Positions 1 to 64,000 of a DNA stretch of 64,000 bases are shown one piece after another. The translations under genes and the position numbers were made by a program. How positions within the stretch are numbered: the stretch's first letter is position 1; each line of letters starts with the position of its first letter. Location: positions 29,142-93,141 of the IMG/VR virus record IMGVR_UViG_3300044691_000429; one strand, 5' to 3'. The DNA is from a virus. A model generated the notes under the pieces. That model saw nothing but the letters and a program-made list of their open reading frames with translations, was not told where the DNA came from and made no database searches.

Positions 1-260
1 AGGCCGCCGAACTCCCGGCCGACGACGCCGGGCAGCTGGTGCAGGCCGACACCGAAGGTGGTGAGGACGTATCTCCTGGTACCAGCTCCTCGACATCGTC
101 CGAGAAGCCGCCGCCCTCGCCGCCGACGAGCGAGCCCGAGGCCCCATCGCCTGCCCGCAAGACGGCGAGCCGCTCCTCCAAGGGCCGGACGGCGGCCTCT
201 ACTGCCCCTTCGACAACTGGCGACCCGACGGCACCCAGCTCTGACGGCGACGAGGGCTGA
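1..260 (+). CDS. Hypothetical Ser/Pro/Thr-rich protein, 5'-truncated by window edge
   Basis: Open frame from the window start to TGA at 258-260, directly upstream of the next gene. Confidence 0.55.
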   Translation, partial: AAELPADDAGQLVQADTEGGEDVSPGTSSSTSSEKPPPSPPTSEPEAPSPARKTASRSSKGRTAASTAPSTTGDPTAPSSDGDEG

Positions 261-263
261 CGG

Positions 264-479
264 ATGAGCACACCCACACCGCTCAACGGCTACCGCATCA
301 CGTGGGCCTCGGGCGACGGCGACGGTTCCCGCATACACGCCCACGAGGTGCAGGCGACGAACTGGGCAATCGACCCCAGCATCGGCTTCGCCATCTTCAA
401 GAACGCGGACGACACGACTGTCTTCGCGATCAACGTCGAGTTCCTCGTCGCCGTCGAGCGCGTCACCGAGAAGAGCTGA
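264..479 (+). CDS. Hypothetical phage protein (71 aa)
   Basis: ORF with typical codon usage packed between late genes. Confidence 0.65.
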   Translation: MSTPTPLNGYRITWASGDGDGSRIHAHEVQATNWAIDPSIGFAIFKNADDTTVFAINVEFLVAVERVTEKS

Positions 480-487
480 GGGAGGGT

Positions 488-1543
488 ATGAGCACGGCCT
501 GGTTCGCGACCAGGGAGGACGTGAGGTCCGCCCTGAGCTCGGCTTCGTCTGCGCGTGATGACGCGCAGATCGACCGCGCCCTCGCTTCGGCGACGACCGC
601 GGTCTCCGAGCTGTGCCACCGCGATTTCCAGCCCGTGCTCACCACCCGCACCTTCGACTGGCCCGACGCGCAGACGCCCCGGTCGTGGCGCCAGTGGCTC
701 GACCGCAACGAACTCATCTCCGCCAGCCTCGTCGTGTCCGGCGGCGTCACCATCCCCGCCACCGACTACTACCTGGAACCCAACAACGACGGGCCGCCCT
801 ACGACCGGATCGAGATCCGCCTCGACCGGCAGTCCGCATGGTCCATGGGCTCCACCCACCAGCGCGCCATCTCGGTGACCGGATGGTTCGGGTACCGCGA
901 CGACCAGGCGGCCGCCGGGGCGCTCGCCGCAGCCATTACCTCGACCACCGCCACCACGGCCACGGTCACCGACTCCACCGCGGTGGGCGTCGGCGACCTC
1001 CTGTCCTGCGGCGCGGAGCGCATGACGGTCGCCAACAAGCGCCTGGTCAGCACCGGGCAGACGCTCCAGTCCCCGCTCGGCGCGGCCAAGAACGATGTGC
1101 TCATGAGCGTTGCCGACACCACGGCGTTCGCCGTCGGGGAGACGCTGACCCTCGGCGCCGAGCGCGTCTGGGTGCGGGACATCACCGACACCCTCCTCGT
1201 GGAGCGCGCCTACGACGGAACCCAACTTGACTCCCACAGCGGCGAGACGATCTGGGCCCCGCGGCTGCTGACCCTCACGCGGGGCGCGGCCGGCACGCTT
1301 CCCGCAACGGCGGCCGGCGGGACGGCGCTCACCCGGTGGGCGCCTCCTGGGATGGTCAAGTCGCTGGCTGTCGCAGAGGCCATGTGCACGCTTTACAACG
1401 AGCAGGCCGGCTACGCCCGGACCGTGCGCACGCAGGCAGGCAGCGGCACCCGCTCGGTGGCCGCAGTCACGGTCGAGCGGGACAACCTGCGGGCTCAGGT
1501 CTATTCCAGCCTCGGCCGCCAGGCCCGGATCAGGGCGGTGTGA
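488..1543 (+). CDS. Head-to-tail adaptor-like protein with internal beta-repeat insert
   Basis: GGAGG RBS then ATG 488; N-term ATREDV..AL...IDRAL..A...V..LCHR.F and C-term V..LAVAEA resemble gp6/gp15-type adaptors; position in the late operon. Confidence 0.7.
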   Translation: MSTAWFATREDVRSALSSASSARDDAQIDRALASATTAVSELCHRDFQPVLTTRTFDWPDAQTPRSWRQWLDRNELISASLVVSGGVTIPATDYYLEPNNDGPPYDRIEIRLDRQSAWSMGSTHQRAISVTGWFGYRDDQAAAGALAAAITSTTATTATVTDSTAVGVGDLLSCGAERMTVANKRLVSTGQTLQSPLGAAKNDVLMSVADTTAFAVGETLTLGAERVWVRDITDTLLVERAYDGTQLDSHSGETIWAPRLLTLTRGAAGTLPATAAGGTALTRWAPPGMVKSLAVAEAMCTLYNEQAGYARTVRTQAGSGTRSVAAVTVERDNLRAQVYSSLGRQARIRAV

Positions 1544-1544
1544 C

Positions 1545-1937
1545 ATGGGAGTCACATACGGCGTCAACGTCCGCCTGAAGGGCCCCATCGTGGAGGGGCG
1601 CGGCAAGATCGCCACGGCGCGCATGACGTCCACCGCGCTGCGCGATGTCGCGGACTACGCCAAGTACGAGGTCAGCATGGACCTGACCAAGGTGCTGCGC
1701 CACCCCACCGGCTACTACGAGTCGCGGATCGTGAAGGAGCTGCGTGGCCCCGGGGTGTACAGCATCAACGACTCCGGCGTGATCTACGGGCCATGGCTGG
1801 AAGGCGTTAGCTTCCGCAACCAGACCAGCAGTTTCAAGGGCTACGCCACGTTCCGCCGCGCCCGCAACCGCGTCTCACGAAAGGCCACCGCCATCGGTGA
1901 GGCCGCCATCGCCCGAGGGGTGGGACTGCTCGGATGA
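1545..1937 (+). CDS. Minor capsid / HK97-gp10-like neck protein
   Basis: TGYY...I, VIYGPWLEG motif, basic composition, position after the adaptor. Confidence 0.6.
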   Translation: MGVTYGVNVRLKGPIVEGRGKIATARMTSTALRDVADYAKYEVSMDLTKVLRHPTGYYESRIVKELRGPGVYSINDSGVIYGPWLEGVSFRNQTSSFKGYATFRRARNRVSRKATAIGEAAIARGVGLLG

Positions 1938-2395
1938 GCCTCGACGTCACCACCATCCTCGACGCGATCCAGTCCCACGCGCTGGCCAGTGGCTACTTCA
2001 CCAAGGTCAACGGCGCCGAGCCCAAGAGCCCGCCGGACACCTCGGGAATCCTCTGCGCGGTGTGGGTCGAGGAGATCGGCCCCGCCACCGGAGCCTCCGG
2101 CCTGGACTCCACCAGCATCCGCCTCGCCTTCTACGTGCGGCTGTACGCGGGCCTGCTCACGGAGGCCGAGGATGCCATCGACCCGAACCTGATGACCGCC
2201 CTCGACGCGCTGATGGCTGCGTACAGCAGCGACTTCACCTTGGGCGGCCTGGTGCGGCAGGTCGATCTTCTCGGTGCGTTCGGCAATCCGCTGGCGGCCC
2301 GCGCCGGCTACCTCGTTGAGGGCGGCGCCGAGTTTCGAGTCATGACCATCACGCTGCCCGTCGTGGTCAACGACCTCTGGGAGCAGAGCGAATGA
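1934..2395 (+). CDS. Tail terminator-like protein
   Basis: Acidic 153 aa protein with DFTLGGLV motif, located before the tail tube genes. Confidence 0.65.
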   Translation: MSLDVTTILDAIQSHALASGYFTKVNGAEPKSPPDTSGILCAVWVEEIGPATGASGLDSTSIRLAFYVRLYAGLLTEAEDAIDPNLMTALDALMAAYSSDFTLGGLVRQVDLLGAFGNPLAARAGYLVEGGAEFRVMTITLPVVVNDLWEQSE

Positions 2396-2691
2396 GCGAT
2401 CCCGTCATCACCGTCACGGCGACCGTCATGGACGGCCAGGTCGCCCGCTGGTACCGCAGTGTCGAGGACGCCACGATCCACCGCGCCGTGCTCAGCGCGT
2501 CCCGAAGCGGGGTCAGCGTCTACGCCGAGTTCCTGACGGACGTGCCGCAGGAGTGGATCGACGCCGCGAAGGCCGCACATGCCGAGCTCGCCGCCGACCG
2601 GAACGCCGACGTGCGGCACCTGGCCACACACAGGAACCGGGGCTTCTCGAACGGCCCGCTGGAACCGGTAGAGAAGGGAGACCAGTCGTGA
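2392..2691 (+). CDS. Hypothetical protein
   Basis: ATGA and GTGA overlaps with both neighbours. Confidence 0.65.
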   Translation: MSDPVITVTATVMDGQVARWYRSVEDATIHRAVLSASRSGVSVYAEFLTDVPQEWIDAAKAAHAELAADRNADVRHLATHRNRGFSNGPLEPVEKGDQS

Positions 2692-3425
2692 CCAAGCAGG
2701 GCGGCCTCGGCGACAACTTCTACGTCAGCGGCTTCAACGCGTCCGGCAGCATCAACGCGCTCGGCAACGTCGGGGGCGGTCCGGCTGCGCTGGACCTCAC
2801 GGACATCACGCAGTCCGCGATGGCCCGCCAGGGCGGTGTCAGGGACGGCCGGATCGACTTCACGAGCTTCTTCGACCCTGCGCTCGGCATGACTCACGAC
2901 AAGCTCGCGGCGCTGCCGACGGCGGACGTTCTGTTCACCTACTGCCGGGGTACCACGCTGGGCGCCCCCGCATCGTGCCTGAACGGCAAGCAGATCGACT
3001 ATGCCGGGACCCGCGGCCAGGACGGGTCCTTCACCTTCGCGGTCAACGGGCAGGCCAACGGCTTCGGCCTGGAGTGGGGACTGCTGGGCACCGCTGGCAT
3101 CCGCACCGACACCGCGGCGACCAACGGGACGGCCCTGGACAACGCGGCCTCCAGCGCGTTCGGGTTGCAGGCCTACGTGCAGGTCTTCTCCATCACCGGT
3201 ACCAGCGTGACCGTGAAACTCCAGGACTCCCCGGACAACGTCACGTTCACCGACGTGGTCGGCGGCGCGTTTGCCGCGGCGACCGTGGCCGGGGCGCAGC
3301 GCATCGCCACCTCGAACGCCCAGACCGTGGCCCGCTATGTGCGGGTGGCGACCACCGGGACGTTCACCAACGCGCAGTTCGCCGTCGTGATCTGCCGCAA
3401 CCCGATCGCAGGGGTGACCTTCTGA
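2688..3425 (+). CDS. Tail tube-like structural protein with C-terminal beta domain
   Basis: GTG 2688 after AAGGGAG; D.T.I..SAM.R motif shared with 3890-4300; Gly/Ala/Thr-rich. Confidence 0.65.
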   Translation: MTKQGGLGDNFYVSGFNASGSINALGNVGGGPAALDLTDITQSAMARQGGVRDGRIDFTSFFDPALGMTHDKLAALPTADVLFTYCRGTTLGAPASCLNGKQIDYAGTRGQDGSFTFAVNGQANGFGLEWGLLGTAGIRTDTAATNGTALDNAASSAFGLQAYVQVFSITGTSVTVKLQDSPDNVTFTDVVGGAFAAATVAGAQRIATSNAQTVARYVRVATTGTFTNAQFAVVICRNPIAGVTF

Positions 3426-3862
3426 TGAGCGTGATCGAGCCCCGCATGGGCCCCGAGTCGTACAAGACGTATGCGATCGCCTCGCCGCTGGCGACGCACT
3501 GGCGCCCCGCGTCGTGCGAGGAGATCGACTGCCAGGACTTCCTGAACGGCTGGCGGACCCGCGTTGAGGGCCTGGCCCCCGAGGTGCTGCACGCGGTGCG
3601 GCACCAGAGCGGCCGGAAGTTCACGGAGCTGCCGGTCGTCGAGGGCGAGACGTGGCTGGTCTTCGAGCCGGGTCAGCCGTGCTGGCGGGCCAGTCTGCAC
3701 CGGATCCCCGTCGGCCGGCCGGAGCTGTACGTGGTGCGGGACGGCGACCGGCGCGGTAATCCGCGCGGCACCAAGGACCGGCTGCACGTCAAGCCGGAGC
3801 ACTGGCAAGAGGACTTCGCGACGCACCAGCAGGGGCTCGCGGACGCCATCGAACGCGGATAA
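3425..3862 (+). CDS. Hypothetical phage protein (Cys/His motifs)
   Basis: TGATG overlap; MSVIEPRMGPESYKTY..., CEEIDC. Confidence 0.7.
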   Translation: MSVIEPRMGPESYKTYAIASPLATHWRPASCEEIDCQDFLNGWRTRVEGLAPEVLHAVRHQSGRKFTELPVVEGETWLVFEPGQPCWRASLHRIPVGRPELYVVRDGDRRGNPRGTKDRLHVKPEHWQEDFATHQQGLADAIERG

Positions 3863-3889
3863 CGGCATTTACAGCAATTCAGAGAGGGA

Positions 3890-4300
3890 GTGAGTCCCAT
3901 TTCGAAAAGCTCGGGATTGGGCTGGAGTACGTGCACGGTGGACGATGCGTCCGGCACGCCGACCATCATCAAGAACGACGTCACCAACCTCCAATTCGCC
4001 ACGCCTCGCGCGGTGCAGGACGTCACGGGTATCGACAAGTCGGCGATGGAGCGGCTGCTGCTGCTCGCCGATGCCAGCATCACGTTGCAGACGGTGTTCA
4101 ACCCGACCGGGGCGCACCTGGTGTTCTCCACGGTGCCGTCCACGTCGGTGGCCCGGACCACGACTCTCACCGTCAGCGGAAAGACGCTGGCGATGGAGAT
4201 CCTGTACACGGACTACCCGTTGCAGCGGTCGAATGCGGGTGACCTCACCGCGTCCATTCCTGGTGTCTTGGCGGACGGAAATGTGCCCACATGGGCGTGA
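3890..4300 (+). CDS. Major tail (tube) protein
   Basis: 136 aa, QDVTGIDKSAMER motif, ends VPTWA, precedes the tail chaperone. Confidence 0.75.
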   Translation: MSPISKSSGLGWSTCTVDDASGTPTIIKNDVTNLQFATPRAVQDVTGIDKSAMERLLLLADASITLQTVFNPTGAHLVFSTVPSTSVARTTTLTVSGKTLAMEILYTDYPLQRSNAGDLTASIPGVLADGNVPTWA

Positions 4301-4336
4301 GCGAGTAACGGCCCGTTTCGAGCAAGGAGTAACACC

Positions 4337-4744
4337 GTGGGCAGCAGGCGGAATCCGACGCTGTACAAGCTGACGTTCGATGAGACCACCGACGATCCGG
4401 GTTTGGAGATCACCCTCAGGTCGATGTCGATCCGGAAGCTCAAGGAGCTGAGCGGGCAGCGGCGAGACGGCGAGACGGACGACGAGGTGTTTGACCGCCT
4501 GTGCTCGCTGATCGCCTCTCAGCTCGTCTCCTGGAACCGGGAGGACGAGGACGGCAACCCGGTCCCGGCGACGCTTGAGTCCCTGGAGGACGAGGAGCCG
4601 AAGCTCGTCCACGCCATCATCGCCAAGTGGAATAACGCCATGGTGGGCGTCCCGGCCCCTTTGGAAAGCGACTCGCCCTCTGGCGAGCTTTCCCCGGTGG
4701 AATCGATTCTGACGGAAATCCCGTCCGAAAGCCTCGCGAGCTAG
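4337..4744 (+). CDS. Tail assembly chaperone (gpG-like); -1 frameshift at 4657-4663 extends it to 4899 (gpGT-like)
   Basis: Acidic ORF (SWNREDEDGNPVP) upstream of the tape measure; slippery heptamer C CCT TTG; -1 frame open to TAA 4897-4899. Confidence 0.8.
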   Translation: MGSRRNPTLYKLTFDETTDDPGLEITLRSMSIRKLKELSGQRRDGETDDEVFDRLCSLIASQLVSWNREDEDGNPVPATLESLEDEEPKLVHAIIAKWNNAMVGVPAPLESDSPSGELSPVESILTEIPSESLAS

Positions 4745-4864
4745 AGGACGCCGAGTTCCTGGACGAACTTTGCCGACGGTGGCACGTGCCGCCGTGGGAA
4801 GTCGAGAACGCGCCTGCGGAGTATTTGCAGTACCTAGAAATCCTGCGATTGGGGGTGAATTCCG

Positions 4865-7800
4865 ATGTCGAACCTGGTGGAAATCCTGGTAACGGCTAAA
4901 GACCTGACGGGCCCGGCGATGGCCGAGGTCAACGCGAAGGTCAACAGTGCATCCAAGGGCATGGCCGTCTTCCACAAGACGGCGCTGCTAGCCGGGGCGG
5001 GTTTCGCGGCCATTGGTTTCGAGGCCGTGAAGATGGCCAGCCGGTTCGACAGCGAAATGACCCTGTTGCAGACGCAGGCCGGGGTGAGCAAGGACAAGAT
5101 CGGCGGCCTCAAGCAAGGCGTTCTCGACCTTGCGGGGAAGGTCGCGCAGAGCCCGGACAGCCTCGCCGAGGCGCTGTTCCACGTCGAGTCGAACTTCGAA
5201 TCGATGGGCATCACCTCGACGAAGGCGCTCGCGCTGACCGAGACCGCAGCCAAGGGCGCCACCGTCGGCCACGCGAACCTCGTGGACGTCACCAACGCCC
5301 TGACCGCCGCCGTCGCCTCGGGAATCCCCGGGGTGCAGAACTTCGACCAGGCCATGGGCATGTTGAACGCCACGGTCGGTGTCGGCGACATGAAGATGTC
5401 CGACCTGGCTTCCGCGTTCAGCACCGGCATGGTCGCCACCGTCAAGGGCTACGGGCTCAGCATCACGGACGTCTCGGCCGCCCTGGCCGTCTTCGGTGAC
5501 AACAACATCAGGGGTACCAACGCGGCGACCCAGCTGCGCATGGCCGTGCAGTATCTGGCCAAGCCCGTGGCCGGCGGTGCGGCTCAGTTGCAGGCTCTCG
5601 GGTTGCAGACGGACACCCTGGCGAAGGACATGCAGAAGGGCGGCCTGAAGCTCGCCCTGGAGGATCTGGTCGGGCATATGCAGGCGGCGGGTATCGCCTC
5701 CGATCAGCAGGGCCAGGTCATCACCAACGCGTTCGGCAAAAAAGCTGGAACCGGGATCAATATTTTGGTCGACCAGCTCGGCCGCATGGAGAGCAAGTAT
5801 CCGGCGCTGGCCGCGGGTGCGATGGGTTTCCAGGACGCGTGGACGGCGACGACGAAGACGGCGGCGTTCCAGGCGAAGGCGCTCCAGTCGTCGTTCGACG
5901 CGTTGATGATCAGCATCGGGGAGAAGCTGCTGCCCCCGTTGCAGTCGCTCCTGAATCTGCTGTCGTCACACAAAGCGATCACCATGGGCGCGACCGTGGC
6001 GACTCTCGGCCTGCTCGGCGCTGTGGTGCTGGTGTCCGCGGCGATGAAGACGGCGGCGGCAGCCACGATGCTGTGGTCTGCGGCGACGAAGGGCGCGGCA
6101 GGCGTAGCGGCCGTGTTCGAGACTGTCGCCCTCAAGGCCATGTACATGAAGGACGCGTCGATCGCGGCCGGTGGTGGCCTGAAGGGTCTCGGTGCCGCGT
6201 TCGGCACGCTGTCCACCGGGGCGAAGCTGGGCGTCGCCGTGGCCGCGATCGGCGCGCTGGTGCTGGTCCTGGACAAGCTGTCGAACTCCGGGAAGCACGC
6301 CCCGGACGTTGACCGGATGGCCACGGCTCTCGGGGATCTGGCGCTGAAGGGCAAGGCGACGGGTGAGCTTTCGAGGACGTTCGGCGCGGATCTCAGCGGC
6401 CTGGGCGACGACATCGCGAAGCTCAGCGGCAAGAAGGACGCGCTCGATCACTTCAACGACGTGATGAACAAGATCTTCACCCTCGGCATGGGGCACTCCA
6501 ACGGGCCGAGGCAGGCGGCGGAGGATATCGGCGCGGTCGACAAGGGCCTCGCGTCGCTGGTGACGTCGGGGCACGCGGACCTGGCAGCGATCGCTCTGGG
6601 CAACCTGCAAAGGGCCGGGACGAAGATCGACCCGAAGTACCTGGACGCCTACACGCACGCGCTCGCCGACACCCAGTACCAGAGTGATCTGACCGCGCAG
6701 GCGCAGGGCAAGTTCGGCAAGCAGGCCCAGGACGTACAGGCCGCGCTCGACGTGCAGAAGGCCGCAGCGGACGGGCTGGCCCTGTCGCTCCAGGCGCTGG
6801 ACCAGATCAACCAGGACTCGTACAACTCGCAGACCAAGTTCGAGGACGCGATCAGCAAGGGCACCGCCGCACTGAAGACCAACGGCGCGACCCTCGATGT
6901 CCACACCGACAAGGGCCGGGCCAACCGGGACGCGCTCGCTGCGATCGCGGCCGGCACGGACGACTACACGGCCAAGCTCGTCAAGCAGGGAGCCACGTGG
7001 GACACGGTCAACGGGGTGTATCAGCGGGGTTACAACTCGCTGGTGAAGTCGGCCATTGCCATGGGCGACAGCCGGCAACAGGCCGAGGCGCTGGCGAACA
7101 GTCTGATCCACATTCCGAAGGAGGTGAAGGTAGGCGGCAATATCTCGGATGTCGAGGCGAAGCTGAAGAAGCTCAACGGGGAACTCAAGACCGCCACCGG
7201 GTCGAGGACGACGAAGGTCAAGGCGGACATCGCTGACGCCGAGAAGAAACTCGCCGACTACAAGTGGCAGTTGGCGCAACTGGGCCCCAAGACCGTCACG
7301 CTCACCACGTTCTTCAACTCGGTGTACTCGGGTCCGAACCTCGGTGGTCTCCCCAAGAGGGCGACCGGTGGCCAGATCAAGGGCCCGGGTACAGGCGCCA
7401 GCGATGACGTGCTGATGTGGGGCAGCAACGGCGAGTACGTCATCAACGCGGAGCAGACGAAGAAGCACAAAGGGCTGCTCGATGCCATCAACGGCGGCCT
7501 CGACGGGTTCGCCGGGGGTGGCCTTATCGGTTACGCCAAGGGCGGGAAGGTCACCGCAGCCCGGAAGGCAGCGCAGAAGGCAACCGCAGCGGAGCAGCAG
7601 GCACGCGGTGACGCACTGAGCCAGCTCGACGTGAGCGGGTACGGGCGGGTGGCCGGGTATTCCGCGTCGCCGTTCGAGCATTCGACGTCGGGTGCGGGCA
7701 GTGTGGACAGTCTCGTTAGCGCGTTGAATGAGTGGAACGGCCGTATCCGGGCGGCGACCCGCGGGGCGACCGAGTCGAAGCTGCTGAACGCGCTGAACAA

Positions 7801-8665
7801 CTTCGGCGCGGGGATGCTCAAGAACGAGAAGGCCCTCGAACGGGTCAACGGGCAGCTCGACGGCGCGCGGGCGAAGCTCACGAGCCTGAAGGACTCCTTC
7901 AATCAGCTGCGGGACTCCGTGGCGTCCTCGGTCACCTCATACGGCTCCATCGCGAAGTCCGGCACCGGCCAGCCGGGCGGGGCGGCGAGCGTCATCAACC
8001 AGCTCCAGACCGATACGACCACGGCGAAACGATTCGCCTCCGACCTGGCGGCGCTGAAGAAGAAGGGCCTGAACGCCCAGTCCCTCACGGAGATCGCGAA
8101 CGCCGGCATCTCGGGCGGCGGCCTGGAGACCGCGGAACGCCTCCTCGGCTCGTCCAAGAGCGACGTGAAGACCATCAACGCCCTGGAGAAGCAGCTCCTC
8201 GCCGCGGGCAACGCAGCGGGCACGACCACCGCGAGCAGCATGTACGGGGCGGGCATCAGCCAGGCGCAGGGCCTGGTGAACGGGCTGGCGAAGCAGCAGT
8301 CGCACCTGAACGCGATCATGGAGAAGGCCGCGGACGCCATGGCCGCGCAGCTCAAGCGGTCCCTGTCCGGCAAGGCGTCCGGCGGCATCGTGGGCGCCGC
8401 GGCGTCCGGAGGCAACCGGTGGGGCCGGACCCTGGTCGGCGAGTACGCGCCGGAACTGGTCGACCTGCCCATCGGGTCGCGGGTGCACTCGGGCCCGGAC
8501 ACCGCGCGGATGCTCTCCGGCGAGGGTGGACGGATGGCTCCGATCCTCGTCCAGGTCGTGATGGACAGCCGCGTCGTCGCGGAGCAGCTGGTCGAGCCCA
8601 CTCGGAACCTGGTGCAGCGCAAGGCCGGCGGGGACGTGCAGAAGTTCTACGGGGGGCGGCTCTGA
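4865..8665 (+). CDS. Tail tape measure protein (TP901-family N-terminal region)
   Basis: 1266 aa, Ala/Gly-rich helical, hydrophobic middle, GPGTG.SD.V...SNGEYV and GE..PELV motifs. Confidence 0.93.
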   Translation: MSNLVEILVTAKDLTGPAMAEVNAKVNSASKGMAVFHKTALLAGAGFAAIGFEAVKMASRFDSEMTLLQTQAGVSKDKIGGLKQGVLDLAGKVAQSPDSLAEALFHVESNFESMGITSTKALALTETAAKGATVGHANLVDVTNALTAAVASGIPGVQNFDQAMGMLNATVGVGDMKMSDLASAFSTGMVATVKGYGLSITDVSAALAVFGDNNIRGTNAATQLRMAVQYLAKPVAGGAAQLQALGLQTDTLAKDMQKGGLKLALEDLVGHMQAAGIASDQQGQVITNAFGKKAGTGINILVDQLGRMESKYPALAAGAMGFQDAWTATTKTAAFQAKALQSSFDALMISIGEKLLPPLQSLLNLLSSHKAITMGATVATLGLLGAVVLVSAAMKTAAAATMLWSAATKGAAGVAAVFETVALKAMYMKDASIAAGGGLKGLGAAFGTLSTGAKLGVAVAAIGALVLVLDKLSNSGKHAPDVDRMATALGDLALKGKATGELSRTFGADLSGLGDDIAKLSGKKDALDHFNDVMNKIFTLGMGHSNGPRQAAEDIGAVDKGLASLVTSGHADLAAIALGNLQRAGTKIDPKYLDAYTHALADTQYQSDLTAQAQGKFGKQAQDVQAALDVQKAAADGLALSLQALDQINQDSYNSQTKFEDAISKGTAALKTNGATLDVHTDKGRANRDALAAIAAGTDDYTAKLVKQGATWDTVNGVYQRGYNSLVKSAIAMGDSRQQAEALANSLIHIPKEVKVGGNISDVEAKLKKLNGELKTATGSRTTKVKADIADAEKKLADYKWQLAQLGPKTVTLTTFFNSVYSGPNLGGLPKRATGGQIKGPGTGASDDVLMWGSNGEYVINAEQTKKHKGLLDAINGGLDGFAGGGLIGYAKGGKVTAARKAAQKATAAEQQARGDALSQLDVSGYGRVAGYSASPFEHSTSGAGSVDSLVSALNEWNGRIRAATRGATESKLLNALNNFGAGMLKNEKALERVNGQLDGARAKLTSLKDSFNQLRDSVASSVTSYGSIAKSGTGQPGGAASVINQLQTDTTTAKRFASDLAALKKKGLNAQSLTEIANAGISGGGLETAERLLGSSKSDVKTINALEKQLLAAGNAAGTTTASSMYGAGISQAQGLVNGLAKQQSHLNAIMEKAADAMAAQLKRSLSGKASGGIVGAAASGGNRWGRTLVGEYAPELVDLPIGSRVHSGPDTARMLSGEGGRMAPILVQVVMDSRVVAEQLVEPTRNLVQRKAGGDVQKFYGGRL

Positions 8666-11600
8666 TGGCGTTCCCCCTGACCCGGCTGCCCATCACCGTC
8701 GAACTCCAGATCAACGGGACCTGGACCGACATCTCGGGCGACGTCCGCACGCAGGGCGGCACCGACGCGATCAGGACCGACCGCGGCATCAAGGCGTCGG
8801 GCGGCACCGTCGCGGATGCGGCGACGTGCTCGATGACACTGGACAACAACTCCGGGAACTATTCCAACCGCAACCCGACGTCGCCCTACTTCGGGTTCCT
8901 CGGGCGGAACACGCCGCTCCGGGTCGGTGTCGCCTTCGGCACTCCGTGGTTGAACGTCTCCGAAGGCGGCACGGAGCATGCCACGACACCTGATGCCGCA
9001 AACCTCGACATTACCGGAGATATCGATATCCGCCTCGACTTCGAACCCGCCGTATGGGGCGACTATCGCGACCACTCGGGTGGCGTCGGCTTGGGCGACA
9101 CCGACCTGATCGGGAAAGAAGTCCTCACCGGCAACCAGAGATCCTGGCGGCTGCTGCTGACCGACCAAGGGCGACTGAACTTCGGCTGGTCGCCGGACGG
9201 CGTCGCTGTCATCTTTGCGGAGTCCACCACCCCCTTGAGCCTTCCGCCGTACACGCGGCTGTCGGTCCGGGCGACTCTGGACGTCGACAATGGGGCGAGC
9301 GGCAATACGGTCACTTTCTACACGAGCACCACTGCCGGCACGTCCGGTCCGTGGACGCAACTCGGCTCTCCTGTTATCACCGCAGGGACGACGGCGATCT
9401 TCAATAGCACGGCGCCGCTAGAGGTCGGCGACATTGCCGAGACCGCCTTCGTCAGTCTTGCGAAGAAGATATACAAGGCCGAGGTCCGCAGCGGGATCGC
9501 CGGAACAGTCGTCGCCAACCCCAACTTCGAGGGACAGGCGGTCGGTGCGACATCGTTTGCGGACACTGCGCCGTCCCCCCGGACGTGGACGGTCGCAGCC
9601 GGGGCGCTCACCAACGTGTACCGCCGCTTCGTGGGCGAGGTGTCCGAATGGCCGCCGCAGTGGGACACGGGCGGCAAGGACGTCACCACCCCCATCACCG
9701 CGTCCGGGATCCTCCAGCGGTACAACCAGTCCAAGACGGTGCTCCAGTCCACGCTGCGCCGGCGCATCCCATCCCTGGCGACACTGACCGCGTACTGGCC
9801 GATGGAGGAAGGCGCCACCGCCACGCAGGCCGCCAGCCCGATCGCGGGCGTGCAGCCCATGCAGGTCACCGGGTTCACCTGGGCCGCCGACAGCAGCCTC
9901 GCCGGATCGGGGCCGCTTCCGCAGCTCGCCCCGCCGTCCACGATGACGGCCCGGGTCCCATCAGTGGCGCCCGGGGACTGGCAAGTTGAATGCGTCTACA
10001 AGCTCGGCACTCTCCCGGCCGCTCCGACGCTGATGATGCAGGTCAGCCTTTCGGGTGGAACTGGCGCACAGGTGCAGTTCCTGGTCGGAGTTGCAGTAGC
10101 CCGCATTCAGGTTCTTGACTCCACCGGCACTGTCGTGGCAACGGCGGACTCAACGCCCGACCACTTCACGGACAACTGGGGGCGCCTCCAGATCAAGATG
10201 TCTACGGTGACGGGGGTTGTCACTGCCCGGGTGGCGTGGCTTGTCATCGGCGCCAGCACTGCGGGAAACGTTGCAGCGGCTTTCACGGGGACTCCAGGCG
10301 CGGTGACGAAAGTGGCCGGGCTCTGGGATAGCGGCTTCTCAGGGATGAGCATCGGCCACCTGGGTGTCTTCCCGTTCAGCAGCGTCAGCCCCTACGACAG
10401 TGCGGACATCGCGTTCGACGGGGAGACTGCGGCGGCTCGGCTCTCCCGAGTTGCCGTTGAGCAGGCCGTCCCGCTGTCGATCGCGGCCCGTACCGCCGAC
10501 ACCGAACTGGTGGGACCGCAGGCGCAGGACACGTTCCTCAACGTCATCACCAGTGCCGCGCAGACCGACGAGGGGATGCTGCATGAGGCGCGCGAATTCC
10601 TCGGCATCCGCTGCCGGGGCCGCGCTTCGCTGTACAACCAGCCGTCCGCACTGGATCTGCCCTACGTGGCCACCCCGCAGGCGCTGATGGCTCCGCTCAA
10701 GCCCGTTGACGACCTGCAAGGCGTCCGCAACGACTCCACCGTGACGCGTCTCAACGGGTCGTCCGGGCGCAGCGTCGTCACCACAGGCCCGCTGTCCACC
10801 CTTCCCCCGCCACTCGGGATCGGCACCGGCTACGACGAGAACGTCACCCTCAATCTCCACTCGGACGACCAGACCGCACTCCACGCCGGGTGGCGCACCC
10901 ACATCGGCACCTGGGACGAGGCGAGGTTCCCCCAGGTCAACCTCAGCTTGGAGAAGAACCCGGCACTGATCCCCGCCGTGTGCCGCATCGACACGGGCAG
11001 CCGCATGCGGATCACCCCGCCGCTGCTCAAGCAACTGCCGCCGGACGCGATCGACCAGCTCGTACTCGGCTACGAGGAGAACATCAGCCAGTTCTCCTGG
11101 CGGCTCGCGTTCGCCTGCCAGCCCTACGGCCCATACGGGGTCGCGGTCGCCGACGACGCGGTCCTGGGCCGGGCCGATGTCGACGCCAGCCAGGCAAGCC
11201 AGCTCAACGCGGGCATCACCCCGACCGCGACGTCCATGCAGATCGCCACCACCTCGGGCCCGCTTTGGACCACCGACCCCGCGCAGCACCCGCTGCTCAT
11301 CCGCATGGGCGGCGAGACGATCCGAGTCGACTCGGTCGGCGCCACCATCATCAACGCCAACCCGTACCTGGATACCGGCCTCACCGGATGGACCGGAGCA
11401 GGCGCCACCCTCGGCCTGGCCACGACCCCGGTGTACGACATCGCCCAGCACGCCGTGCTCATCACCCCCGACGGGGTGAGCGCGTCCGGCGGCGCCAACT
11501 CCACCCGGTCCGCCGCGGGCACCGTCACGGCAGGCGCCTCGTATGTGGCGTGCCTGTGGGCGTACTCCCCGGGCGGATGGTCGGATCTGCGGCCGTCCGT

Positions 11601-11922
11601 GGACTGGTCGGACGCATCCGGAGTGTTCCTGTCCTCGTCGCTCGGTACCGGGTCCACCGTTCCCGCGGGTGCCTGGACGTTCCTGACGCAGACGTTCACG
11701 GCGCCGGCCAGCGCGAGCATGGCGACGGTGCGCGCCCGCCACGGCGGCACCCCCGCAGCGGCGAACACCTGGAATGCGTGGGGAATTCGCCTCCTGCCTG
11801 TAGCTGCCGCGCCATCGAGTCCGCAGACCGCGGCCGTCACCCGCTCCGTCAACACGGTGGTCAAAGCGCAGACCGCAGGCACCCCCATCACCGTCGCAAC
11901 TGCCGCCATCGCGGCGCTCTAG
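8665..11922 (+). CDS. Large minor tail / hub protein with LamG-like and carbohydrate-binding-like domains
   Basis: ATG 8665 overlaps the tape measure stop; VELQINGTWTDIS, LDN.SG.YS..NP.SPY and AYWPMEEG motifs; C-terminal NP....G..GW segment. Confidence 0.8.
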   Translation: MAFPLTRLPITVELQINGTWTDISGDVRTQGGTDAIRTDRGIKASGGTVADAATCSMTLDNNSGNYSNRNPTSPYFGFLGRNTPLRVGVAFGTPWLNVSEGGTEHATTPDAANLDITGDIDIRLDFEPAVWGDYRDHSGGVGLGDTDLIGKEVLTGNQRSWRLLLTDQGRLNFGWSPDGVAVIFAESTTPLSLPPYTRLSVRATLDVDNGASGNTVTFYTSTTAGTSGPWTQLGSPVITAGTTAIFNSTAPLEVGDIAETAFVSLAKKIYKAEVRSGIAGTVVANPNFEGQAVGATSFADTAPSPRTWTVAAGALTNVYRRFVGEVSEWPPQWDTGGKDVTTPITASGILQRYNQSKTVLQSTLRRRIPSLATLTAYWPMEEGATATQAASPIAGVQPMQVTGFTWAADSSLAGSGPLPQLAPPSTMTARVPSVAPGDWQVECVYKLGTLPAAPTLMMQVSLSGGTGAQVQFLVGVAVARIQVLDSTGTVVATADSTPDHFTDNWGRLQIKMSTVTGVVTARVAWLVIGASTAGNVAAAFTGTPGAVTKVAGLWDSGFSGMSIGHLGVFPFSSVSPYDSADIAFDGETAAARLSRVAVEQAVPLSIAARTADTELVGPQAQDTFLNVITSAAQTDEGMLHEAREFLGIRCRGRASLYNQPSALDLPYVATPQALMAPLKPVDDLQGVRNDSTVTRLNGSSGRSVVTTGPLSTLPPPLGIGTGYDENVTLNLHSDDQTALHAGWRTHIGTWDEARFPQVNLSLEKNPALIPAVCRIDTGSRMRITPPLLKQLPPDAIDQLVLGYEENISQFSWRLAFACQPYGPYGVAVADDAVLGRADVDASQASQLNAGITPTATSMQIATTSGPLWTTDPAQHPLLIRMGGETIRVDSVGATIINANPYLDTGLTGWTGAGATLGLATTPVYDIAQHAVLITPDGVSASGGANSTRSAAGTVTAGASYVACLWAYSPGGWSDLRPSVDWSDASGVFLSSSLGTGSTVPAGAWTFLTQTFTAPASASMATVRARHGGTPAAANTWNAWGIRLLPVAAAPSSPQTAAVTRSVNTVVKAQTAGTPITVATAAIAAL

Positions 11923-11934
11923 GAAGGGGGACCG

Positions 11935-12402
11935 ATGGCCTTCACCGCATGGGCTGGCGGAGACAAGCTCACCGCACTGCGCCTCAACGGCATGGTCGGC
12001 ACGCCCACCGCATACACCCCGGTCGTCACCAACGGCGGCAGCGCCACGTTCACGACGAAGACCGGCATCTTCGTCATGGTCGGCCCCCTGACCTGGATCA
12101 ACGTCGACATCACTATTGGCACGGCCGGATCCGGCGCGGGCGTGGTGACGATCTCCATGCCCACCACCCCGGACCGCACGCAGCGGCAGGTCGTCACTAT
12201 GCACACCGAGTCGATCGGCGCCAACGGCAACGCGATCAGCCACATCGGCGGCGGTGAGGCGGTGTTCCTCGCTGGCGGGTCCGGCGCCGCCACCGACCGG
12301 CTCCGCACCGACGAGGGCAGCACCACCGCCCGCGAGAACAACATTCTCGGCGCCGACCTGCTCACCGGCGGCCACATCACCATCCAGGGGTTCTACCTGT
12401 GA
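11935..12402 (+). CDS. Small minor tail / fibre protein
   Basis: W.GG.KLTA.RLN N-terminus, beta-rich, follows the hub gene. Confidence 0.65.
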   Translation: MAFTAWAGGDKLTALRLNGMVGTPTAYTPVVTNGGSATFTTKTGIFVMVGPLTWINVDITIGTAGSGAGVVTISMPTTPDRTQRQVVTMHTESIGANGNAISHIGGGEAVFLAGGSGAATDRLRTDEGSTTARENNILGADLLTGGHITIQGFYL

Positions 12403-12427
12403 CCCCGCCAGCGCCCCGGGAGGGCAC

Positions 12428-13291
12428 ATGACCATGACGTTCCGCGCGGGTAGGAAGCCCGCGCAGCCGGCCCGACCGCACCTGAAGTTCTCCGCGGTTC
12501 TCGCCGAGGCCCGGGAGAAGTCGACCCTGGAAGTGGCCGCGCCCCCGGTGTCGGCCCTGTACGCCGACGCGTCGATCACCTGGGACATGCTCGGCAACGA
12601 CGCGGTCGGAGACTGCACCTGCGCCGAGGTCGGGCACCAGGTCAACCAGTTCACCTGGTACGGCTCCGGCGCCGAGGTCAAGCCGACTACCGCGCAGGTG
12701 CTCGCGTTCTACTCGGCGATCACCGGCTACAACCCGAACGACCCGAACAGCGACACCGGCGCCTACGTGCAGGACGTCCTCGCGTACTGGCGGAAGGCGG
12801 GCCTGATAGGTCACACGATCGTGGCCTACGCCGCGGTCGACGTGGCGAACGTCATCGAGGTCAAGCAGGCGCTCGCCCTGTTCGGGTCGCTGAACGTCGG
12901 CCTGAGCTTCCCCGGTTCCGCGATGGACCAGTTCAACGCGGGCCAGGACTGGGACGTCGTCCCGGGCGCCACCATCGAGGGCGGCCACTGCGTGATGGTC
13001 GTCGGCTACGACGCGGCCGGGCTGGACCTGATCACCTGGGGTCGCCGCATTCGGATGACCTGGGCTTTCTGGCGGGCCTACGTCGATGAGGCGTGGCTCG
13101 TTCTCGACGCGGACGGGGTGAAGAAGGCGGGCGCGTACTTCACCGGGCTGGCCAGTTTCTACGCGCTCGGGCAGGCGTTCACCGCGCTCACCGGGCAGGC
13201 CAACCCGATCCCCGCGCCGGCTCCGACCGGGGTCACCGGAGCGCAGGTCGCTGCTGGGGTGCGAGCGGCACTGACCAAGCTGGGGGTGTGA
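12428..13291 (+). CDS. Papain-like (C1-type) cysteine peptidase
   Basis: GND.VGDCTCA (catalytic Cys), GGHCVMVVGYD (His), ITWG. Confidence 0.75.
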   Translation: MTMTFRAGRKPAQPARPHLKFSAVLAEAREKSTLEVAAPPVSALYADASITWDMLGNDAVGDCTCAEVGHQVNQFTWYGSGAEVKPTTAQVLAFYSAITGYNPNDPNSDTGAYVQDVLAYWRKAGLIGHTIVAYAAVDVANVIEVKQALALFGSLNVGLSFPGSAMDQFNAGQDWDVVPGATIEGGHCVMVVGYDAAGLDLITWGRRIRMTWAFWRAYVDEAWLVLDADGVKKAGAYFTGLASFYALGQAFTALTGQANPIPAPAPTGVTGAQVAAGVRAALTKLGV

Positions 13292-13292
13292 C

Positions 13293-13577
13293 GTGGACGC
13301 CATCTACCGCGAGCGCGCCCACCTCGTAGCGCACCTAGCTGCCATCTACCCGTCACACATCGGGCACACCGACCCCGACGAGCCGGAGTGGGCTGTCGTC
13401 ACTATCAGCCTGCCTACCGGCCAGGCCACGTGGCACGTCGCGCCCGACGACATGGACCTCTTCGGGCACGTCCGCACGGACATCAGCGAACCGTGGGACG
13501 GCCACACCACCGAGCAGAAGTACGCCCGCCTGGACCATGCGACCCGCGTGAAGGCGGCCGGGGAGTGGGTGGCCTGA
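13293..13577 (+). CDS. WDGH-motif small protein
   Basis: YRER..L, LPTGQATWH and WDGHTT..KY.RL motifs. Confidence 0.7.
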   Translation: MDAIYRERAHLVAHLAAIYPSHIGHTDPDEPEWAVVTISLPTGQATWHVAPDDMDLFGHVRTDISEPWDGHTTEQKYARLDHATRVKAAGEWVA

Positions 13578-14509
13578 TGACCGCCATCCCCGGTGTCGAC
13601 TACTCCTCCGGCCGCCCGGGCGGCGCCGCGCTCGCGGCCGCGGGCAAGGCGTTCGCGGCGCGGTACGTGAGCACGCCGGGCAACCCGAAGAACATCACCC
13701 GGGCGGAGGCTGACGACCTCGCCGCGCACGGCGTGTGGTCCGTCGTCGTGTGGGAGACCACCGCCAACCGGGCCGGCGCCGGCCGCGCCGCGGGCATCGC
13801 CGATGCGCACGACGCCGTGGCCCAGGCGACCGCCGCAGGGATGCCGGGCAGCCGTCCGCTGTACTTCGCCGTGGACTGGGATGCCGACCCCGCCACGGTC
13901 GTCCCCTACTTCCAGGGCGTCGCCTCGGTACTCGGGTTGCCCCGGGTCGGCGGCTACGGCGGCTTCAAGGTCATCAAGTACCTGCTCGACCACGGCCTGA
14001 TCACCTACGGATGGCAGACCGCAGCCTGGTCGCAGGGCAAGCGGGACCCGCGCGCGGCCATCTACCAGCCCGCCACCGGCGTGCACATCAACGGCGTGGC
14101 CTGCGACAACGACACCGCGACCGTCACCGACTACGGGCAATGGATGCCCGGCAAAACCCCGGAGGCCCCCGTGCCTGACCTGACCCCGCAGATCGCCGAC
14201 GACACCAAGACCCTGCGCTCCGACCTGACCAAGGTCGCCTCCCTCACCGAAAAGGACGCGGCGGGCCACCCGGCGATCCACCCGGCGTCGTACTACCTCG
14301 CGCACACCCACTACGACGCGGTCCTGCTCAACACCAAGATCGACGGCCTGACCTCGCAGGTCGCCGCCCTGGCCAAGTCCCCGGGCGGCGCCACCCTGAC
14401 GGATGCCCAGGTCTCCGCCATCGCCGCGCAGGTCGCAGCCAGCCCCGTCCTCGCCGCAGCGGTGGCGACGGCCGTCGTCGACATCGAAGCCAAGCGTCTC
14501 CAGTCCTGA
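13577..14509 (+). CDS. Endolysin, GH25-like (DUF1906/Rv2525c-type) glycoside hydrolase
   Basis: GVDYS, F.ARY, VVWET, LYFAVDWD, GGYGG, WQT.AWS, DYGQW motifs; upstream of the holin. Confidence 0.88.
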   Translation: MTAIPGVDYSSGRPGGAALAAAGKAFAARYVSTPGNPKNITRAEADDLAAHGVWSVVVWETTANRAGAGRAAGIADAHDAVAQATAAGMPGSRPLYFAVDWDADPATVVPYFQGVASVLGLPRVGGYGGFKVIKYLLDHGLITYGWQTAAWSQGKRDPRAAIYQPATGVHINGVACDNDTATVTDYGQWMPGKTPEAPVPDLTPQIADDTKTLRSDLTKVASLTEKDAAGHPAIHPASYYLAHTHYDAVLLNTKIDGLTSQVAALAKSPGGATLTDAQVSAIAAQVAASPVLAAAVATAVVDIEAKRLQS

Positions 14510-14544
14510 CCCGACCCGACCCCACCAGCAGAAACGGTTACCCC

Positions 14545-14913
14545 ATGAAGTTCAAGATCTTCGGCTACGAGCCCGCCCTGATCATCGGCGCGCTCTCGGC
14601 CGCCCTGTCCCTGGTCGTGACGCTCGGCCTCGGCCTGACCACCGACCAGGCGGGCGCCTGGGTCGCCGTCATCAGCGGCGTCTTCGCCGTGGTCACCGCA
14701 GTCACGACCCGGCCGATCGCCCCGGCCGCGTTCACCGGGCTCGTCGCGGTCGTCGCCGCGCTGCTGTCGGCCTACCACTTCGGCGTCGCCCCGGGAACGG
14801 TCGCCGCGATCAACACCATGGTGCTCGCCGTCCTGACCCTGCTGACCCGCGGCCAGGTCTCCCCGACCGCGACCGCGAAGGCCCCGGCGGTGTCCGCTCG
14901 GTCTGACGCCTGA
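14545..14913 (+). CDS. Holin
   Basis: IFGYEPAL N-terminus, about 4 hydrophobic segments, R.QVSP C-terminus; follows the lysin. Confidence 0.8.
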   Translation: MKFKIFGYEPALIIGALSAALSLVVTLGLGLTTDQAGAWVAVISGVFAVVTAVTTRPIAPAAFTGLVAVVAALLSAYHFGVAPGTVAAINTMVLAVLTLLTRGQVSPTATAKAPAVSARSDA

Positions 14914-14944
14914 CTCGATCTGATGTGCGCGCCCTGGAGATCAC

Positions 14945-15223
14945 GTGAGCACCGCCATGGTTGGGGCCGTTGCCGCACTGCTGGCCTCGGTCCTGACCGC
15001 ACTGGCGGCCATGTACGGCAGCCGGGGCGCGAACCGGGCATCAAGGGAGGGCGGAGCCCTGAACGGCTACAACAATCTCACTGACCAGCTCCAGGAGGAA
15101 CGCAAGGAGTTGCGGGCCGAACAGCGCGCCGAACTCGCCGCAGTCCGGGCGGACCTGGCAGCGGAGCGCCTGGAGTCAGCGAGGCTCCGCCTGATGGTTC
15201 AGCAACTCGGGGGTACGCCATGA
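14945..15223 (+). CDS. Membrane-anchored coiled-coil protein (lysis cassette)
   Basis: N-terminal TM followed by a heptad-rich helix. Confidence 0.7.
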   Translation: MSTAMVGAVAALLASVLTALAAMYGSRGANRASREGGALNGYNNLTDQLQEERKELRAEQRAELAAVRADLAAERLESARLRLMVQQLGGTP

Positions 15224-15957
15224 CCCGGCTGGAGCGGGCGCTGGTCCGGCGCCGCACGATGCTGTTCGTCGTCGCCGCGCTCCTGTTCCTGGGCAGCGCG
15301 GTGACGGTGGCGTTCATCCTGATCGGCCGCCAGACGGACCGCGCCAACCAGCTCGCCACCGAGGCGGACCTGCGCGGTACCGCGGTGAGCACGCTGGCCG
15401 GGGACGTGCGGGCGCTGCGCTCGCAGGTGCAGGCCGGCGGTCACACCCCCGTCGCGCCCGACCCCAGCAAAGCCGTCAGCAACCTGCCCGCGCGCACCGA
15501 AGTGCCGGTGCCGATCCCGGGGCCGCCCGGACCCAAGGGGGATCAAGGCGCGCGGGGAGCGTCCGGCGCGTCCGCATCCCCGATCCCCGGGCCGAGCGGA
15601 CCCGCAGGCTCGCCGGGCGCGGGCTCCAACGTTCCCGGCCCGGCCGGTTCACCGGGCGGCGCGGGGGTGCAGGGCATACCCGGAGCGCCGGGCGCCCCGG
15701 GCAAGGACGGCACCGATGGCACAAACGGGGCCGACGGCACGAACGGCCGCGACGGAGCAGCCGGTCAACCCCCCGCCGGCTGGACGTACACCGATCCCGC
15801 CGGCCAGTCCTACACCTGCTCGCCGGTCTCCGGGTTCGACCCGTCGGCGCCGCGGTATGCCTGCACGGCCGATGCGGCGCCGTCGCCGAGCCCGTCACCC
15901 AGTCCATCCCCGAGCACGACCCCGCCCGCGCTGCTGTCCACTCGCCGCCGGACCTAA
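15220..15957 (+). CDS. Membrane-anchored collagen-like protein
   Basis: N-terminal TM, LRSQVQAGG.TPV helix, Gly-X-Y tract, C-terminal Cys pair and (SP)n. Confidence 0.8.
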   Translation: MTRLERALVRRRTMLFVVAALLFLGSAVTVAFILIGRQTDRANQLATEADLRGTAVSTLAGDVRALRSQVQAGGHTPVAPDPSKAVSNLPARTEVPVPIPGPPGPKGDQGARGASGASASPIPGPSGPAGSPGAGSNVPGPAGSPGGAGVQGIPGAPGAPGKDGTDGTNGADGTNGRDGAAGQPPAGWTYTDPAGQSYTCSPVSGFDPSAPRYACTADAAPSPSPSPSPSPSTTPPALLSTRRRT

Positions 15958-15966
15958 GGAGCTGTC

Positions 15967-18057
15967 ATGGGTTTCCCGGCGAGTGCGCAGACCACCGTTC
16001 TCACGGTCACCGCGACCGCGGCGAACGGTGCGGCGGAGCGCGAGACGATCACGCTGACACCGTCGCCGCCGCAGATCGTGTCCACAACGCTCAACCACAT
16101 CGTGGACGGCGACCCGGTCACCATCACCCCGGACCGCGGCAGCGGTGCGGGCGCCCTGCGCCTGCTGAACACGGACGCCTCCGGGTACAACCCGACGGGG
16201 TGGACGTACACGGTGCAGCGCGGCACCCGGGCCCCGTACTCCGTCAGCATCCCGGCGTCCCTCGGCCCGACCGTGGACCTCGCCGACCTCACCCCGGTCA
16301 CGTCCACCCCGGGGACATATGACCTGCTCATCCACGCCACGGACCTCGGTGGCGCTGCCGCGCTGAACGTCGGCACCGGCGCGGGCACCGTGGCGGCCGG
16401 CGACGACAGCCGGTTCGGGAACTCCAGCCCGTGGCGGTTCAGCATCGCGGACTACGGCGCCGTCAGCGACGCGGTGCTGGTCCACGACGGGGCGGTCACC
16501 GGCGGGGTGGCAGCGGTCACCTGCGCGACCAGCACCCCGTTCCCCGCCGGGCTCACCGGGAAGTCGATTCTGGTCCAGGGCGCCGGCCCGACAGGCGTCA
16601 CCGCGTTCCGGTCAACGATCACGGGGCGCACCAACTCGGGCACGGTCACCCTGGCCGACACTCCACCGACGAGCATCACCGGCGCCATCGTAGCGTTCGG
16701 CACGAACAACTACGCCGCGATCCGCCGGGCCGCAGCAGCCGCCGAGGACTACCTCAACGGCACCGGGGTCGGCGCAGCATCAACGCCCCACACCTACGCG
16801 CAGGTCTACACCCCGCCCGGCGTCTATGCCCTCGACGGGCCGCTGGACACCAGCAAGAGCGGCAACGGGCAGGTGCCGCTCGGGGTCTACCCGACCACCG
16901 GCGTGAAGAAAGTGCCGGACTTCTACGGCGAGGGCTCCGGCGCCGGGGTCCGCCACTGGGAGCAGTTGGTGCCGCAGTTCGGCGGATCGTGCTGGATCTC
17001 GTTCGGGTTCTACACGTCCACGTCGGCGCAGCTCAACGACATCAACGCCAACGGCAACCCAGGCATCATCAGCGGCCCGAACGAGGGCACGGGCAACGGG
17101 CTCGCCTATGGTGCAGCGGCGCGGTTCTCCAACATCATGCCGATGATCAGGAACATGGCGTTCCTCGTGCCGCACACAAGCTTCGGCCTGCCCTACGCCG
17201 CTTGGAGCTTCTTCGGGTGCGCGAACGCCCACGTCGAGAACGTCAGCGTCTCCACGCTGGGCGTTGTGCCCGGCTCGGACTACGCCACCCCGGGGACGTT
17301 CGGCACGGGGCTGAGCATCGGCGCGCTGATGCCCGCGCCCGGCAATAACGACCTGAGCGTCATCCGGAACCTGTCGATCCAGGGCGGTTTCACCTACGGC
17401 CTGTTCCTGTCCGAGCACACCATCGTGGACCGGGTGATGGTCCTGTACTGCTGGGCAGGCCTGTGCCCGGTCGGGAGCTACGCCGGGTCGGTCGGCGCCG
17501 TCCACGCGATCAAGGTCGCTACCGCCAGCATCGAGGCGTGCGGCCGGGAGGTGTACATCATCGGCGCCGGCAGCCAGGGCGTGGGGCCGCGAATCGACAT
17601 CGACCAGCTGCAAACCGAGTCCGGCACGCCGACTTTCGATGGCAACAGCACGGCGGCGCTGGCCAGCGCGGAGGGCCGCATCGTCCTGACGGGGCTGTTC
17701 ACGCCGTCGGGGGTGAGCATCGCGCAGCCATCGGGGATCGAGCTGGTCAACGGGCAGGTCCCGCGCGCCATCACCATCCAGACCGCGAACTACGCGGCCG
17801 GCCCGCTCGACCGGACGGTGCTGATGGACACCACCGCGGGGAACCTGACGCTGTCCCTGCCGGATGCCGACTTCAACCCGGTCGAGTACATCGCCAAGAA
17901 CGTGGGCGCGAACACGCTGACGGTCGCGGCGCTGACCAGCCCGCAACAGAAGATCTACGACACGTCCAGCGCCAACAGCATCAGCCTCGCGGCCGGGGTG
18001 TCCGCCCGGCTGCAGGCGAAGTACAACGGGACCGCCTGGAGTTGGTACCGGGTGTGA
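15967..18057 (+). CDS. Tailspike / beta-helix receptor-binding or depolymerase protein
   Basis: VAAGDDSRF, ADYGAV.D, TNNYAAI..A, YTPPGVY pectate-lyase-3-like pattern; 696 aa. Confidence 0.7.
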   Translation: MGFPASAQTTVLTVTATAANGAAERETITLTPSPPQIVSTTLNHIVDGDPVTITPDRGSGAGALRLLNTDASGYNPTGWTYTVQRGTRAPYSVSIPASLGPTVDLADLTPVTSTPGTYDLLIHATDLGGAAALNVGTGAGTVAAGDDSRFGNSSPWRFSIADYGAVSDAVLVHDGAVTGGVAAVTCATSTPFPAGLTGKSILVQGAGPTGVTAFRSTITGRTNSGTVTLADTPPTSITGAIVAFGTNNYAAIRRAAAAAEDYLNGTGVGAASTPHTYAQVYTPPGVYALDGPLDTSKSGNGQVPLGVYPTTGVKKVPDFYGEGSGAGVRHWEQLVPQFGGSCWISFGFYTSTSAQLNDINANGNPGIISGPNEGTGNGLAYGAAARFSNIMPMIRNMAFLVPHTSFGLPYAAWSFFGCANAHVENVSVSTLGVVPGSDYATPGTFGTGLSIGALMPAPGNNDLSVIRNLSIQGGFTYGLFLSEHTIVDRVMVLYCWAGLCPVGSYAGSVGAVHAIKVATASIEACGREVYIIGAGSQGVGPRIDIDQLQTESGTPTFDGNSTAALASAEGRIVLTGLFTPSGVSIAQPSGIELVNGQVPRAITIQTANYAAGPLDRTVLMDTTAGNLTLSLPDADFNPVEYIAKNVGANTLTVAALTSPQQKIYDTSSANSISLAAGVSARLQAKYNGTAWSWYRV

Positions 18058-18094
18058 CCAGGGCAGCAATTCGCACCCGCCCGAGCGGGCGGAG

Positions 18095-18289
18095 TCAGCT
18101 CAGTCCACGCCGCGCCCGGCACCACTGCCGCCCGCAGTCGATCAACTCGGGGTCGGAGTGGTCGGGGACGCCGTCGCCGTCGGCGGCCGCCGTGATGCCG
18201 AGGTCGCCTTCCAGTGTGCGGATCACCAGCGGCCACGCCCGGTCGTGGACATCGCAGCGGCGGGCGATGCGGCGCAGGATGCCGGTCAT
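18095..18289 (-). CDS. Hypothetical protein
   Basis: ATG 18289 with GGAGG RBS, overlaps the upstream stop. Confidence 0.5.
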   Translation of the reverse strand: MTGILRRIARRCDVHDRAWPLVIRTLEGDLGITAAADGDGVPDHSDPELIDCGRQWCRARRGLS

Positions 18290-18717
18290 GTCCCCTCCTC
18301 CGTCCAGCCCCAGCCCTCCGCGAGGGCGATGAGGGTGTCGCAGTAGCCGCGGCCGTCGACGCGATCGTCCCGCTTGTGGCATGTCCGGCAGCCGAACCGC
18401 GTGATCCTGATGTCGCGGACGTCCCTGGTGATCGGGTGCGCGGCGAGGATCTTCCGGTCGGCCGCGATGCGGCGGAGGACGGCGGCCGGGTCGTGGCGGG
18501 CGATGTGGACGGCATCGGGGAGAGCGTGGTCGCTGCTGGCGCTCACCACCAGGGGGCCGAGCGGCAGACCGCTTCCGCTTCGCTGCCCACTGTCGTGCAC
18601 GACCGCAACATTGTGGTGAGCGTTCCACACAGTCCATGGTCCCGGCCGCGCCGCTTCAGCCTCCTGCTCTACCGCGTCCAGGGTGGCGTGCAGGTAGGCC
18701 AGCGGGGTGGTGGTCAC
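18286..18717 (-). CDS. DUF6221-like protein
   Basis: HIARHDPAAVLRRIAADRKIL...C.TL..LA motif. Confidence 0.7.
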   Translation of the reverse strand: MTTTPLAYLHATLDAVEQEAEAARPGPWTVWNAHHNVAVVHDSGQRSGSGLPLGPLVVSASSDHALPDAVHIARHDPAAVLRRIAADRKILAAHPITRDVRDIRITRFGCRTCHKRDDRVDGRGYCDTLIALAEGWGWTEEGT

Positions 18718-19085
18718 GGGGTCACCGACCCGCTGGCCGGTTCTTCGGCGGTCTCGCGCTGGGCGTCGCGGAGTTCCTTCACCAGGTCGTCCAGCTTGTC
18801 GGACGCGTAGTAGACGTTGCTGGCCTCGAACGGCAAACCGGCAGACCGCAACTCCTGGTACAGGTCGTACAGCTCGCTTGCGTGGGCTTCGGCCTGCTGG
18901 ATGGCGCGCGGCAGGGGCTGCTCCCACGCCGGGGTCTGGCCTGCTGGCACGACAGCGTCGGGGCCTTCGGGCTGGCCGTAGACGAGTCGGTTCGTGACCC
19001 GCTTGATCCGCTGAGCGCCGCAGCCTTCCGCTCGCATCGCGTCCTCGACCTCCGCCATGACGCGGCGCAGTTCCCCATCGTCCAT
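18714..19085 (-). CDS. Hypothetical helical protein
   Basis: ORF with typical codon usage, GTGA overlap. Confidence 0.55.
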   Translation of the reverse strand: MDDGELRRVMAEVEDAMRAEGCGAQRIKRVTNRLVYGQPEGPDAVVPAGQTPAWEQPLPRAIQQAEAHASELYDLYQELRSAGLPFEASNVYYASDKLDDLVKELRDAQRETAEEPASGSVTP

Positions 19086-19125
19086 GCGCCCAGTGTCCCC
19101 CCGCCGCCCGACAACGCCGCGGGGG

Positions 19126-19461
19126 TTACTGCGGCAGCGGCACGCCCGCGTGTTCCTCGGCCATGTGGTCGAGGCCGCATTCCCGGGCCTCCCGCTCGTT
19201 GCTGCCGTAGGTCATCTCGGCGGCCAGCCACCGGTCGCAGTGGGGGCACCAGTAGTCGTAGGCATCAGGGCCGTGCTCAGGCTGGGGCCGCACGCGGATG
19301 GTGTCCAACCGCGCCTGGTGGCGCTGGTCGATGTCGCGCATCAACTCACCGGCCAGGTTGCGGCGCTTGGGGCCGAACGGGACGTCCTGGAACGCGAGAG
19401 ACGGCGACGCCAGGAAGCCGGTTCGGTGCGCGATCCGCTTGAGTGTCCAGCGAAGGGTCAT
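19126..19461 (-). CDS. Hypothetical protein with C2H2-like motif
   Basis: WCPHC...H...H. Confidence 0.5.
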   Translation of the reverse strand: MTLRWTLKRIAHRTGFLASPSLAFQDVPFGPKRRNLAGELMRDIDQRHQARLDTIRVRPQPEHGPDAYDYWCPHCDRWLAAEMTYGSNEREARECGLDHMAEEHAGVPLPQ

Positions 19462-19561
19462 CCCCCCATCATCCCCTCCACCGGACGCGCGCGGGCCCCC
19501 GCCGCGGTGACGGCAGGGGCCCGGGGGGATCGGTTCTCCTCTTCGGGAATGCGGACCCCGC

Positions 19562-19768
19562 CTAGTCGATGAAGCGGAACGCGGCGAAGGCGGTGTGACG
19601 CGGGTGGGCGGTGGCGGCGCAGATCCGGTCGGCTTCGTCGACGTCGCCCCGATTGACGGCAGCGGCGGCACGCTTGGCGGCGTCCCAGTCGACGGGGTTG
19701 TCCAGGTCGATCGGCTCGACCTCGCGGGCGGTGGGCTTGCGGCAGAGCAGCGAGCGGAGCAGGGACAC
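19562..19768 (-). CDS. Hypothetical protein
   Basis: GGAG RBS, 68 aa. Confidence 0.55.
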   Translation of the reverse strand: MSLLRSLLCRKPTAREVEPIDLDNPVDWDAAKRAAAAVNRGDVDEADRICAATAHPRHTAFAAFRFID

Positions 19769-19777
19769 GGCGGTCTC

Positions 19778-20041
19778 CTATCGGTCGGGAGTCTGGTACG
19801 CACGGACGGCGTAGACCGGCGGCATCCGGGGCGGGTCGGCGGGTTCGGCGGGTTCGAGGTGTTGGTCGCCGAAGACGTGCAGTCCGCTCACCCGGTCGTG
19901 CCAGGTGAGCCCGGCGACGATGTTCATGCCGTTCTCGTGCTCCCACACGGTGCCGGTGCGGCCGATCAATTGGCGGTGCTTGTGGGGCGGGACGAGGTGG
20001 TCGACGGACAGGACGGTCACGCGGGAACCGGAGGGGTACAT
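19778..20041 (-). CDS. Hypothetical SH3-like protein
   Basis: GSRVTV...IGRTGTV...F.D..LEP pattern; GGAGG RBS. Confidence 0.55.
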   Translation of the reverse strand: MYPSGSRVTVLSVDHLVPPHKHRQLIGRTGTVWEHENGMNIVAGLTWHDRVSGLHVFGDQHLEPAEPADPPRMPPVYAVRAYQTPDR

Positions 20042-20082
20042 GGGTGCCTCCTATGCAGGTCGGGTGGGATGAGTGCCCCTGG

Positions 20083-20348
20083 TCACCAGATGGCGGCGAG
20101 GCGGGCGTGGGCGCCGCATCCGGTGCAGGTCGTGGCGGCGCGGTGGTTGCCCCAGTTGCAGCGGGCGCAGTCCCAGCCCCGCAAGTCCGCGACAAGCCGG
20201 CCCCGGCGTGTTCGGCGGCTTCCTTCTCCAGGTCGGCCTTGCGGGGGGTGCCGCCGGTGTTGCAGCCGGAGCAAGACCAGCGTGAACCCAACGGCCCCGA
20301 GCGGACCGTGACCTTCTCGCCCATCTGGGTGGGCATGCTGAGGTTCAC
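20083..20348 (-). pseudogene. Possibly frameshifted double zinc-finger gene
   Basis: WSCSGC...EHA in one frame, WDCARC..N....C..C in another; frame change near 20183-20195. Confidence 0.4.
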
Positions 20349-20352
20349 CGGG

Positions 20353-20541
20353 TCACGCCTCCTGCTTCTGGCCGTAGTAGCCGGAGCGGGGGTTGGTGGT
20401 GTCGGACAGGTGGACGCGGTACCCGTCGGTGGCCAGGACGAGCGGGTCGCTGGCGGTGCCGGGGTGGCCGCAGGCCGCGCAGGTGTTGCGCTGGCCTTTG
20501 TGGTCGCGGGCCTGCTGGGTGGTGTTGATGTAGCCAGCCAC
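20353..20541 (-). CDS. Small CxxC protein
   Basis: CAACGH, DGYRVH. Confidence 0.6.
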   Translation of the reverse strand: MAGYINTTQQARDHKGQRNTCAACGHPGTASDPLVLATDGYRVHLSDTTNPRSGYYGQKQEA

Positions 20542-20544
20542 GGG

Positions 20545-20721
20545 TCAGCCCTCCTTGATGACGTAGATGGCGCCGTTCGGGTCGATGGCGAGGACGGTGC
20601 CGCAGCCGCCGCACTCGTAGACCCGGTAGCCGTCTCGGCTGCCCTTGTGGGCCATGACCTCTTTGCAGCAGACAGGCGGGTCGTCGGTCATGCGGGAGTT
20701 GGTGACGGTTCGGGATGCCAT
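20545..20721 (-). CDS. Small zinc-ribbon protein (58 aa, not in ORF track)
   Basis: MASRTV...PVCCKEVM...YECGGCG; RBS upstream. Confidence 0.55.
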   Translation of the reverse strand: MASRTVTNSRMTDDPPVCCKEVMAHKGSRDGYRVYECGGCGTVLAIDPNGAIYVIKEG

Positions 20722-20723
20722 GG

Positions 20724-20918
20724 TCAGTTCTCCTGCTTCTCGCCGAGCCGGACTTCCATGGAGGCGCGGCCGAGTTCGGCGATCTCGCTGCCGTCGGTGG
20801 TGCGAGTGGCGAAGCGTGCGTTGACCTCGGCGACGATGCGGTCGGTGGTCCTGATGTCGCCGCGCCGCTTGGCAGCGACGTACTCGCGGACGGAGTCGTG
20901 CTGGTAGTTGGTGGACAT
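20724..20918 (-). CDS. Hypothetical protein
   Basis: AAAGGA RBS, 64 aa, first gene downstream of the clt-like array. Confidence 0.65.
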   Translation of the reverse strand: MSTNYQHDSVREYVAAKRRGDIRTTDRIVAEVNARFATRTTDGSEIAELGRASMEVRLGEKQEN

Positions 20919-20942
20919 GGGATTCCTTTCGATCTTGGTTGA

Positions 20943-21104
20943 GCCGGTCCGGGGCCGGTCGGGACCCGGTCGGTGGGGGTGTTTGCCCTAGTCTGTGCCC
21001 GGACGGAGGCCGGACGGGACTCGCAGCCAGCAGTTCTGGCGGCCAGCCCCCGGCCGGGCCGAACCCGGGTGCTACCCGGCCTGAGACCGGGTCCCGGCCG
21101 GGTC
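20943..21104 (-). repeat. clt-like locus: 8-bp repeats in 11-bp phase (candidate TraB recognition sequences)
   Basis: CCGG cores at 20944, 20955, 20966, 20999, 21010, 21054, 21065, 21076, 21087, 21098, all the same modulo 11; minus-strand 8-mers include GACCCGGC and GACCCGGT. Confidence 0.7.
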
Positions 21105-23135
21105 CATCAGCCCTGCGGCGGCCTGTTCGACCGCCGACCGCTCCCAGCCGCGGAGCCGGCCGTTGGCCTCGGTGTCCCGGCTGGCGGTCACGCCCGGCGC
21201 GTGCTTGCGGAGAATCCGGCCAAGGCGCTCCGAATCCATCTCGCCATACCCGGAGTTGTGGAGCGCGGGCAGCAGCGTCTCGGACGTCGGCAGGAAGTCG
21301 GCGGCGCCCAACTCGAACTCCCGCAACAGGATGGCGACCAGCCGTGCATCGTCCACTCCGCCCTGTGAGGCCAGGGCGTCAAGCCGGTCGGCGATAAGGT
21401 CGCCACGCCCGGACGTCGAGAGGTTCGCCCCGGAGCCGATCAGGGTGTCGGCGTCCATGCGGGGCCGGCCCGCCTTGAGACGCTCGGGCAGGGCGGCGGT
21501 GATCTGCGGGCGGGTGTACTGGTTGAACTGGTGGCGGATGGCCCGGGTCAGCGCGCCGCCCATGATCATGGCCTGGCCCGCGTCGTTCGCAACGGGGCCA
21601 ACGGCGGGCTTCATGCGGTCCGGCCGCCAGCCGAGAGCGCCAGCACCCACACCGAACGCAATCTTGACGTCCTCGAAGCGGCAGGCCATCAGTATCCGGT
21701 AGGCGACGATCGCCGCGATGGCGTCACCGAGAGCGTCGGCTGTAGCCTCCTGACCGGCCATGATGAGGTAGATGCCGTACTGGCGGCCCGTCCGCAGGAT
21801 CTTGATCGCGGCGTCCTTGCCCTTGGCACTGAGCTGGATGAACTCGTCGATGTTGATGTACAGGTTCGGGTGCTCCGGGGTGGCGTGCCACCGGTCGCCC
21901 ATCCCCAGGGTGTGCATGAGCTTGCCGCGGGCGGACACGTAGGTCAGGGCCTCGTCCAGCGCTTCCTCGCACTCCTCGGGCCCCCTCGCCCGGCGGGCCA
22001 TGAGGTCGCCGAACTCGGACAGCCCGCCCTTGATCGGGTCCAGGTCCCACACGACGGCGTCCCGGCACGCGGTCAGGGCCTCGTTGATGGTGCGCAGCGC
22101 TCCGAGGCTCTTGCCCGCGCCCATCGCTCCGATGATCAGAGCGCAGAACCCATCGAGGCTGAGTTCGAGGGTGCTCCCGTCCATGGTCCGGCCCATGTGG
22201 ACCACATCGTGCACGGACAGGGAGTTCGGGGGCCGCACCGCGGGCTTCGGCATGTCCGCGAACGGGTTGGACGCGACGAGCCGCACGGTGACCCTGGACT
22301 TGTCGCGACTGTCCGGCTCGGGCATGAACCCGCCGTCGGGCAGGGCGAGATGCCCCTCGATCTGGTCGGACGCGGCCATGACCTTGCCCGGGGTGGCGCC
22401 CTTGAGTTCCAGGGCGATCTCCCAGCCCCAGCCGCGGTAGCCGAGCACGTTGATCTGCCGGGCGCCGATGCCCTCGGCCTTGAGGGCGCGCTGGATGCAG
22501 GTCCGGACCTGCTCGCCGTCCTTGCACCAGGCCAGCGGGAACGGCTCGCCGTCGTCCACCTCGGGCTCCGGGCCGGGTCCGATCGCGGTCGCGACCGGGG
22601 CGGCCTCCAGCGCCCGCCTGATGTTGATGCGCCGCCCGTACCCGGTGACGACAGCCCCGGCGATCGCGGTCTCGGCCGCGGGCGCCGCGAGGAACGCCTC
22701 CCCGGCGGGCATGCCCACACCCAGCACGAGGCCGAGGGATGCCGCAACGGTGAGGACGACCCCGCCCCCGGCGGTGCCCGCGGCGGTGATCCACCGGCGG
22801 TGGCGCTCCTCGCGGATCTTGTCCCAGTCCGCATTGCTGCGGGGCTCCACGGACTCGACGCGATCGGTCGCCCGCACGTACCGCCAGCCCGCGCGGGTCG
22901 TGCCGTGCAGACCCCGCCCGAGCCACCCTCCGCCGGTGCCTGCCGCGCGGGCGGTGTGGCCGAGGCCGCGCCCGGTCGCCCTAGCAGCGACCAGCGCGGC
23001 GGACTGGGTGGTGCGCGGCGCCGGCCGGGTGGTGGGCACGTCCGGCGCCGCGGGCTTCGCGGGGACGTAATCCGGCTTGAGGAAGTCCGGCACGTCGATG
23101 TCGGCGGCCGTGCGGGAGGAGCTGTCGATGGCCAT
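21072..23135 (-). CDS. traB: TraB-like FtsK/SpoIIIE conjugative DNA translocase
   Basis: Two N-terminal hydrophobic segments, Walker A GAMGAGKS, LDPIKGG, Walker B YINIDEF, GRQYGI...AGQ, GWRPDRM, C-terminal wHTH-like region. Confidence 0.85.
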   Translation of the reverse strand: MAIDSSSRTAADIDVPDFLKPDYVPAKPAAPDVPTTRPAPRTTQSAALVAARATGRGLGHTARAAGTGGGWLGRGLHGTTRAGWRYVRATDRVESVEPRSNADWDKIREERHRRWITAAGTAGGGVVLTVAASLGLVLGVGMPAGEAFLAAPAAETAIAGAVVTGYGRRINIRRALEAAPVATAIGPGPEPEVDDGEPFPLAWCKDGEQVRTCIQRALKAEGIGARQINVLGYRGWGWEIALELKGATPGKVMAASDQIEGHLALPDGGFMPEPDSRDKSRVTVRLVASNPFADMPKPAVRPPNSLSVHDVVHMGRTMDGSTLELSLDGFCALIIGAMGAGKSLGALRTINEALTACRDAVVWDLDPIKGGLSEFGDLMARRARGPEECEEALDEALTYVSARGKLMHTLGMGDRWHATPEHPNLYINIDEFIQLSAKGKDAAIKILRTGRQYGIYLIMAGQEATADALGDAIAAIVAYRILMACRFEDVKIAFGVGAGALGWRPDRMKPAVGPVANDAGQAMIMGGALTRAIRHQFNQYTRPQITAALPERLKAGRPRMDADTLIGSGANLSTSGRGDLIADRLDALASQGGVDDARLVAILLREFELGAADFLPTSETLLPALHNSGYGEMDSERLGRILRKHAPGVTASRDTEANGRLRGWERSAVEQAAAGLMDPAGTRSQAG

Positions 23136-23138
23136 GGG

Positions 23139-24482
23139 TCAGGCGTCCTTCGGAGTCGCGGTCTTGGCGGTTATGGCGGCCTGCTTGCGGGCGGCTTCAA
23201 CGAACGGGGCGGTGTCCCCCGGGCGGCGTACTCCACGCACCGGAGGACCGGTAACCGAGCCCCTACGGCGAGTAGGGGGGACTTGCGGATTCACCTGCGC
23301 GTTGCCGATCTTCCACACGGTCTTGTCGGGGGCGTCCGCGCGGGCGTCGAGCATGCGTCGGGCAGCCGCGTTCCGGAGCTGCTGGGCCTCCGCGGAGTCG
23401 CCCGGGTCGGTGCCCTCGACGTCCTTGTGGGCCCGCCTCCAAACGGTCTCGGTGACGGTCGTTTCGCCGAGCGCGGCGGCCAGTTTGACGGCGTGCTCCC
23501 ACACCTTCGGGTACAGCGTTTCGCGGTCCTTCGTGAGCTTCTCGAAGGCCGCCTTCGCCGCCTTCTCGGCGGCCTCCTTCTCGGCCTTCACAGCTGCCTC
23601 GCGGGCGGCCTTCTCGGCAGCAGCCCGCTTCTCCGTGCGCTCCTGATCCTTCCGCTCGCGACCCGTCAGGGCGCCGTCGCGCTTCCGGATCCGGCCGTGC
23701 TCGTGCAGGTCCCACACGCCGGGGCCGGCGACCGAGGCGAAGGCGGTAGCGAGAGCCGTCGCCATCCCGAAGTGCCCCAAACCGTGCGTCAGGTTGATGC
23801 CCGCAGCAACAAACGCCAGCGCCCACGCGATCAGGCGGTAGTGCCAGTGCGGCCGGTGGTCATCGACCGCTGCAGCAGCACCGCGGAGGACAACCCACGC
23901 GCCGCCTTCGAGGAAGAGCGGTGCGGCAACGAGCCAGGGTGCGGCAGGGTTCCAGAACGCGGATGCCTGCACCGGGAGCGCAACAACGGCGCACACGACG
24001 GCGAAGCCGAGGGCGGCACGCTTCCAGGAGGACGCGGACTTGCCGTGCTTGGCCTGCTGCTCGATGTCGGCCTGCCGCTGCGCTGCGGCTGCGAGGCGGC
24101 CGTCCTCGCGTGCCCGGTCGGCCTCATCTCGCTTGCGATTGGATTCGGCGATGCGCGCCTCACTGGCGGCGTCTTCCTCGCGGGCACGCCGGGCGGTCTT
24201 GTCGTTGGCGAGCTGCAGCCGACGGGCTTCCTCTGCCGCCCTGACCTTCTCGGCTTCGGCCTTGCCTTCGGCTTCGATCAGCAGGGCTGCGGCTTCGGCC
24301 TCGGCGCGGGTGCGGATGGCGGCGGCTTCGGCGGCGGCCACCAGGTCCACGGCCGGCCCAGCGGCGGGCGCCGGCTCGGGTGCGGTCTCGGGTTCGGCGA
24401 TGCCGCCGATGCGGATGGGCGTGAACGGCTCCCATGTGGGCACGTGGGGCCGCGTGGTGCCGTTCAGGGTCTGGCCGGACAC
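23139..24482 (-). CDS. SpdB-like spread/transfer membrane protein (coiled coil, 4 TM, coiled coil)
   Basis: Ala/Glu/Arg coiled coil, four hydrophobic segments, AGINLTHG, directly upstream of traB. Confidence 0.7.
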   Translation of the reverse strand: MSGQTLNGTTRPHVPTWEPFTPIRIGGIAEPETAPEPAPAAGPAVDLVAAAEAAAIRTRAEAEAAALLIEAEGKAEAEKVRAAEEARRLQLANDKTARRAREEDAASEARIAESNRKRDEADRAREDGRLAAAAQRQADIEQQAKHGKSASSWKRAALGFAVVCAVVALPVQASAFWNPAAPWLVAAPLFLEGGAWVVLRGAAAAVDDHRPHWHYRLIAWALAFVAAGINLTHGLGHFGMATALATAFASVAGPGVWDLHEHGRIRKRDGALTGRERKDQERTEKRAAAEKAAREAAVKAEKEAAEKAAKAAFEKLTKDRETLYPKVWEHAVKLAAALGETTVTETVWRRAHKDVEGTDPGDSAEAQQLRNAAARRMLDARADAPDKTVWKIGNAQVNPQVPPTRRRGSVTGPPVRGVRRPGDTAPFVEAARKQAAITAKTATPKDA

Positions 24483-24501
24483 GGTCGGGTCTCCTTCGGG
24501 G

Positions 24502-24777
24502 CTATCGGGTGGGCTGGTTGTAGGCGTCGCGGAACTCTTCGGCGAACGCGGCGGCGAGGACGCCGATCCCGGTCTGCGACAGCGCCGGGTGCCCGGTGCG
24601 GGCGGCGAGCTGCTGCTCGGCGTGGACAGCGGCGGCGGTGGCCACGGTGACGATCACCCGCAGGGTGCGGAGGACCAGCACCAGCACCCCCAGCAGCAGT
24701 TGCGCGACGACCGCGAGGACCGCCAGCACCAGCCGCCGCCATGGGGTCGGGGCGCGGGCCACCAGGACGCGGGGCAT
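24502..24777 (-). CDS. Small membrane protein (Spd-like)
   Basis: Long hydrophobic stretch; in the tra operon. Confidence 0.6.
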   Translation of the reverse strand: MPRVLVARAPTPWRRLVLAVLAVVAQLLLGVLVLVLRTLRVIVTVATAAAVHAEQQLAARTGHPALSQTGIGVLAAAFAEEFRDAYNQPTR

Positions 24778-24944
24778 CAGGCGTACCTCCGGGGGGCTTT
24801 GCCGTCCCGCGCGGACACGGCCCAGGCGCTGGCCCATCGGCCGAGGTCGGGCAGGAGGACGGTCGGCAGCTCCTGCTCGAACTGCTTGCGCACGGGCGCC
24901 GGGCAGGCGGCAATGAGCCCCAGAAGGTCAGACCAGCGCGTCAT
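24777..24944 (-). CDS. Hypothetical protein
   Basis: Overlapping start and stop with neighbours. Confidence 0.5.
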   Translation of the reverse strand: MTRWSDLLGLIAACPAPVRKQFEQELPTVLLPDLGRWASAWAVSARDGKAPRRYA

Positions 24945-25528
24945 GACGCCCCCTTCGCTGCGGTACGGACCAGGCCGAGCGCCTGCTCCCCGGTGGCGCC
25001 CGGCATCTCGTTCCACCGCGGGTACGGCATCGTGATCCCCCGGCTGGCGAGGGCGCCCTGGATCTGCCGCCCCGCCTCGACCGCGGTGTGCTCGGTGCCG
25101 TAGCCGAGGGCGTGCACGGCCCGCTGCGCGCCGAGGATGCAGCGCCCACCGGTCGCAGTGCGGATCCGGCGGCCCGACTTGGCCCACCCCCACCGCTCCA
25201 GGACCAGCGCGGTCAGCTCCAGGTGCTCCGTGGTGGTGATCCGCGCCCGCTGCAGGCCCTCACCCCGACGGGGGCGGAGGACGAGCAGCCGGTCCGGCAG
25301 CACCCGCCACAACCCGCCGGGCAGCTGCGGGCCGGCCGGAGCCGACGGGGCGGGCTCGCTGCCGACCGCCAGCCGCACCAGGTCGGCCGTCGGCAGCGTC
25401 ACGAGCCGGTGCGCGGTCCGCGTCGGATCCGTCAGCCACGCCACAGCCTCGGCCGCCAGCTCGTCGGCGACGCCGTCGAACAGGTCCAGGTCGGGCAGGC
25501 TCGGGATTGCGGTCGTCATGTCAGACAC
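24941..25528 (-). CDS. DUF6197-like protein
   Basis: LERWGW...G.RCILGA...WNE.PG.T...L...R.AA. Confidence 0.65.
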   Translation of the reverse strand: MSDMTTAIPSLPDLDLFDGVADELAAEAVAWLTDPTRTAHRLVTLPTADLVRLAVGSEPAPSAPAGPQLPGGLWRVLPDRLLVLRPRRGEGLQRARITTTEHLELTALVLERWGWAKSGRRIRTATGGRCILGAQRAVHALGYGTEHTAVEAGRQIQGALASRGITMPYPRWNEMPGATGEQALGLVRTAAKGAS

Positions 25529-25889
25529 CCGCCGGGGTGGCGTGGCTGATTACCTCGGCCGGGTCGGGGCCGAAGATGCCGGGCCGGTTGCGCAGTTCCT
25601 GGAACGTCATCAGGCCGCCGGGCTTCCGCTCGTGGATCGGGCCGTAGCCGAGCCACGCACCGGCGGCGGTCATGTGGTCGCAGCGGGCCTCCTGGCCGAT
25701 CCACCGGCCCGGCCGGCTGAACGTCCACTCCATGAGGGCCCGCTTCGGCGCCCCGGGGTACTTCGCGTTGAGGTCCACCACGCTGTAGTAGGTGTGGCCG
25801 GGCTTGACGGTGGCGGCGAAGGTGGCGGCCTCCTTCTGGGCATTGCGACGCGCCACGGTCGCTGGCGCGATCAGGCTGAGCGGGTTCAC
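25521..25889 (-). CDS. Hypothetical protein
   Basis: GAAGGAG RBS, 122 aa. Confidence 0.6.
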   Translation of the reverse strand: MNPLSLIAPATVARRNAQKEAATFAATVKPGHTYYSVVDLNAKYPGAPKRALMEWTFSRPGRWIGQEARCDHMTAAGAWLGYGPIHERKPGGLMTFQELRNRPGIFGPDPAEVISHATPAGV

Positions 25890-25933
25890 GGTGCTCCTTC
25901 GGTTGTGTGGCGGGCGGGGTGTCTGGCGGTTCT

Positions 25934-25966
25934 CCTCACCACCCAGCGCGGGGCTGGGTGGTGAGG
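25934..25966. terminator. 14-bp perfect hairpin within the tra operon
   Basis: CCTCACCACCCAGC / GCTGGGTGGTGAGG, 5-nt loop, intergenic. Confidence 0.55.
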
Positions 25967-25973
25967 GCAGGCG

Positions 25974-26174
25974 TCAGGCGGCGGGTCCTCGGCGCCACCG
26001 GGGAAGCGGCTTGGCGGCCTGGTTGGCGGCGGCGTTCAGCTCCAGGTATTCGGGCGTCTCGTCGCGGATACCGGCGCGCCTCTCGCGGGCGCTGTTCCGG
26101 TGCAGGGCGGCGTCGGCGGCCTTGGACGCCTTGACGTCCTCGGGGCGGCCGAGGATCTTGTCGCGGATGCTCAT
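25974..26174 (-). CDS. Hypothetical protein
   Basis: GAAAGGA RBS; ETPEYLELN motif. Confidence 0.6.
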   Translation of the reverse strand: MSIRDKILGRPEDVKASKAADAALHRNSARERRAGIRDETPEYLELNAAANQAAKPLPRWRRGPAA

Positions 26175-26244
26175 TGGGTTCCTTTCGGGTCGGGGTGCCG
26201 GGCCGGCCTGCGGAGGGGTGCTGGCCGGCCCGGCGGTCGGGGGG

Positions 26245-28682
26245 TCAGATCTCTTCGGCGGGGGCGCGTCCGGCTTCACGCTCGGGGCTGTCGTCGGTCG
26301 GCGTGGCCACGGTGGTCTCCTGGTCGTAGTCGTTGCGGGGGTAGAACGGCCGGTCGTGCTGCGGGCAGAGCAGGTGCGGGTCGTTGCAGGCGGCGACCGG
26401 ATGGCCGGTCACGTCGGCCGGTCGGCCTGGGCCCGCTCCATCGCCTCGCCCATGTCGGTGGCGCGCTCGTCGGGCTCGGGCACGGGCGGCGGGGGGACGG
26501 ACGCGGTGACCCGCCCGTTCGCGGCCAGGGCCTCGGCGGCTGCGGCGTGCTCGGAGGGGACGGTCACGGTCACCACCAGCCCTTCTTCTTCGGCTTGGGC
26601 GGGGTGGCGATGGCTTCGTGGCGGGCGGCTTCGGCCAGGTGGCGGGCGGCCAGGTCCTGGTGCCGTCGGCCCTTCTTCGAGGCGTCGGCTGCCTTCTCCG
26701 GGTCGGAGTAGTCCTTGCCCTCGCGGCCGTAGACGTCGACAACCATCTGCTGCCGCTCGGCCTCGTCGTGGTGCTTGCCTGCGGCTTCACGGGCACGCTG
26801 CGCGGCGGCACCGGCCTGGCGGCGGACGTACTCGGCTTCGGGGGACTCCATGTCGCGGAACTTGCGGCCCACGGTCACCACCCCCTCGTCTGTACGCCGC
26901 GCCGGTGCGCGGTCGGGTCGGTCAGGTCGGACGGGAGCGGCGGCAGGGTGACCGGCTTGGCGACGATCACGCGGGCGAGCGCCTCGTCCGCCTGGCTCCG
27001 CTGCTCGCGGGGCTCCGGGCGGGCGGTCACTTCGCACCCCCGACCGGGCAGACGTCGTCCGGGTTGGCGTGGGTGTGGTTGGCGCCGCTGCGGGCGGGCC
27101 GGGCGATCCACTGCTGCGGCCCGGCGACCGTGTCCGCCCAAGCGCGGGCCTCCGGCTCGCCGTTCGGCGGGGCACCGACCGGGAAGCCGACCAGCGTGTC
27201 GATCAGCCGGCCCCGGTAGCGGAGCTGCCACCCGTACACGACCCCGTGGAGCAGGCCCCACATCAGGGTCAGGTCCGCGTTCGGGCAGAACCACGCCGGG
27301 GTGAACGGGGCCGCGGGGGAGGGCGCCCGCTGATCGGCCCCGTCCGCGGCGTCCAGCTCGGCGCACTCCCGGTACAGGTCCAGGAACGAGGTGCCGTCGG
27401 GGGTCTGCATCGCGCCGAGAACCTGTTCGATCTCCGCGTCGGTGGCGGGCCGGCCCTCGGGGCTGTCGCCGTCGTGGATGGTCGAGATCACGACTGCCTC
27501 CCGTTCCGGTCGTCGCGGGCGACGATGACGTCCAGGCAGCCGTCGGGAAGGCCCACCACCCAGTCGAAGTCGGCGAGGGTGATGCCGTGACCGGCTGCGG
27601 CGGCGAGCATGTCCGTCAGCAGGGCGGTCGCTGCGGCGCGCTGCCCGTCGGTGGCCGGAGGGCCGTTGCGGTGCACGGCCGCGATACGGGCGGCGGGGTC
27701 CTGGGTCACGACTTCCTCCCGTGGGTGTGCGGCGCGGCGGTGATGGTCTCGGGGGTGTCCGTGTTGCGGCCGGCGTAATCGGCGGCCGCGGCCTCGACCG
27801 TCGCCGGCTCGGCGACGACCGTGGACGGCTGTGGCGGGGCGGGCGGCCGGTGGGTGGACTCGGTCACGACTGCCCCCGCAGCTGCTCGGCCTGCTGGCGG
27901 GCGGCTTCGGCGAGACGCGAGGCCTCGGCGGCATCCGCGATGTGCTGCTGCGCGATGGCGTCCGCGGCCTGCTGCTCGGCGATGGCGCTCATGCCGCACC
28001 GCCCGACTCGGTCTCAGCCGTCTCGTCCACGCGGGGCCCGGTCAGGCGCCCCGTGAAATCCAGGGCCGTGTACGCGGTGGCGCTGGTCGCGATCACGGCC
28101 AGAGTCACCGGAACACCGGGCTGGGCCGCCAGCACCGCAACCTGAGCCGTGGCGGCTGCCGTGGCCACCCAGCCCACCGTGCGGGCCAACGACGGGCGGT
28201 TCATGCCGCACCGCCCGGCGTCCGGCAGTCGCTGGCGTGGGCCTTGGCGTCGTCGCGGCAGTACGGCAGCACGCTGTAGCGCTGCTCGGCGTAGTGCCCG
28301 GCGGTGCACGTCCAGTCGTAGGGGATGCGGCTGCCCAGGATCGCCGTGACGGTGACCGTGGCACCGGACGGAGTCGGGTACGTCATGGGCCGACCGTCGG
28401 AGACAACGGGGACCGGCTCCGGCTGCGCCTTCATGCCGCCACCCACGCCTCGTACTCGGCGAGGCCCTGGCTGGTGGCGTCCCAGGCGGCCTCGATCTCC
28501 AGCCGCTGGACAGCGCTGGTCGCCCGCTCCAGCGCGGCCCGGCCCTTCGGCGACAGGTGCGAGGCCGACTCGTGGGCGGCCTGGTCGGCGGGGGACATCG
28601 GGACCGGCCGGTAGGACGCGGCGATACGGTCCGCGACGTGGGCGGGGAAGGTGGGCGGGGTGATCTTGCGGATACTCTGCAC
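26245..28682 (-). CDS. Chain of small translationally coupled ORFs: 26245-26412, 26409-26573, 26570-26878, 26875-27030, 27027-27491, 27488-27709, 27706-27867, 27864-27992, 27989-28204 (2 TM), 28201-28434 (Cys/His, mobile-element type), 28431-28682
   Basis: Consecutive 4-bp ATGA/GTGA overlaps; typical of Streptomyces mobile-element accessory operons. Confidence 0.6.
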
Positions 28683-28720
28683 TTCGGCTCCCGTTGGGCT
28701 TAGCGGCTTCGGGTGGTCAT

Positions 28721-28758
28721 GGCCCCGGTCGGCGTTCGCAGCGCCGGTCGGGGTTTTT
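28721..28758 (+). terminator. Hairpin plus T-tract oriented on the + strand
   Basis: 16-bp stem with several G-U pairs valid only in the + RNA, followed by TTTTT. Confidence 0.55.
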
Positions 28759-28762
28759 GCTG

Positions 28763-29008
28763 TTAGGCGGCGTCGTCGGCGGAAATCTGCGACGCCCGGA
28801 GGAACTCGGCCACGGCCGACTCGGGGATGCGCAGTCCGCGCTTCCGCAGTCGCCCTTCGCCGATCCGGTGGGCGCGGATGCGCCCGGAGTCGGCGAGGCG
28901 GTACACGGTGGACACGTGGACGTCGAGGCGGTCCGCGACCTGCTGCGCCCGCAGCAACGGCTCAGCAGTGGCGGGGGCCGTAGTCGGGGCAGTCGGGTCG
29001 TGGCACAC
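28763..29008 (-). CDS. Excisionase-like HTH protein (first gene of the tra operon)
   Basis: LLRAQQVADRLDVHVSTVYRL..SGRI.A.RIG...RIPESAV; AGGAG RBS. Confidence 0.85.
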   Translation of the reverse strand: MCHDPTAPTTAPATAEPLLRAQQVADRLDVHVSTVYRLADSGRIRAHRIGEGRLRKRGLRIPESAVAEFLRASQISADDAA

Positions 29009-29045
29009 GGAATCTCCTAGGGCATGGGCAGCGGGGCGCACATCT

Positions 29046-29102
29046 TCTTCGAAGAGGCACCTCTTCAGTGAAGCTGAGTTCTTCGAAGAAGGCAAGCTCT
29101 TC
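29046..29102. promoter_or_regulatory. Operator cluster upstream of the tra operon
   Basis: Palindromes TCTTCGAAGA (29046-29055) and TTCTTCGAAGAA (29079-29090), plus half-sites. Confidence 0.7.
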
Positions 29103-29134
29103 TAGCTCGCACAGCAGCAGGCCGCGTCGGACAC

Positions 29135-29170
29135 GCAAAGAAGCCCCCCGCTGCCGAAGCAGCGAGGGGC
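29135..29170 (-). terminator. Intrinsic terminator of the GntR gene
   Basis: Minus strand GCCCCTCGCTGC-TTCG-GCAGCGGGGGGC followed by TTCTTT; C(UUCG)G tetraloop. Confidence 0.8.
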
Positions 29171-29185
29171 GGAGGACTTCGCAGG

Positions 29186-29935
29186 TCAGGAGGAGAAGAC
29201 GTACTCCAAGATGTAGTTGGACCCGTCGAGCGTCATCTCATTGACTTCTACGAGGCGGTCATTCTGGTCCGCCGCGATGCGGATGATCTGGAAGACGGGA
29301 GTGCCAGGGCCCAAACTGAGATCGGCCGCCTCCTGGGGGGTGGGCATCCTAGTCCTCACCTCCTCCTTGAACCGCGTGGGCGCATGGCCACTCTCGGCGA
29401 GTCGGGCGTACATACCGCCGGGGCCAGTGTCCTGCTGAGTGATGGCCGTGCCAGCCGCCAAGCTCATTGGCACATACGAGACGGCGGTCTGAATGAGCCG
29501 CTCCTCCACATAGAAGCGCCGGCTCCGGCGGCACATGCGCTCGTCAGACTCCAGGAGTTGAGCCACGTGATCGGGCGCATCGACCTCGTTGACGTCCACC
29601 TCGACGCGACGCGGGCGGTCCTCCAGGTCAACGTCCCAGATCGACCGCCCGGCATGCCACACCTCCGAAGAGAGGCGCTGCACTGCGGGCCGTCTGATTG
29701 GGCGGAAGGCGCGGACGGTGACGCCGACCCCCTGCCTGCTCTCAACGAGGCCTTCTGCGCGAAGGGCGTCCAGGGCCTGCCGCACGGTGGACCGAGCGGC
29801 CGCATGCCGCTCCATGAGGCCGTTCTCGCCTTCGATCTTCGACCCCGGCGCCAGCTCGCCGCCGAGGATCTTCGCGCGCAGCTCGTCCGCGATCTCCTGA
29901 TGGCGGCGCGGCCCGCGCTCGGGCTTGCTGGGCAA
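29186..29935 (-). CDS. GntR (HutC/UTRA subfamily) repressor, KorSA/Kor-like
   Basis: IADELR.KI..G...PG....E..L......RSTVRQAL..L..EGLV...QG.G wHTH plus UTRA-like C-terminus; TTG start after GGAGGA. Confidence 0.92.
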   Translation of the reverse strand: MPSKPERGPRRHQEIADELRAKILGGELAPGSKIEGENGLMERHAAARSTVRQALDALRAEGLVESRQGVGVTVRAFRPIRRPAVQRLSSEVWHAGRSIWDVDLEDRPRRVEVDVNEVDAPDHVAQLLESDERMCRRSRRFYVEERLIQTAVSYVPMSLAAGTAITQQDTGPGGMYARLAESGHAPTRFKEEVRTRMPTPQEAADLSLGPGTPVFQIIRIAADQNDRLVEVNEMTLDGSNYILEYVFSS

Positions 29936-30013
29936 GGCATTCCTCCTAGATCGGCTTCTTCAGAGATGTTAGCTACCGACCGGTTGACGTGCGAACTCTG
30001 CGAATCCCTTGCG

Positions 30014-30027
30014 GTTCTTCGAAGAAG
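30014..30027. promoter_or_regulatory. Operator copy between GntR and the GIY-YIG gene
   Basis: GTTCTTCGAAGAAG, identical to 29078-29091. Confidence 0.7.
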
Positions 30028-30100
30028 TGGTCAGAATCAATGCTACGCAACGCCGCTTCACGAACGGAAGTGGCCACCCTGCGTAGCCGAGGGGATACGT

Positions 30101-30661
30101 ATGCCCGATGAGGGGCGCACCGCGCTCTACCGCCTCTACGACGCCGACGAACGCCTGCTGTACGTCGGGATCACCGCCGACCCCGAGTACCGCTGGACGC
30201 AGCACGCGAAGGACAAGGAGTGGTGGCCGTCCGTAGCAAGAAAGAGCGTCGAGTGGTTCGAGGCGCGAGGGAGGGCCGCCAGCGCGGAAATCTCCACGAT
30301 CCGCCAGGAACTCCCGCAGTACAACCGACAGCACGCCTCCTGGCCGGTCGATGACGCACTGCGACACCAGGTGCGGACGATCGGGGTCCTGGAGCTTGCG
30401 AACAACCTCCCCGCCATCATCGGCCACGTTCTAGTGACGGGAGCGCCGGTCCGCGTGACGCGGCACTGGAAACCGACCGTCGTGATCATCCCGCACTGGG
30501 CCGCCGACGAATCCGTTGTCCCGCCCTCGAAGCAAGGCGCCTTGGCTGAAATCCCGATCGAGAAGCCACGGGTTGCGGCGGAAGTACTTCACCAGCGCAT
30601 GAGCAAGAAGGACTTGGTCACCCTGACTCAGGCACTCGTGGCGCTGGTCGCCAAGGGCTGA
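30101..30661 (+). CDS. GIY-YIG nuclease fused to a Phd/YefM-like domain
   Basis: ALYRLYD....LLYVGIT....RW..H, E...I....P.YN; then TIGVLELANNL..II..V...G.PV.VTRH.KP.VVIIP. Confidence 0.8.
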   Translation: MPDEGRTALYRLYDADERLLYVGITADPEYRWTQHAKDKEWWPSVARKSVEWFEARGRAASAEISTIRQELPQYNRQHASWPVDDALRHQVRTIGVLELANNLPAIIGHVLVTGAPVRVTRHWKPTVVIIPHWAADESVVPPSKQGALAEIPIEKPRVAAEVLHQRMSKKDLVTLTQALVALVAKG

Positions 30662-30840
30662 GCCGCAACTGGACACGCCGACCGGCCTCGCACCAAGACC
30701 TACGACGACGCCACCGCAGCCTTCTGCCGCTTCCACTGAGCAGCAGAAAGGCCGACCGGGTTGGAGCCCGGCCGGCCAGGTGACCAGCGGTACCAGCCGC
30801 TGATCGTGAACCATCCCCCGCGAAGAGAACGGATTCGTCA

Positions 30841-31362
30841 ATGAGCTTATCGCCCCGGCCTGCCCCCGCCCACGCGTCGGAAGGCGCTGTGCCCACCGTC
30901 ACGCCCCGCCCCCAGCGTCGCCGGGCGGTGTGCGCCGGCTGCCAGGTCCACCAGTACGTGCGTCGGGACGGGCTGGTGTGCAAGCACCGGTCGCGGGCGA
31001 CGAACGGGCGGTGCGCGGGCAGTGAGACGGTTCCGATCCCCGTGCCCACACCGAACTACAACCTGTCGCCTGAGCACCGGCACGACGGCAAGCTCCTGGA
31101 CCGGTGGGATTTCCTCTCGATGCCGCTGATCGTCCTGCAACAGGTGACCCGCGCGCACCCCTGCGAGATCGCGGCCCCGGACTTGGGTTTCCGCGGGTCC
31201 ATCCGCGCCGTGCGGGGCGACTACTGGGTCAACTGGGTGCTGTCCATGCCGATCGGCATGGACCCGATGGAACGCGACCTGACGGCCCGTGGCCTGCTTG
31301 CTGCGGCCCACGGGATCGACGTCAGTGACTGGCCGATCGAGATGGAGATTCGGCCAGCCTGA
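30841..31362 (+). CDS. Hypothetical protein with N-terminal zinc ribbon
   Basis: CAGC.....RRDGLV.KH.......CAGS; start uncertain (ATG 30841 or GTG 30889). Confidence 0.6.
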   Translation: MSLSPRPAPAHASEGAVPTVTPRPQRRRAVCAGCQVHQYVRRDGLVCKHRSRATNGRCAGSETVPIPVPTPNYNLSPEHRHDGKLLDRWDFLSMPLIVLQQVTRAHPCEIAAPDLGFRGSIRAVRGDYWVNWVLSMPIGMDPMERDLTARGLLAAAHGIDVSDWPIEMEIRPA

Positions 31363-31369
31363 ACACCCC

Positions 31370-31401
31370 ACGGCCGGGCGGTCCAAATCCCGCCCGGCCG
31401 T
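31370..31401 (+). terminator. Hairpin after the CDS
   Basis: ACGGCCGGGCGG / CCGCCCGGCCGT. Confidence 0.6.
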
Positions 31402-31443
31402 TCTACAGATGGACCTACCGACCCCGATCAGGAAGGCGCTTCC

Positions 31444-31752
31444 GTGGGCGTACAAGACGGACCGGACCCGCAGGCGACACCGCCAGACGATGACGACGAC
31501 TTCCCGTGGGATGCCCCGATCCACGTCGTCCGCTCAACACCGCAGAACGACTTGCCTGCCGAGTGGGCGCAGGATCGGACGCTGAGCCTGGGCGCCCGGG
31601 GCCTGCTCGCCGAGATCATGGCGCACGGCGGCGAGTGGGACATCGACGCGGAAGGGCTGGCCGAACTGAGGCCGACCGAAGACGTTGACGCCATCCGCGG
31701 CTACATCGCCGAGTTGGAGCGGGCCGGCTACCTGGACCCGTCAGGCGACTAG
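31444..31752 (+). CDS. Short winged-helix protein (initiator-type N-domain only)
   Basis: LSLGARGLL...........L......DAIR..IAELERAGYL. Confidence 0.7.
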   Translation: MGVQDGPDPQATPPDDDDDFPWDAPIHVVRSTPQNDLPAEWAQDRTLSLGARGLLAEIMAHGGEWDIDAEGLAELRPTEDVDAIRGYIAELERAGYLDPSGD

Positions 31753-31920
31753 CCGGACATAGCAACGGCCGGAGGGATATGGAGTCCCGCCCGGCCGTCG
31801 GCGAACCAGCAGGCAGCCACCCGCTCGGTTCGGACACAACGCATCGCCCTGCAAGAGAGAAGGTTGCTCGTTGAAGGTACAAGGCTGCGCCCGATGCTGC
31901 CAGCAGGCGGGGGGTCTCCG

Positions 31921-32715
31921 GTGAGGACGTTTCGCATGATGCCGCCGGAGGGCTGGGTGCCGACGGCAAACGTGACAGCTCAGAACTCTCGGTTGAGCTG
32001 GCGGGCGAAGGGGCTGCTCCTCGACCTGCTCAGCTACCCGGACGGTTACAACGTCACGTTCGACTCGCTGATGAAGGAAGCGAAGCGGGCTGGCGACCCG
32101 GACGTTGAGGGCCGGGACGCGATGCGCAAGGCGATGCAGGAGCTGGAGCGCAAGGGCTACCTCGCTCATCGCCGGGTCGCAGTGATGGATCCGGCGCCCG
32201 GAGCGCAGAAGTGGCGCACAGAGACCGCGATCTCGGATCTGCCCATCTTCGCAGGTCGGCCCGGAACTACGGGTTCCCAGTACCACCAGGATTCAGTACC
32301 TCCAGACTTCAGTACTTCCAGTGATCAGGAGGTCTTTAACAACACGGGGTTTAACAAGAAGAACCAGCAGCAAGATGAAGCGGGCAAATCCTCCTCCGCA
32401 CTCGCTGCCGCTCGTGCGGGCCAGGGAGCCAGCGCGCAAAAGCTGCGGCCGGACATGCAGGGCTGGTACGACGCGGCGGACAAGCTCTCCGATGACCGAC
32501 TGCGGCGCCACCTGCTCGCGTTCGAGCGGAAGCGCCCGCAGATCTACCGCGAGTGCCGTCAGTCGGCGCTCGTCCAGATCGGCGGGAAGCCGGGCGGCAA
32601 GGAGTTGATGGCCGGCCGGGACGGCGTTCGCGTGATCGACATGCTCAGCTTCAAGTACGCCCTGCTGCACTACGTGGACCGCATGCCGGACTGGCTGATC
32701 AAGCTGCCGCGCTAG
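31921..32715 (+). CDS. Replication initiator-like winged-helix protein
   Basis: LSWRAKGLL..LLS.PDG.......EGRDAMRKAMQELE.KGYL; internal iterons and AT-rich tract. Confidence 0.7.
   Translation: MRTFRMMPPEGWVPTANVTAQNSRLSWRAKGLLLDLLSYPDGYNVTFDSLMKEAKRAGDPDVEGRDAMRKAMQELERKGYLAHRRVAVMDPAPGAQKWRTETAISDLPIFAGRPGTTGSQYHQDSVPPDFSTSSDQEVFNNTGFNKKNQQQDEAGKSSSALAAARAGQGASAQKLRPDMQGWYDAADKLSDDRLRRHLLAFERKRPQIYRECRQSALVQIGGKPGGKELMAGRDGVRVIDMLSFKYALLHYVDRMPDWLIKLPR
32278..32357 (+). repeat. Iteron-like repeats plus AT-rich repeats (candidate ori 2)
   Basis: CAGTACYWCCAG at 32278, 32294, 32310 (16-bp period); TTTAACAA at 32335 and 32350. Confidence 0.65.
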
Positions 32716-32738
32716 CCACCGAACGAGAGGTGACGACC

Positions 32739-33614
32739 ATGACCGACATACGACCCCAAGACCTGCCCGAGCTGCGGGCCGGCCTTGTCGAGTCGCGCCA
32801 AACTGGAAGCCCGTCCCGACTGCCTGTCTACCAAGCATGCGGACTCACTGAGAACGATGTTGACCAAGCAAGAGCCGAAGCTCTTTCTGTCGCAGATCTG
32901 TTCTATGTCGCGCCAGCCATGGGCGAGCTGGCGTCCATAGCAAGGCTGACCCTCCCTCCCACTCCTCTCGCCTCGCAGGACATGCCCAGCACGTGCGGGC
33001 TTCTGTTCTTCGACCAACCGCCGGAGACGCTGACGTTCGGCGGCGTAGATGGAGCAACGGTCATCGCTGGGGCGTTGTGGAACGTTGTCGTCGGAGCGAA
33101 GGGGCAGAGCTACGCTCTCCTCTTTGGAATCGTGGATCTACACGCTTCCACGCGTCGCAGGGGAGGCGAGCCTCGCCCCGGACTGGCGCGGTTTGCCTAT
33201 CGGCGGACAGCGATCCCGGTCGCGATGGGCAACGAGGAACCGCCCCTCCCTTATGCAAATAGCCATACGTCGGGGGTCGTAGAAATCGTGCGAACTGCAT
33301 GGTTGCTGATGCAGCAGCCGCTTGCCGCCCTCTCGGTGACCGAGCCCGATCGCGCAGCAAAGAAGCGCCTGCGCCGTGCTGGCCAGGAGCCGAAGTCGGT
33401 TCGCGTGATCGAACTGCGCCGCCCGAAGTCCTCTGGCGAGCAGGGCGACGGCGAGTCGAACTACCACCACCAGTGGATCGTGCGCGGGCACTGGCGGAAT
33501 CATTGGCACCCGAAGCGCGAAGTTCACCGCCCCGTCTGGATCGCACCGCACGTCAAGGGCCCGGAAGGGGCGCCGATGATCGGCGGCGAGAAGGTCTACG
33601 CCTGGAAGCGGTGA
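32739..33614 (+). CDS. Conserved phage protein with C-terminal VRGHWR motif
   Basis: WIVRGHWR.......HRPVWIAPHVKGPEGAP. Confidence 0.75.
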   Translation: MTDIRPQDLPELRAGLVESRQTGSPSRLPVYQACGLTENDVDQARAEALSVADLFYVAPAMGELASIARLTLPPTPLASQDMPSTCGLLFFDQPPETLTFGGVDGATVIAGALWNVVVGAKGQSYALLFGIVDLHASTRRRGGEPRPGLARFAYRRTAIPVAMGNEEPPLPYANSHTSGVVEIVRTAWLLMQQPLAALSVTEPDRAAKKRLRRAGQEPKSVRVIELRRPKSSGEQGDGESNYHHQWIVRGHWRNHWHPKREVHRPVWIAPHVKGPEGAPMIGGEKVYAWKR

Positions 33615-33712
33615 GCGCGAGGGGCTGGCCGACGGCTGACCCACCCTGTCCGGTTCCCCCCTCGCCGCGCCCGCCCCGGTGCGGCAGGCTGTCCCCGACC
33701 GAGGGGGTTGGA

Positions 33713-34042
33713 GTGTTCTGTCCGAGCAAGGACTGCGGGTCAACGAACGTGGAGCTGCTGTCGCACTACTGGTCGGGCTTGTCGCCCGATTCGCCGTCGT
33801 CGCGGCGGTACGCCCCGCCGGCCGAGCCCGAGACCCGCAACCGCCTGCTCCTCGCGGCCCTGGCGGTCGCCGGCCTGGTGCTGGCGGTGACGGGCCAGGT
33901 CGCGGTGGGCCTGGTGGCGCTGGCCGTGGGTGCGGTCGGCGCCGTCGTGGCGCACGGGCGGATCGAGGCGGTCGAGGCGGCGCGGGCTGTGTGGGAGCGG
34001 CGGAGGATATGCCTGGCGTGCACGCATCTTTGGGAGGCGTAG
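33713..34042 (+). CDS. Two-TM membrane protein with split zinc ribbon
   Basis: CP...C at the N-terminus, CLAC at the C-terminus, hydrophobic hairpin between. Confidence 0.65.
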   Translation: MFCPSKDCGSTNVELLSHYWSGLSPDSPSSRRYAPPAEPETRNRLLLAALAVAGLVLAVTGQVAVGLVALAVGAVGAVVAHGRIEAVEAARAVWERRRICLACTHLWEA

Positions 34043-34191
34043 GCGCCGACCCCGACCCGCCCTCGGCGCTTCGGCCCGGGGGGCTTCGTCAAGCCCGCCG
34101 TGACACCGGTCACGCCATCTGACCTGCGGTGATGCGGCGTCAACTCGGGTGCGGGGATGGCGGTTGGGGGGCGGATGCGAGACAATCAGGT

Positions 34192-34518
34192 ATGACAAAC
34201 CAGGAGGAAGCGACCGACAAGCCCGCGCTGCCGAGCCGCATGTTCGACCCGTTCCCGCGCATCGCCGTCGACACCGGCGACGGCAGCCCGTTCCGTCATC
34301 TCCTCGGGCTGGCCATCAGTGCCGCTCACGGCTGGACGTTCGGCCCCGACGGTCCGTACAAGTCGCCGGGGCAGACCGGGGCGGAGGTCACCCGGATGGA
34401 GGTCTCCGAGGCGCTGCTGCACCTGCTGGAGCTGGGGTTCATCGACATCGACACGGAGCGGATGAAGTCTGCCCCCGGGTGGCCCATGAAGCGCGAGACC
34501 GGGGAGGAGGCATCATGA
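34192..34518 (+). CDS. Hypothetical protein
   Basis: ORF coupled to the next gene; possibly leaderless. Confidence 0.6.
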   Translation: MTNQEEATDKPALPSRMFDPFPRIAVDTGDGSPFRHLLGLAISAAHGWTFGPDGPYKSPGQTGAEVTRMEVSEALLHLLELGFIDIDTERMKSAPGWPMKRETGEEAS

Positions 34519-34898
34519 CCGCAAACCACACCACCGCCGGCGCGATCGGCGTCGGGATGCCCGGGATGCTGCACCTGGAAGCGTTCGGCCGGGAGATCCG
34601 CGATGCGTTCGGACACTTCCCGTATCTCGTGGGCAGCGCCGCCGTCAGCAAGGAGTGGCGGGACGTGGACGTGCGGCTGATGCTGCCCGACGACACCTTC
34701 GATGACATGTTCCCCAAACACCGCAAGCCGGACCGACAGGACGGCAAGTGGGGGCTGCTGTGCGCCGCCCTGTCCGAACTCGCCCGCGTCCGCACCGGGC
34801 TCCCGGTGGACTTCCAGATCCAGCGCACCAGCTGGGCGAACGATCGCTACGACGGGCCCCGCCACGCCCTCGGGCTTCACGACAGGAACGGCCAGTGA
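34515..34898 (+). CDS. Minimal Pol-beta-superfamily nucleotidyltransferase-like protein
   Basis: YLVGS......RDVDV...LPVDFQ (GS, DxD, third D). Confidence 0.7.
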   Translation: MTANHTTAGAIGVGMPGMLHLEAFGREIRDAFGHFPYLVGSAAVSKEWRDVDVRLMLPDDTFDDMFPKHRKPDRQDGKWGLLCAALSELARVRTGLPVDFQIQRTSWANDRYDGPRHALGLHDRNGQ

Positions 34899-35293
34899 CC
34901 GCCCCCGAGTCCCCCGCCGCCCTGCTGCTGCGCGCAGCCGCCCACCTGGACGAGCTGGCAGCCAACGCCACGAAGGGCCCCTGGGCCGACCACGACCCGA
35001 ACTCTCGGTGGGGCGCCAACTACGACCATCTCCTCGTCGGCGGCGGCAAAATCATCGGCACCCTGAACACCGAGCACAACGGGCCGCTCAACGCCGCGTA
35101 CATCGCCGCCGTGGACCCGCTGGCGGGCAGGGACTTCGCCGCGATGCTGCGCGCGGCTGCCGAGGACGCGGCTGCGTGCGACCGGCAGAACGCCCGCCAC
35201 TCGGACATCGACGGGAAGACCCGCGTCATGTACCACCCGATGACCGTGGCCGCGATCAGCGCGGCGCGCAACGTGCTGAAGGAGGCGTCCTGA
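34895..35293 (+). CDS. Ead/Ea22-like phage protein
   Basis: LA..ATKGPW...NAAYIAAVDP. Confidence 0.6.
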   Translation: MTAPESPAALLLRAAAHLDELAANATKGPWADHDPNSRWGANYDHLLVGGGKIIGTLNTEHNGPLNAAYIAAVDPLAGRDFAAMLRAAAEDAAACDRQNARHSDIDGKTRVMYHPMTVAAISAARNVLKEAS

Positions 35294-36040
35294 TGCGGAT
35301 CGTCCACCGCAACACCATCCCCGGGTCGGAGCGCGTCCACGTGGAGATCGCCGCCGACGACATGCCCGGCCTGATCGGGGATCTGGCCTGCTCGGAGTCA
35401 CTGGCGGGACGATGGCTGGTGCGGGCGCTGATGGCCGAGCTAGCCGGGCGCAGGGCCGAAGCCGACGGGATACGGAAGCGGGGCGAGGGGGCGTGACCGA
35501 CACCGGCAGCCACATGTGCGTGGGCCCGTCGTGCTGGACGTGCGGCGAGCCGTCCGAACTCCGGGAACTGCGCCAGCAGCAGATCATGCCCGCCCTCTAC
35601 GAGCTGCGGAAGGAACGCCCGGGGGCGGACCATCACGCCCTGGCCAAGGCCGCCGCGCAGGCGATCCGCCCGGACATCATCCGCGCCCTCACCGACCGCG
35701 GTCTGCTCATCGAGGCACTGCGATCGCTGGACATGACCCACAAGGCCCTCAACGGCTCCCACGACATCGACGGCCCGGACCACACCTGCGCCGGCTGCGC
35801 CCTCGTCGCCCAGATCCGCGACCACCTCACGAGGCCGCGGTGACGACCGCCCCGGACGACGCCGTGGTGGTCGAGCTGACCGTCGAGGAGTTCCACGCGG
35901 CGGCCCGGCGGACCCTGGCCGGCCTCGGGCTGACCTACGCGGAGCTGGCCGAGCAGGCACGCGGGCAGCGGCTCGACAGCGCGCAGGCCTGCATGGTCTG
36001 GTCGTGCATCGGCGACACGCTGCCGGAGGATTTCGCCTGA
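35293..36040 (+). CDS. Three small coupled ORFs (35293-35496, 35493-35843, 35840-36040)
   Basis: TGATG/GTGA overlaps; converge on the early operon at 36040/36041. Confidence 0.55.
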
Positions 36041-36259
36041 TCAGCCGTCGAACAGCCCGTCCTGCGCCGCCGGGAACCGGTTGGGCCTGGGCGCGGACCG
36101 TATCCCGAGCTTCAACGCGCAGTCCTCGCCCCATCCGAGCAGCCTCGCGGCAGGGTCGCTCAACGGCCGATGGCACTCGCGGCACTCCACGACGGCGCGG
36201 CCCGCTGCCAAGTCGGCGTCCGTGGCCGAGCCGGGCAGCGGGGTCGCGTTCTCGGTCAC
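36041..36259 (-). CDS. DUF6011-like zinc protein
   Basis: CRECHRPLSDP.....G.G.DC, QDGLF. Confidence 0.65.
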   Translation of the reverse strand: MTENATPLPGSATDADLAAGRAVVECRECHRPLSDPAARLLGWGEDCALKLGIRSAPRPNRFPAAQDGLFDG

Positions 36260-39200
36260 CCCTCCGCCGCCGCCGCCTTGTGGCACCGACACTCACAACG
36301 GGCGTCGCAGAATTTGCACTTAGCCGGCGCCTTCGCCCCGACCCGCCCGGTCTTGCCCTGGCAGTAGGCGTGCTCGCCGTGGAGGCAGCCAGTGGACAGG
36401 TAGTGGTGGGTGCCGCACCGGTGGGCGAGGCGGGTGAGGAAGACGGCGAGCCGCCCGAGGATGCGGGTGGTCACGGGGTGGGCTCCTTGTCGAGGGCGTC
36501 GAGGATGCGTGCGGCGGCGTTGCAGACGTCGGTGCCGATGGCGTGGCACTCGGCCCGGCCGCGGGCGAGCGCGGCCTCGGCCTGCTCTGCGCGCTGCACC
36601 GCAAGGGCGCGTTCGGTTTCGGACCTGTTGGACGTGTCGTGCGCCACGCGGAGAAGATCCTCGGCCCGTTCGGCGCGGGTGCGTTCGTCGGCGAGTTCGC
36701 AGCGGAGGTCGGTGATCTGTCGGGCGAGCTTGAACCCTTCGGTATAGGCGCGCTCAAGGCGCTCGCGGAGACGGGCGGTGCGCGGGGTGGCCCCGTGTTC
36801 GGCCAGCACGCCGCCGAGGTGCGCGTACAGCTCCCGCGCCTTGGCGAGCGGGATCTCGACGGGCACCGGTTCGTCGTGGCCGGGCGCGTGGACGTCGATG
36901 TCCACGGTCGCGGTCGGGCCGATGCCGTGCGAGGCGACGGACTCCGCCCAGGTGAAGGCGGGCGTGCCAACGGAACCGCCGGTTTCGTTTGGGGCGTCCG
37001 GCGCGGGGTTGCCACGGCAGAGGGACGGTCCGGCCATTCCCCGGTGCGCGGGGTGCGGGTCGGGGTTGCCGCAGCGGTAACTGGGCCAGGACGCGACCGG
37101 CGTGGACATGGCTGCGTCGGGCTCGTCGCGGGGCTGGTCGGTGGTCACTGACTCTCCTGGTGGCGTTGCCGGTAGTCGTCGAGGAGGTGCTGTTCGTCGA
37201 GCGCGCCGAGGGCGTAGCGGGCGGTGGCGTCGGGGTACGGGCGGCCCTGGCTGAACGCGGCGGAGCGGCCGACGCTGACGTGCATGGCGACCTTGACGAG
37301 CCGGTCGAACGCGGCAAGCGGGATCGTGATGGTGGGCGGGGGTTCGGTGGTCACTGGTCACTCCCGGAGGTTGCTCGTTCGGTCCATGCCGGTAGCCGCT
37401 CATCGAAGGGGCCCGGCATGGTCTTGCCTTCGCCGAGCAGTTCGTGGCGCATGTAGTAGGCGGTTCCGCGCCAGCGCTCCCGGACTTCGGGGGCAAGGTC
37501 CCGGTTGTTGCCAGCGTCTTCGGCTTTGGCGATGGCGTAGAGGATGCGTTCGCGGGCCCACGCGATGGCCTGGGGGTCGGCGTCGTAGGGGCTGGGTCCA
37601 GGCGGAACGGTCACTGGGTCTCCTCGGGCACGGTGGCTTCGTAGTCGTCGCATCCGCACGTCTCGCCGTAGGGGAGCTTGCCGACGCAGCGCCCGCCCTT
37701 GGGGTGGTGCGCCTGCGTGTGCCCGCAGGTGTCGCAGGGCGTCGCGTTGCGGGGTGTCCCGGCCACGGCGGCGTCGGTCCATTCGATGCGCGCCCCGTGC
37801 ATCGGGTGCTGCGGGGGCAGGTCGTTGAGGAGCCCGTCGGTCGAGACGGCGACGGTGAACCAGTCGCGCTCGTCGGGATGGTTGACGGCCACGTGGCCGG
37901 AGGGGAATTCGACGCCGGGCCAGACGCGGCCGTCGGCGAGGTGGAGATGGAAGCGGCGGGACTGGTCAGGCATGGTCGGCTCCTTCGGGTGCGGCGGGGT
38001 CGGGTCCGGCGCCGTGGACGTCGGCCCGGTACGCGCGGACGGATGCCAGGACGGCGAACGCCGCGACGTGGCAGGGGCGGCAGGGGTGCGCGGTGTCGTG
38101 GGTGCACAGGGCGCGGGCCCCGGCGCACTGGTCCAGGGCGGTCACGTCGAAGGGGATGGTCCGGGCGAGGGCGGCGGCGCGGTCAGGCACGGGGGGCCGC
38201 CTCGGGCGGGGCTGTCGGGGCGGTGCTGTCGGCCCAGTCGGTGAGCTGGGCGGCGAGATACCGGGCCTGGTCGGGGCCGAGGAGGACGACCGGGTCATTC
38301 CCGCAGTCGTCCAGGGCGAGGCGCAGCCACGGCCACGGGGCGCCGTCGTCCGGGCCGTGATCCCGGCCGTCGCGGGTGATGTGCGACGGGATCAGCGCGA
38401 GGCCGACCGTGCCGCCGCGCGGGCCGCTCTCACCGGGCAGGACGTGCGAGCCGAGGTAGCGCCACGGCTGGCCGATGGTCCCCGGGTCGCCGTCGCCGCC
38501 GATGCCCTCGATGGTCGCGTAGATGCTCAAGTCGTGCTCCTCGGGTAGGGGTCCCGGCCCGGCTGGGCGGCCGGGCCGGGAAGGGGTTGGTGACGGGTCA
38601 GGGGGTGGGGGTGATCGCGTACCCGATAGCAGCGGCGATTTCGGCGTTGTGATCGGCAAGGTCGCGGGCATCGGCGGCGCACGGCGGACAGAGCGTCGGG
38701 CGAAGCGACCACCCGTTGGCCTCGGCCCACTCACGGGCGGCGCGCTCGCTGTCGAAGTAGCGGCGGTACCCGTCCGTGTCGAGCGTGGATTCGATGCCCT
38801 CATCGTTGGGGCACTCGGTGTTGTCGCAGGTGAGCACATACACGGGCTGGTCGTACTGGGTGACGGGCATCAGAGGCTCCTTCGTGGTCCGGTGGTGGGG
38901 TCGTGCATGGTCACGTGCACCACCCGATGTGGCGGAACGTGACGCCATGCTCGGTCTCCAGCTCCCGCCGGGAGATCGCCGTGCCCTCGTCCCAGAAGAG
39001 GCGGACCAGTTCGTCGCCGGGCGGCACCGTGCGGTAGTCGGTGTACAGGAAGCCCTCGTCGTCGACGTACACCCGGTCGTGCCTGTCGGTGGGCGGATTG
39101 TCGGCGGGGATGAGCCCGGCGCGGATCGCGGCGTGCAGGTAGTTGAGGGCGTCGAGGCGGGACATCTCCTGCTCGTGGGCGGTGAGTTCGTCCCAGGTGG

Positions 39201-39962
39201 GGTTGAACATTCCTTCGTGGGAGATCTGCTGGCGGGCCTTGGCGAGAGCGAGGGCACGGGGATCGTCAAGGTCGGGGCGGTCGGTGGTGATCATCGGTTC
39301 TCCTTGGTGGCGGTCAGGCGGGCGAGGGGGCGGCGGGCTTCTGTCCGGCGCCGGGGCAGCGCGGCAACCCGTAACCGGTCCACGTGCCGGGCTGGCGGGG
39401 CTTGAGGTGGTGGCGGACCAGGCCCTTCTTCGTCAGGTCGAACGGGCGCCCGCACGAGGCGCAGATGCCGCGTCCGTAGGGCGAGAAGTCGGCGATCTCA
39501 GCGGGAGTGGTCACGGTGCTTCCTTCCGGGTCGTCCCCGCCGGCCGGGCGGCACGGCGGGGGTGGGTGGTGTGGTGGGATCGGCGGCCGGGGCCGGCCCG
39601 TTAGCGGCGGGCCGGCCTTCCGTGCGGGGTCACGGGATGACGTCGGGGGCGGTGGTCGGATCGAAGTCGTCGTCCTCGTAAGGGAGCGGCGTCCACCCGC
39701 CCGGGTCGCAGCCGCAGGGCCGGCGCTCTTCGCACTCGGCGCACCAGTCGGGGCTGGTCTTGCCGCGGTGGACCTTCTCGTCCCAGCACTTGGGGCAGAT
39801 GTCGCGGCCGTCCGCGGTGCGGTGCCAGCCCTGGAACTTCCAGAACCGGCGGATCTTGGTGGCGGTGTTGTGCCGCGGGATGGCGGCGCCGGCGGACGAC
39901 GGGCATTTCGTACCGTCGCCTCCGGGTTGGCCATCGCACTGGATGACGGTCTGGGCGCTCAC
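36256..39962 (-). CDS. Series of small early-region ORFs: 36256-36474, 36471-37148, 37145-37354, 37351-37614, 37611-37973, 37966-38190, 38183-38530, 38598-38870, 38911-39294, 39314-39514, 39630-39962
   Basis: Coupled starts and stops; many Cys-rich zinc-binding motifs; functions unknown. Confidence 0.6.
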
Positions 39963-40029
39963 GGTCGACCCCCGTTCGCCCGGTCTGCACCCCGATCGGT
40001 CTGCGCCCCCACGGGGCGCCGGGGCGCGG

Positions 40030-40506
40030 TCACGACGCGGCCTCCCAGAGCGTGCGCGGGATCTCTTCGGTGCCCCGGAGCGTGCGCGGCCGGGACGGCC
40101 GGTCCCAGCCGGGCGCGGCCGGGCGTTCGGCGATGACCCGCCACCCGGAGGCGCGCAGCGAAGCCCCGGTCTCCCCGGCCTGCGTGTACGTGATCAGCCG
40201 CGTGTAGCCCAGCGCCCGTGCCGCACGCCAGCACGCCCCGTACAAGAGGCTGTTGGCGTTGCGGGTGCCGTCGGTCGCGGTGCGGGTGACCTCCAGCGTC
40301 TGCCCGTTGTCCAGCAGCCGGGCCACCGGGCGGCCGACGATGGCGACACCGCGCAGTACCCCGTCGTCGGTGGCGGCGCCGATCGCGAAGATCTGGCCGA
40401 CGGGGGGCGCGTGGTGCCGATGCCACATGGCGACGTAGGCGCGGGCCTCACGGGACCGCACCGGGACCAGGTGCAGCGGCACGGTGGTGGCAGTGCTGCC
40501 GCTCAC
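40030..40506 (-). CDS. XF1762-family / Mom-like GNAT-fold protein
   Basis: HRHH.P..G..F, GVAIVGRPVAR.LD....LEVTR...DGT.NANS.LYGA, GY....TYT...E.GASLRA.GW. Confidence 0.8.
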   Translation of the reverse strand: MSGSTATTVPLHLVPVRSREARAYVAMWHRHHAPPVGQIFAIGAATDDGVLRGVAIVGRPVARLLDNGQTLEVTRTATDGTRNANSLLYGACWRAARALGYTRLITYTQAGETGASLRASGWRVIAERPAAPGWDRPSRPRTLRGTEEIPRTLWEAAS

Positions 40507-40850
40507 GGTGCTCCCCTTCGGCCGGTTATCGGCCTGCCCCCGCGCCCCCACGTGCCCGTCTGAGCCTCCGCCAGCCCCGTCCCGGTCCCGGGCGCCCCCG
40601 GACGGCCGAGCGGCGCTGTGAGCGGCGCGGGGCGGGCACGGCGGGGCGGCTGGGGGTGACGCGGGGACAGCGGGGCGCGGGTCGGGGGCAGTTGAGGCGC
40701 GGGTGGTGACCGGAGGCGCTACGTGCCCGCCTGCGGCCACGGGAGCGGTCGCGGCGGGAATTCCTCCACCGGAGCCGTCAGCGGCCCCCAGGGCCCCCGC
40801 CACGCCCCACGACGGGGGTAGCGCGGGCGAGACGGACGGGACGGGGCGCG

Positions 40851-41371
40851 TCACGGGGTCACCCCGGCGAGGATCGCGTCGGCCAGGGCCAGGGTCTCCG
40901 GGCCGCCGACGCGGTGGATCAGGTCCGGGTCCCGCTCTGCGGCCCACGCCCACTCTTCGAACACGGCGGCGAGGCCAGTCCGGATATCGCTGGGGATCTC
41001 GGCGGTGGCGTCCCACTGGGCGTCGGTCATGGACAGGGGCAACTGCGCGCGTTCGCCAGAGCGGTACTGGTCCACGGCGGTGAGCACCCCGGCGGCTGCG
41101 CGGAGGCGGTCGGCGGGCGCGGGGGCGGTCATCGGGTGGCCCCGGTCTGCGCGGCAGCCTGCGGGTGGGCGGCGGTCCAGTCGCGGACGATCCGTTCGAT
41201 CTCCAGCAGTGCCGCGTTGCCCTTCGTGATGGCGGCGAGGTTCTCCGGGCTGTCGCTCGCGGTGCGCCAAGCCTTGCGTACCGCGGCCTGGTAGGTCTTC
41301 GTCGGGGCTTCGAGGTCGGTCATGAGGCGCATGACGGCGATATGGCGTTCGGTGGTGTTGCCGCTGGGCAT
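40851..41371 (-). CDS. Two hypothetical ORFs (40851-41132, 41129-41371)
   Basis: Coupled ORFs with RBS. Confidence 0.55.
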
Positions 41372-41449
41372 GTCGGTCTCCTGGTCGGGTTGCGGTTCCG
41401 GGCGGGTGCGGTGTCGGGGCGGGGCGCGTTTTCAGGGCTAAGCGGGCGC

Positions 41450-41812
41450 TTAGGCGGGGGTGGGGTTGGCGAGGGCGAGGAGCACGTCGGCGTGACACGG
41501 CTGGTCGGGCGGGCACCAGCAGGCGAGGTCCCGGCCGGCCAACTCCCGGCGGACGAGGGCGAGCAGCGACTCCTGCTTCGGGTCGCCGATCCAGTGCCGG
41601 TACAGCTCGGTGGCGTAGCGGCGGGCCTCGGCGCCGTCGGCGGGCCAGGTGCCGACATCGCCGCCGGTGGCGCCGAACCGGATGACGATGCCGTGGGGGG
41701 CCCGGACGATCCGGGCGGGGTTGCCCCATCGCGTCGGACGCCCGACGTAGACCGCGCCGGGCGGCATGCCGGGGACTCCGGCCTTGCGGGTGCGCTGGAC
41801 ACGGTTTGGCAT
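41450..41812 (-). CDS. DUF4326 family protein
   Basis: AVYVGRPTRWGNP...LAGRDLACWC....CHADVLL. Confidence 0.88.
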   Translation of the reverse strand: MPNRVQRTRKAGVPGMPPGAVYVGRPTRWGNPARIVRAPHGIVIRFGATGGDVGTWPADGAEARRYATELYRHWIGDPKQESLLALVRRELAGRDLACWCPPDQPCHADVLLALANPTPA

Positions 41813-43139
41813 CACGCCGCCTCGCCTTCGCCGCGCGCCTGCCACTGCGGGCAGCCGCTGACGGGCCGGTGGTCCTCGCCGAGGTCGAGCCCGGCACCGC
41901 ACGACGGCAGTACCGGCCCGGACGCGCCCCAGTTGCAGCCGGGCTCGCACCCGCAGGCGTCACCCCCCGCGTCGTGCTGCACGCACGTCAGGCACGAACG
42001 GGTCTCCGGGTTGTGCCAGCAGCGGGCGATGTGGGCGGTCGTGGTGGCCTTCTTCGACCGGGAGCGGGTGCAGAACGGGCACCGGAAACGGGTCACGCGC
42101 AGGGCGATCGGGGCGGCGGGCATCACGCCTCGCTCCCGTCGGCGTGCTGGACGAGCCGGTAGCCGGTACGCCGCGTGGGCGAGTTGTGGAGCTGGCGGAC
42201 AGCGATCATGCGGAGGCGGAGGTACCGGTCCCCGTCGACCGTGACGACAGCGACCCGGCCCCTGCCGAACACCCCGGGAACGGTCGGGCCGGCCACCCGG
42301 ATGCGCAGGGTCGTGTTTTCGGCGGCGTTGTGCGACTCGTACTCCTGGCCGGGTTCGATGCGGTGGTCATCGGTGCTGGTCATAGCGGCGGGTCCTTTCA
42401 GGCGGCGGCGTGTGGGCGGGGGGTGGGGTCAGGCGCGGAGGTGGCGGGTCACGCGACGTCTTCGGCGGCGGGGTCGTGGTCCTGGTAGGCGGCGGCCGAG
42501 CGGGGGGTGAACCTGCGCTCGAACACCGCGCTCTGGTCGGCGAGTTCGGCGGCGAGCCGGTAGATCGCGCCGGTCGCGGGGTGCCCGAGCGGAGTGGTCT
42601 CGCAGACCTCACGGACGAGGCTGAAAGCGGCGAACGGGCTGAACGCGGGCGGGCTCTGCGTGCACGGCCGGTGCGTGCCGCGGTCGAGCTGCCCCAGTTC
42701 CAGGCGGGCACGTTCGAGGCGGGACACGTTCGCGACGGGCCGGCTCGCCCCGCGGTTCGCGCGGATCACGGCGTCGAGGATCTGGCGCATCGCCGGGTAG
42801 ACGGCGGACCAGGCGGCGGGTGGCTGGGTCATGCGGTGTCTCCTTGGGTCAGGCAGGCGGGCGGGTTGGTCAGGGTCGGGGCGGCTGGGTTGCGGCGCGA
42901 ATGTTGATCTGCGCGACGAGGTCCTCAAGCCCGACCGGGTCAGCCGGCGGCAGTGGGGGCTGCGGGCCGGCCTGCACTCCCCAGCTGCACGTCCAGGTGT
43001 GGCCGCAGCCGGGGCAGCGGTAGGCGGCTATGAGTCCGCCGTCCCCGTCGGGCAGCGCCATGGCGGGTCGGGCAACGATGCGAGTGCGCTCGGAGAGGCA
43101 GCTCTCGCAGGTGTCGCTGTACGGCGGGTAGGTGATCAC
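41812..43139 (-). CDS. Four small ORFs (41812-42126, 42123-42383, 42449-42832, 42870-43139)
   Basis: Coupled ORFs, two with CxxC motifs. Confidence 0.55.
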
Positions 43140-44449
43140 CAGATCGCTCCTGTCGGTGAGTGGCCTGTGATGTCGTCGAAGTCGATGGGCCGGTACGAGG
43201 TCCAGGGCCAGTCCTCGCCCTGGCGGATGAAGCCGGGCCACGCGCGTTCGTCGCGCATGCCGCGCCAGGGCAGGAAGCGCCGGCCGCGGGCGCCGTCGGC
43301 GTTGGACGCGGACTTCTCGTCCTCGACGGGGCGCAGGCCGAACCCGAACTCCGGCCAGCGCATCCACAGCGAGGAGCCGAGGGGGCGCAGGTTGCGGTGC
43401 GCGGACTGCCCGTTGTGGTGGGGCGCGTGGGCTTCCATGAGGACGGCGCAGTCGGTGGTGGCGCGGGCTTCGTCGATGACCGCCGAGACCTTGCGGGCCA
43501 GCTCTTCGGAGTTGGGGTCTCCGGCGTGGAGCCGGTAGATCGGTCCGACGATCAGCAGTTCGGGCTTGAGCTTCTCGACACGCCGCATGAACCAGGCGCG
43601 GTCTGCCGGCCGGGTGAGGTCGAGCCCTTCCGGGCGGCACTCGATGTGGAACATGCCGCGCTCCAGCGGCCGGTGCCCCTTGTTGGCAGCGGCGGCGAGC
43701 AGCGGACGGAACTTGCGGCGGGAGACGGGCGCGCCGTTCTCGCAGTCGAGGACGAGGACGCGGTGGGGGTCGATGTACTCCCACGGCTTGAAGGGGTGCA
43801 GGCCGGACGCGATGGTGACCGCGATCTGCCGGAGCAGCGTTGACTTGCCGCCGCCCTCCGTCGCGGTGAGGATCAGCCGGTCGCCGTACTCCAGGAGGTC
43901 TGGGACCAGCCAGTTGTACGCGTCCTCAACGTTGACGAAGTCGAGGAGATCCATCGTCGGCAGGTCGGCGTTGGCCTGGCCGCGGTCGCGAATGTCGCGC
44001 GCGCGGGCGACGGCGTGCTCAACGAGGTCGAAGGTGGCGCCGGACGGATCGAGGGCGGTGCGGGCGGTTTCCTCGCCGTGCTCGGCGAGAGCCCGGCGCA
44101 GCGCGCGGTCGACGATGATCGCCGCGTATTCGTGGGCGAAGATCGTGTCGGCCTGGCCGGAGATGGTCCAGATGTACTGCTGGCCGCCGACGAGGTCGAG
44201 TTGCCCCTCGTCGGCGAGGTGCTTGATCAGGGTGATCGTGTCGACAGCCGCACCGGCGGCGAACATGGCGGCGAGCGCGGTGTAGATCGGGCCGTGGGTG
44301 CTGCCCCAGAAGTCGTGGGGTCCGACGACTTCGAGGGTCTCGGCGAGGACGCGGCGGCTGTTCATGCAGGCACCGAGGAGCGAGCGCTCGGCGGGCAGGT
44401 CGTGCGGGGGGAGCCGGTCCGGGGGGCGCTCGTCGTCATCGAAGGTCAT
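43136..44449 (-). CDS. Replicative helicase: DnaB-like N-domain plus RecA-type (AAA_25) ATPase
   Basis: PPHDL.AE.SLLGA, DF....H..IY, Walker A ATEGGGKS, DCEN, RPLGSS. Confidence 0.9.
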   Translation of the reverse strand: MTFDDDERPPDRLPPHDLPAERSLLGACMNSRRVLAETLEVVGPHDFWGSTHGPIYTALAAMFAAGAAVDTITLIKHLADEGQLDLVGGQQYIWTISGQADTIFAHEYAAIIVDRALRRALAEHGEETARTALDPSGATFDLVEHAVARARDIRDRGQANADLPTMDLLDFVNVEDAYNWLVPDLLEYGDRLILTATEGGGKSTLLRQIAVTIASGLHPFKPWEYIDPHRVLVLDCENGAPVSRRKFRPLLAAAANKGHRPLERGMFHIECRPEGLDLTRPADRAWFMRRVEKLKPELLIVGPIYRLHAGDPNSEELARKVSAVIDEARATTDCAVLMEAHAPHHNGQSAHRNLRPLGSSLWMRWPEFGFGLRPVEDEKSASNADGARGRRFLPWRGMRDERAWPGFIRQGEDWPWTSYRPIDFDDITGHSPTGAIW

Positions 44450-44691
44450 CAGAAGATGCCCTTCTCGGTGTTCGTGTCGTAGCCGGGGGTGGGCTTGACC
44501 CGCTGGACGATGTCGGCGGGCATGACGCGGCGGGTGGTCGCCCGGTAGTGGTCTCGAAGCGCGCCAATTGCGGCGTCGAGGGTGATGTCGTGGAGGACCA
44601 TCTGCCAGGCCTGGACGTCGGCGTCGCCGATGGTGCGCTGGTCAATGCCAGCGGCTACGGCGAGGAGGCGGGCTGCCTCGGAGCGGGTCAC
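44449..44691 (-). CDS. Helicase loader/inhibitor-like small protein
   Basis: MT..EAA.LL......D.R.......AW...L......A..A...HY.......MPADI; between initiator and helicase. Confidence 0.65.
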   Translation of the reverse strand: MTRSEAARLLAVAAGIDQRTIGDADVQAWQMVLHDITLDAAIGALRDHYRATTRRVMPADIVQRVKPTPGYDTNTEKGIF

Positions 44692-45770
44692 GCGGACTCC
44701 TGCGGTTGGATCGGGGCGCCTTCAAGTGCGGCGCGCTCTTCTTCGGCGCGGTACTTCTCGGCGAGCGCAAGGCCGGCGGCGACACGGGCGTCCGTGGTGG
44801 ACGGGCGGATCGGCGTGACGTTGCTGGCGGCGCGGATCTCGGCGAAGGCGAACTGGAGCGTGCCGGGGGTGACGGGCTTGGACAGCCCGCCGATCCGGAC
44901 GAGGGCCGCCCAGAGTTCGTCGGGGTCGGTTCCGTTGCCGAGCGCCTCGTCCACGACCTGGCGGACTTTGCGACTGCCGTAGGAGTTGCCGCGGGCAAAG
45001 CGCTTCATGAAGGCCCCGGTCATCCGGTCCGGGATTCCCCCGCCCGTCTGCACGACGGTGGGTCGGTTCGACTCGGGCGCAGCCGATGGGGGTTTAACCC
45101 CTTGCTCCCTTGCTCCCTTGCTCCCTTGCTCAGGGGCGAAAGAATCCGGAGCGTTTCCGGAGCCGTTCGCGAGAGATTCCGGAGCCTCTTCATACCCGCC
45201 TTGACCTGCTGGTTCGTCGGACCACGACTCTTCCGGGACACCTTCGCCACTGGGCGCGTACACGTCACGCGGCGAGGGGTCAGAAACGGCCCGCGGAGGC
45301 ACTCCGGAAGGGGTCTGAGAGGTGCCGGGGAGACCTTCCGGGAAGCTCTCGAATCCCTCCCGAGACTTTCGCGAGCGATTCCGGAGGCGCTGCGGGTTCC
45401 TCGCCCGCCACGTCTTGAAGTCCTCCGGCTCGTCCTCCGGGCACGGCGGCACCTTCGAGCGCGTCGGGTGCGACGGCTTCTGGTGCTCACGCCAGTTCGG
45501 GGCGTGCAGGTACCGCCGGCCGTCGACCTCGTACCGGCACACGGGGCCGGAGTCGGCGATCAGCTCCAGCCACGCGTCGACGCGCTCGGGGGTGATGTCG
45601 CGGTCCCGCGGGAAGCAGTCGGAGGCGATGAGCAGTTCGTCGTCCACGCCGCGGCCGTAGTCGTCGAGGTAGCCCCACAGCAGGATGAAGAAGTAGCGGA
45701 CCTCGCGCGGCCACAGCGACACCGTGATGGACGTGCGCATCTCGGGCTTGATCGAACGGATGCGGGCCAT
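44688..45770 (-). CDS. Phage replication initiator
   Basis: MARIRSIKPE...LW...DD.GR, Y...G..YL...NW.EHQK..HP..S; repeat-rich linker. Confidence 0.85.
   Translation of the reverse strand: MARIRSIKPEMRTSITVSLWPREVRYFFILLWGYLDDYGRGVDDELLIASDCFPRDRDITPERVDAWLELIADSGPVCRYEVDGRRYLHAPNWREHQKPSHPTRSKVPPCPEDEPEDFKTWRARNPQRLRNRSRKSREGFESFPEGLPGTSQTPSGVPPRAVSDPSPRDVYAPSGEGVPEESWSDEPAGQGGYEEAPESLANGSGNAPDSFAPEQGSKGAREQGVKPPSAAPESNRPTVVQTGGGIPDRMTGAFMKRFARGNSYGSRKVRQVVDEALGNGTDPDELWAALVRIGGLSKPVTPGTLQFAFAEIRAASNVTPIRPSTTDARVAAGLALAEKYRAEEERAALEGAPIQPQESA
45091..45390. repeat. Candidate phage origin inside the initiator gene
   Basis: (CCCTTGCT)x4 at 45099-45130 next to GGTTTAACC; TCCGGAGC at 45145, 45156, 45178 and further TCCGG(A/G) copies. 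Confidence 0.65.
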
Positions 45771-46408
45771 CAGACGCGCGCCCCCTTCCGGGTGTTGCAG
45801 GTGGTGCAGAGCACTTGGAAGTTGTCGAGCGAGTCGGGGCCGCCCTTGGAGCGCGGGTGAACGTGGTCGATCTCCAGTCCGCGGTACAGCGGGCGCCCCG
45901 TCGGGGCGGTCGGCACCGGATCTCCCGGCGACCACCCGCAGCCGACGCACTGCCACCCGTCGCGGCGCAGCACCTCGGCGCGCAAGCCTCGGGGGCCTTG
46001 CACGGGAGGCGCCCCTGCGACGACTTCGGAAAGCTCACTGGACGCCACCGCACGCAGGAGGAAAGACGGGGAGCGGGTGATGGCGTCGTAGGCGCCCGCG
46101 ACTACTCGTGGCTGGTTGCCGACGCCGGCATGCCGGAAGTACCCGCAGACGTACAACTCGTCTTCGGCGTGGTCGGGGACGACGAAGCCGCGGGCTTCGA
46201 GGCTGTCGACTCCGCACCGAAGATCTCCTTCCACCGCGCCGCGTGCAGCGTTCGCCCAGCGAGCGAAGGTCATCGGCAGCAGCCCCGCGTTGGTCAGTTG
46301 GGGCTGGCTGACGAGAAACAGGTACAGGCGCTGTTCCTCCTGGGTGAGCGCGATGAACTCGGCGTCCCTCCAGATGCTGGTGAGGATGCGGCTGTGGCCA
46401 CGAGCCAT
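45770..46408 (-). CDS. Initiator-like N-domain fused to an HNH endonuclease
   Basis: SIW.D..F..L....Q.LYLFL.SQP...AGLL; VLRRDG..C..C, IDHV.PRS.GG.....N...LC..CN..KG. Confidence 0.85.
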   Translation of the reverse strand: MARGHSRILTSIWRDAEFIALTQEEQRLYLFLVSQPQLTNAGLLPMTFARWANAARGAVEGDLRCGVDSLEARGFVVPDHAEDELYVCGYFRHAGVGNQPRVVAGAYDAITRSPSFLLRAVASSELSEVVAGAPPVQGPRGLRAEVLRRDGWQCVGCGWSPGDPVPTAPTGRPLYRGLEIDHVHPRSKGGPDSLDNFQVLCTTCNTRKGARV

Positions 46409-46587
46409 GTCGGTTCTTCTTTCGAAAGGTGCTGGTCAGGGGGCTTCGAACATGCGGAACCAGGCCCTTACGGCGGTATAGCGCGAACGTCCTTGACGTG
46501 ACTATCATAGCTGTTAATCGCGCGTTCGTAGCTAAGAAGACTAAGGGAGCTGAGTAGGGCATGGGGTGCGTCAGTTACGCTTTGCAC

Positions 46588-46905
46588 ATGAGCGAGCAGC
46601 CGAAGGAGCACCGCGCCCAGATCGCCGAGGCCCGCAATGTGCTGGGCGAGGTGATCGCCCGCGCACGCTTCGGCGGCGAGCCGACGATCCTCATCAACCG
46701 CGGCAAGGAAGCTGCCGCGATCGTCTCCATGGACTTCTACGAGCGAGCGCGCCGCGACCGGGCCCAGCTCCAGGCAATGCGGGACCGCCTCGACGAGCTG
46801 GCCGGCCAGCCGCAGACGGGGGACGTCAAGAACGTGTGCCGCGTCGTCAGCGAAGCCCTGGACCTCGCTGACCGCCGCGCCGCGGAGAACATCGCGCGTT
46901 CCTGA
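46588..46905 (+). CDS. Phd/YefM-family antitoxin-like protein (orphan)
   Basis: IAEARNVLGEVI.RARFGGEPTILINRGKEAAAIVS; TACGCT -10-like box 6 nt before ATG, suggesting a leaderless transcript. Confidence 0.8.
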   Translation: MSEQPKEHRAQIAEARNVLGEVIARARFGGEPTILINRGKEAAAIVSMDFYERARRDRAQLQAMRDRLDELAGQPQTGDVKNVCRVVSEALDLADRRAAENIARS

Positions 46906-46907
46906 CC

Positions 46908-47120
46908 TCACCCCTCCGCCCCCGTCCGGTACGCGGGTATCCCGGGCCCGGCCACCGGCTCGGGCTGTCCGGCGAGCGCGGCGGGGGTGCGCGCACCGCA
47001 GCGGTGGCCGACCTGGAAGTACCGGACGCCCCCGGTGGCGCGGCAGTAGCGCAGCTCGGCCCCCACCCAGTGCGTGCAGCTGCCGTTCGTCGGCCTGGTG
47101 TCGGCCTGAGCCCCGTTCAC
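46908..47120 (-). CDS. Hypothetical Cys/His protein
   Basis: CTHW.G....YC.....R....G.RC. Confidence 0.55.
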   Translation of the reverse strand: MNGAQADTRPTNGSCTHWVGAELRYCRATGGVRYFQVGHRCGARTPAALAGQPEPVAGPGIPAYRTGAEG

Positions 47121-47302
47121 AGCCGCGCCCCGATCCGCCGGAGGTCGGCGCGCGCCCGTGCGAGGCCGCTAGACCGGGGGGTGGCGGCGAGGGTGACGGT
47201 GTCGCCGCCCGGCGACGTCACCCGGTAGTGGCCCGTGCCGCCGACGCGGACGGCGAAGCCCTGCTTGCGGACCCGCTTCAGCAGCTGCTTGACGTCGTTC
47301 AC
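47117..47302 (-). CDS. HicA-like small protein
   Basis: KQLLK.....GF.V....GHYRV..P.G..V....TP........DLRR.G. Confidence 0.65.
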   Translation of the reverse strand: MNDVKQLLKRVRKQGFAVRVGGTGHYRVTSPGGDTVTLAATPRSSGLARARADLRRIGARL

Positions 47303-48452
47303 GCCGCCACCTCCCCGTCTCCCGCGCCCCAGCCGCCCCGCGCCGCCTGTAGCAGCGCCATGTGGATGCCGCGGGCCGGGACGCCGTGAACGGCCGGGCT
47401 CACACCGTTGAGCAGCAGGAACGTGCTGGCGATCTCCTCGGCGACCCGGGCGGTGATGCGGCGGGCGCGGCCGGACCTGAGGCACGTCAGGGTGTTCGTG
47501 GACAGCAGCGAGTAGTCGCCGAGCCAGTTGATGGGGTAGCCCTGAGCGGCCAGGGACCGGAGCTGATCGCGGGCCACGGCGGCGGCCGAGGTGGGCGTCA
47601 TGCCGCCACCTGCTTCCCGGCGGCCTTCTCGGCGTGGATCTTCGCGATCCGCTCTTTGGTGTCCTTGAGGGGCAGGCCTACTTGCTTGGCGATCTCCCAG
47701 TCGGCCATGCCGAATCCGGCGAGGTGCCGGATCTCGTCGTTGCGGAGGTCGTCGCGCTTGCGGATGGCCGGGATGCGGCCGATGCCGGTTGTGTCGGGCT
47801 GGGCGGCGGGGTCGTCGATGTTCCCGTCCCATGCGAGCGGCCCGACCCAGCCCTTGGCGATGGCGTTGTTGCGGGTACGGCTGGTGAAGCGATCGAATCC
47901 CGGCGCCTGGTACGCGAGTTGCCGGTATGCGGCGGCGATCCGGTCGGCGACGGCTTTCCGCACGGTGGGCTGGCCGTCGGCGATGAGGTGGATGCGGGTG
48001 TCGGTGGAGCGCGAGGCTTCGGCGATGGCCCGGTAGGAGTGGCCGATGCACTGCATGGCCTGGATGCGGCGACGGCTGGGGGTGGCGTCGACGTAGAGCG
48101 TCTGGCCGGGCTCGGCGGCCGGCTGCACGGCCATGATCTTGACGTGGGTGGTGCGGGTGACCTGGGCCTGGGCGCCGCGGTAGATCGCGACGAGGTTCCT
48201 GTCGTCGCATCCGGTGGCTTCGGTGAGGATCCGCCAGCACATGGTCCGGTGGAGCAGGATCAGGTGTTCGCGGACCGGGGTGGCGTCGATGAGGGCGGGG
48301 CGGCCGAGTTGGCGGAGCACTTTGCGGCGCTTACGGACCGCGCGGATGGCGAGGACGCACGGTTCGCACTTGCATGGCGGTCGGCCGCCGTGGACTCCGT
48401 TGCCGCGGGCCGGCGTTCCGTGCTCGGGCGGCTGCTTGACGGCGGTGCTCAC
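47299..48452 (-). CDS. Two HTH-repeat DNA-binding proteins (47299-47601, 47598-48452)
   Basis: Repeated R..L..L...G.....IA motifs; HG....C.C..C N-terminus. Confidence 0.65.
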
Positions 48453-48757
48453 AGTTCCCCTCCCGGGCTGTCGGGCCAGATGTCGAGGCATTGGCTGAGC
48501 AGGTGTTCGTCGGTGCCGATCCGTGGGTCTTCGAGCCCGACCGGTGACTGCGGCTGGTACGGGGGCGGCAGCGGCACGTCGGGCCACCGGTCCCCGGCGG
48601 GCTGCGTGTCCTCGGCCGCCAGGTCGGCGTGCTGGCGCCAGGCGAGTGCGGTGAGCTGCCCGTCGGCCCACGCGGCGACCGAGCGGCACAGGTGCCAGGC
48701 GCCGTACACGGCCAGCCCGCAGACGGCCAGCTCGGCGAGCGATGCGGCGAGGGTCAC
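48449..48757 (-). CDS. Membrane-anchored hypothetical protein
   Basis: N-terminal hydrophobic segment. Confidence 0.5.
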   Translation of the reverse strand: MTLAASLAELAVCGLAVYGAWHLCRSVAAWADGQLTALAWRQHADLAAEDTQPAGDRWPDVPLPPPYQPQSPVGLEDPRIGTDEHLLSQCLDIWPDSPGGEL

Positions 48758-48857
48758 GGCCGCCTCCGGTGCTCGCGCCCGGCGCAGATGACCGCGGCGA
48801 CGATGAGGGCCACGGCGACGGCACCGATTGCGGCGAAGGCCCAGGCGAGGTGGGTGG

Positions 48858-49607
48858 TCACGACGCCTCCAAGGTCAGCTGCGACAGGCGGAGGCGGGCG
48901 GCTTCGCAGTAGCGTTCGTCGGCCTCGATGCCGATGGCCCGGCGGCCGGACTGGCGGGCCGCGTCGAGCGTGCTGCCGCTGCCCGCGAACGGGTCGAGGA
49001 CCAGGCCGCCGGGCGGGCAGGCGTAGGTGATCAGCGGGGTGAGGATGCCGAGGGGCTTCTCGGTGGGGTGAATGCTGCGGCTGTGCATCGACCGGACCCG
49101 CTGGACGGAACGGGAGATCCGCATGCCGTCGTCCGCGTACTGACTCGGGGCGATCTTCCCGGTGTGCGGCGTAGTGGCGGCAACCGCGAGTCCAGTTCTT
49201 TTGGTTGGGTTGCCTCGCTCCCGGGGAACTTCGTGGTGCACGTTCTTCCAGTCACCCCTGTACCAGTGGGCGGCGATCTCGTGAACCCGCTTGAAGCGGT
49301 CGGCGGCGAACCCGCTGCCGTTGTGCTTCTCCCACACCACGTCCTGCGAGAGCTTCCAGTCGGCGAACTCGTCGCGCCGGTCGAGGAACATGCGCATCGA
49401 CCCGAAGCACCACATCGATCGGGCGACGGTCGCGGCGAGCGCGGGCCACCCGTCGGGCCACCGGTCCCAGGCGAGGCTCGTTTCCGAGTAGGGCGGATCT
49501 GCCACGACCAGATCGGCCTGCAGCCCGAGCGCGGGCAGCACCTCCCGCATGTCCCCCAGGTACAGGGTGATCCCGGCGTCGGCGTCCTGGTAGTACGGGG
49601 TGGGCAT
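48858..49607 (-). CDS. DNA N6-adenine/N4-cytosine methyltransferase (beta class)
   Basis: LYLGD, DPPY, HPTEKP, VLDPFAGSGST. Confidence 0.93.
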   Translation of the reverse strand: MPTPYYQDADAGITLYLGDMREVLPALGLQADLVVADPPYSETSLAWDRWPDGWPALAATVARSMWCFGSMRMFLDRRDEFADWKLSQDVVWEKHNGSGFAADRFKRVHEIAAHWYRGDWKNVHHEVPRERGNPTKRTGLAVAATTPHTGKIAPSQYADDGMRISRSVQRVRSMHSRSIHPTEKPLGILTPLITYACPPGGLVLDPFAGSGSTLDAARQSGRRAIGIEADERYCEAARLRLSQLTLEAS

Positions 49608-49972
49608 CACGCCGCCGCCTCCGCCCCGTGGTAGCGCTCGGCGGCGAGGCGGTGCCCGTGCCCCGTCAGCGCCCAGATGCGGATCTCGTGGCCGTGCGTG
49701 GAGCGGAGCGTGGACGGGACGCCACCGGGTACGCGCCGGGTGATCCCCGCGGCGCGCAGCCCGCTTATCGCCGCGCCGAGGAACCCGCGGCCCTGCTCGG
49801 GCAGGAGGTCGCGCAGCTCGTTCGCGGTCCACGTGTCGTGGGTGCTCCCGTACAGGAGGACCACCTGCATCACGACGTACCGGTCCCACTCGGACCCGGC
49901 GACGATCTCCGCGAGGGTCGCGTCACGGTGGCGGGCGGCGAGCTGCTCGGCGAGGGAGAGAGGGCGGGTCAC
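49607..49972 (-). CDS. Hypothetical protein
   Basis: WTANELRDLLP...LGA; coupled ORF. Confidence 0.6.
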   Translation of the reverse strand: MTRPLSLAEQLAARHRDATLAEIVAGSEWDRYVVMQVVLLYGSTHDTWTANELRDLLPEQGRGFLGAAISGLRAAGITRRVPGGVPSTLRSTHGHEIRIWALTGHGHRLAAERYHGAEAAA

Positions 49973-50661
49973 AGCGCACCGCCGTTGAAGTTGCCGTAGA
50001 CGATGCTGCCGACCGGGAAGGGCAGCGACATCTGCAAGTTGCGCTCCGCCAGTGCCAGTTCGCGCTGCAACTGCGCGGCGAAGTAGATGAGATGCGGAAG
50101 GACGAAGGAACGGATCTCCCAGCGCCGGCACTGGGGTACCGGCCAGAACAGGTGCTCCCACTTCTTATGCGGGGCGCCGTTCCGCGTGGTCAGCACCCCT
50201 CCGGATATGAGGAGTTCCTTGAAGTCGTGCGCGTCGACCCTCAGCCCTTGACTGCGCGCGACGGCGGCGGCGTGCTCCCAGGGCACGGTCCCGGCTCCGA
50301 TCCCCAACGGCGGAGCCCCCGCGTCGAACCGGCCCGTCTCGCGGATCTGCTTGAGGATCGCTTTGACTTGCTTCTTGATGACCTTGGCGCCAGGGAGAGT
50401 GCTGCGGAAGATCAGCTCCCACATGCCGTCCTCGTAGATGACGGCGAGGCGCTGCCTTCCTCCAAGGGTTTCGGTCTGAGCGAAACCCTTCTCGTCCTCG
50501 TCCAGCAGGTCGAGAGCGTTCTTGGTCTGGCGGTACCCCATGGCCGCCGAGAAGTCCGCCGCCACCGAGTAGGGCGTGCTGTCCTCGGTCTGACCGAAGC
50601 GGATGTCGGTTCCGGAGACGTTGAACGCCTTCAGTGCCGTGGGCTCGTTGAACGGCTGCAT
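49969..50661 (-). CDS. BRO-N antirepressor-like protein
   Basis: P..VA.D....GY......L...LDEDEKG...TLGG.Q....I.E.G..ELIFRS..P.AK...IL.QIR.TG. Confidence 0.88.
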   Translation of the reverse strand: MQPFNEPTALKAFNVSGTDIRFGQTEDSTPYSVAADFSAAMGYRQTKNALDLLDEDEKGFAQTETLGGRQRLAVIYEDGMWELIFRSTLPGAKVIKKQVKAILKQIRETGRFDAGAPPLGIGAGTVPWEHAAAVARSQGLRVDAHDFKELLISGGVLTTRNGAPHKKWEHLFWPVPQCRRWEIRSFVLPHLIYFAAQLQRELALAERNLQMSLPFPVGSIVYGNFNGGAL

Positions 50662-50732
50662 CGGGTCCTCCTGCGGTGTGTTGTGCTGGTGGTGGCCGCC
50701 CGCGCATTCGGGGCGCGGGCGGCCGGAGTGGG

Positions 50733-50912
50733 TCAGGCGGTCTGTCGTCCGCGCGACCGGAACTCGGTCCCGACGGTGGCGAGCAGCCGGCGGGTGTAGC
50801 CGTAGGAGCGGTCGAGGTCTGCGGCGATGGCAGCGATGGAGGCGCCGTCGTAGTACCGGCGCTGCGCGTCCCGGGCTGCGGTCAGGCGGGCCTCGCCGGT
50901 CTCGTAGGTCAC
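50733..50912 (-). CDS. Small HTH protein (not in ORF track)
   Basis: RYYDGASIAAIAADLDRSYGYTRRLL...G..FRSRG. Confidence 0.7.
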   Translation of the reverse strand: MTYETGEARLTAARDAQRRYYDGASIAAIAADLDRSYGYTRRLLATVGTEFRSRGRQTA

Positions 50913-51735
50913 GGGGTGGCCCCCTCGGTGGCGGCGCAGATCGCCTTGCAGGTAGCGAGGTCCCGTTGTGCGGGGGTGAGGATTTCCCCGTCCGGGCCCC
51001 AGGTGCGGGTGCGGGGCTCGTGCTCGTCGAACACGACGAGCCCGTGTTCGACGTGGAAGGGCCGGCCGTGGACGCGGCAGGTTTCGGCTCGGCTCCAGTC
51101 GGGGGCGCAGAGCCAGGCGCCGTCGGTGGCCCAGTACGGCGGGCAGGGTTCGGCCCAGATGGGTTCGCCGTTGTCGTACCGCAGGTCGTAGGGGAAGACG
51201 GGGCGGACCTGCTGGCAGTGCTGGCAGCGGCCGACGCGTTGGGGTGTGTATCCGAGGTTGCTCATGCCGTCACCGCCGGGTTGCGCATGACGGTGACCTC
51301 GACCGCGCCGGGCTCACCGGCGGCCACGTACACGAGGCGCCAGGTGCCGTCCCATTCGCAGGCGCACGGTTCGTCCGGGCGGGGGTGGCGGATGAACACG
51401 GCGTGCAGGCGCTTGGGGATCTGCGGCCGGTTCGGCGCGGGGACGGGCTGCTTGGTGTCGGGGTCGGGGTACAGGTCAGGGACGCCGTGGACGCTCAGCA
51501 TGTACGCGGTGGCGGCGAGCCAGAGCGCCCGCCATGTGTGGCCGTGGCCGAGCGCCACGAACTCGCTGGGCGGCTCGTCCTCATCGCCTACGCCGATGAC
51601 GACCAGGCCGCCGTGTGCGATGAAACCCGCCTTGACCGCGTCCTCCGGCGTCGGGGTCCACAGGGCCTCGGCGGGGTGGACGGTGCCGGACTCGTCCTCG
51701 GTCGTGGCCAGGGTGTAGGGGGTTGCGGTGGTCAC
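50909..51735 (-). CDS. Two hypothetical ORFs (50909-51265, 51262-51735)
   Basis: Coupled ORFs. Confidence 0.6.
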
Positions 51736-51798
51736 TTGTGGTCTCCTTTGGGGAGACCGCCCCGGATAGCCCCCGGGGCGGTCGTCTGCCGGGGGTGG

Positions 51799-52788
51799 TT
51801 ACTGCGGGGGCTGCGGCGCAGCGGCCTTGAGGGCAGTGCCGCGTTCGCGGATGAAGTCGCCGAGGTTGGTGGGCTTCCCGGTCTCCGGGTGCATCAGTGG
51901 CGTTGCGAGCGCACTGGCCGCCTCGACGTCGCGGTACAGGGTGAGCAGGCTGTCCGCCGTGGCCTTCGTCGAGCTGGCCGCGTTGATCCACGTCTTCGGG
52001 TCGATCTCGTTGGCGCCGGAGCGGAGCCAGTCCAGGTAGGGCTTGGCGATGTCGCGGGCGCCGTCCGGCTGATTGAGCTGCACACCCCTGAAGGCGGGGC
52101 AGCGGGACTTGATGAACCGAAGTCGGTTCGCCTCGTCCATTTCTGCCGCGACGCCGAACTCGAACTCGATGCCCCGGCGCTGTTCGGCGCGCATGCCCTG
52201 GTTGGTGGGTTTCTTGTCCACGAGGACCCAGTCGACGTAGGACCGCATGGTCACAACGACGTGCCCTGGATAGGACATGAGAGCGTCGATCATTTCGTTC
52301 TGGATCTTGCCGCCGTCCTTCCAGCCCGCGAACTTGTTGCCGCCATAGCGGGCCTGGGCCGCCATTTCGACCTGGTCGAGGGTTCCGTCGGCGCCCTTCC
52401 AGAAGTGGCTGAGCGAGTCGACCATCGCGACCGGGTATCCGGCGTCGGCCGCAGCAGCGAGCGCCTTCTGCAGGTCGCGAGGGTCGTAGCGGTGCATCGG
52501 CAGCGTGTCGAATGCGGCGTCGAGGTCGTTGACGTACAGGGCGGCGGCGCCGCGCTCGGTGTCGATGACCGCGAAGCGCCGCCCTTCGGCCAGCCCGCTG
52601 GCGACGGAGAGGCCGGTCCAGGTCTTGCCGGAGCCGGAGACGCCCTGGATGGACACGCGGGCTTTCGCGCCGTCCTTGGTGGCGGGACGGAACACGAACT
52701 CGTCCTCGGCGAAGTCGTCCTGAACAGACGTCCCACTCGGGCGTTGGGCCATCTGCTGGCCGGCGCGCTGAATCGGGTTGGTGGCCAT
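51799..52788 (-). CDS. Sak4-like (AAA_24) single-strand annealing ATPase
   Basis: GVSGSGKT, VIDTE, VDSLSHFW, QR.G.EFEF; adjacent to an exonuclease. Confidence 0.85.
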   Translation of the reverse strand: MATNPIQRAGQQMAQRPSGTSVQDDFAEDEFVFRPATKDGAKARVSIQGVSGSGKTWTGLSVASGLAEGRRFAVIDTERGAAALYVNDLDAAFDTLPMHRYDPRDLQKALAAAADAGYPVAMVDSLSHFWKGADGTLDQVEMAAQARYGGNKFAGWKDGGKIQNEMIDALMSYPGHVVVTMRSYVDWVLVDKKPTNQGMRAEQRRGIEFEFGVAAEMDEANRLRFIKSRCPAFRGVQLNQPDGARDIAKPYLDWLRSGANEIDPKTWINAASSTKATADSLLTLYRDVEAASALATPLMHPETGKPTNLGDFIRERGTALKAAAPQPPQ

Positions 52789-52801
52789 GAGGTGCGGCTC
52801 C

Positions 52802-53671
52802 TTAGTTGAAGAGGCGTTCGATGTACGGGGGCAGCGAGATCAGCTCGGTGGTCTCCGAGTAGCCGGGCCAGTGATCGGCCTCACGGCAGTTCGCGAATAG
52901 CTGCATGGCGGCCTGGTTGAGGTCGTGGCCGATGCGCATGGCGAGCGGGTCGAGACGAGCGACAGTCACCACGTAGGGGGCGGTCTTCTCCTGGAAGATG
53001 AAGGTGAACGGGGTGTCGTCGTTCGCGTAGCCGAGAGCCTTGAGGCCGTCCAGATACCAATCGGCCTGTACGTGGTAGCCGTGTTCGAAGACGGCTTTCG
53101 AGACGGCTTCGAGGTCGGCTGACCTGGCAGTCTTGTAGTCGACTGCCTGGCCGTCGTAGCGGAGCCAGTCGACGCGGGCGCGGCGGGTGATGCCGAGTTC
53201 GCGCTCTTCCCAGAAGAGGGACTGTTCGGCGCCGCCGCTTGCGGGATCGAGGAGCGGCCCGGCTTCCGGGTGTTTACGCAGCGCTTCGGCCATGGCGTTG
53301 ACCGTGTCGAGTTCGTGCTGCTTCAGCGGGACGTTGCCTGCGGCCCGAATCTCGGTGAGTTGCTCTTTGACCTCGTTGGTGTCCCACCTGGCCCGGTCGA
53401 CGAGGACCAGTTCGGGCCCGTCGTTGAGCACCAACTTGTGGGCGGCGGTGCCGATGTCCCAGACCTTCTTGGGTGCTTCGCCGTGGTCCTGGTCGTGCCG
53501 AAACTTGGCCGGGCAGGAGGGGGCGAGGAGCTTGCGGGCGCCGGTCGAGGAGAGTGAGCCGCCGGGCACGATGTCGCGGTGGTAGTCGGCGGCATCCAGG
53601 TCCGGGTACAAGCCCGGCCCCTGCCACAGCGGGTCCACCGCCACCTCGGGCGCCTCGACCACGGCCGTCAC
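52802..53671 (-). CDS. RecE/exonuclease VIII-like PD-(D/E)XK nuclease
   Basis: YH, LSSTG, GTAAH..VL, EQSLFW, RARVDW, DYKT, YH.QA.WY, WPGY. Confidence 0.9.
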   Translation of the reverse strand: MTAVVEAPEVAVDPLWQGPGLYPDLDAADYHRDIVPGGSLSSTGARKLLAPSCPAKFRHDQDHGEAPKKVWDIGTAAHKLVLNDGPELVLVDRARWDTNEVKEQLTEIRAAGNVPLKQHELDTVNAMAEALRKHPEAGPLLDPASGGAEQSLFWEERELGITRRARVDWLRYDGQAVDYKTARSADLEAVSKAVFEHGYHVQADWYLDGLKALGYANDDTPFTFIFQEKTAPYVVTVARLDPLAMRIGHDLNQAAMQLFANCREADHWPGYSETTELISLPPYIERLFN

Positions 53672-54012
53672 GCGGCACCGCCGGGCAGGCAGTCCTCGCA
53701 GCGGCCGGTGTTCAGGTCGAACGGTCCGGCCGTGTCGCCGCAGCTGGGGCAGGCGTGCGGGCCCTCGCCGCCCGCGAGCTTCGTCAGCCACGCGAGGGCG
53801 TCGCGGTCGTACTGCATGCCGATGACCGCCGCGGTGTAGCCCGGGAATCCGAGGGCGAGCCGCGCCATGTTCTGCATGTCGGCGGCGGCGATGGTGGAGA
53901 TCAACTGGGTCGTGAAGTTCCCCGCCTGGTAGCCGCCGCGCCCGTAGTGGAACAGGACGTGGTTGGCGATCTCCGGTGTGATGGCGGGTGCTGCCGTGTC
54001 GGTGCGGGTCAT
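53668..54012 (-). CDS. Hypothetical protein
   Basis: HVLFHYG..GY..G.F...LI....AD..N..RL. Confidence 0.65.
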   Translation of the reverse strand: MTRTDTAAPAITPEIANHVLFHYGRGGYQAGNFTTQLISTIAAADMQNMARLALGFPGYTAAVIGMQYDRDALAWLTKLAGGEGPHACPSCGDTAGPFDLNTGRCEDCLPGGAA

Positions 54013-54190
54013 CTCTTCCTGCTTTCGGGTGTGTTGGTCCCGGCCGCCGCACCGTCAGGGGGGTGTCGGGTGCGGCGGCCGGGTGGCCGGCGGAGCGGGG
54101 GGAGCGCTCGACGCCGACCGGCTCGGGTGGCTCTTTTGGCCGGCGGCCGGGGCGGGTTGTGGTCAGCCCGGACCGCCGGTCGTCAGTGGG

Positions 54191-55240
54191 TCAGGCCGCT
54201 GCGGTGTCGGCGGCCTTCTTGGCGGCGAGCGCCTTGACGTGGGCCTCGTAGTCGTCGTGCCACTGCTGCGGGTTGTGGCCCGCCTTCTCGGCCTCGTCCC
54301 ACGCCCACTCGCCGACCTCGCCGGACTCCAACTGCTCGTCCGTGTCGGCGAGGACGGTCCGCAGCAGGTCCGGGTCGGCCATCTGCAGGGCCTTCAGGAG
54401 GCGGTACGCGGTCCAGCCGTTGAGGACGGCCATGATGTGCGCGTAGAACTCGGCCGGGTCGCTGGCCGACTTGCCGTGCATGTCCGTGGTCGAGCGGAGC
54501 ACCTGCTTCAGCAGGTCTTCGGCGTGCTGGCCGATGGCGTTGTCGCGGTCTTCGAGTTCCTGCGGCTCGTGGGTGTCGAGGTCGTCGTCCATCTCGACCG
54601 GCGTCGCCTTGGCGAAGCTGTCGGCCCAGGTGGCGATGTCGTCGGCGATGTTCGGACCGGTGTTGTTGTCGGTGAAGCGGGCGGGCATCTGGATGCCGAG
54701 GAAGTCGTTGCCGACGACGACGATGGGCTTGCTGGCGCTGGCCTGCCAGGTGCAGACCCGGTTGCCTGCCGCCTCCCAGCGGGCCAGCAGCGACGACGTC
54801 ACCAGGCTGTACGGGGCCTCTCCGACGGGGTTCTCCATGGAGTGACGGAGGACGCCCCGCCACTCGGGATAGGGGCCGTTCATGGCCGGGAGGGTCAGGC
54901 CGGTGGTGTAGTCGCCCTCGGTGAAGGTGACGTCGTACTCGCCGGGGGTGATGTGGACGTTGCGCGCGTTGCCGTCGGCGCTGCGGGCCTTGAGCCAGGC
55001 GGCGAGGGCGTCGACGTTGGGGCCGTGCAGGGTGTGGGCCCACGCCGGGTCGCTGCTGCGGGTCTTCTGGCGGGCGACGGCCATGGTGTAGCGGTCGGTG
55101 GCGATGGCGTGGAGGTGGCGGCCGTCGTAGTCGAGGCGGACGCCCTGGATGGGGCCGTAGCCGGCGTTGCGGCCGACGTGGGGCTCGACCTTCCGGAGCA
55201 GTTCGGCGAGCTGGTAGGCGGTGAGGGTCGTGGTCGTCAC
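54191..55240 (-). CDS. DNA polymerase III beta-clamp-like domain protein with acidic C-terminal extension
   Basis: I.GVRL......L.AIATDRY.MAV, YPEWR.VL, KP.......F.G.QMP. Confidence 0.7.
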   Translation of the reverse strand: MTTTTLTAYQLAELLRKVEPHVGRNAGYGPIQGVRLDYDGRHLHAIATDRYTMAVARQKTRSSDPAWAHTLHGPNVDALAAWLKARSADGNARNVHITPGEYDVTFTEGDYTTGLTLPAMNGPYPEWRGVLRHSMENPVGEAPYSLVTSSLLARWEAAGNRVCTWQASASKPIVVVGNDFLGIQMPARFTDNNTGPNIADDIATWADSFAKATPVEMDDDLDTHEPQELEDRDNAIGQHAEDLLKQVLRSTTDMHGKSASDPAEFYAHIMAVLNGWTAYRLLKALQMADPDLLRTVLADTDEQLESGEVGEWAWDEAEKAGHNPQQWHDDYEAHVKALAAKKAADTAAA

Positions 55241-55309
55241 GGTCGTCTCCTGGCATGGTTGGGGTTGGCCGTGCCCGCTAGCTCCGGGCACGGCTTCGTC
55301 GTGAGCCGG

Positions 55310-56718
55310 TCAGTGGGGGTGGTGCCGGAGGTGCTCGCTGTGGCGCTGCCGGAGCCAGGTGGTCCCGGCGGTGCAGGCGCAGACCTCGGCGGGGAACCCG
55401 TAGTCGGCCAGGGCGCAGTACGCGGCGTGCTCCGGGGTCGGGCCGGTGGGGATGAGGCGGGCGCCCCAGCCCTCCGCGTACAGCCCCGGCCCGGCGGCGA
55501 CCACCATTGCGTCGTCCGCGGTCGCCCAGTCCAGATCCGGCAGCAGCGCGGTCATCTCGCACCCGCCAGTTCCCCGGCGCCGACGGTGCGGAGTTCGGTG
55601 GTCGTCTCGTTGTCCGGCCAGACGGGCAGCGGGTGCTCCCCGGTGACCTCCGTGTAGATCGGCGACGGGGTGTGGCGGGCTTCGACATACGGCCCGGCGA
55701 TCCGCTCCAGCTCGCGGACCTTGCGGTTCGCGTCGTTGAGCGCCGCCCCGAGGCGCTGGTTCGCGGCTGCGGCGGCGTTGGCCCGGGCGTGCTCCGTCTC
55801 CCAGTTGTCGTGGAACCAGTCGTGCCGGACCGCGAGTTCGGCGATCATGTCGTCGGCCATTGCGAGCCGCTTGTCGCGGTCGGCCACCTGCGCGCCGAGC
55901 CGGATCACGTCCGCGCTCAGCGCGCACAGTTCCCGGCTGCGGTCCTTGCGGGCTGCGAGGAAGTGGAGTCTCATGCGGCACCGCCCTCGGGCGTGGTCGT
56001 GAGCGCTTTGGCCCACTGCGCACCCGCGTCGTCGATGTGGGCGATGGCGATGTGCGGGCGGGTGACGAACGCGGCGGTGAGGGCGAGCGTCGCGTGGACC
56101 TGCGCTTCGGCCGTCAGCGCGTCGGCGATCCGGTGGCGCTCGGCGTCGTCCTGCCAGTCGCCGTTCTCAGTGATGCGGTGCTTCAGCGCTCCGGTGAGCA
56201 GCTGCTCGGCTTCGCGGTAGTGCTCGGGTCCGGTCATCGGGTCCCCCTGGTGGTGGTCTGGTCTGTGTCGATGCCGAGTGCGTCGAGGAGTTTGAGCAGG
56301 TCGGCGCATGCGCGGCGGTCGTAGGCGACGGAGCGTCCGGCGCTGACCGGGTCGGTGTCGTCCAGCGGGTGCGGGTACTTCGCGGCGACGTGGTCGGCGA
56401 CCCGGATGGCGGCCGCGCGTTCCTCGGTGTGGCTGCTGCGGCTGCTGGCCCGGGTGGTGACCACGTCGGGGTCGAGGTTCACGACGCCCCCTTGGCCACG
56501 TAGTACTGACCGCCGGGCCGGTTGTGCTGGTCGAGCAGGCCCATCCGGTGCAGGCGTCGCAGGTCCGCGGCGTGCGTGGTGCCCTTGGGGGCGTCGTAGC
56601 CGTGGTCGCGGTAGGTCCGGCCTACGCGGGCCGGTCCCCACTCGCCGCTGTCCGGGGTGATCTCGCCGCGCAGGAACGCCAGGCGCGGCGGGAGGGCGGT
56701 GGTGGTCGTGGCGCTCAT
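55310..56718 (-). CDS. Five small ORFs (55310-55555, 55552-55974, 55971-56237, 56234-56482, 56479-56718)
   Basis: Coupled overlaps; one coiled coil, one wHTH-like. Confidence 0.6.
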
Positions 56719-57260
56719 CGCTGACCACCAGCCGGGGTGAGCTTCGAGGCCCAGACGTGCAGCTCGTGGAAGTCGTCGTCCACGAGACCGAGGCGCGGGT
56801 CGACGTGGTGGAGCAGCGCGGGCCCGGCGTGGTGGGCGGCGACGTAGGCCCGGTCTTTTTCGCCCATCTCGTCATCGACCCAGGCGAACGGGCGGCCGTC
56901 GGCGTACTCGACGAGCTGGTGGGTCTTCCAGTAGGTGTCGTCTTCCATCCGGTCGGACACCGGGCGGCGTTCCAGGTCCCAGTCCACGAACGGCAGCTCG
57001 GGCAGGCCGATGTGCGGGCTGATCCACTCGTTGGCCTCGGCCGCCCACGTCGTGCCCCACACCAGCTCGAACGGCAGCGCGATCAGGTAGGAGCCGTGCG
57101 CCGGGTTGAGCCACACCCGAAGCGGCTTCTGCCAGGGCTGCTCCCAGCCGGACGGGCGCATCCGGTGCGTCACATAGCCCTCGGGGCGGCGGCTGGGCTT
57201 GGCGGCGTAGGGGTTGAGGGGGCCGTCCACGTCGAGGAACAGCAGGGGTCGGGCGTTCAC
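56715..57260 (-). CDS. HAD-superfamily phosphatase (Swiss-army-knife RNA-repair type)
   Basis: LFLDVDGPLN, WGTTW, WK, FAWVDD, GL. Confidence 0.85.
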   Translation of the reverse strand: MNARPLLFLDVDGPLNPYAAKPSRRPEGYVTHRMRPSGWEQPWQKPLRVWLNPAHGSYLIALPFELVWGTTWAAEANEWISPHIGLPELPFVDWDLERRPVSDRMEDDTYWKTHQLVEYADGRPFAWVDDEMGEKDRAYVAAHHAGPALLHHVDPRLGLVDDDFHELHVWASKLTPAGGQR

Positions 57261-60200
57261 TGGTCGTCTCCGTTCGGTCCGTGGTCGTCGTCCCGCATGC
57301 GGCAGTAGCGGGTGCAGTAGGTGATGCGGTTGGAGGGGAGCGGGTAGCCGCAGTACTCGCAGTCGTTCGGGAGCGGGGCGGGCTGGCAGCGGGCGAGGTA
57401 GCGGCCGATTGCGAAGCCGAGCCCGACCTCGGCCACGAACGCGGCGGCGATGCAGCCAAGGACCCACAGGGCGGCGGTCACGACCCCTCCCCCGGCGCCT
57501 CGGCGGCTTCGATGCGGGCGGCCCACTGCTCGGGCGTCTCCGTGTGGCCGTCGTGGATGGTGCGGGCGAAGTCGGCGGCCTCGTCCGGCTCCTGGGTCAG
57601 CGGTGCGGCACCGGTCAGCCGGCGCAGGCCCGGGATATGGGCGGAGCACAGGGCCAGTCCGGCGAGGACCAGCGCGACGGGCAGCGCGATCACCGGCAGG
57701 AGCGTCAGCACGGGGTGCCCCCGGTCGGGGGCTTGGGGTACGGCTTCGGCTGCGGCCTGATCGTCGGGAGCCAGGGGGCGCGGATCACGAGGGATCACCG
57801 GCCTCGGTGGGCCACGCGATGGGCAGGCCCAACTGCTCGGCCAAGACCCGGCGGGCTTCCGCATGCCCCTGCCAGCGGTTGTAGTCAGCCGAGTCGTCCG
57901 GGTGGCAGTTGCGGATCGCGGTGATGACCTCGGCTCGCTGCGCGACGAACGCGGCGACCTTCTCGACCCCCGTCTCCAGCTCGGCGACGCGGCCCCGGAG
58001 GGTGATCAGTTCGGCTGCGGTCCGGTCCTGGTGCTGCTGCGCGTCGTGCTCCGGGGTGAACACCTCGTTGCCGTGCTCGGTGGCGGCGGCGCACGGCCAT
58101 GCGGACGTCCAGCCCTCACCCCAGCACACCGAGCACACCCAGGCTTTCGGGGTGCACGTGTCCATGAACACCGGCACGTGGAACCGGGGCGGCAGTGCCG
58201 TCAGCTCCTCCGCGGACATGCCCGCGAGCAACTCGTAGCCCGGGTGATCCGGCGCCCCCAGCAACACGGCACGCTGCGCGCACCCGTCGTGTTCCACGCG
58301 TTCCAGGTGCTCCACCCGGTCCTTGCAGGCGCCGCACGCCGACGGGTCCGCGTTCTGGCCACGCTCGGCCACGGCGCGGGCGCGCTGCTCAGCCCAGAAG
58401 GCGTCGTCCTCGGTCGGGGCGGTCATGAGGCCACCGCCTCAGCCGGCGCGGCCTTCATGGCGTCGTACTGCGAGATGCCCCAGACGGCGGAGTTGCAGGC
58501 CCACAGGTAGTGGTAGGTGAGGGAGCGGACGTTCCACTCTTCGAAGCCGTCGAAGTCGAACCCGGCGGTCTGGCGGATGCTGACCTTGTGGCCGTCGCCC
58601 TTGTCCTTGTGGACCAGGACGTTCCAGCAGACGGCGGAACTCCGCGAGTCGTGGTCTTCGCTGGCCCCGCAGGAGCATTCGGTGCGGTAGGTGGCGCCGT
58701 GTTCGAACTCGCTGACCAGGCGAAGCGCGTTCTGCTGGTCGTCCAGCCAACCGCTGTCGAGGATCTCCTCGCGGACTGCGGCGCGCAGGCCCTTGGGGGC
58801 CCACTTGTCCCGGACGGCCTCGGCGACGCGCTCCTTGACCTCCTTCTCCAGGAGGCTCCGGTCGTACTCGGTGACGGAGTCGCGGCCGTTGACGAGCTTG
58901 CTGGCCCACGAAGACGGGTTGACGCGGCTGCCGCGCAGCCAGTTGAACATGTCCTCGGTGTCGTCGCCGTACCGCTGGAAGTGGAAGGAGCCGTGGCTGC
59001 CAGCGACCAGGAGGTTGTACGGCCAGACGACGAGGATGACGTGGGTGAAGCCCTGCTGCGCGACGAACTCCACGTGCCGGAACAGGCCGTCCTCGCGGAG
59101 CGCCACGAGCTTGTAGTCCTTGACGTCGTTCTGGAAGTGCCGGGCCGCGTCCTTCTCGGCCTTGGTGCGGTAGTCGGTCATGCGACGGCCTCCTTGGCCT
59201 CGGCGGGGACGGTCCAGGCGCAGACGGCCCAGGGCAGTTCGCGGGCGCCGGGGCACAGGCGCTGCACGACGGGGAAGTGCTCGTGGCCGTTGCGGAGGTG
59301 GCGGACGACCGTGCCGTCCAGGCGAAGGGCCCGCTCCTCCCAGCAGTGGTCGCACCAGCCGCGGGGGCGCGGAGGGAGCGGAAGCACCGGGTAGGCGATG
59401 GCCCAGGTGGGGTGGGTGACCACGGCGCGCTTCGCACCCTGCGGGAGGAGGCGCACGTACTGGCGGTGGCCGCCGAGGATTACGGCGGGCTTCCCCTGGT
59501 ACGTGATCGTGGTGCCCACGAACGCGGGCACGTTGTAGTTGCGGCGGACCCACTTCAGGCTGCGGCTCATGCGGGATCACCGGCCTGCTCGGCGGCGTGC
59601 TGGATGAGTACCCGCCCGCCGTCGGCCACCTCGTCGGTGAACATGGCGTAGGTCTGGAGCGCCCGGTTGATGATGTCGGTCCTGGTGTCGCCGGTGGCCT
59701 CCGCGGCGGCCTTCAGCGCGGCAGATGAGGCGGCCGTGAGGATGACCGTCACGCGCTCGAACTGGGCGCTCATGCCGCCACCTGCGTCCCGGCCTGCGCC
59801 TGGTCGGGGTGGAACACGCGGTGGACGCGCTCGATCAGCAGCACGTACCCGATCTCCTCCAGCGGCGACCACTCGGTGGCCGGGCCGTGCACGTCATCGA
59901 ACTTGCGGTCGGCCTCGGCCAGAGCGTTCTGCTCCAGGTCGGCGAACTCGGCCTCAAGCGGGTCGGGGGCCACCGTCAGCGGCCCGAACCAGCGGGTCAC
60001 GGTCGGCAGCGTCCACGGGAAGGACGGGCCGTCACCCCGGTCGGCGGGGTTCTGCGGGTAGGAGCACGCCAGCAGCTGCTCGCCCGCGCGGTCCACGCCG
60101 TTGGGCCGCCACACCTCGCCCTCGCGGTCGATCCACACGGTGCTCATCGCGCCACCCCCTTGTGGGTGTGGGCGAACGGCGGGTACTCGCGGTGCGCGAT

Positions 60201-60679
60201 GTCCGGGTCGATCGTCAGGAACTCGTGCACCTGATCGATCAGCTCGGGCGACGGGTGGCCGGCCATCAGCCGGGCGTGCAGACGGTCCAGGTCGGCCAGC
60301 ACCTCGCCCACCGGCACGTCCAGGGAGGCGATCGTCGGGGGGGCGGAGGGGGTCATCGGGTGCCGCCCATGTCGCAGGGCTTGATGCCACCGCTGCACGA
60401 GCACAGGCCGTCCCGGGCGATGTAGACGGCCTGACCCCAGTTCAAGGTGTCGGACGCCTTGCCCTGCCGGACGAAGTCCTCGGCGATGGACTCGCGGACC
60501 TTGGCCTCGGTCGAGGCGTTCTCCGCCGTCAGCCGCTCGATCTCGCGGGCCTGCTCGTCCACGCGCCGCTTCAGGTCGGCCGTGTCGAAGGTGTACGCCC
60601 GCTGCACGCGGTCGATCTCGCTGAGCTGCTCGGGTGTCAGGGTCCCGGCCAGTGCGGCCGGGATAGTGTTGGGAGCCAC
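57257..60679 (-). CDS. Series of early ORFs: 57257-57481, 57478-57711, 57785-58426, 58423-59181, 59178-59570, 59567-59773 (RHH-like), 59770-60147, 60144-60356, 60353-60679
   Basis: Coupled overlaps and RBSs; functions mostly unknown. Confidence 0.6.
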
Positions 60680-60767
60680 GTGGCTCCCTCCTTTCGTGAG
60701 CTGTGAGGGTTGCTGCGTAGGGCTGGCCGTCGGTGTGTCAGAGCCCGGCGGCTGGCCCGCATGCCGC

Positions 60768-60992
60768 TTAGGCGGCGGCGGCGCGGGGCTGGGCGTGCAT
60801 CCCGGCACGCTCGTGGGCCTCTACTTCGCCCAGCGGAAACATCAGGTTTCGGCCGCGCTTGAAGCACGGGGGCGCGGTCCCCAGGGACCGCATGTTGTAG
60901 ATCGCCTTCTTCGTGGTCTGCCAGCGATCTGCGAGCTGCGCGACCGTGAGGTGGGGGGACTCAGCGGTCAGGGGCTTCGGGGTGATCATCAC
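60768..60992 (-). CDS. Excisionase / AlpA-like HTH protein
   Basis: LTVAQLADRW......IYNMR..G.AP..FKRGR..MF....VEA. Confidence 0.8.
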   Translation of the reverse strand: MMITPKPLTAESPHLTVAQLADRWQTTKKAIYNMRSLGTAPPCFKRGRNLMFPLGEVEAHERAGMHAQPRAAAA

Positions 60993-61218
60993 GTCCCTCG
61001 TTTTCGGGTTGGGCGATCTCTGCGATCGCGGCCCTGGCTGTTCGTTCTCGGTGGAGGACGAGAGCTATGCGCTTGAGCACGCCAGGGCTGGGGTTGGCTT
61101 GGTCTGTTTCGATCCGGGAGAGCCACGAGACGGAGATGCCTGCCTGATCAGCGAGCTGCGTCAGGTTGAGGCCGCACTCCTCGCGCTTGCGCCGGATCGT
61201 CGTTCCCCGGAACTGCAC
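60961..61218 (-). CDS. Cro-like XRE HTH regulator
   Basis: IRRKRE..GL....LA..AGIS.S.LSRIE....PS...LKRIA..L; divergent from the repressor. Confidence 0.85.
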   Translation of the reverse strand: MQFRGTTIRRKREECGLNLTQLADQAGISVSWLSRIETDQANPSPGVLKRIALVLHRERTARAAIAEIAQPENEGRDDHPEAPDR

Positions 61219-61396
61219 AAGGGAGAGACTAGGAGATATTGAGAGATCTAGCAAGCGAAAGTAGGCGGCAACGAGAGATATTAGGAGATCGCAGGTCAGC
61301 GGCTTGATCATGACTGTCCGGCGCTGCAAACGGCGGGGTAACTTGTTTCCTGTCGTTGCTTCTCGTTGCTTCTGATCACCATGTGGAGACCTGGCT
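61219..61396. promoter_or_regulatory. Lysis/lysogeny switch region
   Basis: AT-richer intergenic region; GAGATATTnnGAGATC at 61233 and 61275; (TCGTTGCTTC)x2 at 61353-61372. Confidence 0.7.
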
Positions 61397-61963
61397 ATGA
61401 CCTCCGACCCCAAGCGGTGGGCGATCCTCGGTCGCGCGCTCCGCGACTCCCGCACTCGCCAGGGACTGAGCGCCGAGCAGCTTGTCGAACGCGCACGGGA
61501 GCAAGGCGGCTCAGTCGCGGGACGCACGATCTACGCGTTCGAGCGCGCAGAGACGACGCCCACTCGGAAGCCGCAGAAGCTGGAACAGGTAGCCGCCGCG
61601 CTCGGCTGGCAACCCGGCTACGTCGACCGCATCCTCGACGGCGAAGATCCGAATAGCGTCCTCGGCCAGCCGGGCACGCCCCCCTCCGCGCCCGACGAGG
61701 GGTCGCCAGCCCGGCAGGCGGCGCTCGAACTACTCCCCGCCGTCTACGAGTTCGGCCGTGCAGCCGAAGCGGCCGGCGGCGACGCCGCCCTCCGCGATGA
61801 GCTTGAGTCCGCAGCCCAGAGCCTCATCGCATCCATCCCGGGTCGAACTATGCCCAATAGGTCGACATATGGGCTTGTCGCCTACGGTCCCCACCGTCCC
61901 GGCGAGCCCGTTCCCGATGACGATGCCGAGCGCATCGAGCGGGCGCTGAAGGACGACCAGTGA
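61397..61963 (+). CDS. CI/ImmR-like immunity repressor (XRE HTH)
   Basis: W..LG..LR..R..QGLS..QL, TI..FER, L..VA.ALGW.PG....IL.G. Confidence 0.8.
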   Translation: MTSDPKRWAILGRALRDSRTRQGLSAEQLVERAREQGGSVAGRTIYAFERAETTPTRKPQKLEQVAAALGWQPGYVDRILDGEDPNSVLGQPGTPPSAPDEGSPARQAALELLPAVYEFGRAAEAAGGDAALRDELESAAQSLIASIPGRTMPNRSTYGLVAYGPHRPGEPVPDDDAERIERALKDDQ

Positions 61964-62169
61964 GGCGTACACCTCTCCCCGCCTGCACGGTGCCCGAGTC
62001 TGCGCGGTCGCCTGCCGCTGGCGAGGGCTGGCTGTCTCCGCATGCCATCAATCGGCCGCATGGGAAACGGGAGGAAAGATTTCTTCACGATTCCTACCCA
62101 CGACCGGCCGCAAGGGGGTAGAACTGTCCATCTCGGACGCTTCCCACGTCAACAACCCATGGGGGGCGT

Positions 62170-62622
62170 ATGTCCGAGTCCGCAGGACGACTGGAAACGC
62201 ACGTCGGACTCCAGTACAACCCCGAGATCACCCTCGACCGGCTCGGGATAGCCGTCGTCCGCATCTGGCTGCGGGACACCTGGGCGGCATGGTCGGCGTC
62301 CAACCGGACCGTAGTCCTCGCTTCGGGGCTGACCCGCATCCAGGAGCGCTGCGTCCTCGCCCACGAGGTTGAGCACATCGCGGGCGGCGACTTCGACTGC
62401 AGCAACAGGCGCCTGTCGATCCGCCAGGAGCGCCGCGCCGACATCGGCGCCGCACGTAGGCTGATCGCCATCTCGGACCTGGCGGAGATCGCTCAGTGGG
62501 CCGACGATGTGTCCACCGCCGCCCTGGAACTGAACGTCACCGAACGCATGTTGCAGGTGCGGCTCAACGACCTGGCGGGAGAGGGGTGGCCGTGGCCGGC
62601 TGGATCGAAGATCGCTGGTTGA
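62170..62622 (+). CDS. ImmA/IrrE-family metallopeptidase
   Basis: L...QERC.LAHEVEH, E..AD..AARRLI, A.EL.V......RL. Confidence 0.88.
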   Translation: MSESAGRLETHVGLQYNPEITLDRLGIAVVRIWLRDTWAAWSASNRTVVLASGLTRIQERCVLAHEVEHIAGGDFDCSNRRLSIRQERRADIGAARRLIAISDLAEIAQWADDVSTAALELNVTERMLQVRLNDLAGEGWPWPAGSKIAG

Positions 62623-63965
62623 AGAAGACCAAGGACCCGGTGACGGGCGAGCGGGAACGCACGGACCTGTGGGGCAGCAAGACGAAGCGGTACCGGGTGT
62701 GCGGGATTCCGGGGGTACGGAAGAAGTCGTTCAAGACGGCGGCCGGAGCGAAGAAATGGCTGAGCGACGCCTCCACGGATGCGAGCCGCGGCAGCTTCTA
62801 CGACCCGCGCCGCGGTGAGATGACGCTACGGAAGTACGTGGAGGAGACGTGGTGGCCGGGCCTGAGCATGCCCCCGACCTCTCTGCAGTCGATGCGGCCG
62901 AGAATCTTCAAACACGTCCTCCCTCATCTGGGCAGCATGTCGCTCAACAGGATCGGGCACGAGGAGATCCGCGCCTGGGAGAAGCGTGCTAGCGAGGACA
63001 TCGACGCGGGCACGCTGGCTGTCGCATGGCAGAACTTCGGCTCCATCATGCAGGCCGCGTTCAAGGCCAAGCGGATTCCCGAGAACCCGTTCCGGGACGA
63101 CGACTTCAAGGCGCCGCAGCCGCCGAAGACGAAGGCGAGGGCGTGGTCGCAGGAGCGGGTGTCCGCCGTGTACCAGGCCATGCTGGAGCGCTACCGGATC
63201 ACCGTCAGTCTCGGCGTGGGCGCCGGCCTGCGACAGGGTGAAGTCCTCGGGTTCTCCCCGGGCGACATCGACGGCGACGTCATCCACGTCACGCGGCAGA
63301 TCATCGTCGTCGGCGGGAAGCTGGCGTTCTCGCCGCCGAAGCGCAACAAGGAGCGGGATGCGCCGTGTCCTCCGGAGTTGGCGGCGGCCGTCAGGGAGTA
63401 CGGGAAGAAGTTCCCGGCGGTCGAGGTCACCCTGCCGTGGGTGGACCCGCTGCGCCCCAACCTGCCCTGGGGGGAGCGCCCGATGCGGACGGTCCGGCTT
63501 CTGGTCACGACGCCCAACAGGACGCCGGTCCACCGGAACATCTACGACGTCAACCACTGGAAACCGTCGCTGGTGCGGGCCGGCGTCATCCCCCCGCCGG
63601 TCACCACGAAGGTGGTGGGCAAGACCGGGAAGATTTGGCGGCGCGTGGAGTGGGAGATGGACCGCGAGGACGGTTTCCACGTCACGCGGCACACGTTCGC
63701 TAGCATCGTGCTGGCCGAAGGTGAGACGATTGGCCAGCTGGCGGCGTGGCTGGGCCATTCCGACCCCGCGTTCACGCTGAGGGTCTACGTGCATTTCCTG
63801 CCGAAATCCGGGCGACACGCCATTCAGGCGCTCGGGCGCTGGGTGACAGCGACCGCCGATGCGGGCTCCCCCGGGGTGGTACCGCCGCAGAAACCCCCTC
63901 AGCACCCCCTTGGTCCGACGATCAGTACGTTCAAAGGGGTTCCGATGCAGGTCAAGAGGCTGTAG
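62592..63965 (+). CDS. int: Tyrosine integrase
   Basis: GLRQGE, FHVTRHTFAS, LGHSD...TL..Y catalytic residues; N-terminal arm-binding region. Confidence 0.95.
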   Translation: MAGWIEDRWLKKTKDPVTGERERTDLWGSKTKRYRVCGIPGVRKKSFKTAAGAKKWLSDASTDASRGSFYDPRRGEMTLRKYVEETWWPGLSMPPTSLQSMRPRIFKHVLPHLGSMSLNRIGHEEIRAWEKRASEDIDAGTLAVAWQNFGSIMQAAFKAKRIPENPFRDDDFKAPQPPKTKARAWSQERVSAVYQAMLERYRITVSLGVGAGLRQGEVLGFSPGDIDGDVIHVTRQIIVVGGKLAFSPPKRNKERDAPCPPELAAAVREYGKKFPAVEVTLPWVDPLRPNLPWGERPMRTVRLLVTTPNRTPVHRNIYDVNHWKPSLVRAGVIPPPVTTKVVGKTGKIWRRVEWEMDREDGFHVTRHTFASIVLAEGETIGQLAAWLGHSDPAFTLRVYVHFLPKSGRHAIQALGRWVTATADAGSPGVVPPQKPPQHPLGPTISTFKGVPMQVKRL

Positions 63966-64000
63966 CGGTCATCTCGTTGTAGTACTGCATGTTGAGCCAC
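63952..64000 (-). other. Probable att junction; fragment of a host GH18-chitinase-like gene
   Basis: Minus strand reads WLNMQYYN then EMTATAS-stop; near-palindrome TGTAGTACTGCA; immediately downstream of int. Confidence 0.55.

What the first reader, a model, noticed from the sequence alone, without database searches (positions are those of the whole stretch)
18095..30027. Tailed prophage carrying an apparently complete Streptomyces-type conjugation system (TraB + clt + Spd + Kor)
Seen: between the tail/lysis genes and the early genes is an ~11-kb operon containing an FtsK-family ATPase with N-terminal hydrophobic segments (21072-23135), a coiled-coil/4-TM protein (23139-24482), small membrane proteins and a leading Xis-like HTH. 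A phased repeat array lies at the traB 3' end, and a GntR-UTRA repressor with operators lies upstream. No integrase, relaxase, rolling-circle Rep or T4SS gene is visible in 18-36 kb. Known: Streptomyces plasmids and AICEs (pSVH1, pIJ101, pSAM2) transfer dsDNA using one TraB translocase, clt repeats, Spd proteins and a GntR-type Kor/TraR repressor. Inference: the module belongs to the phage, so the excised circle could move between hyphae by TraB transfer as well as in virions. That would be a dual-mode phage/conjugative element, possibly bypassing receptor-level resistance.
Basis: partly seen in the sequence, partly recalled or inferred. Interest (0 to 1): 0.9.

Follow-up and report, generated by a model that had tools for sequence, protein, structure and literature searches.

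The report
Streptomyces phage with TraB transfer cassette
A complete 93-kb temperate Streptomyces tailed phage carries, as part of its own genome, the repressor, membrane protein, DNA pump (TraB) and docking repeats that Streptomyces plasmids use for mating, so its DNA may also move between or along hyphae without virus particles; this is untested here and has a laboratory precedent in the plasmid-phage pZL12.

Summary
Window 18.7-30.0 kb (minus strand) holds one cassette:
- a GntR/UTRA repressor flanked by three exact TCTTCGAAGA operators;
- an excisionase-type HTH gene and small genes;
- a coiled-coil/4-TM SpdB2-family (DUF2637-like) protein;
- a 687-aa TraB-like translocase (2 TM, FtsK-fold motor, winged-helix-like C-terminus);
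- ten CCGG-core repeats in exact 11-bp phase across the traB stop. Relatives read GACCCGGC here, 7 of 8 bases of the pSVH1 TraB recognition sequence.

The record is not an integrated prophage. It is a circular 93-kb IMG/VR contig with terminase, portal, capsid, tape measure, lysin, replication genes and two tyrosine recombinases. No att-like repeats, integrase or Rep bound the cassette.

The same cassette (TraB 44-70% identical) lies inside four other capsid-bearing phage records and inside two chromosomal Streptomyces prophages, at different positions. It therefore belongs to these phages and is not a nested AICE.

Function, either capsid-independent hyphal transfer or spreading, is inferred only. 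Precedents exist: pZL12 (unrelated in sequence), SpdB2 homologues in phiC31 and VWB, and annotated FtsK-like genes in lytic Streptomyces phages. This scan has already reported the same kind of cassette in at least 59 other genomes.

Verdict: a new variant of a known kind.

The parts
30014..30027 (.). Operator O1 (GTTCTTCGAAGAAG; core palindrome TCTTCGAAGA at 30016-30025). It sits in the divergent GntR / GIY-YIG promoter region.
   Evidence: One of only three exact copies of the core in 64 kb. Sequence read.
29186..29935 (-). GntR/HutC-type repressor (GntR wHTH plus UTRA), Kor/TraR-like
   Evidence: Pfam GntR 5.6e-16 and UTRA 4.1e-22. 30% identical to pIJ101 KorA, E 1e-10. Conserved at the head of the cassette in G001, G003, G004, G005 and G166.
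29143..29170 (-). Intrinsic-terminator-like hairpin after the GntR gene
   Evidence: 12-bp stem, 4-nt loop, T-rich tail.
29046..29091 (.). Operators O2 and O3 (TCTTCGAAGA at 29046-29055 and 29080-29089), upstream of the excisionase-type gene and the tra operon
   Evidence: The same two-upstream, two-downstream layout occurs in relative L012, and related sites occur in G005 and G004.
28763..29008 (-). HTH_17 / excisionase-family DNA-binding protein, first gene of the operon. The GTG start at 29008 is inferred.
   Evidence: Pfam HTH_17 1.9e-12. TIGR01764 1.7e-11. PHROG 66. 74% identical from residue 1 to the G005 homologue.
25521..28682 (-). Variable block of small genes with high third-position GC: 83, 81, 154, 101 and 122 aa. 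No family assignment.
   Evidence: GC3-based gene calls. No Pfam, NCBIfam or PHROG hits. Poorly conserved among relatives.
24941..25528 (-). DUF6197 protein (195 aa). Its start overlaps the end of the preceding gene.
   Evidence: Pfam DUF6197 2.3e-15. A 39%-identical homologue lies beside the cassette in the G166 prophage.
24502..24837 (-). 111-aa single-pass membrane protein (Spd-like by position only)
   Evidence: One strong hydrophobic segment, aa 37-55. No family hit.
23139..24482 (-). SpdB2-family (DUF2637-like) membrane protein: N-terminal charged helical region, four TM segments, C-terminal domain
   Evidence: Hydropathy. The profile of 9 homologues matches the pFP1 DUF2637 protein, which lies directly upstream of the pFP1 TraB homologue, at 98.9% probability and E 1.3e-17. 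Atlas lead 'putative SpdB2' at 0.86. The match to pIJ101 SpdB is only weak.
21072..23135 (-). TraB-like dsDNA translocase: N-terminal region with 2 TM segments, FtsK-fold motor, winged-helix-like C-terminal domain
20943..21104 (.). clt-like array of ten CCGG-core repeats (GACCCGG / GACCGG type, both orientations) in exact 11-bp phase. It spans the traB stop codon and the 154-bp intergenic region.
   Evidence: Homologous arrays of GACCCGGCnnn lie at the same place in 10 relatives. The pSVH1 TraB recognition sequence is GACCCGGA.
18714..20918 (-). Distal small genes of the same strand block (64, 58 with a Zn-ribbon-like CxxC pair, 62, 87, 68 and 123 aa). Membership in the cassette is uncertain.
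   Evidence: GC3 gene calls and translations. Only the 64-aa protein has homologues near the cassette in relatives.

Best explanation
This is a TraB-type double-stranded-DNA translocation cassette that is a native, separately regulated part of a temperate Streptomyces siphophage genome.

Proposed working, all of it inferred from the plasmid paradigm:
1. The GntR/UTRA repressor binds the TCTTCGAAGA palindromes on both sides of its own gene. It keeps its own promoter and the downstream operon off.
2. On de-repression the operon is expressed: excisionase-type HTH, small proteins, SpdB2-like pore/scaffold protein, and TraB.
3. Membrane-anchored TraB hexamers dock through their C-terminal winged-helix domains on the 11-bp-phased GACCCGG-type repeats at the end of traB. 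All repeats then lie on one face of the helix.
4. TraB pumps the circular (excised or replicating) phage genome as dsDNA across hyphal walls. The destination is a contacting mycelium (conjugation), neighbouring compartments across septa with SpdB2 (spreading), or both.
5. The phage's own replication genes and tyrosine integrases establish it in the new compartment.

Shown here: the parts, their order, their conservation, and their linkage to a complete phage genome.

Inferred: DNA binding, repression, and any transfer.
For: Parts:
- TraB-like ATPase with 2 TM segments, invariant Walker A and B motifs, an FtsK-motor fold and a winged-helix-like C-terminus.
- Its best curated family is NCBIfam plasmid_TraB.
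- By blastp it matches the TraB-like proteins of plasmids pFP1 and pSLUN2 at E 1e-65. It has no significant match to chromosomal Streptomyces FtsK.
- In the tree its family is sister to a plasmid-TraB plus phage-FtsK-like clade.
- SpdB2-family homology to the DUF2637 protein that precedes TraB on pFP1: 98.9%, E 1.3e-17.
- The clt-like array is statistically exceptional. It is conserved in position in 10 relatives and reads GACCCGGC there, against the pSVH1 recognition sequence GACCCGGA.
- Kor-like circuit: three exact operators only around the GntR gene. The same layout, with co-varying sequence, occurs in relatives.
- The gene order repressor, spd genes, spdB2, traB, clt parallels the pSVH1 TraR-controlled transcript described in PMC4447253.

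Linkage to the phage:
- The contig is circular and complete, with terminase, portal, capsid, tape measure and lysin.
- There are no att-like repeats around the cassette.
- The cassette lies in four other capsid-bearing phage records.
- It also lies between early and late genes of two chromosomal prophages.
Against: - No experiment bears on function.
- The ATPase scores far below the NCBIfam TraB equivalog cut-off (42 against 800 bits) and below the Pfam FtsK_SpoIIIE gathering score.
- The winged-helix assignment rests on topology and modest Z scores of 5-6.7. Foldseek gave nothing significant.
- Only SpdB2 among the Spd proteins is identified.
- The closest phage homologues (40% identical) sit alone in strictly lytic 130-kb phages, without Spd or Kor genes. 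This shows the motor can serve a phage purpose other than plasmid-style mating.
- Tandem recognition-type repeats are not enriched in the two host chromosomes checked.
Confidence: 0.6

Rival explanations
1. The motor serves a phage-internal purpose, not mating between mycelia. Candidates are moving phage DNA across septa within the infected mycelium during lytic growth or while lysogeny is being established, or moving or segregating DNA at sporulation septa. Horizontal, capsid-free transfer to new hosts would not occur.
For: Homologues with the same TM-motor-C-terminal architecture are carried singly by strictly lytic Streptomyces phages. Thoma et al. proposed that phage SpdB2 homologues spread phage DNA within the mycelium. 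Published phage papers mention FtsK-like genes only in connection with replication or development.
Against: In plasmids the same TraB performs both entry into the recipient and spreading, so the two roles are not exclusive. A dedicated kil-kor-like repressor and a clt-type array fit a plasmid-style, regulated transfer function better than a constitutive lytic function.
Confidence: 0.25
2. The cassette is an independent AICE or plasmid remnant that inserted into the phage. It is either autonomous or decaying cargo with no role for the phage.
For: The cassette is transcribed against the late genes and has its own repressor. Its position and orientation differ between phage genomes, so it moves as a module. 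A truncated copy exists in the S. albidocamelliae chromosome.
Against: There is no integrase, Rep or att-like direct repeat at its borders. All genes are intact with high third-position GC. Catalytic residues are invariant across 32 homologues at 43-75% identity. The GntR, HTH, SpdB2, TraB and clt set is kept together in at least six phage or prophage genomes with different capsids.
Confidence: 0.07
3. The cassette is a defence or exclusion system. A membrane FtsK/HerA-type ATPase and its partners would block incoming plasmids or phages.
For: Weak PADLOC hits to MADS components: mad8 at 23 bits for the ATPase and mad1 at 29 bits for the HTH. The location, between the lysis and early genes, is typical of morons.
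Against: The hits are generic P-loop and HTH similarities. No defence family reaches a convincing score. A cis-acting phased repeat array at the 3' end of the ATPase gene and SpdB2 homology have no counterpart in known defence systems.
Confidence: 0.05

Closest known systems
Transfer region of Streptomyces conjugative plasmids: pSVH1 traR-spdB3-spd79-spdB2-orf108-traB-clt, pIJ101 korA/tra/spd, and the pFP1 / pSLUN2 DUF2637-TraB pair
   Same: - A GntR-type repressor with repeated operators sits ahead of one long operon.
- Small spd-type genes are followed by a coiled-coil/4-TM SpdB2-type protein just before traB.
- TraB has TM segments, an FtsK-like motor and a C-terminal DNA-recognition domain.
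- An array of 8-bp-type repeats lies at the 3' end of traB, with a motif one base from the pSVH1 GACCCGGA.

   Different: - The cassette sits in a 93-kb tailed-phage genome, not a plasmid or AICE.
- There is no plasmid Rep or Par, and no adjacent integrase.
- TraB is only 30-34% identical to pFP1/pSLUN2 and 25% to pIJ101 Tra. It is far below the NCBIfam TraB equivalog cut-off.
- The repeats are strictly phased at 11 bp and occur in both orientations.
- An excisionase-type HTH gene leads the operon.
Streptomyces plasmid-phage pZL12 / phage ZL12 (GQ919031; Zhong et al. 2010, J Bacteriol 192:3747, as cited in PMC4487206 and PMC3583192)
   Same: A circular element of about 90 kb combines a full set of siphovirus structural genes with an FtsK-like tra gene, adjacent membrane-protein genes and a GntR regulator. 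[quoted passage not shown]
   Different: - It is not a relative. The TraB-like proteins are 23% identical (E about 1e-4) and only 4 other proteins match.
- pZL12 has ParA/ParB and lives as a plasmid. This element has no ParA/ParB but has two tyrosine recombinases, and its relatives are integrated prophages.
'FtsK-like DNA translocase' of lytic Streptomyces phages (LukeCage, Jay2Jay and others; PHROG 12531)
   Same: These are the closest sequence relatives among named phages: 40% identity over the motor and E 4e-88 to PHROG 12531. LukeCage gp110 has the same TM, motor and C-terminal architecture.
   Different: They are single genes among tRNA genes in 130-kb lytic genomes. They have no SpdB2, no GntR repressor and no visible repeat array.
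AICEs (pSAM2, SLP1, pMEA300 type)
   Same: Integrating elements that transfer as dsDNA by a single FtsK-like Tra protein under a GntR-type Kor repressor.
   Different: AICEs are defined by adjacent Int, Rep and Tra modules within att borders and have no virion genes. Here Int lies more than 30 kb away, no AICE-type Rep was seen, and the cassette is embedded in a phage.

Membership tests
Streptomyces plasmid TraB (dsDNA conjugative translocase) | FtsK/SpoIIIE-like motor domain with intact Walker A and Walker B motifs | tested here: met
   AF2 model matched to the FtsK motor 2IUS at E 6.6e-14, TM 0.67-0.69. GxxGxGK(T) and DE are invariant in 32 homologues.
Streptomyces plasmid TraB (dsDNA conjugative translocase) | N-terminal membrane anchor | tested here: met
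   Two hydrophobic segments at aa 126-142 and 147-163 by hydropathy. No dedicated TM predictor was available.
Streptomyces plasmid TraB (dsDNA conjugative translocase) | C-terminal winged-helix domain that reads the recognition repeats | tested here: inconclusive
   The domain model (pLDDT 85.5) has H-H-b-H-H-b-b topology. The best VIA matches are almost all winged-helix domains, but at Z 5-6.7. Foldseek gave nothing significant. DNA binding was not tested.
Streptomyces plasmid TraB (dsDNA conjugative translocase) | clt: clustered 8-bp-type direct repeats at or near the 3' end of traB | tested here: met
   Ten in-phase CCGG-core repeats, 0 of 5000 shuffles. GACCCGGC arrays lie at the same place in relatives. 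The motif matches 7 of 8 bases of the pSVH1 sequence.
Streptomyces plasmid TraB (dsDNA conjugative translocase) | Sequence membership in the curated model NF041214 plasmid_TraB | tested here: not met
   41.9 bits against a cut-off of 800. It is a distant homologue, not an equivalog. It is closer to the pFP1/pSLUN2 plasmid proteins (E 1e-65).
Streptomyces plasmid TraB (dsDNA conjugative translocase) | Mediates transfer and pock formation | not testable with these tools
   Needs mating assays.
SpdB2 / DUF2637 spread protein | N-terminal coiled-coil region, four TM helices and a C-terminal domain, encoded just upstream of traB | tested here: met
   The gene ends 3 nt before the traB start. The architecture is as described for pSVH1 SpdB2.
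SpdB2 / DUF2637 spread protein | Sequence homology to plasmid SpdB2/DUF2637 proteins | tested here: met
   hhalign against the pFP1 DUF2637 protein gave 98.9%, E 1.3e-17. Caveats: Pfam DUF2637 was hit by only 2 of 9 family members at E 0.0056 and not by this protein. The match to pIJ101 SpdB was 12% probability.
Kor/TraR (GntR-type kil-override repressor) | GntR wHTH plus UTRA protein next to the tra operon, with repeated operators in both its own and the tra promoter regions | tested here: met
Kor/TraR (GntR-type kil-override repressor) | Represses an otherwise lethal tra gene | not testable with these tools
   Needs genetics.
AICE | Int, Rep and Tra modules adjacent, bounded by att direct repeats; no virion genes | tested here: not met
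   There is no Int or Rep in 18-36 kb and no flanking direct repeats. Full virion gene sets lie on the same circle.
pZL12-type plasmid-phage | Plasmid maintenance (ParA/ParB, RepA) together with virion genes and a tra locus | tested here: not met
   No ParB_N or CbiA/ParA match in the whole record. Virion genes plus tra are present. There is almost no sequence relationship to pZL12.
Chromosomal FtsK/SpoIIIE | Passes Pfam FtsK_SpoIIIE; similar to the host FtsK | tested here: not met
   19.6 bits, below the gathering score of 24. PF01580 misses the prophage copies in G006 and G166 but finds FtsK there at 219 bits. blastp to those FtsK proteins is not significant.

The most novel reading that the evidence does not exclude
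A whole clade of integrating temperate Streptomyces phages routinely transmits its excised genome horizontally as naked dsDNA through TraB-clt. This is capsid-independent, contact-dependent infection followed by Spd-assisted spread through the recipient mycelium. These viruses would then have two infection routes, and the second would be insensitive to receptor loss.
Probability: 0.35. Interest if true: 0.8.

Novelty: new variant of a known kind. Interest (0 to 1): 0.58.

Why it matters
If the cassette works as in plasmids, these phages blur the line between virus and conjugative element in a multicellular bacterium.
- Lysogeny could be established across a mycelium, or passed to receptor-resistant neighbours, without lysis.
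- Chromosome mobilisation by a prophage-borne TraB would become possible.

The idea is directly testable with standard Streptomyces genetics. The only laboratory precedent, pZL12, is a plasmid-type element unrelated in sequence. A conserved cassette in integrating prophages would therefore widen the phenomenon considerably. I found no paper describing such a cassette in integrating prophages in the searched library.

Tried and rejected
- Nucleotide search of the cassette and the tail region against 50,697 phage records: no match.
- Portal protein against plasmids: only distant hits, and no phage-plasmid relative.
- Kinship with pZL12: rejected. 5 weak protein matches, TraB 23% identical.
- Nested AICE: rejected. 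No att-like repeats. The only tRNA call is far away, at 12.3 kb. No Int or Rep lies beside the cassette.
- Plasmid lifestyle: no ParA or ParB.
- Chromosomal FtsK identity: rejected.
- Defence system: only weak generic PADLOC hits.
- SpdB2-like protein against phages by tblastn: no match. Against pIJ101 SpdB: inconclusive.
- clc-like tandem recognition repeats in two host chromosomes: not enriched, 1 and 3 hits against 0-2 for the control.
- A repeat array after LukeCage gp110: none seen.
The contexts of the closest homologues, P0005 and P0006, could therefore not be read.
- The pZL12 paper and the Vogelmann 2011 TraB paper are not held. Their content is cited only through papers that are held, or from memory.
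- The pSVH1 TraB sequence was not retrieved, so recognition helices were not compared.

Full report
WHAT THE RECORD IS

The window is bases 29142-93141 of a single 93,141-bp record. The first 127 nt of that record recur at its end, so it is a circle of 93,014 bp with 70% G+C and no host flank. It is an IMG/VR virus record classed as having direct terminal repeats, and CheckV rates it 100% complete.

Genes were called by third-position G+C. Family scans then gave the following content.
- Outside the window: a large terminase containing an intein, a portal, and an HK97-type capsid.
- In the window: a tape-measure protein (4865-8665), an Rv2525c-like glycoside hydrolase (13388-14509), and a collagen-repeat protein.
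- A minus-strand replication block: DnaB-type helicase, N6/N4 methylase, Bro-N, AAA_24, a PDDEXK exonuclease-like protein and a weak clamp-like protein.
- Two tyrosine recombinases, at window 62496-63965 and at genome 12527-13687.
- No ParA or ParB.

The capsid is 47% identical to that of the temperate Streptomyces phage Dagobah. Nothing in the phage collection matches at the nucleotide level. The record is therefore a complete temperate Streptomyces siphophage genome seen as a circle. It is not shown to be an integrated prophage.

THE CASSETTE (WINDOW 18.7-30.0 KB, MINUS STRAND)

The parts follow in order of transcription.

(i) The repressor. A GntR plus UTRA protein is encoded at 29186-29935. 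It is 30% identical to pIJ101 KorA. A strong hairpin terminator follows the gene.

(ii) The operators. The palindrome TCTTCGAAGA occurs exactly three times in the 64 kb. One copy lies upstream of the GntR gene, at 30016. Two lie between its terminator and the next gene, at 29046 and 29080. About 0.7 near-matches are expected by chance in the whole window.

(iii) An HTH_17 / excisionase-family gene at 28763-29008. A second, weaker HTH_17 gene lies near the integrase at window 62.5 kb, so the phage may have its own Xis elsewhere.

(iv) Small genes without family assignment, a DUF6197 protein and a single-pass membrane protein.

(v) A 447-aa protein at 23139-24482.
- Residues 41-150 are 76% A/E/R/K/Q/D and helical. 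Four hydrophobic segments follow at 156-251, then a C-terminal domain. This is the architecture reported for SpdB2 of pSVH1.
- A profile of nine homologues matches the DUF2637 protein encoded directly upstream of the TraB homologue of plasmid pFP1, at 98.9% probability and E 1.3e-17.
- The matches to pIJ101 SpdB and to Pfam DUF2637 are weak.

(vi) The 687-aa ATPase at 21072-23135.
- It starts 3 nt after the previous stop codon.
- It has two TM segments, and its Walker A and B motifs are invariant in 32 homologues.
- The predicted motor matches the FtsK motor domain (2IUS, E 6.6e-14), then TcpA and EccC.
- The last 117 residues fold with confidence (pLDDT 85.5) into an H-H-b-H-H-b-b domain. Its best structural neighbours are nearly all winged-helix domains, but only at Z 5-6.7.

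(vii) The repeat array at 20943-21104, across the traB stop codon and the following 154-bp spacer.
- 10 of 13 CCGG share one phase modulo 11.
- No other place in the window exceeds 4 in phase. No other period from 7 to 15 exceeds 3 at this site. None of 5000 dinucleotide shuffles reaches 10.
- The units read GACCCGG or GACCGG, in both orientations.

IS THE ATPASE TRAB OR FTSK?

- Pfam FtsK_SpoIIIE scores below its gathering threshold (19.6 against 24 bits).
- The best curated family is NCBIfam plasmid_TraB, but at 42 bits against an equivalog cut-off of 800.
- PHROG 12531, a phage FtsK/SpoIIIE-like family, matches at E 4e-88.
- Pairwise blastp E-values are: LukeCage gp110, 1e-86; pFP1 and pSLUN2 plasmid proteins, 1e-65; pIJ101 Tra, 1e-5; pZL12.71c, 3e-5; chromosomal FtsK of two Streptomyces genomes, not significant.
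- In a maximum-likelihood tree the family forms a clade (support 94/95). It is sister to a clade of plasmid TraB-like proteins plus LukeCage (91/89). FtsK lies on long, remote branches.
- PF01580 finds FtsK and EccC in those genomes but misses the prophage copies.

The protein is a divergent member of the plasmid/phage TraB-like group. It is not a chromosomal FtsK, and it is not an equivalog of the curated plasmid TraB.

DOES THE CASSETTE BELONG TO THE PHAGE?

There are no att-like direct repeats, integrase, Rep or tRNA at its borders. Comparative evidence points the same way.
- Ten IMG/VR contigs carry TraB homologues at 59-62% identity.
- More than 120 proteins at 42-73% identity exist, many of them on Streptomyces chromosomes.
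- Of five long viral records, four have an HK97 capsid gene above the Pfam cut-off. One of these (G004, 62.6 kb) is again circular.
- These genomes are mosaics. With this one they share mainly the cassette. Some also share integrase, replication or tail genes. None shares the capsid or portal.
- The head of the cassette (GntR, then the HTH_17 gene, often with a divergent GIY-YIG gene) is conserved in G001, G003, G004, G005 and G166.
- The operator layout recurs. L012 has two CTCCTTCGAAGGAG sites upstream and two downstream of its GntR gene. G005 has CTTCTCCGTAGAAG-type sites in both places. G004 has TGGTACACGACC-type sites that resemble the pSVH1 TraR repeat TTTGGTACACAACT.
- In the Streptomyces sp. 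NPDC051582 contig the cassette lies between DnaB/exonuclease genes and terminase/portal/tape-measure genes of a prophage of about 70 kb.
- In a 10-Mb Streptomyces chromosome (G166) it lies between the terminase end of a complete late operon and the replication genes, with integrases at both ends of a prophage of about 75 kb.

Position and orientation differ between genomes. The cassette therefore behaves as a phage module that recombines among phages, not as a nested autonomous element. At E 1e-80 or better it was found in 3 of 301 Streptomyces species genomes. This count is a floor.

THE CLT-LIKE ARRAY IN RELATIVES

In ten relatives the same site, from 42 nt before to 13 nt after the traB stop, carries five or six 11-bp units reading GACCCGGCnnn. 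Three of them carry four more inverted units (CGCCGGGTnnn) downstream. Eleven is not a multiple of three and the array runs past the stop codon, so this is a DNA-level feature.

The pSVH1 TraB recognition sequence is GACCCGGA (PMC5133688). The clt regions of Streptomyces plasmids are described as direct 8-bp repeats recognised by the cognate TraB (PMC4447253). Plasmid pFP1 has a different repeat (CTCTAC-type) just after its TraB homologue.

MECHANISM

The parts and their order parallel the pSVH1 transfer region, where TraR controls one transcript: spdB3, spd79, spdB2, orf108, traB. The most likely working is therefore as follows.
1. The GntR protein represses its own promoter and the operon.
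2. De-repression expresses the HTH protein, the SpdB2-like protein and TraB.
3. TraB docks on the phased repeats and pumps the circular phage genome as dsDNA across hyphal walls or septa.
4. Phage replication genes and integrases establish it in the new compartment.

Every step after the anatomy is inference.

The main rival is a purely intramycelial or lytic-phase role. Homologues of the motor stand alone in strictly lytic 130-kb phages, which favours it. The two roles are not exclusive, because plasmid TraB performs both. Nested AICE, decaying cargo and defence system are each disfavoured.

COMPARISON WITH WHAT IS KNOWN

- pZL12 / phage ZL12 is a 90-kb Streptomyces plasmid-phage. It has virion genes, ParAB, an FtsK-like gene, neighbouring membrane-protein genes and a GntR regulator. 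[quoted passage not shown] A relative, pSLE1, is also known. It is a functional precedent but not a relative of this phage.
- SpdB2 homologues on phiC31 and VWB were suggested to spread phage DNA.
- FtsK-like genes in Streptomyces phages are noted in passing in phage papers.
- I found no paper describing a TraB-SpdB2-Kor-clt cassette in integrating prophages.
- This scan's own notes report the same kind of cassette in at least 59 other genomes, with follow-up conclusions like mine. Notes on this window gave me the 11-bp phase and the operator leads, both of which I re-tested.

VERDICT

This is a new variant of a known kind, namely an integrating-phage version of the pZL12-type virion-plus-TraB combination, built from a pSVH1/pFP1-like cassette.

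LIMITS

- Two key papers are not held.
- The pSVH1 TraB sequence was not compared.
- TM and coiled-coil calls are from simple hydropathy and composition.

Noticed in passing
L002:6496-9003 (genome 20496-23003): The large terminase (Terminase_3) is interrupted by an intein, with Hint_2, PT-HINT and Intein_splicing hits.
   Followed up: no
L001:9290-11477 (genome 9290-11477): Adjacent T4-type RNA ligase and polynucleotide kinase-phosphatase genes (PNKP HAD domain at E 1e-48), i.e. a tRNA-repair pair. A HAD_SAK_2-like protein lies at window 56715-57467.
   Followed up: no
window 62496-63965 and genome 12527-13687; G166:C1 737.8-738.8 kb and 809.9-811.1 kb: This phage has two tyrosine recombinases. 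In the related G166 prophage, homologues of the two G004 integrases sit at opposite ends of the prophage. The role of the second recombinase is unexplained.
   Followed up: partly
L040:3539-5350 (Streptomyces phage LukeCage gp110): The 'FtsK-like DNA translocase' of lytic 133-kb phages has the full TraB-like architecture of TM segments, motor and C-terminal domain. It stands alone among tRNA genes, with no Spd or GntR gene and no repeat array.
   Followed up: partly
G004:C1 10180-10340 and 11040-11250: The GntR operators of this relative (CTGGTATAGGACCAG, TGGTACACGACC, TGGTACTAGACAG, TGGTCCTATACAGG) resemble the pSVH1 TraR repeat TTTGGTACACAACT. They differ from the TTCGAA-core sites of this window, which suggests co-variation of operator and repressor within one cassette family.
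   Followed up: partly
L034:10001-11020 (S. albidocamelliae chromosome): Only the C-terminal half (aa 331-684) of a 70-77% identical TraB homologue is present, with few phage genes around it. It is probably a decayed prophage remnant.
   Followed up: partly
L063:4485-4720 (plasmid pFP1, downstream of its TraB homologue): A dense set of CTCTAC(A/G) repeats and inverted GTAGAG copies starts right after the stop codon. It is a candidate clt with a different motif.
   Followed up: no
window 28721-28755: A 16-bp-stem hairpin lies between the HTH_17 gene and the next gene of the operon. The scan scored it as a plus-strand terminator, and its role on the minus-strand transcript is unknown.
   Followed up: no
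window 31444-32715: An HTH_36 protein (E 2.7e-4, below the cut-off) lies next to a 283-aa protein with no family. These genes are not conserved beside the cassette in relatives.
   Followed up: partly
window 12288-12372 (-): ARAGORN calls an 85-nt tRNA-Asn on the strand opposite a 345-aa tail-region ORF. It may be spurious.
   Followed up: no
L001:4229-5218: A 329-aa protein with a C-terminal HTH_31 / Aca2_YdiL domain and an unassigned N-terminal 200 aa.
   Followed up: no

What the first reader, a model, noticed from the sequence alone, without database searches (positions are those of the whole stretch)
20943..21104. Ten CCGG-core repeats in exact 11-bp phase at the end of traB: a clt-like locus
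Seen: CCGG starts at 20944, 20955, 20966, 20999, 21010, 21054, 21065, 21076, 21087 and 21098 all share one phase modulo 11, even across gaps of 33 and 44 bp (CCAG at 21043 is also in phase). The minus-strand 8-mers are GACCCGGC, GACCCGGT, AGGCCGGG, CACCCGGG, GGCCCGGC, CGTCCGGC, CGTCCGGG, CGACCGGG, CGACCGGC and GGACCGGC. The array spans the traB stop codon, and 11 is not a codon multiple. Known: TraB of pSVH1 binds 8-bp direct repeats GACCCGGA in a clt next to traB. Inference: this is the cis-acting transfer locus, so the transfer system retains its cis element.
Basis: partly seen in the sequence, partly recalled or inferred. Interest (0 to 1): 0.8.

Follow-up and report, generated by a model that had tools for sequence, protein, structure and literature searches.

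The report
Phage TraB docking-repeat array (clt-like)
At the end of a plasmid-type DNA-pump gene in a 93-kb temperate Streptomyces phage lies a real array of short repeats spaced exactly 11 bp apart, most likely the site where the pump's DNA-binding tail docks; this is a known kind of site in Streptomyces plasmids, found here in a phage.

Summary
Window 20944-21101 has 13 CCGG, and 10 share one phase modulo 11. No dinucleotide shuffle out of 20,000 gave more than 5, and the next best place in the 93-kb genome has 4.

The array is two opposed arms around a dyad axis near 21028, not ten simple direct repeats. The upstream arm overlaps the last 10 codons and the stop of a 687-aa FtsK/TraB-like translocase gene.

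The element is a complete temperate tailed phage. It also carries a GntR/UTRA regulator and a Xis-like gene at the head of the operon.

Twelve relatives (~60% identical TraB, mostly proviruses or complete phages) have the same 11-bp forward-then-inverted array at the same place, although the downstream gene differs. About 30 more distant Streptomyces traB loci and plasmid pSLUN2 show the same layout with locus-specific motifs.

One relative (L010) is a natural chimera in which only the C-terminal winged-helix domain and the array were exchanged together. Recognition-helix residues track the motif.

I read the array as a clt-like TraB loading site (confidence about 0.7). Binding and transfer are untested. 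It is a new variant of a known kind. This scan has noted phage-borne TraB-clt modules before on other DNA.

The parts
20944..21104 (-). Whole 11-bp-phased array: 15 slots of 11 bp read on the minus strand, 10 with CCGG and one with CTGG at the same offset
21043..21104 (-). Upstream arm: six contiguous slots (GACCCGGC, GACCCGGT, AGGCCGGG, CACCCGGG, GGCCCGGC, GGGCTGGC). It overlaps traB codons 678-687 and the TAG stop.
20944..21016 (-). Downstream arm: CGTCCGG twice (20999, 21010), then two empty slots, then CGACCGG, CGACCGG and GGACCGG (20966, 20955, 20944). It is the inverted partner of the upstream arm and ends 26 bp before the next gene's ATG.
21017..21042 (.). Central spacer holding the dyad axis (near 21028). 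It lacks the CGCAGGT element that relatives have at this position.
21072..23135 (-). FtsK/TraB-like dsDNA translocase gene (687 aa, P0001): hydrophobic segment around aa 119-145, Walker A GAMGAGKS at aa 336
21075..21413 (-). C-terminal domain (aa 575-687), predicted winged helix-turn-helix
21201..21233 (-). Predicted recognition helix H3 (aa 635-645, SERLGRILRKH). Residues 643-644 co-vary with the repeat motif among relatives.
23139..24482 (-). 447-aa gene directly upstream of traB, syntenic in all relatives (about 420-450 aa, Ala/Glu-rich). No family match.
20724..20918 (-). 64-aa gene directly downstream of the array. It is unrelated to the 190-276-aa basic protein that follows the array in relatives.
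29186..29935 (-). GntR/UTRA regulator (Kor/TraR-like) at the head of the leftward operon. Its candidate operators TCTTCGAAGA lie at 29046, 29080 and 30016 and are unrelated to the CCGG array.
28763..29095 (-). Xis-like HTH_17 gene, first gene of the operon that ends with traB and the array

Best explanation
The array is the loading site (clt-like set of TraB recognition sequences) for the phage-encoded TraB-like double-stranded-DNA translocase whose gene it overlaps. It has two opposed arms of five to six short sites with core CCGG; the best units read GACCCGG(C/T). The sites are spaced exactly 11 bp apart, so they lie on nearly one face of the helix. [quoted passage not shown] An arm of about six sites would then match one hexamer, and the two arms would load rings in opposite orientation. 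The membrane-anchored ATPase would then pump the circular phage or prophage DNA into a neighbouring hyphal compartment or a recipient.

Shown here: the array is real and unique in the genome. It is conserved in place, period and dyad layout. It travels with the C-terminal domain in a natural recombinant. The C-terminal domain is predicted to be a winged helix.

Inferred: physical binding, the one-hexamer-per-arm stoichiometry, and that the outcome is conjugative or intramycelial transfer of the phage genome.
For: (1) Statistics: 10 of 13 CCGG are in one 11-bp phase, against a maximum of 5 in 20,000 shuffles, and the array is unique in the 93-kb genome.

(2) Twelve relatives with about 60% identical TraB carry forward GACCCGGC five to six times across the stop, then inverted GCCGGGT about four times, all at 11-bp spacing. 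Period 11 is the best period near the stop in every full-length ~60% relative; the truncated L015 is the exception. Their downstream gene is different from ours, so the array follows traB and not the next gene.

(3) Relatives at 42-45% identity, more distant traB loci from a sample of 401 Streptomyces genomes, and plasmid pSLUN2 have the same layout with their own motifs: CCGTCT, CCGTCC, TGCTCA, GTGACG, GGTGCT, CTGCTA, GGAACA, CCGGAA, CTCTAC. In 19 of 39 loci the 300 bp at the stop is the most repeat-rich window of the locus.

(4) L010 is a chimera. Its ATPase core is 93% identical to L004 but its C-terminal domain is 79% identical to L028, and its motif is the L028 type. At the nucleotide level the L028-like patch runs only from about -330 to +100 relative to the stop, which is the C-terminal domain plus the array.

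(5) Helix-3 residues track the motif: RK in CCGG-core loci including ours, QS or RA in CCGTCT loci, AG in the CCGTCC locus.

(6) The C-terminal domain model (pLDDT 87) has winged-helix topology, and all best PDB matches are winged-helix DNA binders.

(7) The peptide tail changes with the DNA motif (DPAGTRSQAG / DPAQTRQDPG / DPSKARLEAA), so selection acts on the DNA repeats.

(8) Literature: TraB binds repeated 8-bp motifs in clt through helix alpha-3 of its C-terminal wHTH (PMC4447253, PMC10191066, PMC3583192). The pWTY27 clt covers 16 bp inside traA plus the adjacent 159 bp and holds direct and inverted repeats (PMC3583192).
Against: There is no binding or transfer experiment. The translocase is only distantly related to characterised plasmid TraBs: 30-35% identity, NCBIfam TraB 41.9 bits against a cut-off of 800, and Pfam FtsK_SpoIIIE below its cut-off. 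Its nearest annotated relatives are FtsK-like proteins of lytic cluster-BE phages, whose role is unknown, and LukeCage has no such array. In our window only CCGG is invariant, the flanks are degenerate, and the CGCAGGT element found in 28 of 41 related loci is missing. The co-inheritance of the C-terminal domain and the array in L010 is partly confounded by their adjacency. The fold search found generic winged helices only, with no specific match to the FtsK gamma domain. No experimentally mapped clt (pSVH1, pWTY27) was available as a positive control.
Confidence: 0.7

Rival explanations
1. It is a regulatory operator array. The repeats would bind a regulator (TraB's own tail acting as autoregulator, or another phage protein) to control transcription read-through or the promoter of the small genes downstream of traB, with no role in DNA transfer.
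For: The array fills the whole traB-to-next-gene interval and ends 26 bp before the next ATG. In relatives the inverted arm abuts a conserved AT-rich element (TGATCCATATATGTGAAGTT) just ahead of the downstream gene's ribosome-binding site.
Against: The downstream gene is not conserved between our phage and its relatives, while the array is. No promoter-like or terminator-like consensus lies in 20500-21400. The operon's GntR regulator has its own distinct palindromes, TCTTCGAAGA three times at 29046-30025. Half of the array lies inside the coding sequence. A regulatory role and a clt role are not mutually exclusive.
Confidence: 0.12
2. It is a plasmid-type centromere or replication iteron array (as in R1 parC, which has ten 11-bp iterons), serving partition or replication of an extrachromosomal prophage.
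For: Ten to eleven 11-bp-phased units in two clusters resemble ParR-type centromeres (own knowledge of R1 parC). The record has terminal direct repeats consistent with a circular form.
Against: No partition or Rep gene is adjacent by Pfam, PHROGs or NCBIfam. Separate iteron-like arrays exist elsewhere: a 16-bp period at 32278-32321 inside a Rep-like gene, and 8-bp and 11-bp repeats at 45099-45185 near the DnaB-like helicase. The array always accompanies traB in chromosomal, plasmid and phage loci and co-varies with the TraB C-terminal domain.
Confidence: 0.05
3. It is a structural by-product: a long GC-rich hairpin acting as an RNA terminator or stabiliser after traB, or a recombination scar, with no sequence-specific protein partner.
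For: The two arms can pair: the predicted RNA fold is -98 kcal/mol with the outer arms forming a long stem.
Against: The fold energy is not unusual for this composition: z = -1.48, and 15 of 200 shuffles fold at least as well. There is no U-tract and no terminator-like hit. A hairpin does not need exact 11-bp phasing of a 4-bp core, nor arm-wide motif turnover that keeps period and orientation.
Confidence: 0.05

Closest known systems
clt with 8-bp TraB recognition sequences of Streptomyces venezuelae plasmid pSVH1 (Reuther 2006; Vogelmann 2011, as cited in PMC4447253, PMC3583192, PMC10191066)
   Same: Short repeats lie next to traB. A FtsK-like translocase has a C-terminal winged helix whose helix 3 reads the repeats.
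   Different: Ours is on a tailed temperate phage. The translocase is only about 30-35% identical to plasmid TraBs and fails NCBIfam's TraB cut-off. The phase is exactly 11 bp, the layout has two inverted arms, and the array overlaps the coding end. The pSVH1 sequence and paper were not available, so its spacing and motif could not be compared directly.
clt of Streptomyces plasmid pWTY27 (PMC3583192)
   Same: An experimentally defined clt covers 16 bp inside the tra gene plus the adjacent 159 bp. It contains direct and inverted repeats and is footprinted by the Tra protein. This is the same position and size as our array (about 33 bp inside traB plus about 128 bp downstream).
   Different: The motifs are different (TGACACC, CCCGCCC). 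pWTY27 is a small theta-type plasmid, not a phage. No exact 11-bp phasing is reported.
Streptomyces plasmid-phage pZL12 / phage ZL12 (GQ919031; Zhong 2010, cited in PMC4487206 and PMC7157519)
   Same: A ~90-kb Streptomyces element that is both a phage and, by report, conjugally transferable. It is a functional precedent for a phage that also moves by mating.
   Different: No homologue of our translocase and no FtsK_SpoIIIE domain was found in the pZL12 record with these queries. Its annotated transfer candidates are of another type, Tra3-like. pZL12 has ParA/ParB, whereas our element carries an integrase.
FtsK gamma domain and KOPS
   Same: A hexameric dsDNA pump has a C-terminal winged helix that reads an 8-bp polar motif to load in a defined orientation.
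   Different: KOPS are scattered and strand-skewed over a whole chromosome. Here the motif is not enriched and has no clear strand skew genome-wide: GACCCGG occurs 23 and 39 times against 25.6 expected per strand. It is concentrated in one array.
parC centromere of plasmid R1 (ten 11-bp iterons bound by ParR; own knowledge)
   Same: About ten sites at 11-bp spacing in two clusters place bound proteins on one helical face.
   Different: No ParM/ParR-type genes are present. The array is tied to a translocase gene and to its winged-helix domain.

Membership tests
[quoted passage not shown] | Lies next to or overlapping the 3' end of the tra/traB gene | tested here: met
   The array at 20944-21104 spans codons 678-687 and the stop of the 21072-23135 gene. 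The position is the same in 12 relatives.
[quoted passage not shown] | Several copies of a short (about 8-bp) repeat, often with inverted repeats | tested here: met
   There are 10 in-phase units and two inverted arms.
[quoted passage not shown] | Specifically bound by the cognate TraB through helix 3 of its C-terminal wHTH | not testable with these tools
   Only indirect evidence: the C-terminal domain and the array are exchanged together in L010, and helix-3 residues track the motif.
[quoted passage not shown] | Required in cis for TraB-dependent transfer | not testable with these tools
   This needs a mating assay.
TraB (Streptomyces conjugative FtsK-like translocase) | FtsK/SpoIIIE-type ATPase core with Walker A and B | tested here: met
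   phrog_12531 FtsK/SpoIIIE-like, E 4e-88. Walker A GAMGAGKS at aa 336 and YINIDEF at aa 426-432. Pfam PF01580 gives only 19.6 bits, below its cut-off of 24.
TraB (Streptomyces conjugative FtsK-like translocase) | N-terminal membrane anchor | tested here: inconclusive
   A simple hydropathy scan gives one strong segment at about aa 119-145. No dedicated TM predictor was available.
TraB (Streptomyces conjugative FtsK-like translocase) | [quoted passage not shown] | tested here: met
   The AlphaFold model has pLDDT 87 and H-b-H-H-b-b topology. All best PDB matches are winged helices, but they are weak (Foldseek E >= 0.08, VIA Z <= 6.0).
TraB (Streptomyces conjugative FtsK-like translocase) | Reaches the NCBIfam equivalog model NF041214 (plasmid_TraB) | tested here: not met
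   41.9 bits over aa 245-471 against a cut-off of 800. The protein is a distant, phage-clade relative and not an equivalog.
KOPS-like genome-wide guide motif (FtsK) | Motif over-represented and strand-skewed along the replicon | tested here: not met
   GACCCGG occurs 23 and 39 times on the two strands against 25.6 expected. GACCCGGC occurs 8 and 13 times against 8.8 expected.
ParR/parC-type centromere | Adjacent partition genes (ParM/ParR or ParA/ParB) | tested here: not met
   No partition family was found among the 20 neighbouring proteins scanned.

The most novel reading that the evidence does not exclude
A family of complete temperate tailed Streptomyces phages (62-93 kb) uses a built-in TraB-like pump and a dyad array of two opposed sets of about six docking sites to load two hexamers head-to-head. 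The pump then pushes the double-stranded phage genome between hyphae without virions. Such a phage would be conjugative, and its specificity module (winged helix plus array) would be exchanged between lineages as a 400-bp cassette.
Probability: 0.35. Interest if true: 0.8.

Novelty: new variant of a known kind. Interest (0 to 1): 0.55.

Why it matters
If the array is a working clt, this phage and at least ten relatives have two routes of spread: virions, and capsid-free pumping of dsDNA through hyphal contacts. That would blur the line between transduction and Streptomyces-type conjugation. It could also mobilise host DNA through clt-like chromosomal sites.

The comparative data give a testable rule for TraB specificity. 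Helix-3 residues track the repeat motif, and there is a natural domain-plus-site swap. The data also describe a common clt layout of forward arm, spacer and inverted arm at about 11-bp spacing. That layout could be used to annotate clt sites next to traB genes in genomes.

Tried and rejected
- **Nucleotide search:** megablast of 20500-23300 against phages and plasmids found no match.
- **Wider locus search:** a second viral-contig scan with an alignment returned the same 10 loci.
- **Papers not held:** Vogelmann 2011 and Zhong 2010. Two full-text searches for GACCCGGA returned only unrelated papers.
- **Records not in the collections:** pSLE1 and pWTY27. pSVH1 did not appear among the plasmid hits. 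So no experimentally mapped clt could serve as a positive control.
- **pZL12:** no homologue of the translocase and no PF01580 match. P0001 itself scores below the Pfam cut-off, so a divergent pump could be missed.
- **Fold searches of the C-terminal domain:** only generic winged helices, with no FtsK-gamma row among those listed.
- **KOPS-like genome-wide bias:** not seen.
- **RNA hairpin or terminator reading:** z = -1.48 and no terminator-like or promoter-like site.
- **SpdA palindrome (sps) of pIJ101-type plasmids (PMC4170104):** considered for the CGCAGGT element and rejected. sps lies within or at spdA genes and encodes SRDD/E.
- **CCGG as a restriction or methylation target:** rejected. 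CCGG is not depleted (14.1 per kb), and relatives use non-CCGG motifs.
- **Lytic cluster-BE phage LukeCage:** no comparable array after its FtsK-like gene.

Full report
**Observation.** CCGG starts at 20944, 20955, 20966, 20999, 21010, 21054, 21065, 21076, 21087 and 21098 share one phase modulo 11. Three further CCGG (20949, 21050, 21094) are out of phase and come from overlapping CCGGNCCGG or CCGGCCGG. In 20,000 dinucleotide-preserving shuffles of the 162-bp stretch (78% GC) the in-phase count never exceeded 5, against 10 observed. Only period 11 and its double stand out, and the binomial chance is about 9e-8. No other 165-bp stretch has more than 3 in the window or 4 in the whole 93,141-bp genome.

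Read on the minus strand in 11-bp slots, the units are GACCCGGCCGG, GACCCGGTCTC, AGGCCGGGTAG, CACCCGGGTTC, GGCCCGGCCGG, GGGCTGGCCGC, then two empty slots, CGTCCGGCCTC, CGTCCGGGCAC, two empty slots, and CGACCGGGTCC, CGACCGGCCCC, GGACCGGCTCA. The TAG stop of the 687-aa gene at 21072-23135 lies in the third unit, and codons 678-687 are made of repeat DNA.

The array is also dyad-symmetric about 21028. Arms 20955-20971 / 21085-21101 are 94% complementary and 20997-21016 / 21040-21059 are 80% complementary, on the same axis. It is therefore two opposed arms, not ten equivalent direct repeats.

**Context.** The window is bases 29142-93141 of a 93,141-bp IMG/VR virus record with 127-bp terminal direct repeats and 70% GC.
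- Phage genes include a tape-measure protein (4865-8665), an endolysin (13388-14509), a DnaB-like helicase (43136-44449), a RusA-like resolvase and an integrase (62496-63965).
- Between the lysis genes and the early genes lies a leftward operon. It starts with a GntR/UTRA regulator (29186-29935) and a Xis-like HTH_17 gene (28763-29095), and runs through many small genes and a 447-aa protein to the translocase.
- The translocase (P0001) matches phrog_12531 FtsK/SpoIIIE-like at E 4e-88. It matches Pfam FtsK_SpoIIIE only weakly, and NCBIfam plasmid_TraB at 41.9 bits against a cut-off of 800.
- Its best annotated relatives are FtsK-like translocases of lytic cluster-BE Streptomyces phages (40% identity over aa 201-642). 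Streptomyces plasmid proteins are 29-35% identical.
- It has a Walker A at aa 336 and one strongly hydrophobic segment at about aa 119-145.

**Relatives.**
- Ten IMG/VR loci and two genome loci encode TraB-like proteins about 60% identical to P0001. The five checked are proviruses or near-complete phage genomes of 62-88 kb, 97-100% complete by CheckV.
- The full-length relatives have the same arrangement: forward GACCCGGC five to six times at 11-bp spacing across the stop, a short spacer, then inverted GCCGGGT about four times at 11-bp spacing. L010 is arranged the same way with the motif CCGTCT.
- Period 11 is the best self-match period near the stop in every full-length one.
- Gene order upstream is conserved: a small membrane protein, a 420-450-aa protein, then TraB. 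The gene after the array differs: a 190-276-aa basic protein in relatives and a 64-aa protein here. The array therefore belongs with traB.

**Distant loci.** A sample of 401 Streptomyces genomes gave 30 more loci at 29-46% identity.
- Most show a locus-specific 6-mer in forward orientation just after the stop, followed by the same motif inverted, at spacings of 10-12 bp. The motifs are CCGTCT, CCGTCC, TGCTCA, GTGACG, GGTGCT, CTGCTA, TGCTCG, GGAACA and CCGGAA.
- A true plasmid, pSLUN2, has CTCTAC / GTAGAG in the same layout.
- In 19 of 39 loci the 300 bp at the stop hold more copies of one 6-mer than any other window of the locus.
- Motif classes follow C-terminal-domain classes.

**Coupling to the C-terminal domain.** L010 is a natural chimera.
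- Its ATPase core is 93% identical to L004 and 52% to L028. Its C-terminal domain is 45% identical to L004 and 79% to L028. Its repeats are the L028 type, CCGTCT.
- A sliding nucleotide comparison puts the L028-like patch at only about -330 to +100 relative to the stop. That is exactly the C-terminal domain plus the array, with L004-like sequence on both sides.
- Adjacency alone could carry both parts together. Even so, a 430-bp patch bounded at the domain border and at the end of the array is what a matched protein-site pair predicts.
- The C-terminal 113 residues fold with pLDDT 87 into helix, helix, strand, helix, helix, hairpin, helix. All best PDB matches are winged-helix DNA binders, but they are weak and generic.
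- The predicted recognition helix (aa 635-645, SERLGRILRKH) ends in RK in all CCGG-core loci, QS or RA in CCGTCT loci, and AG in the CCGTCC locus.
- The peptide after the winged helix changes with the DNA motif (DPAGTRSQAG, DPAQTRQDPG, DPSKARLEAA), so the DNA repeats set the peptide and not the reverse.

**Comparison with what is known.** Published work states that TraB assembles at clt and recognises repeated 8-bp motifs through helix alpha-3 of its C-terminal winged helix (PMC4447253, PMC4170104, PMC10191066). It also states that known clt loci contain direct and inverted repeats, and that the pWTY27 clt comprises 16 bp inside traA plus the adjacent 159 bp and is footprinted by TraA (PMC3583192). 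Our array matches these features in position, size and repeat content. The pSVH1 motif GACCCGGA is recalled knowledge. I could not check it because the paper and the plasmid record are not held.

**Mechanism proposed.** Each 11-bp slot offers one site on nearly the same helical face. An arm of about six sites would fit the six winged helices of one hexamer. Two opposed arms would load two rings in opposite orientation on the circular element, and the membrane-anchored motor would then translocate dsDNA. Everything from binding onward is inferred.

**Rivals.**
- *Operator for downstream genes.* This is weakened by the non-conserved downstream gene, the lack of promoter or terminator consensus, and the distinct palindromes TCTTCGAAGA (three copies around the GntR gene) that more plausibly serve the regulator.
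- *Centromere or replication iterons.* No partition or Rep gene is adjacent, and other iteron-like arrays lie at 32278-32321 and 45099-45185.
- *RNA hairpin.* The fold energy is not unusual (z = -1.48).
- *KOPS-like genome-wide guide.* The motif counts argue against it.

**Novelty.** The site type is known. What differs is the host element (a complete temperate tailed phage and a family of such phages), the distant phage-clade translocase, the exact 11-bp phase, the dyad layout and the overlap with the coding end. The experimental precedent for a transferable Streptomyces phage-plasmid, pZL12, has no detectable homologue of this translocase. Earlier notes of this scan describe phage-borne TraB-clt modules on other DNA and the whole module on this genome. 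I did not use them as evidence.

**Verdict.** The clt-like reading is supported by comparative evidence (confidence about 0.7). It is a new variant of a known kind, with interest 0.55.

Noticed in passing
L004-L055, +15 to +150 after the traB stop; absent from window 20900-21150: A second conserved element, CGCAGGT(CA), often with an inverted partner (TG)ACCTGCG, sits at fixed places inside the arrays of 28 of 41 traB loci with quite different repeat motifs. The forward copy lies at +15 to +61 and the inverted copy at +122 to +150. Background is 0.11 per 360 bp. pSLUN2 has CCGCAGGTCAGCG and CGCTGACCTGCG. Our window lacks it. Its partner protein is unknown.
   Followed up: partly
L004-L014 and L027-L029, directly after the inverted arm: An AT-rich element, CC(C)TATTGATCCATATATGTGAAGTTCT, is conserved across loci whose repeat motifs differ. 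It lies just ahead of the downstream gene's ribosome-binding site. It may be a promoter or a recombinase-type site. It is absent from our window, where the downstream gene is different.
   Followed up: no
L010 (IMGVR_UViG_2643221578_000002), -330 to +100 around the traB stop: A natural cassette exchange: only the C-terminal winged-helix domain and the repeat array are of the L028 type, inside an otherwise L004-like gene and locus.
   Followed up: yes
L015 (Streptomyces albidocamelliae chromosome, NZ_CP106795.1): A truncated copy of the translocase (matches aa 342-684 only, 71% identical). Its repeat region is a 22-bp tandem (GCCCCGGCAGC AAGGCGGCGTA, three times), and its frame runs on past the usual stop. 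It is probably a decayed remnant.
   Followed up: partly
window 45099-45185: A perfect tandem CCCTTGCT (4.1 copies) is followed by three TCCGGAGC at 45146, 45158 and 45179. It lies about 650 bp from the start of the DnaB-like helicase gene (43136-44449). It is a candidate origin or other protein-binding array.
   Followed up: no
window 32278-32321: 16-bp-period repeats (CAGTACC.CCAGA...) lie inside a gene with weak matches to replication-initiator and HTH DNA-binding phage families (31864-32715). This is a candidate origin within an initiator gene.
   Followed up: partly
window 29046-29089 and 30016-30025: Three exact copies of the palindrome TCTTCGAAGA (none expected by chance) flank the GntR/UTRA gene and the head of the xis-to-traB operon. 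They are probable operators of the Kor-like repressor.
   Followed up: partly
L002 (Streptomyces phage LukeCage, MH590597.1, gene 110): The FtsK-like translocase of lytic cluster-BE phages is 40% identical to ours and aligns into the C-terminal domain (to P0001 aa 642). No repeat array follows it, and the next gene starts 5 bp later. Its role in a lytic phage is unexplained.
   Followed up: partly
window 20353-20721: Two small proteins downstream of the array (58 and 62 aa) each carry Cys pairs; the 58-aa one has two (CC..CGGC). The 58-aa one has a weak match to a zinc-ribbon family. Small zinc-binding proteins also flank traB in plasmid pSLUN2.
   Followed up: no
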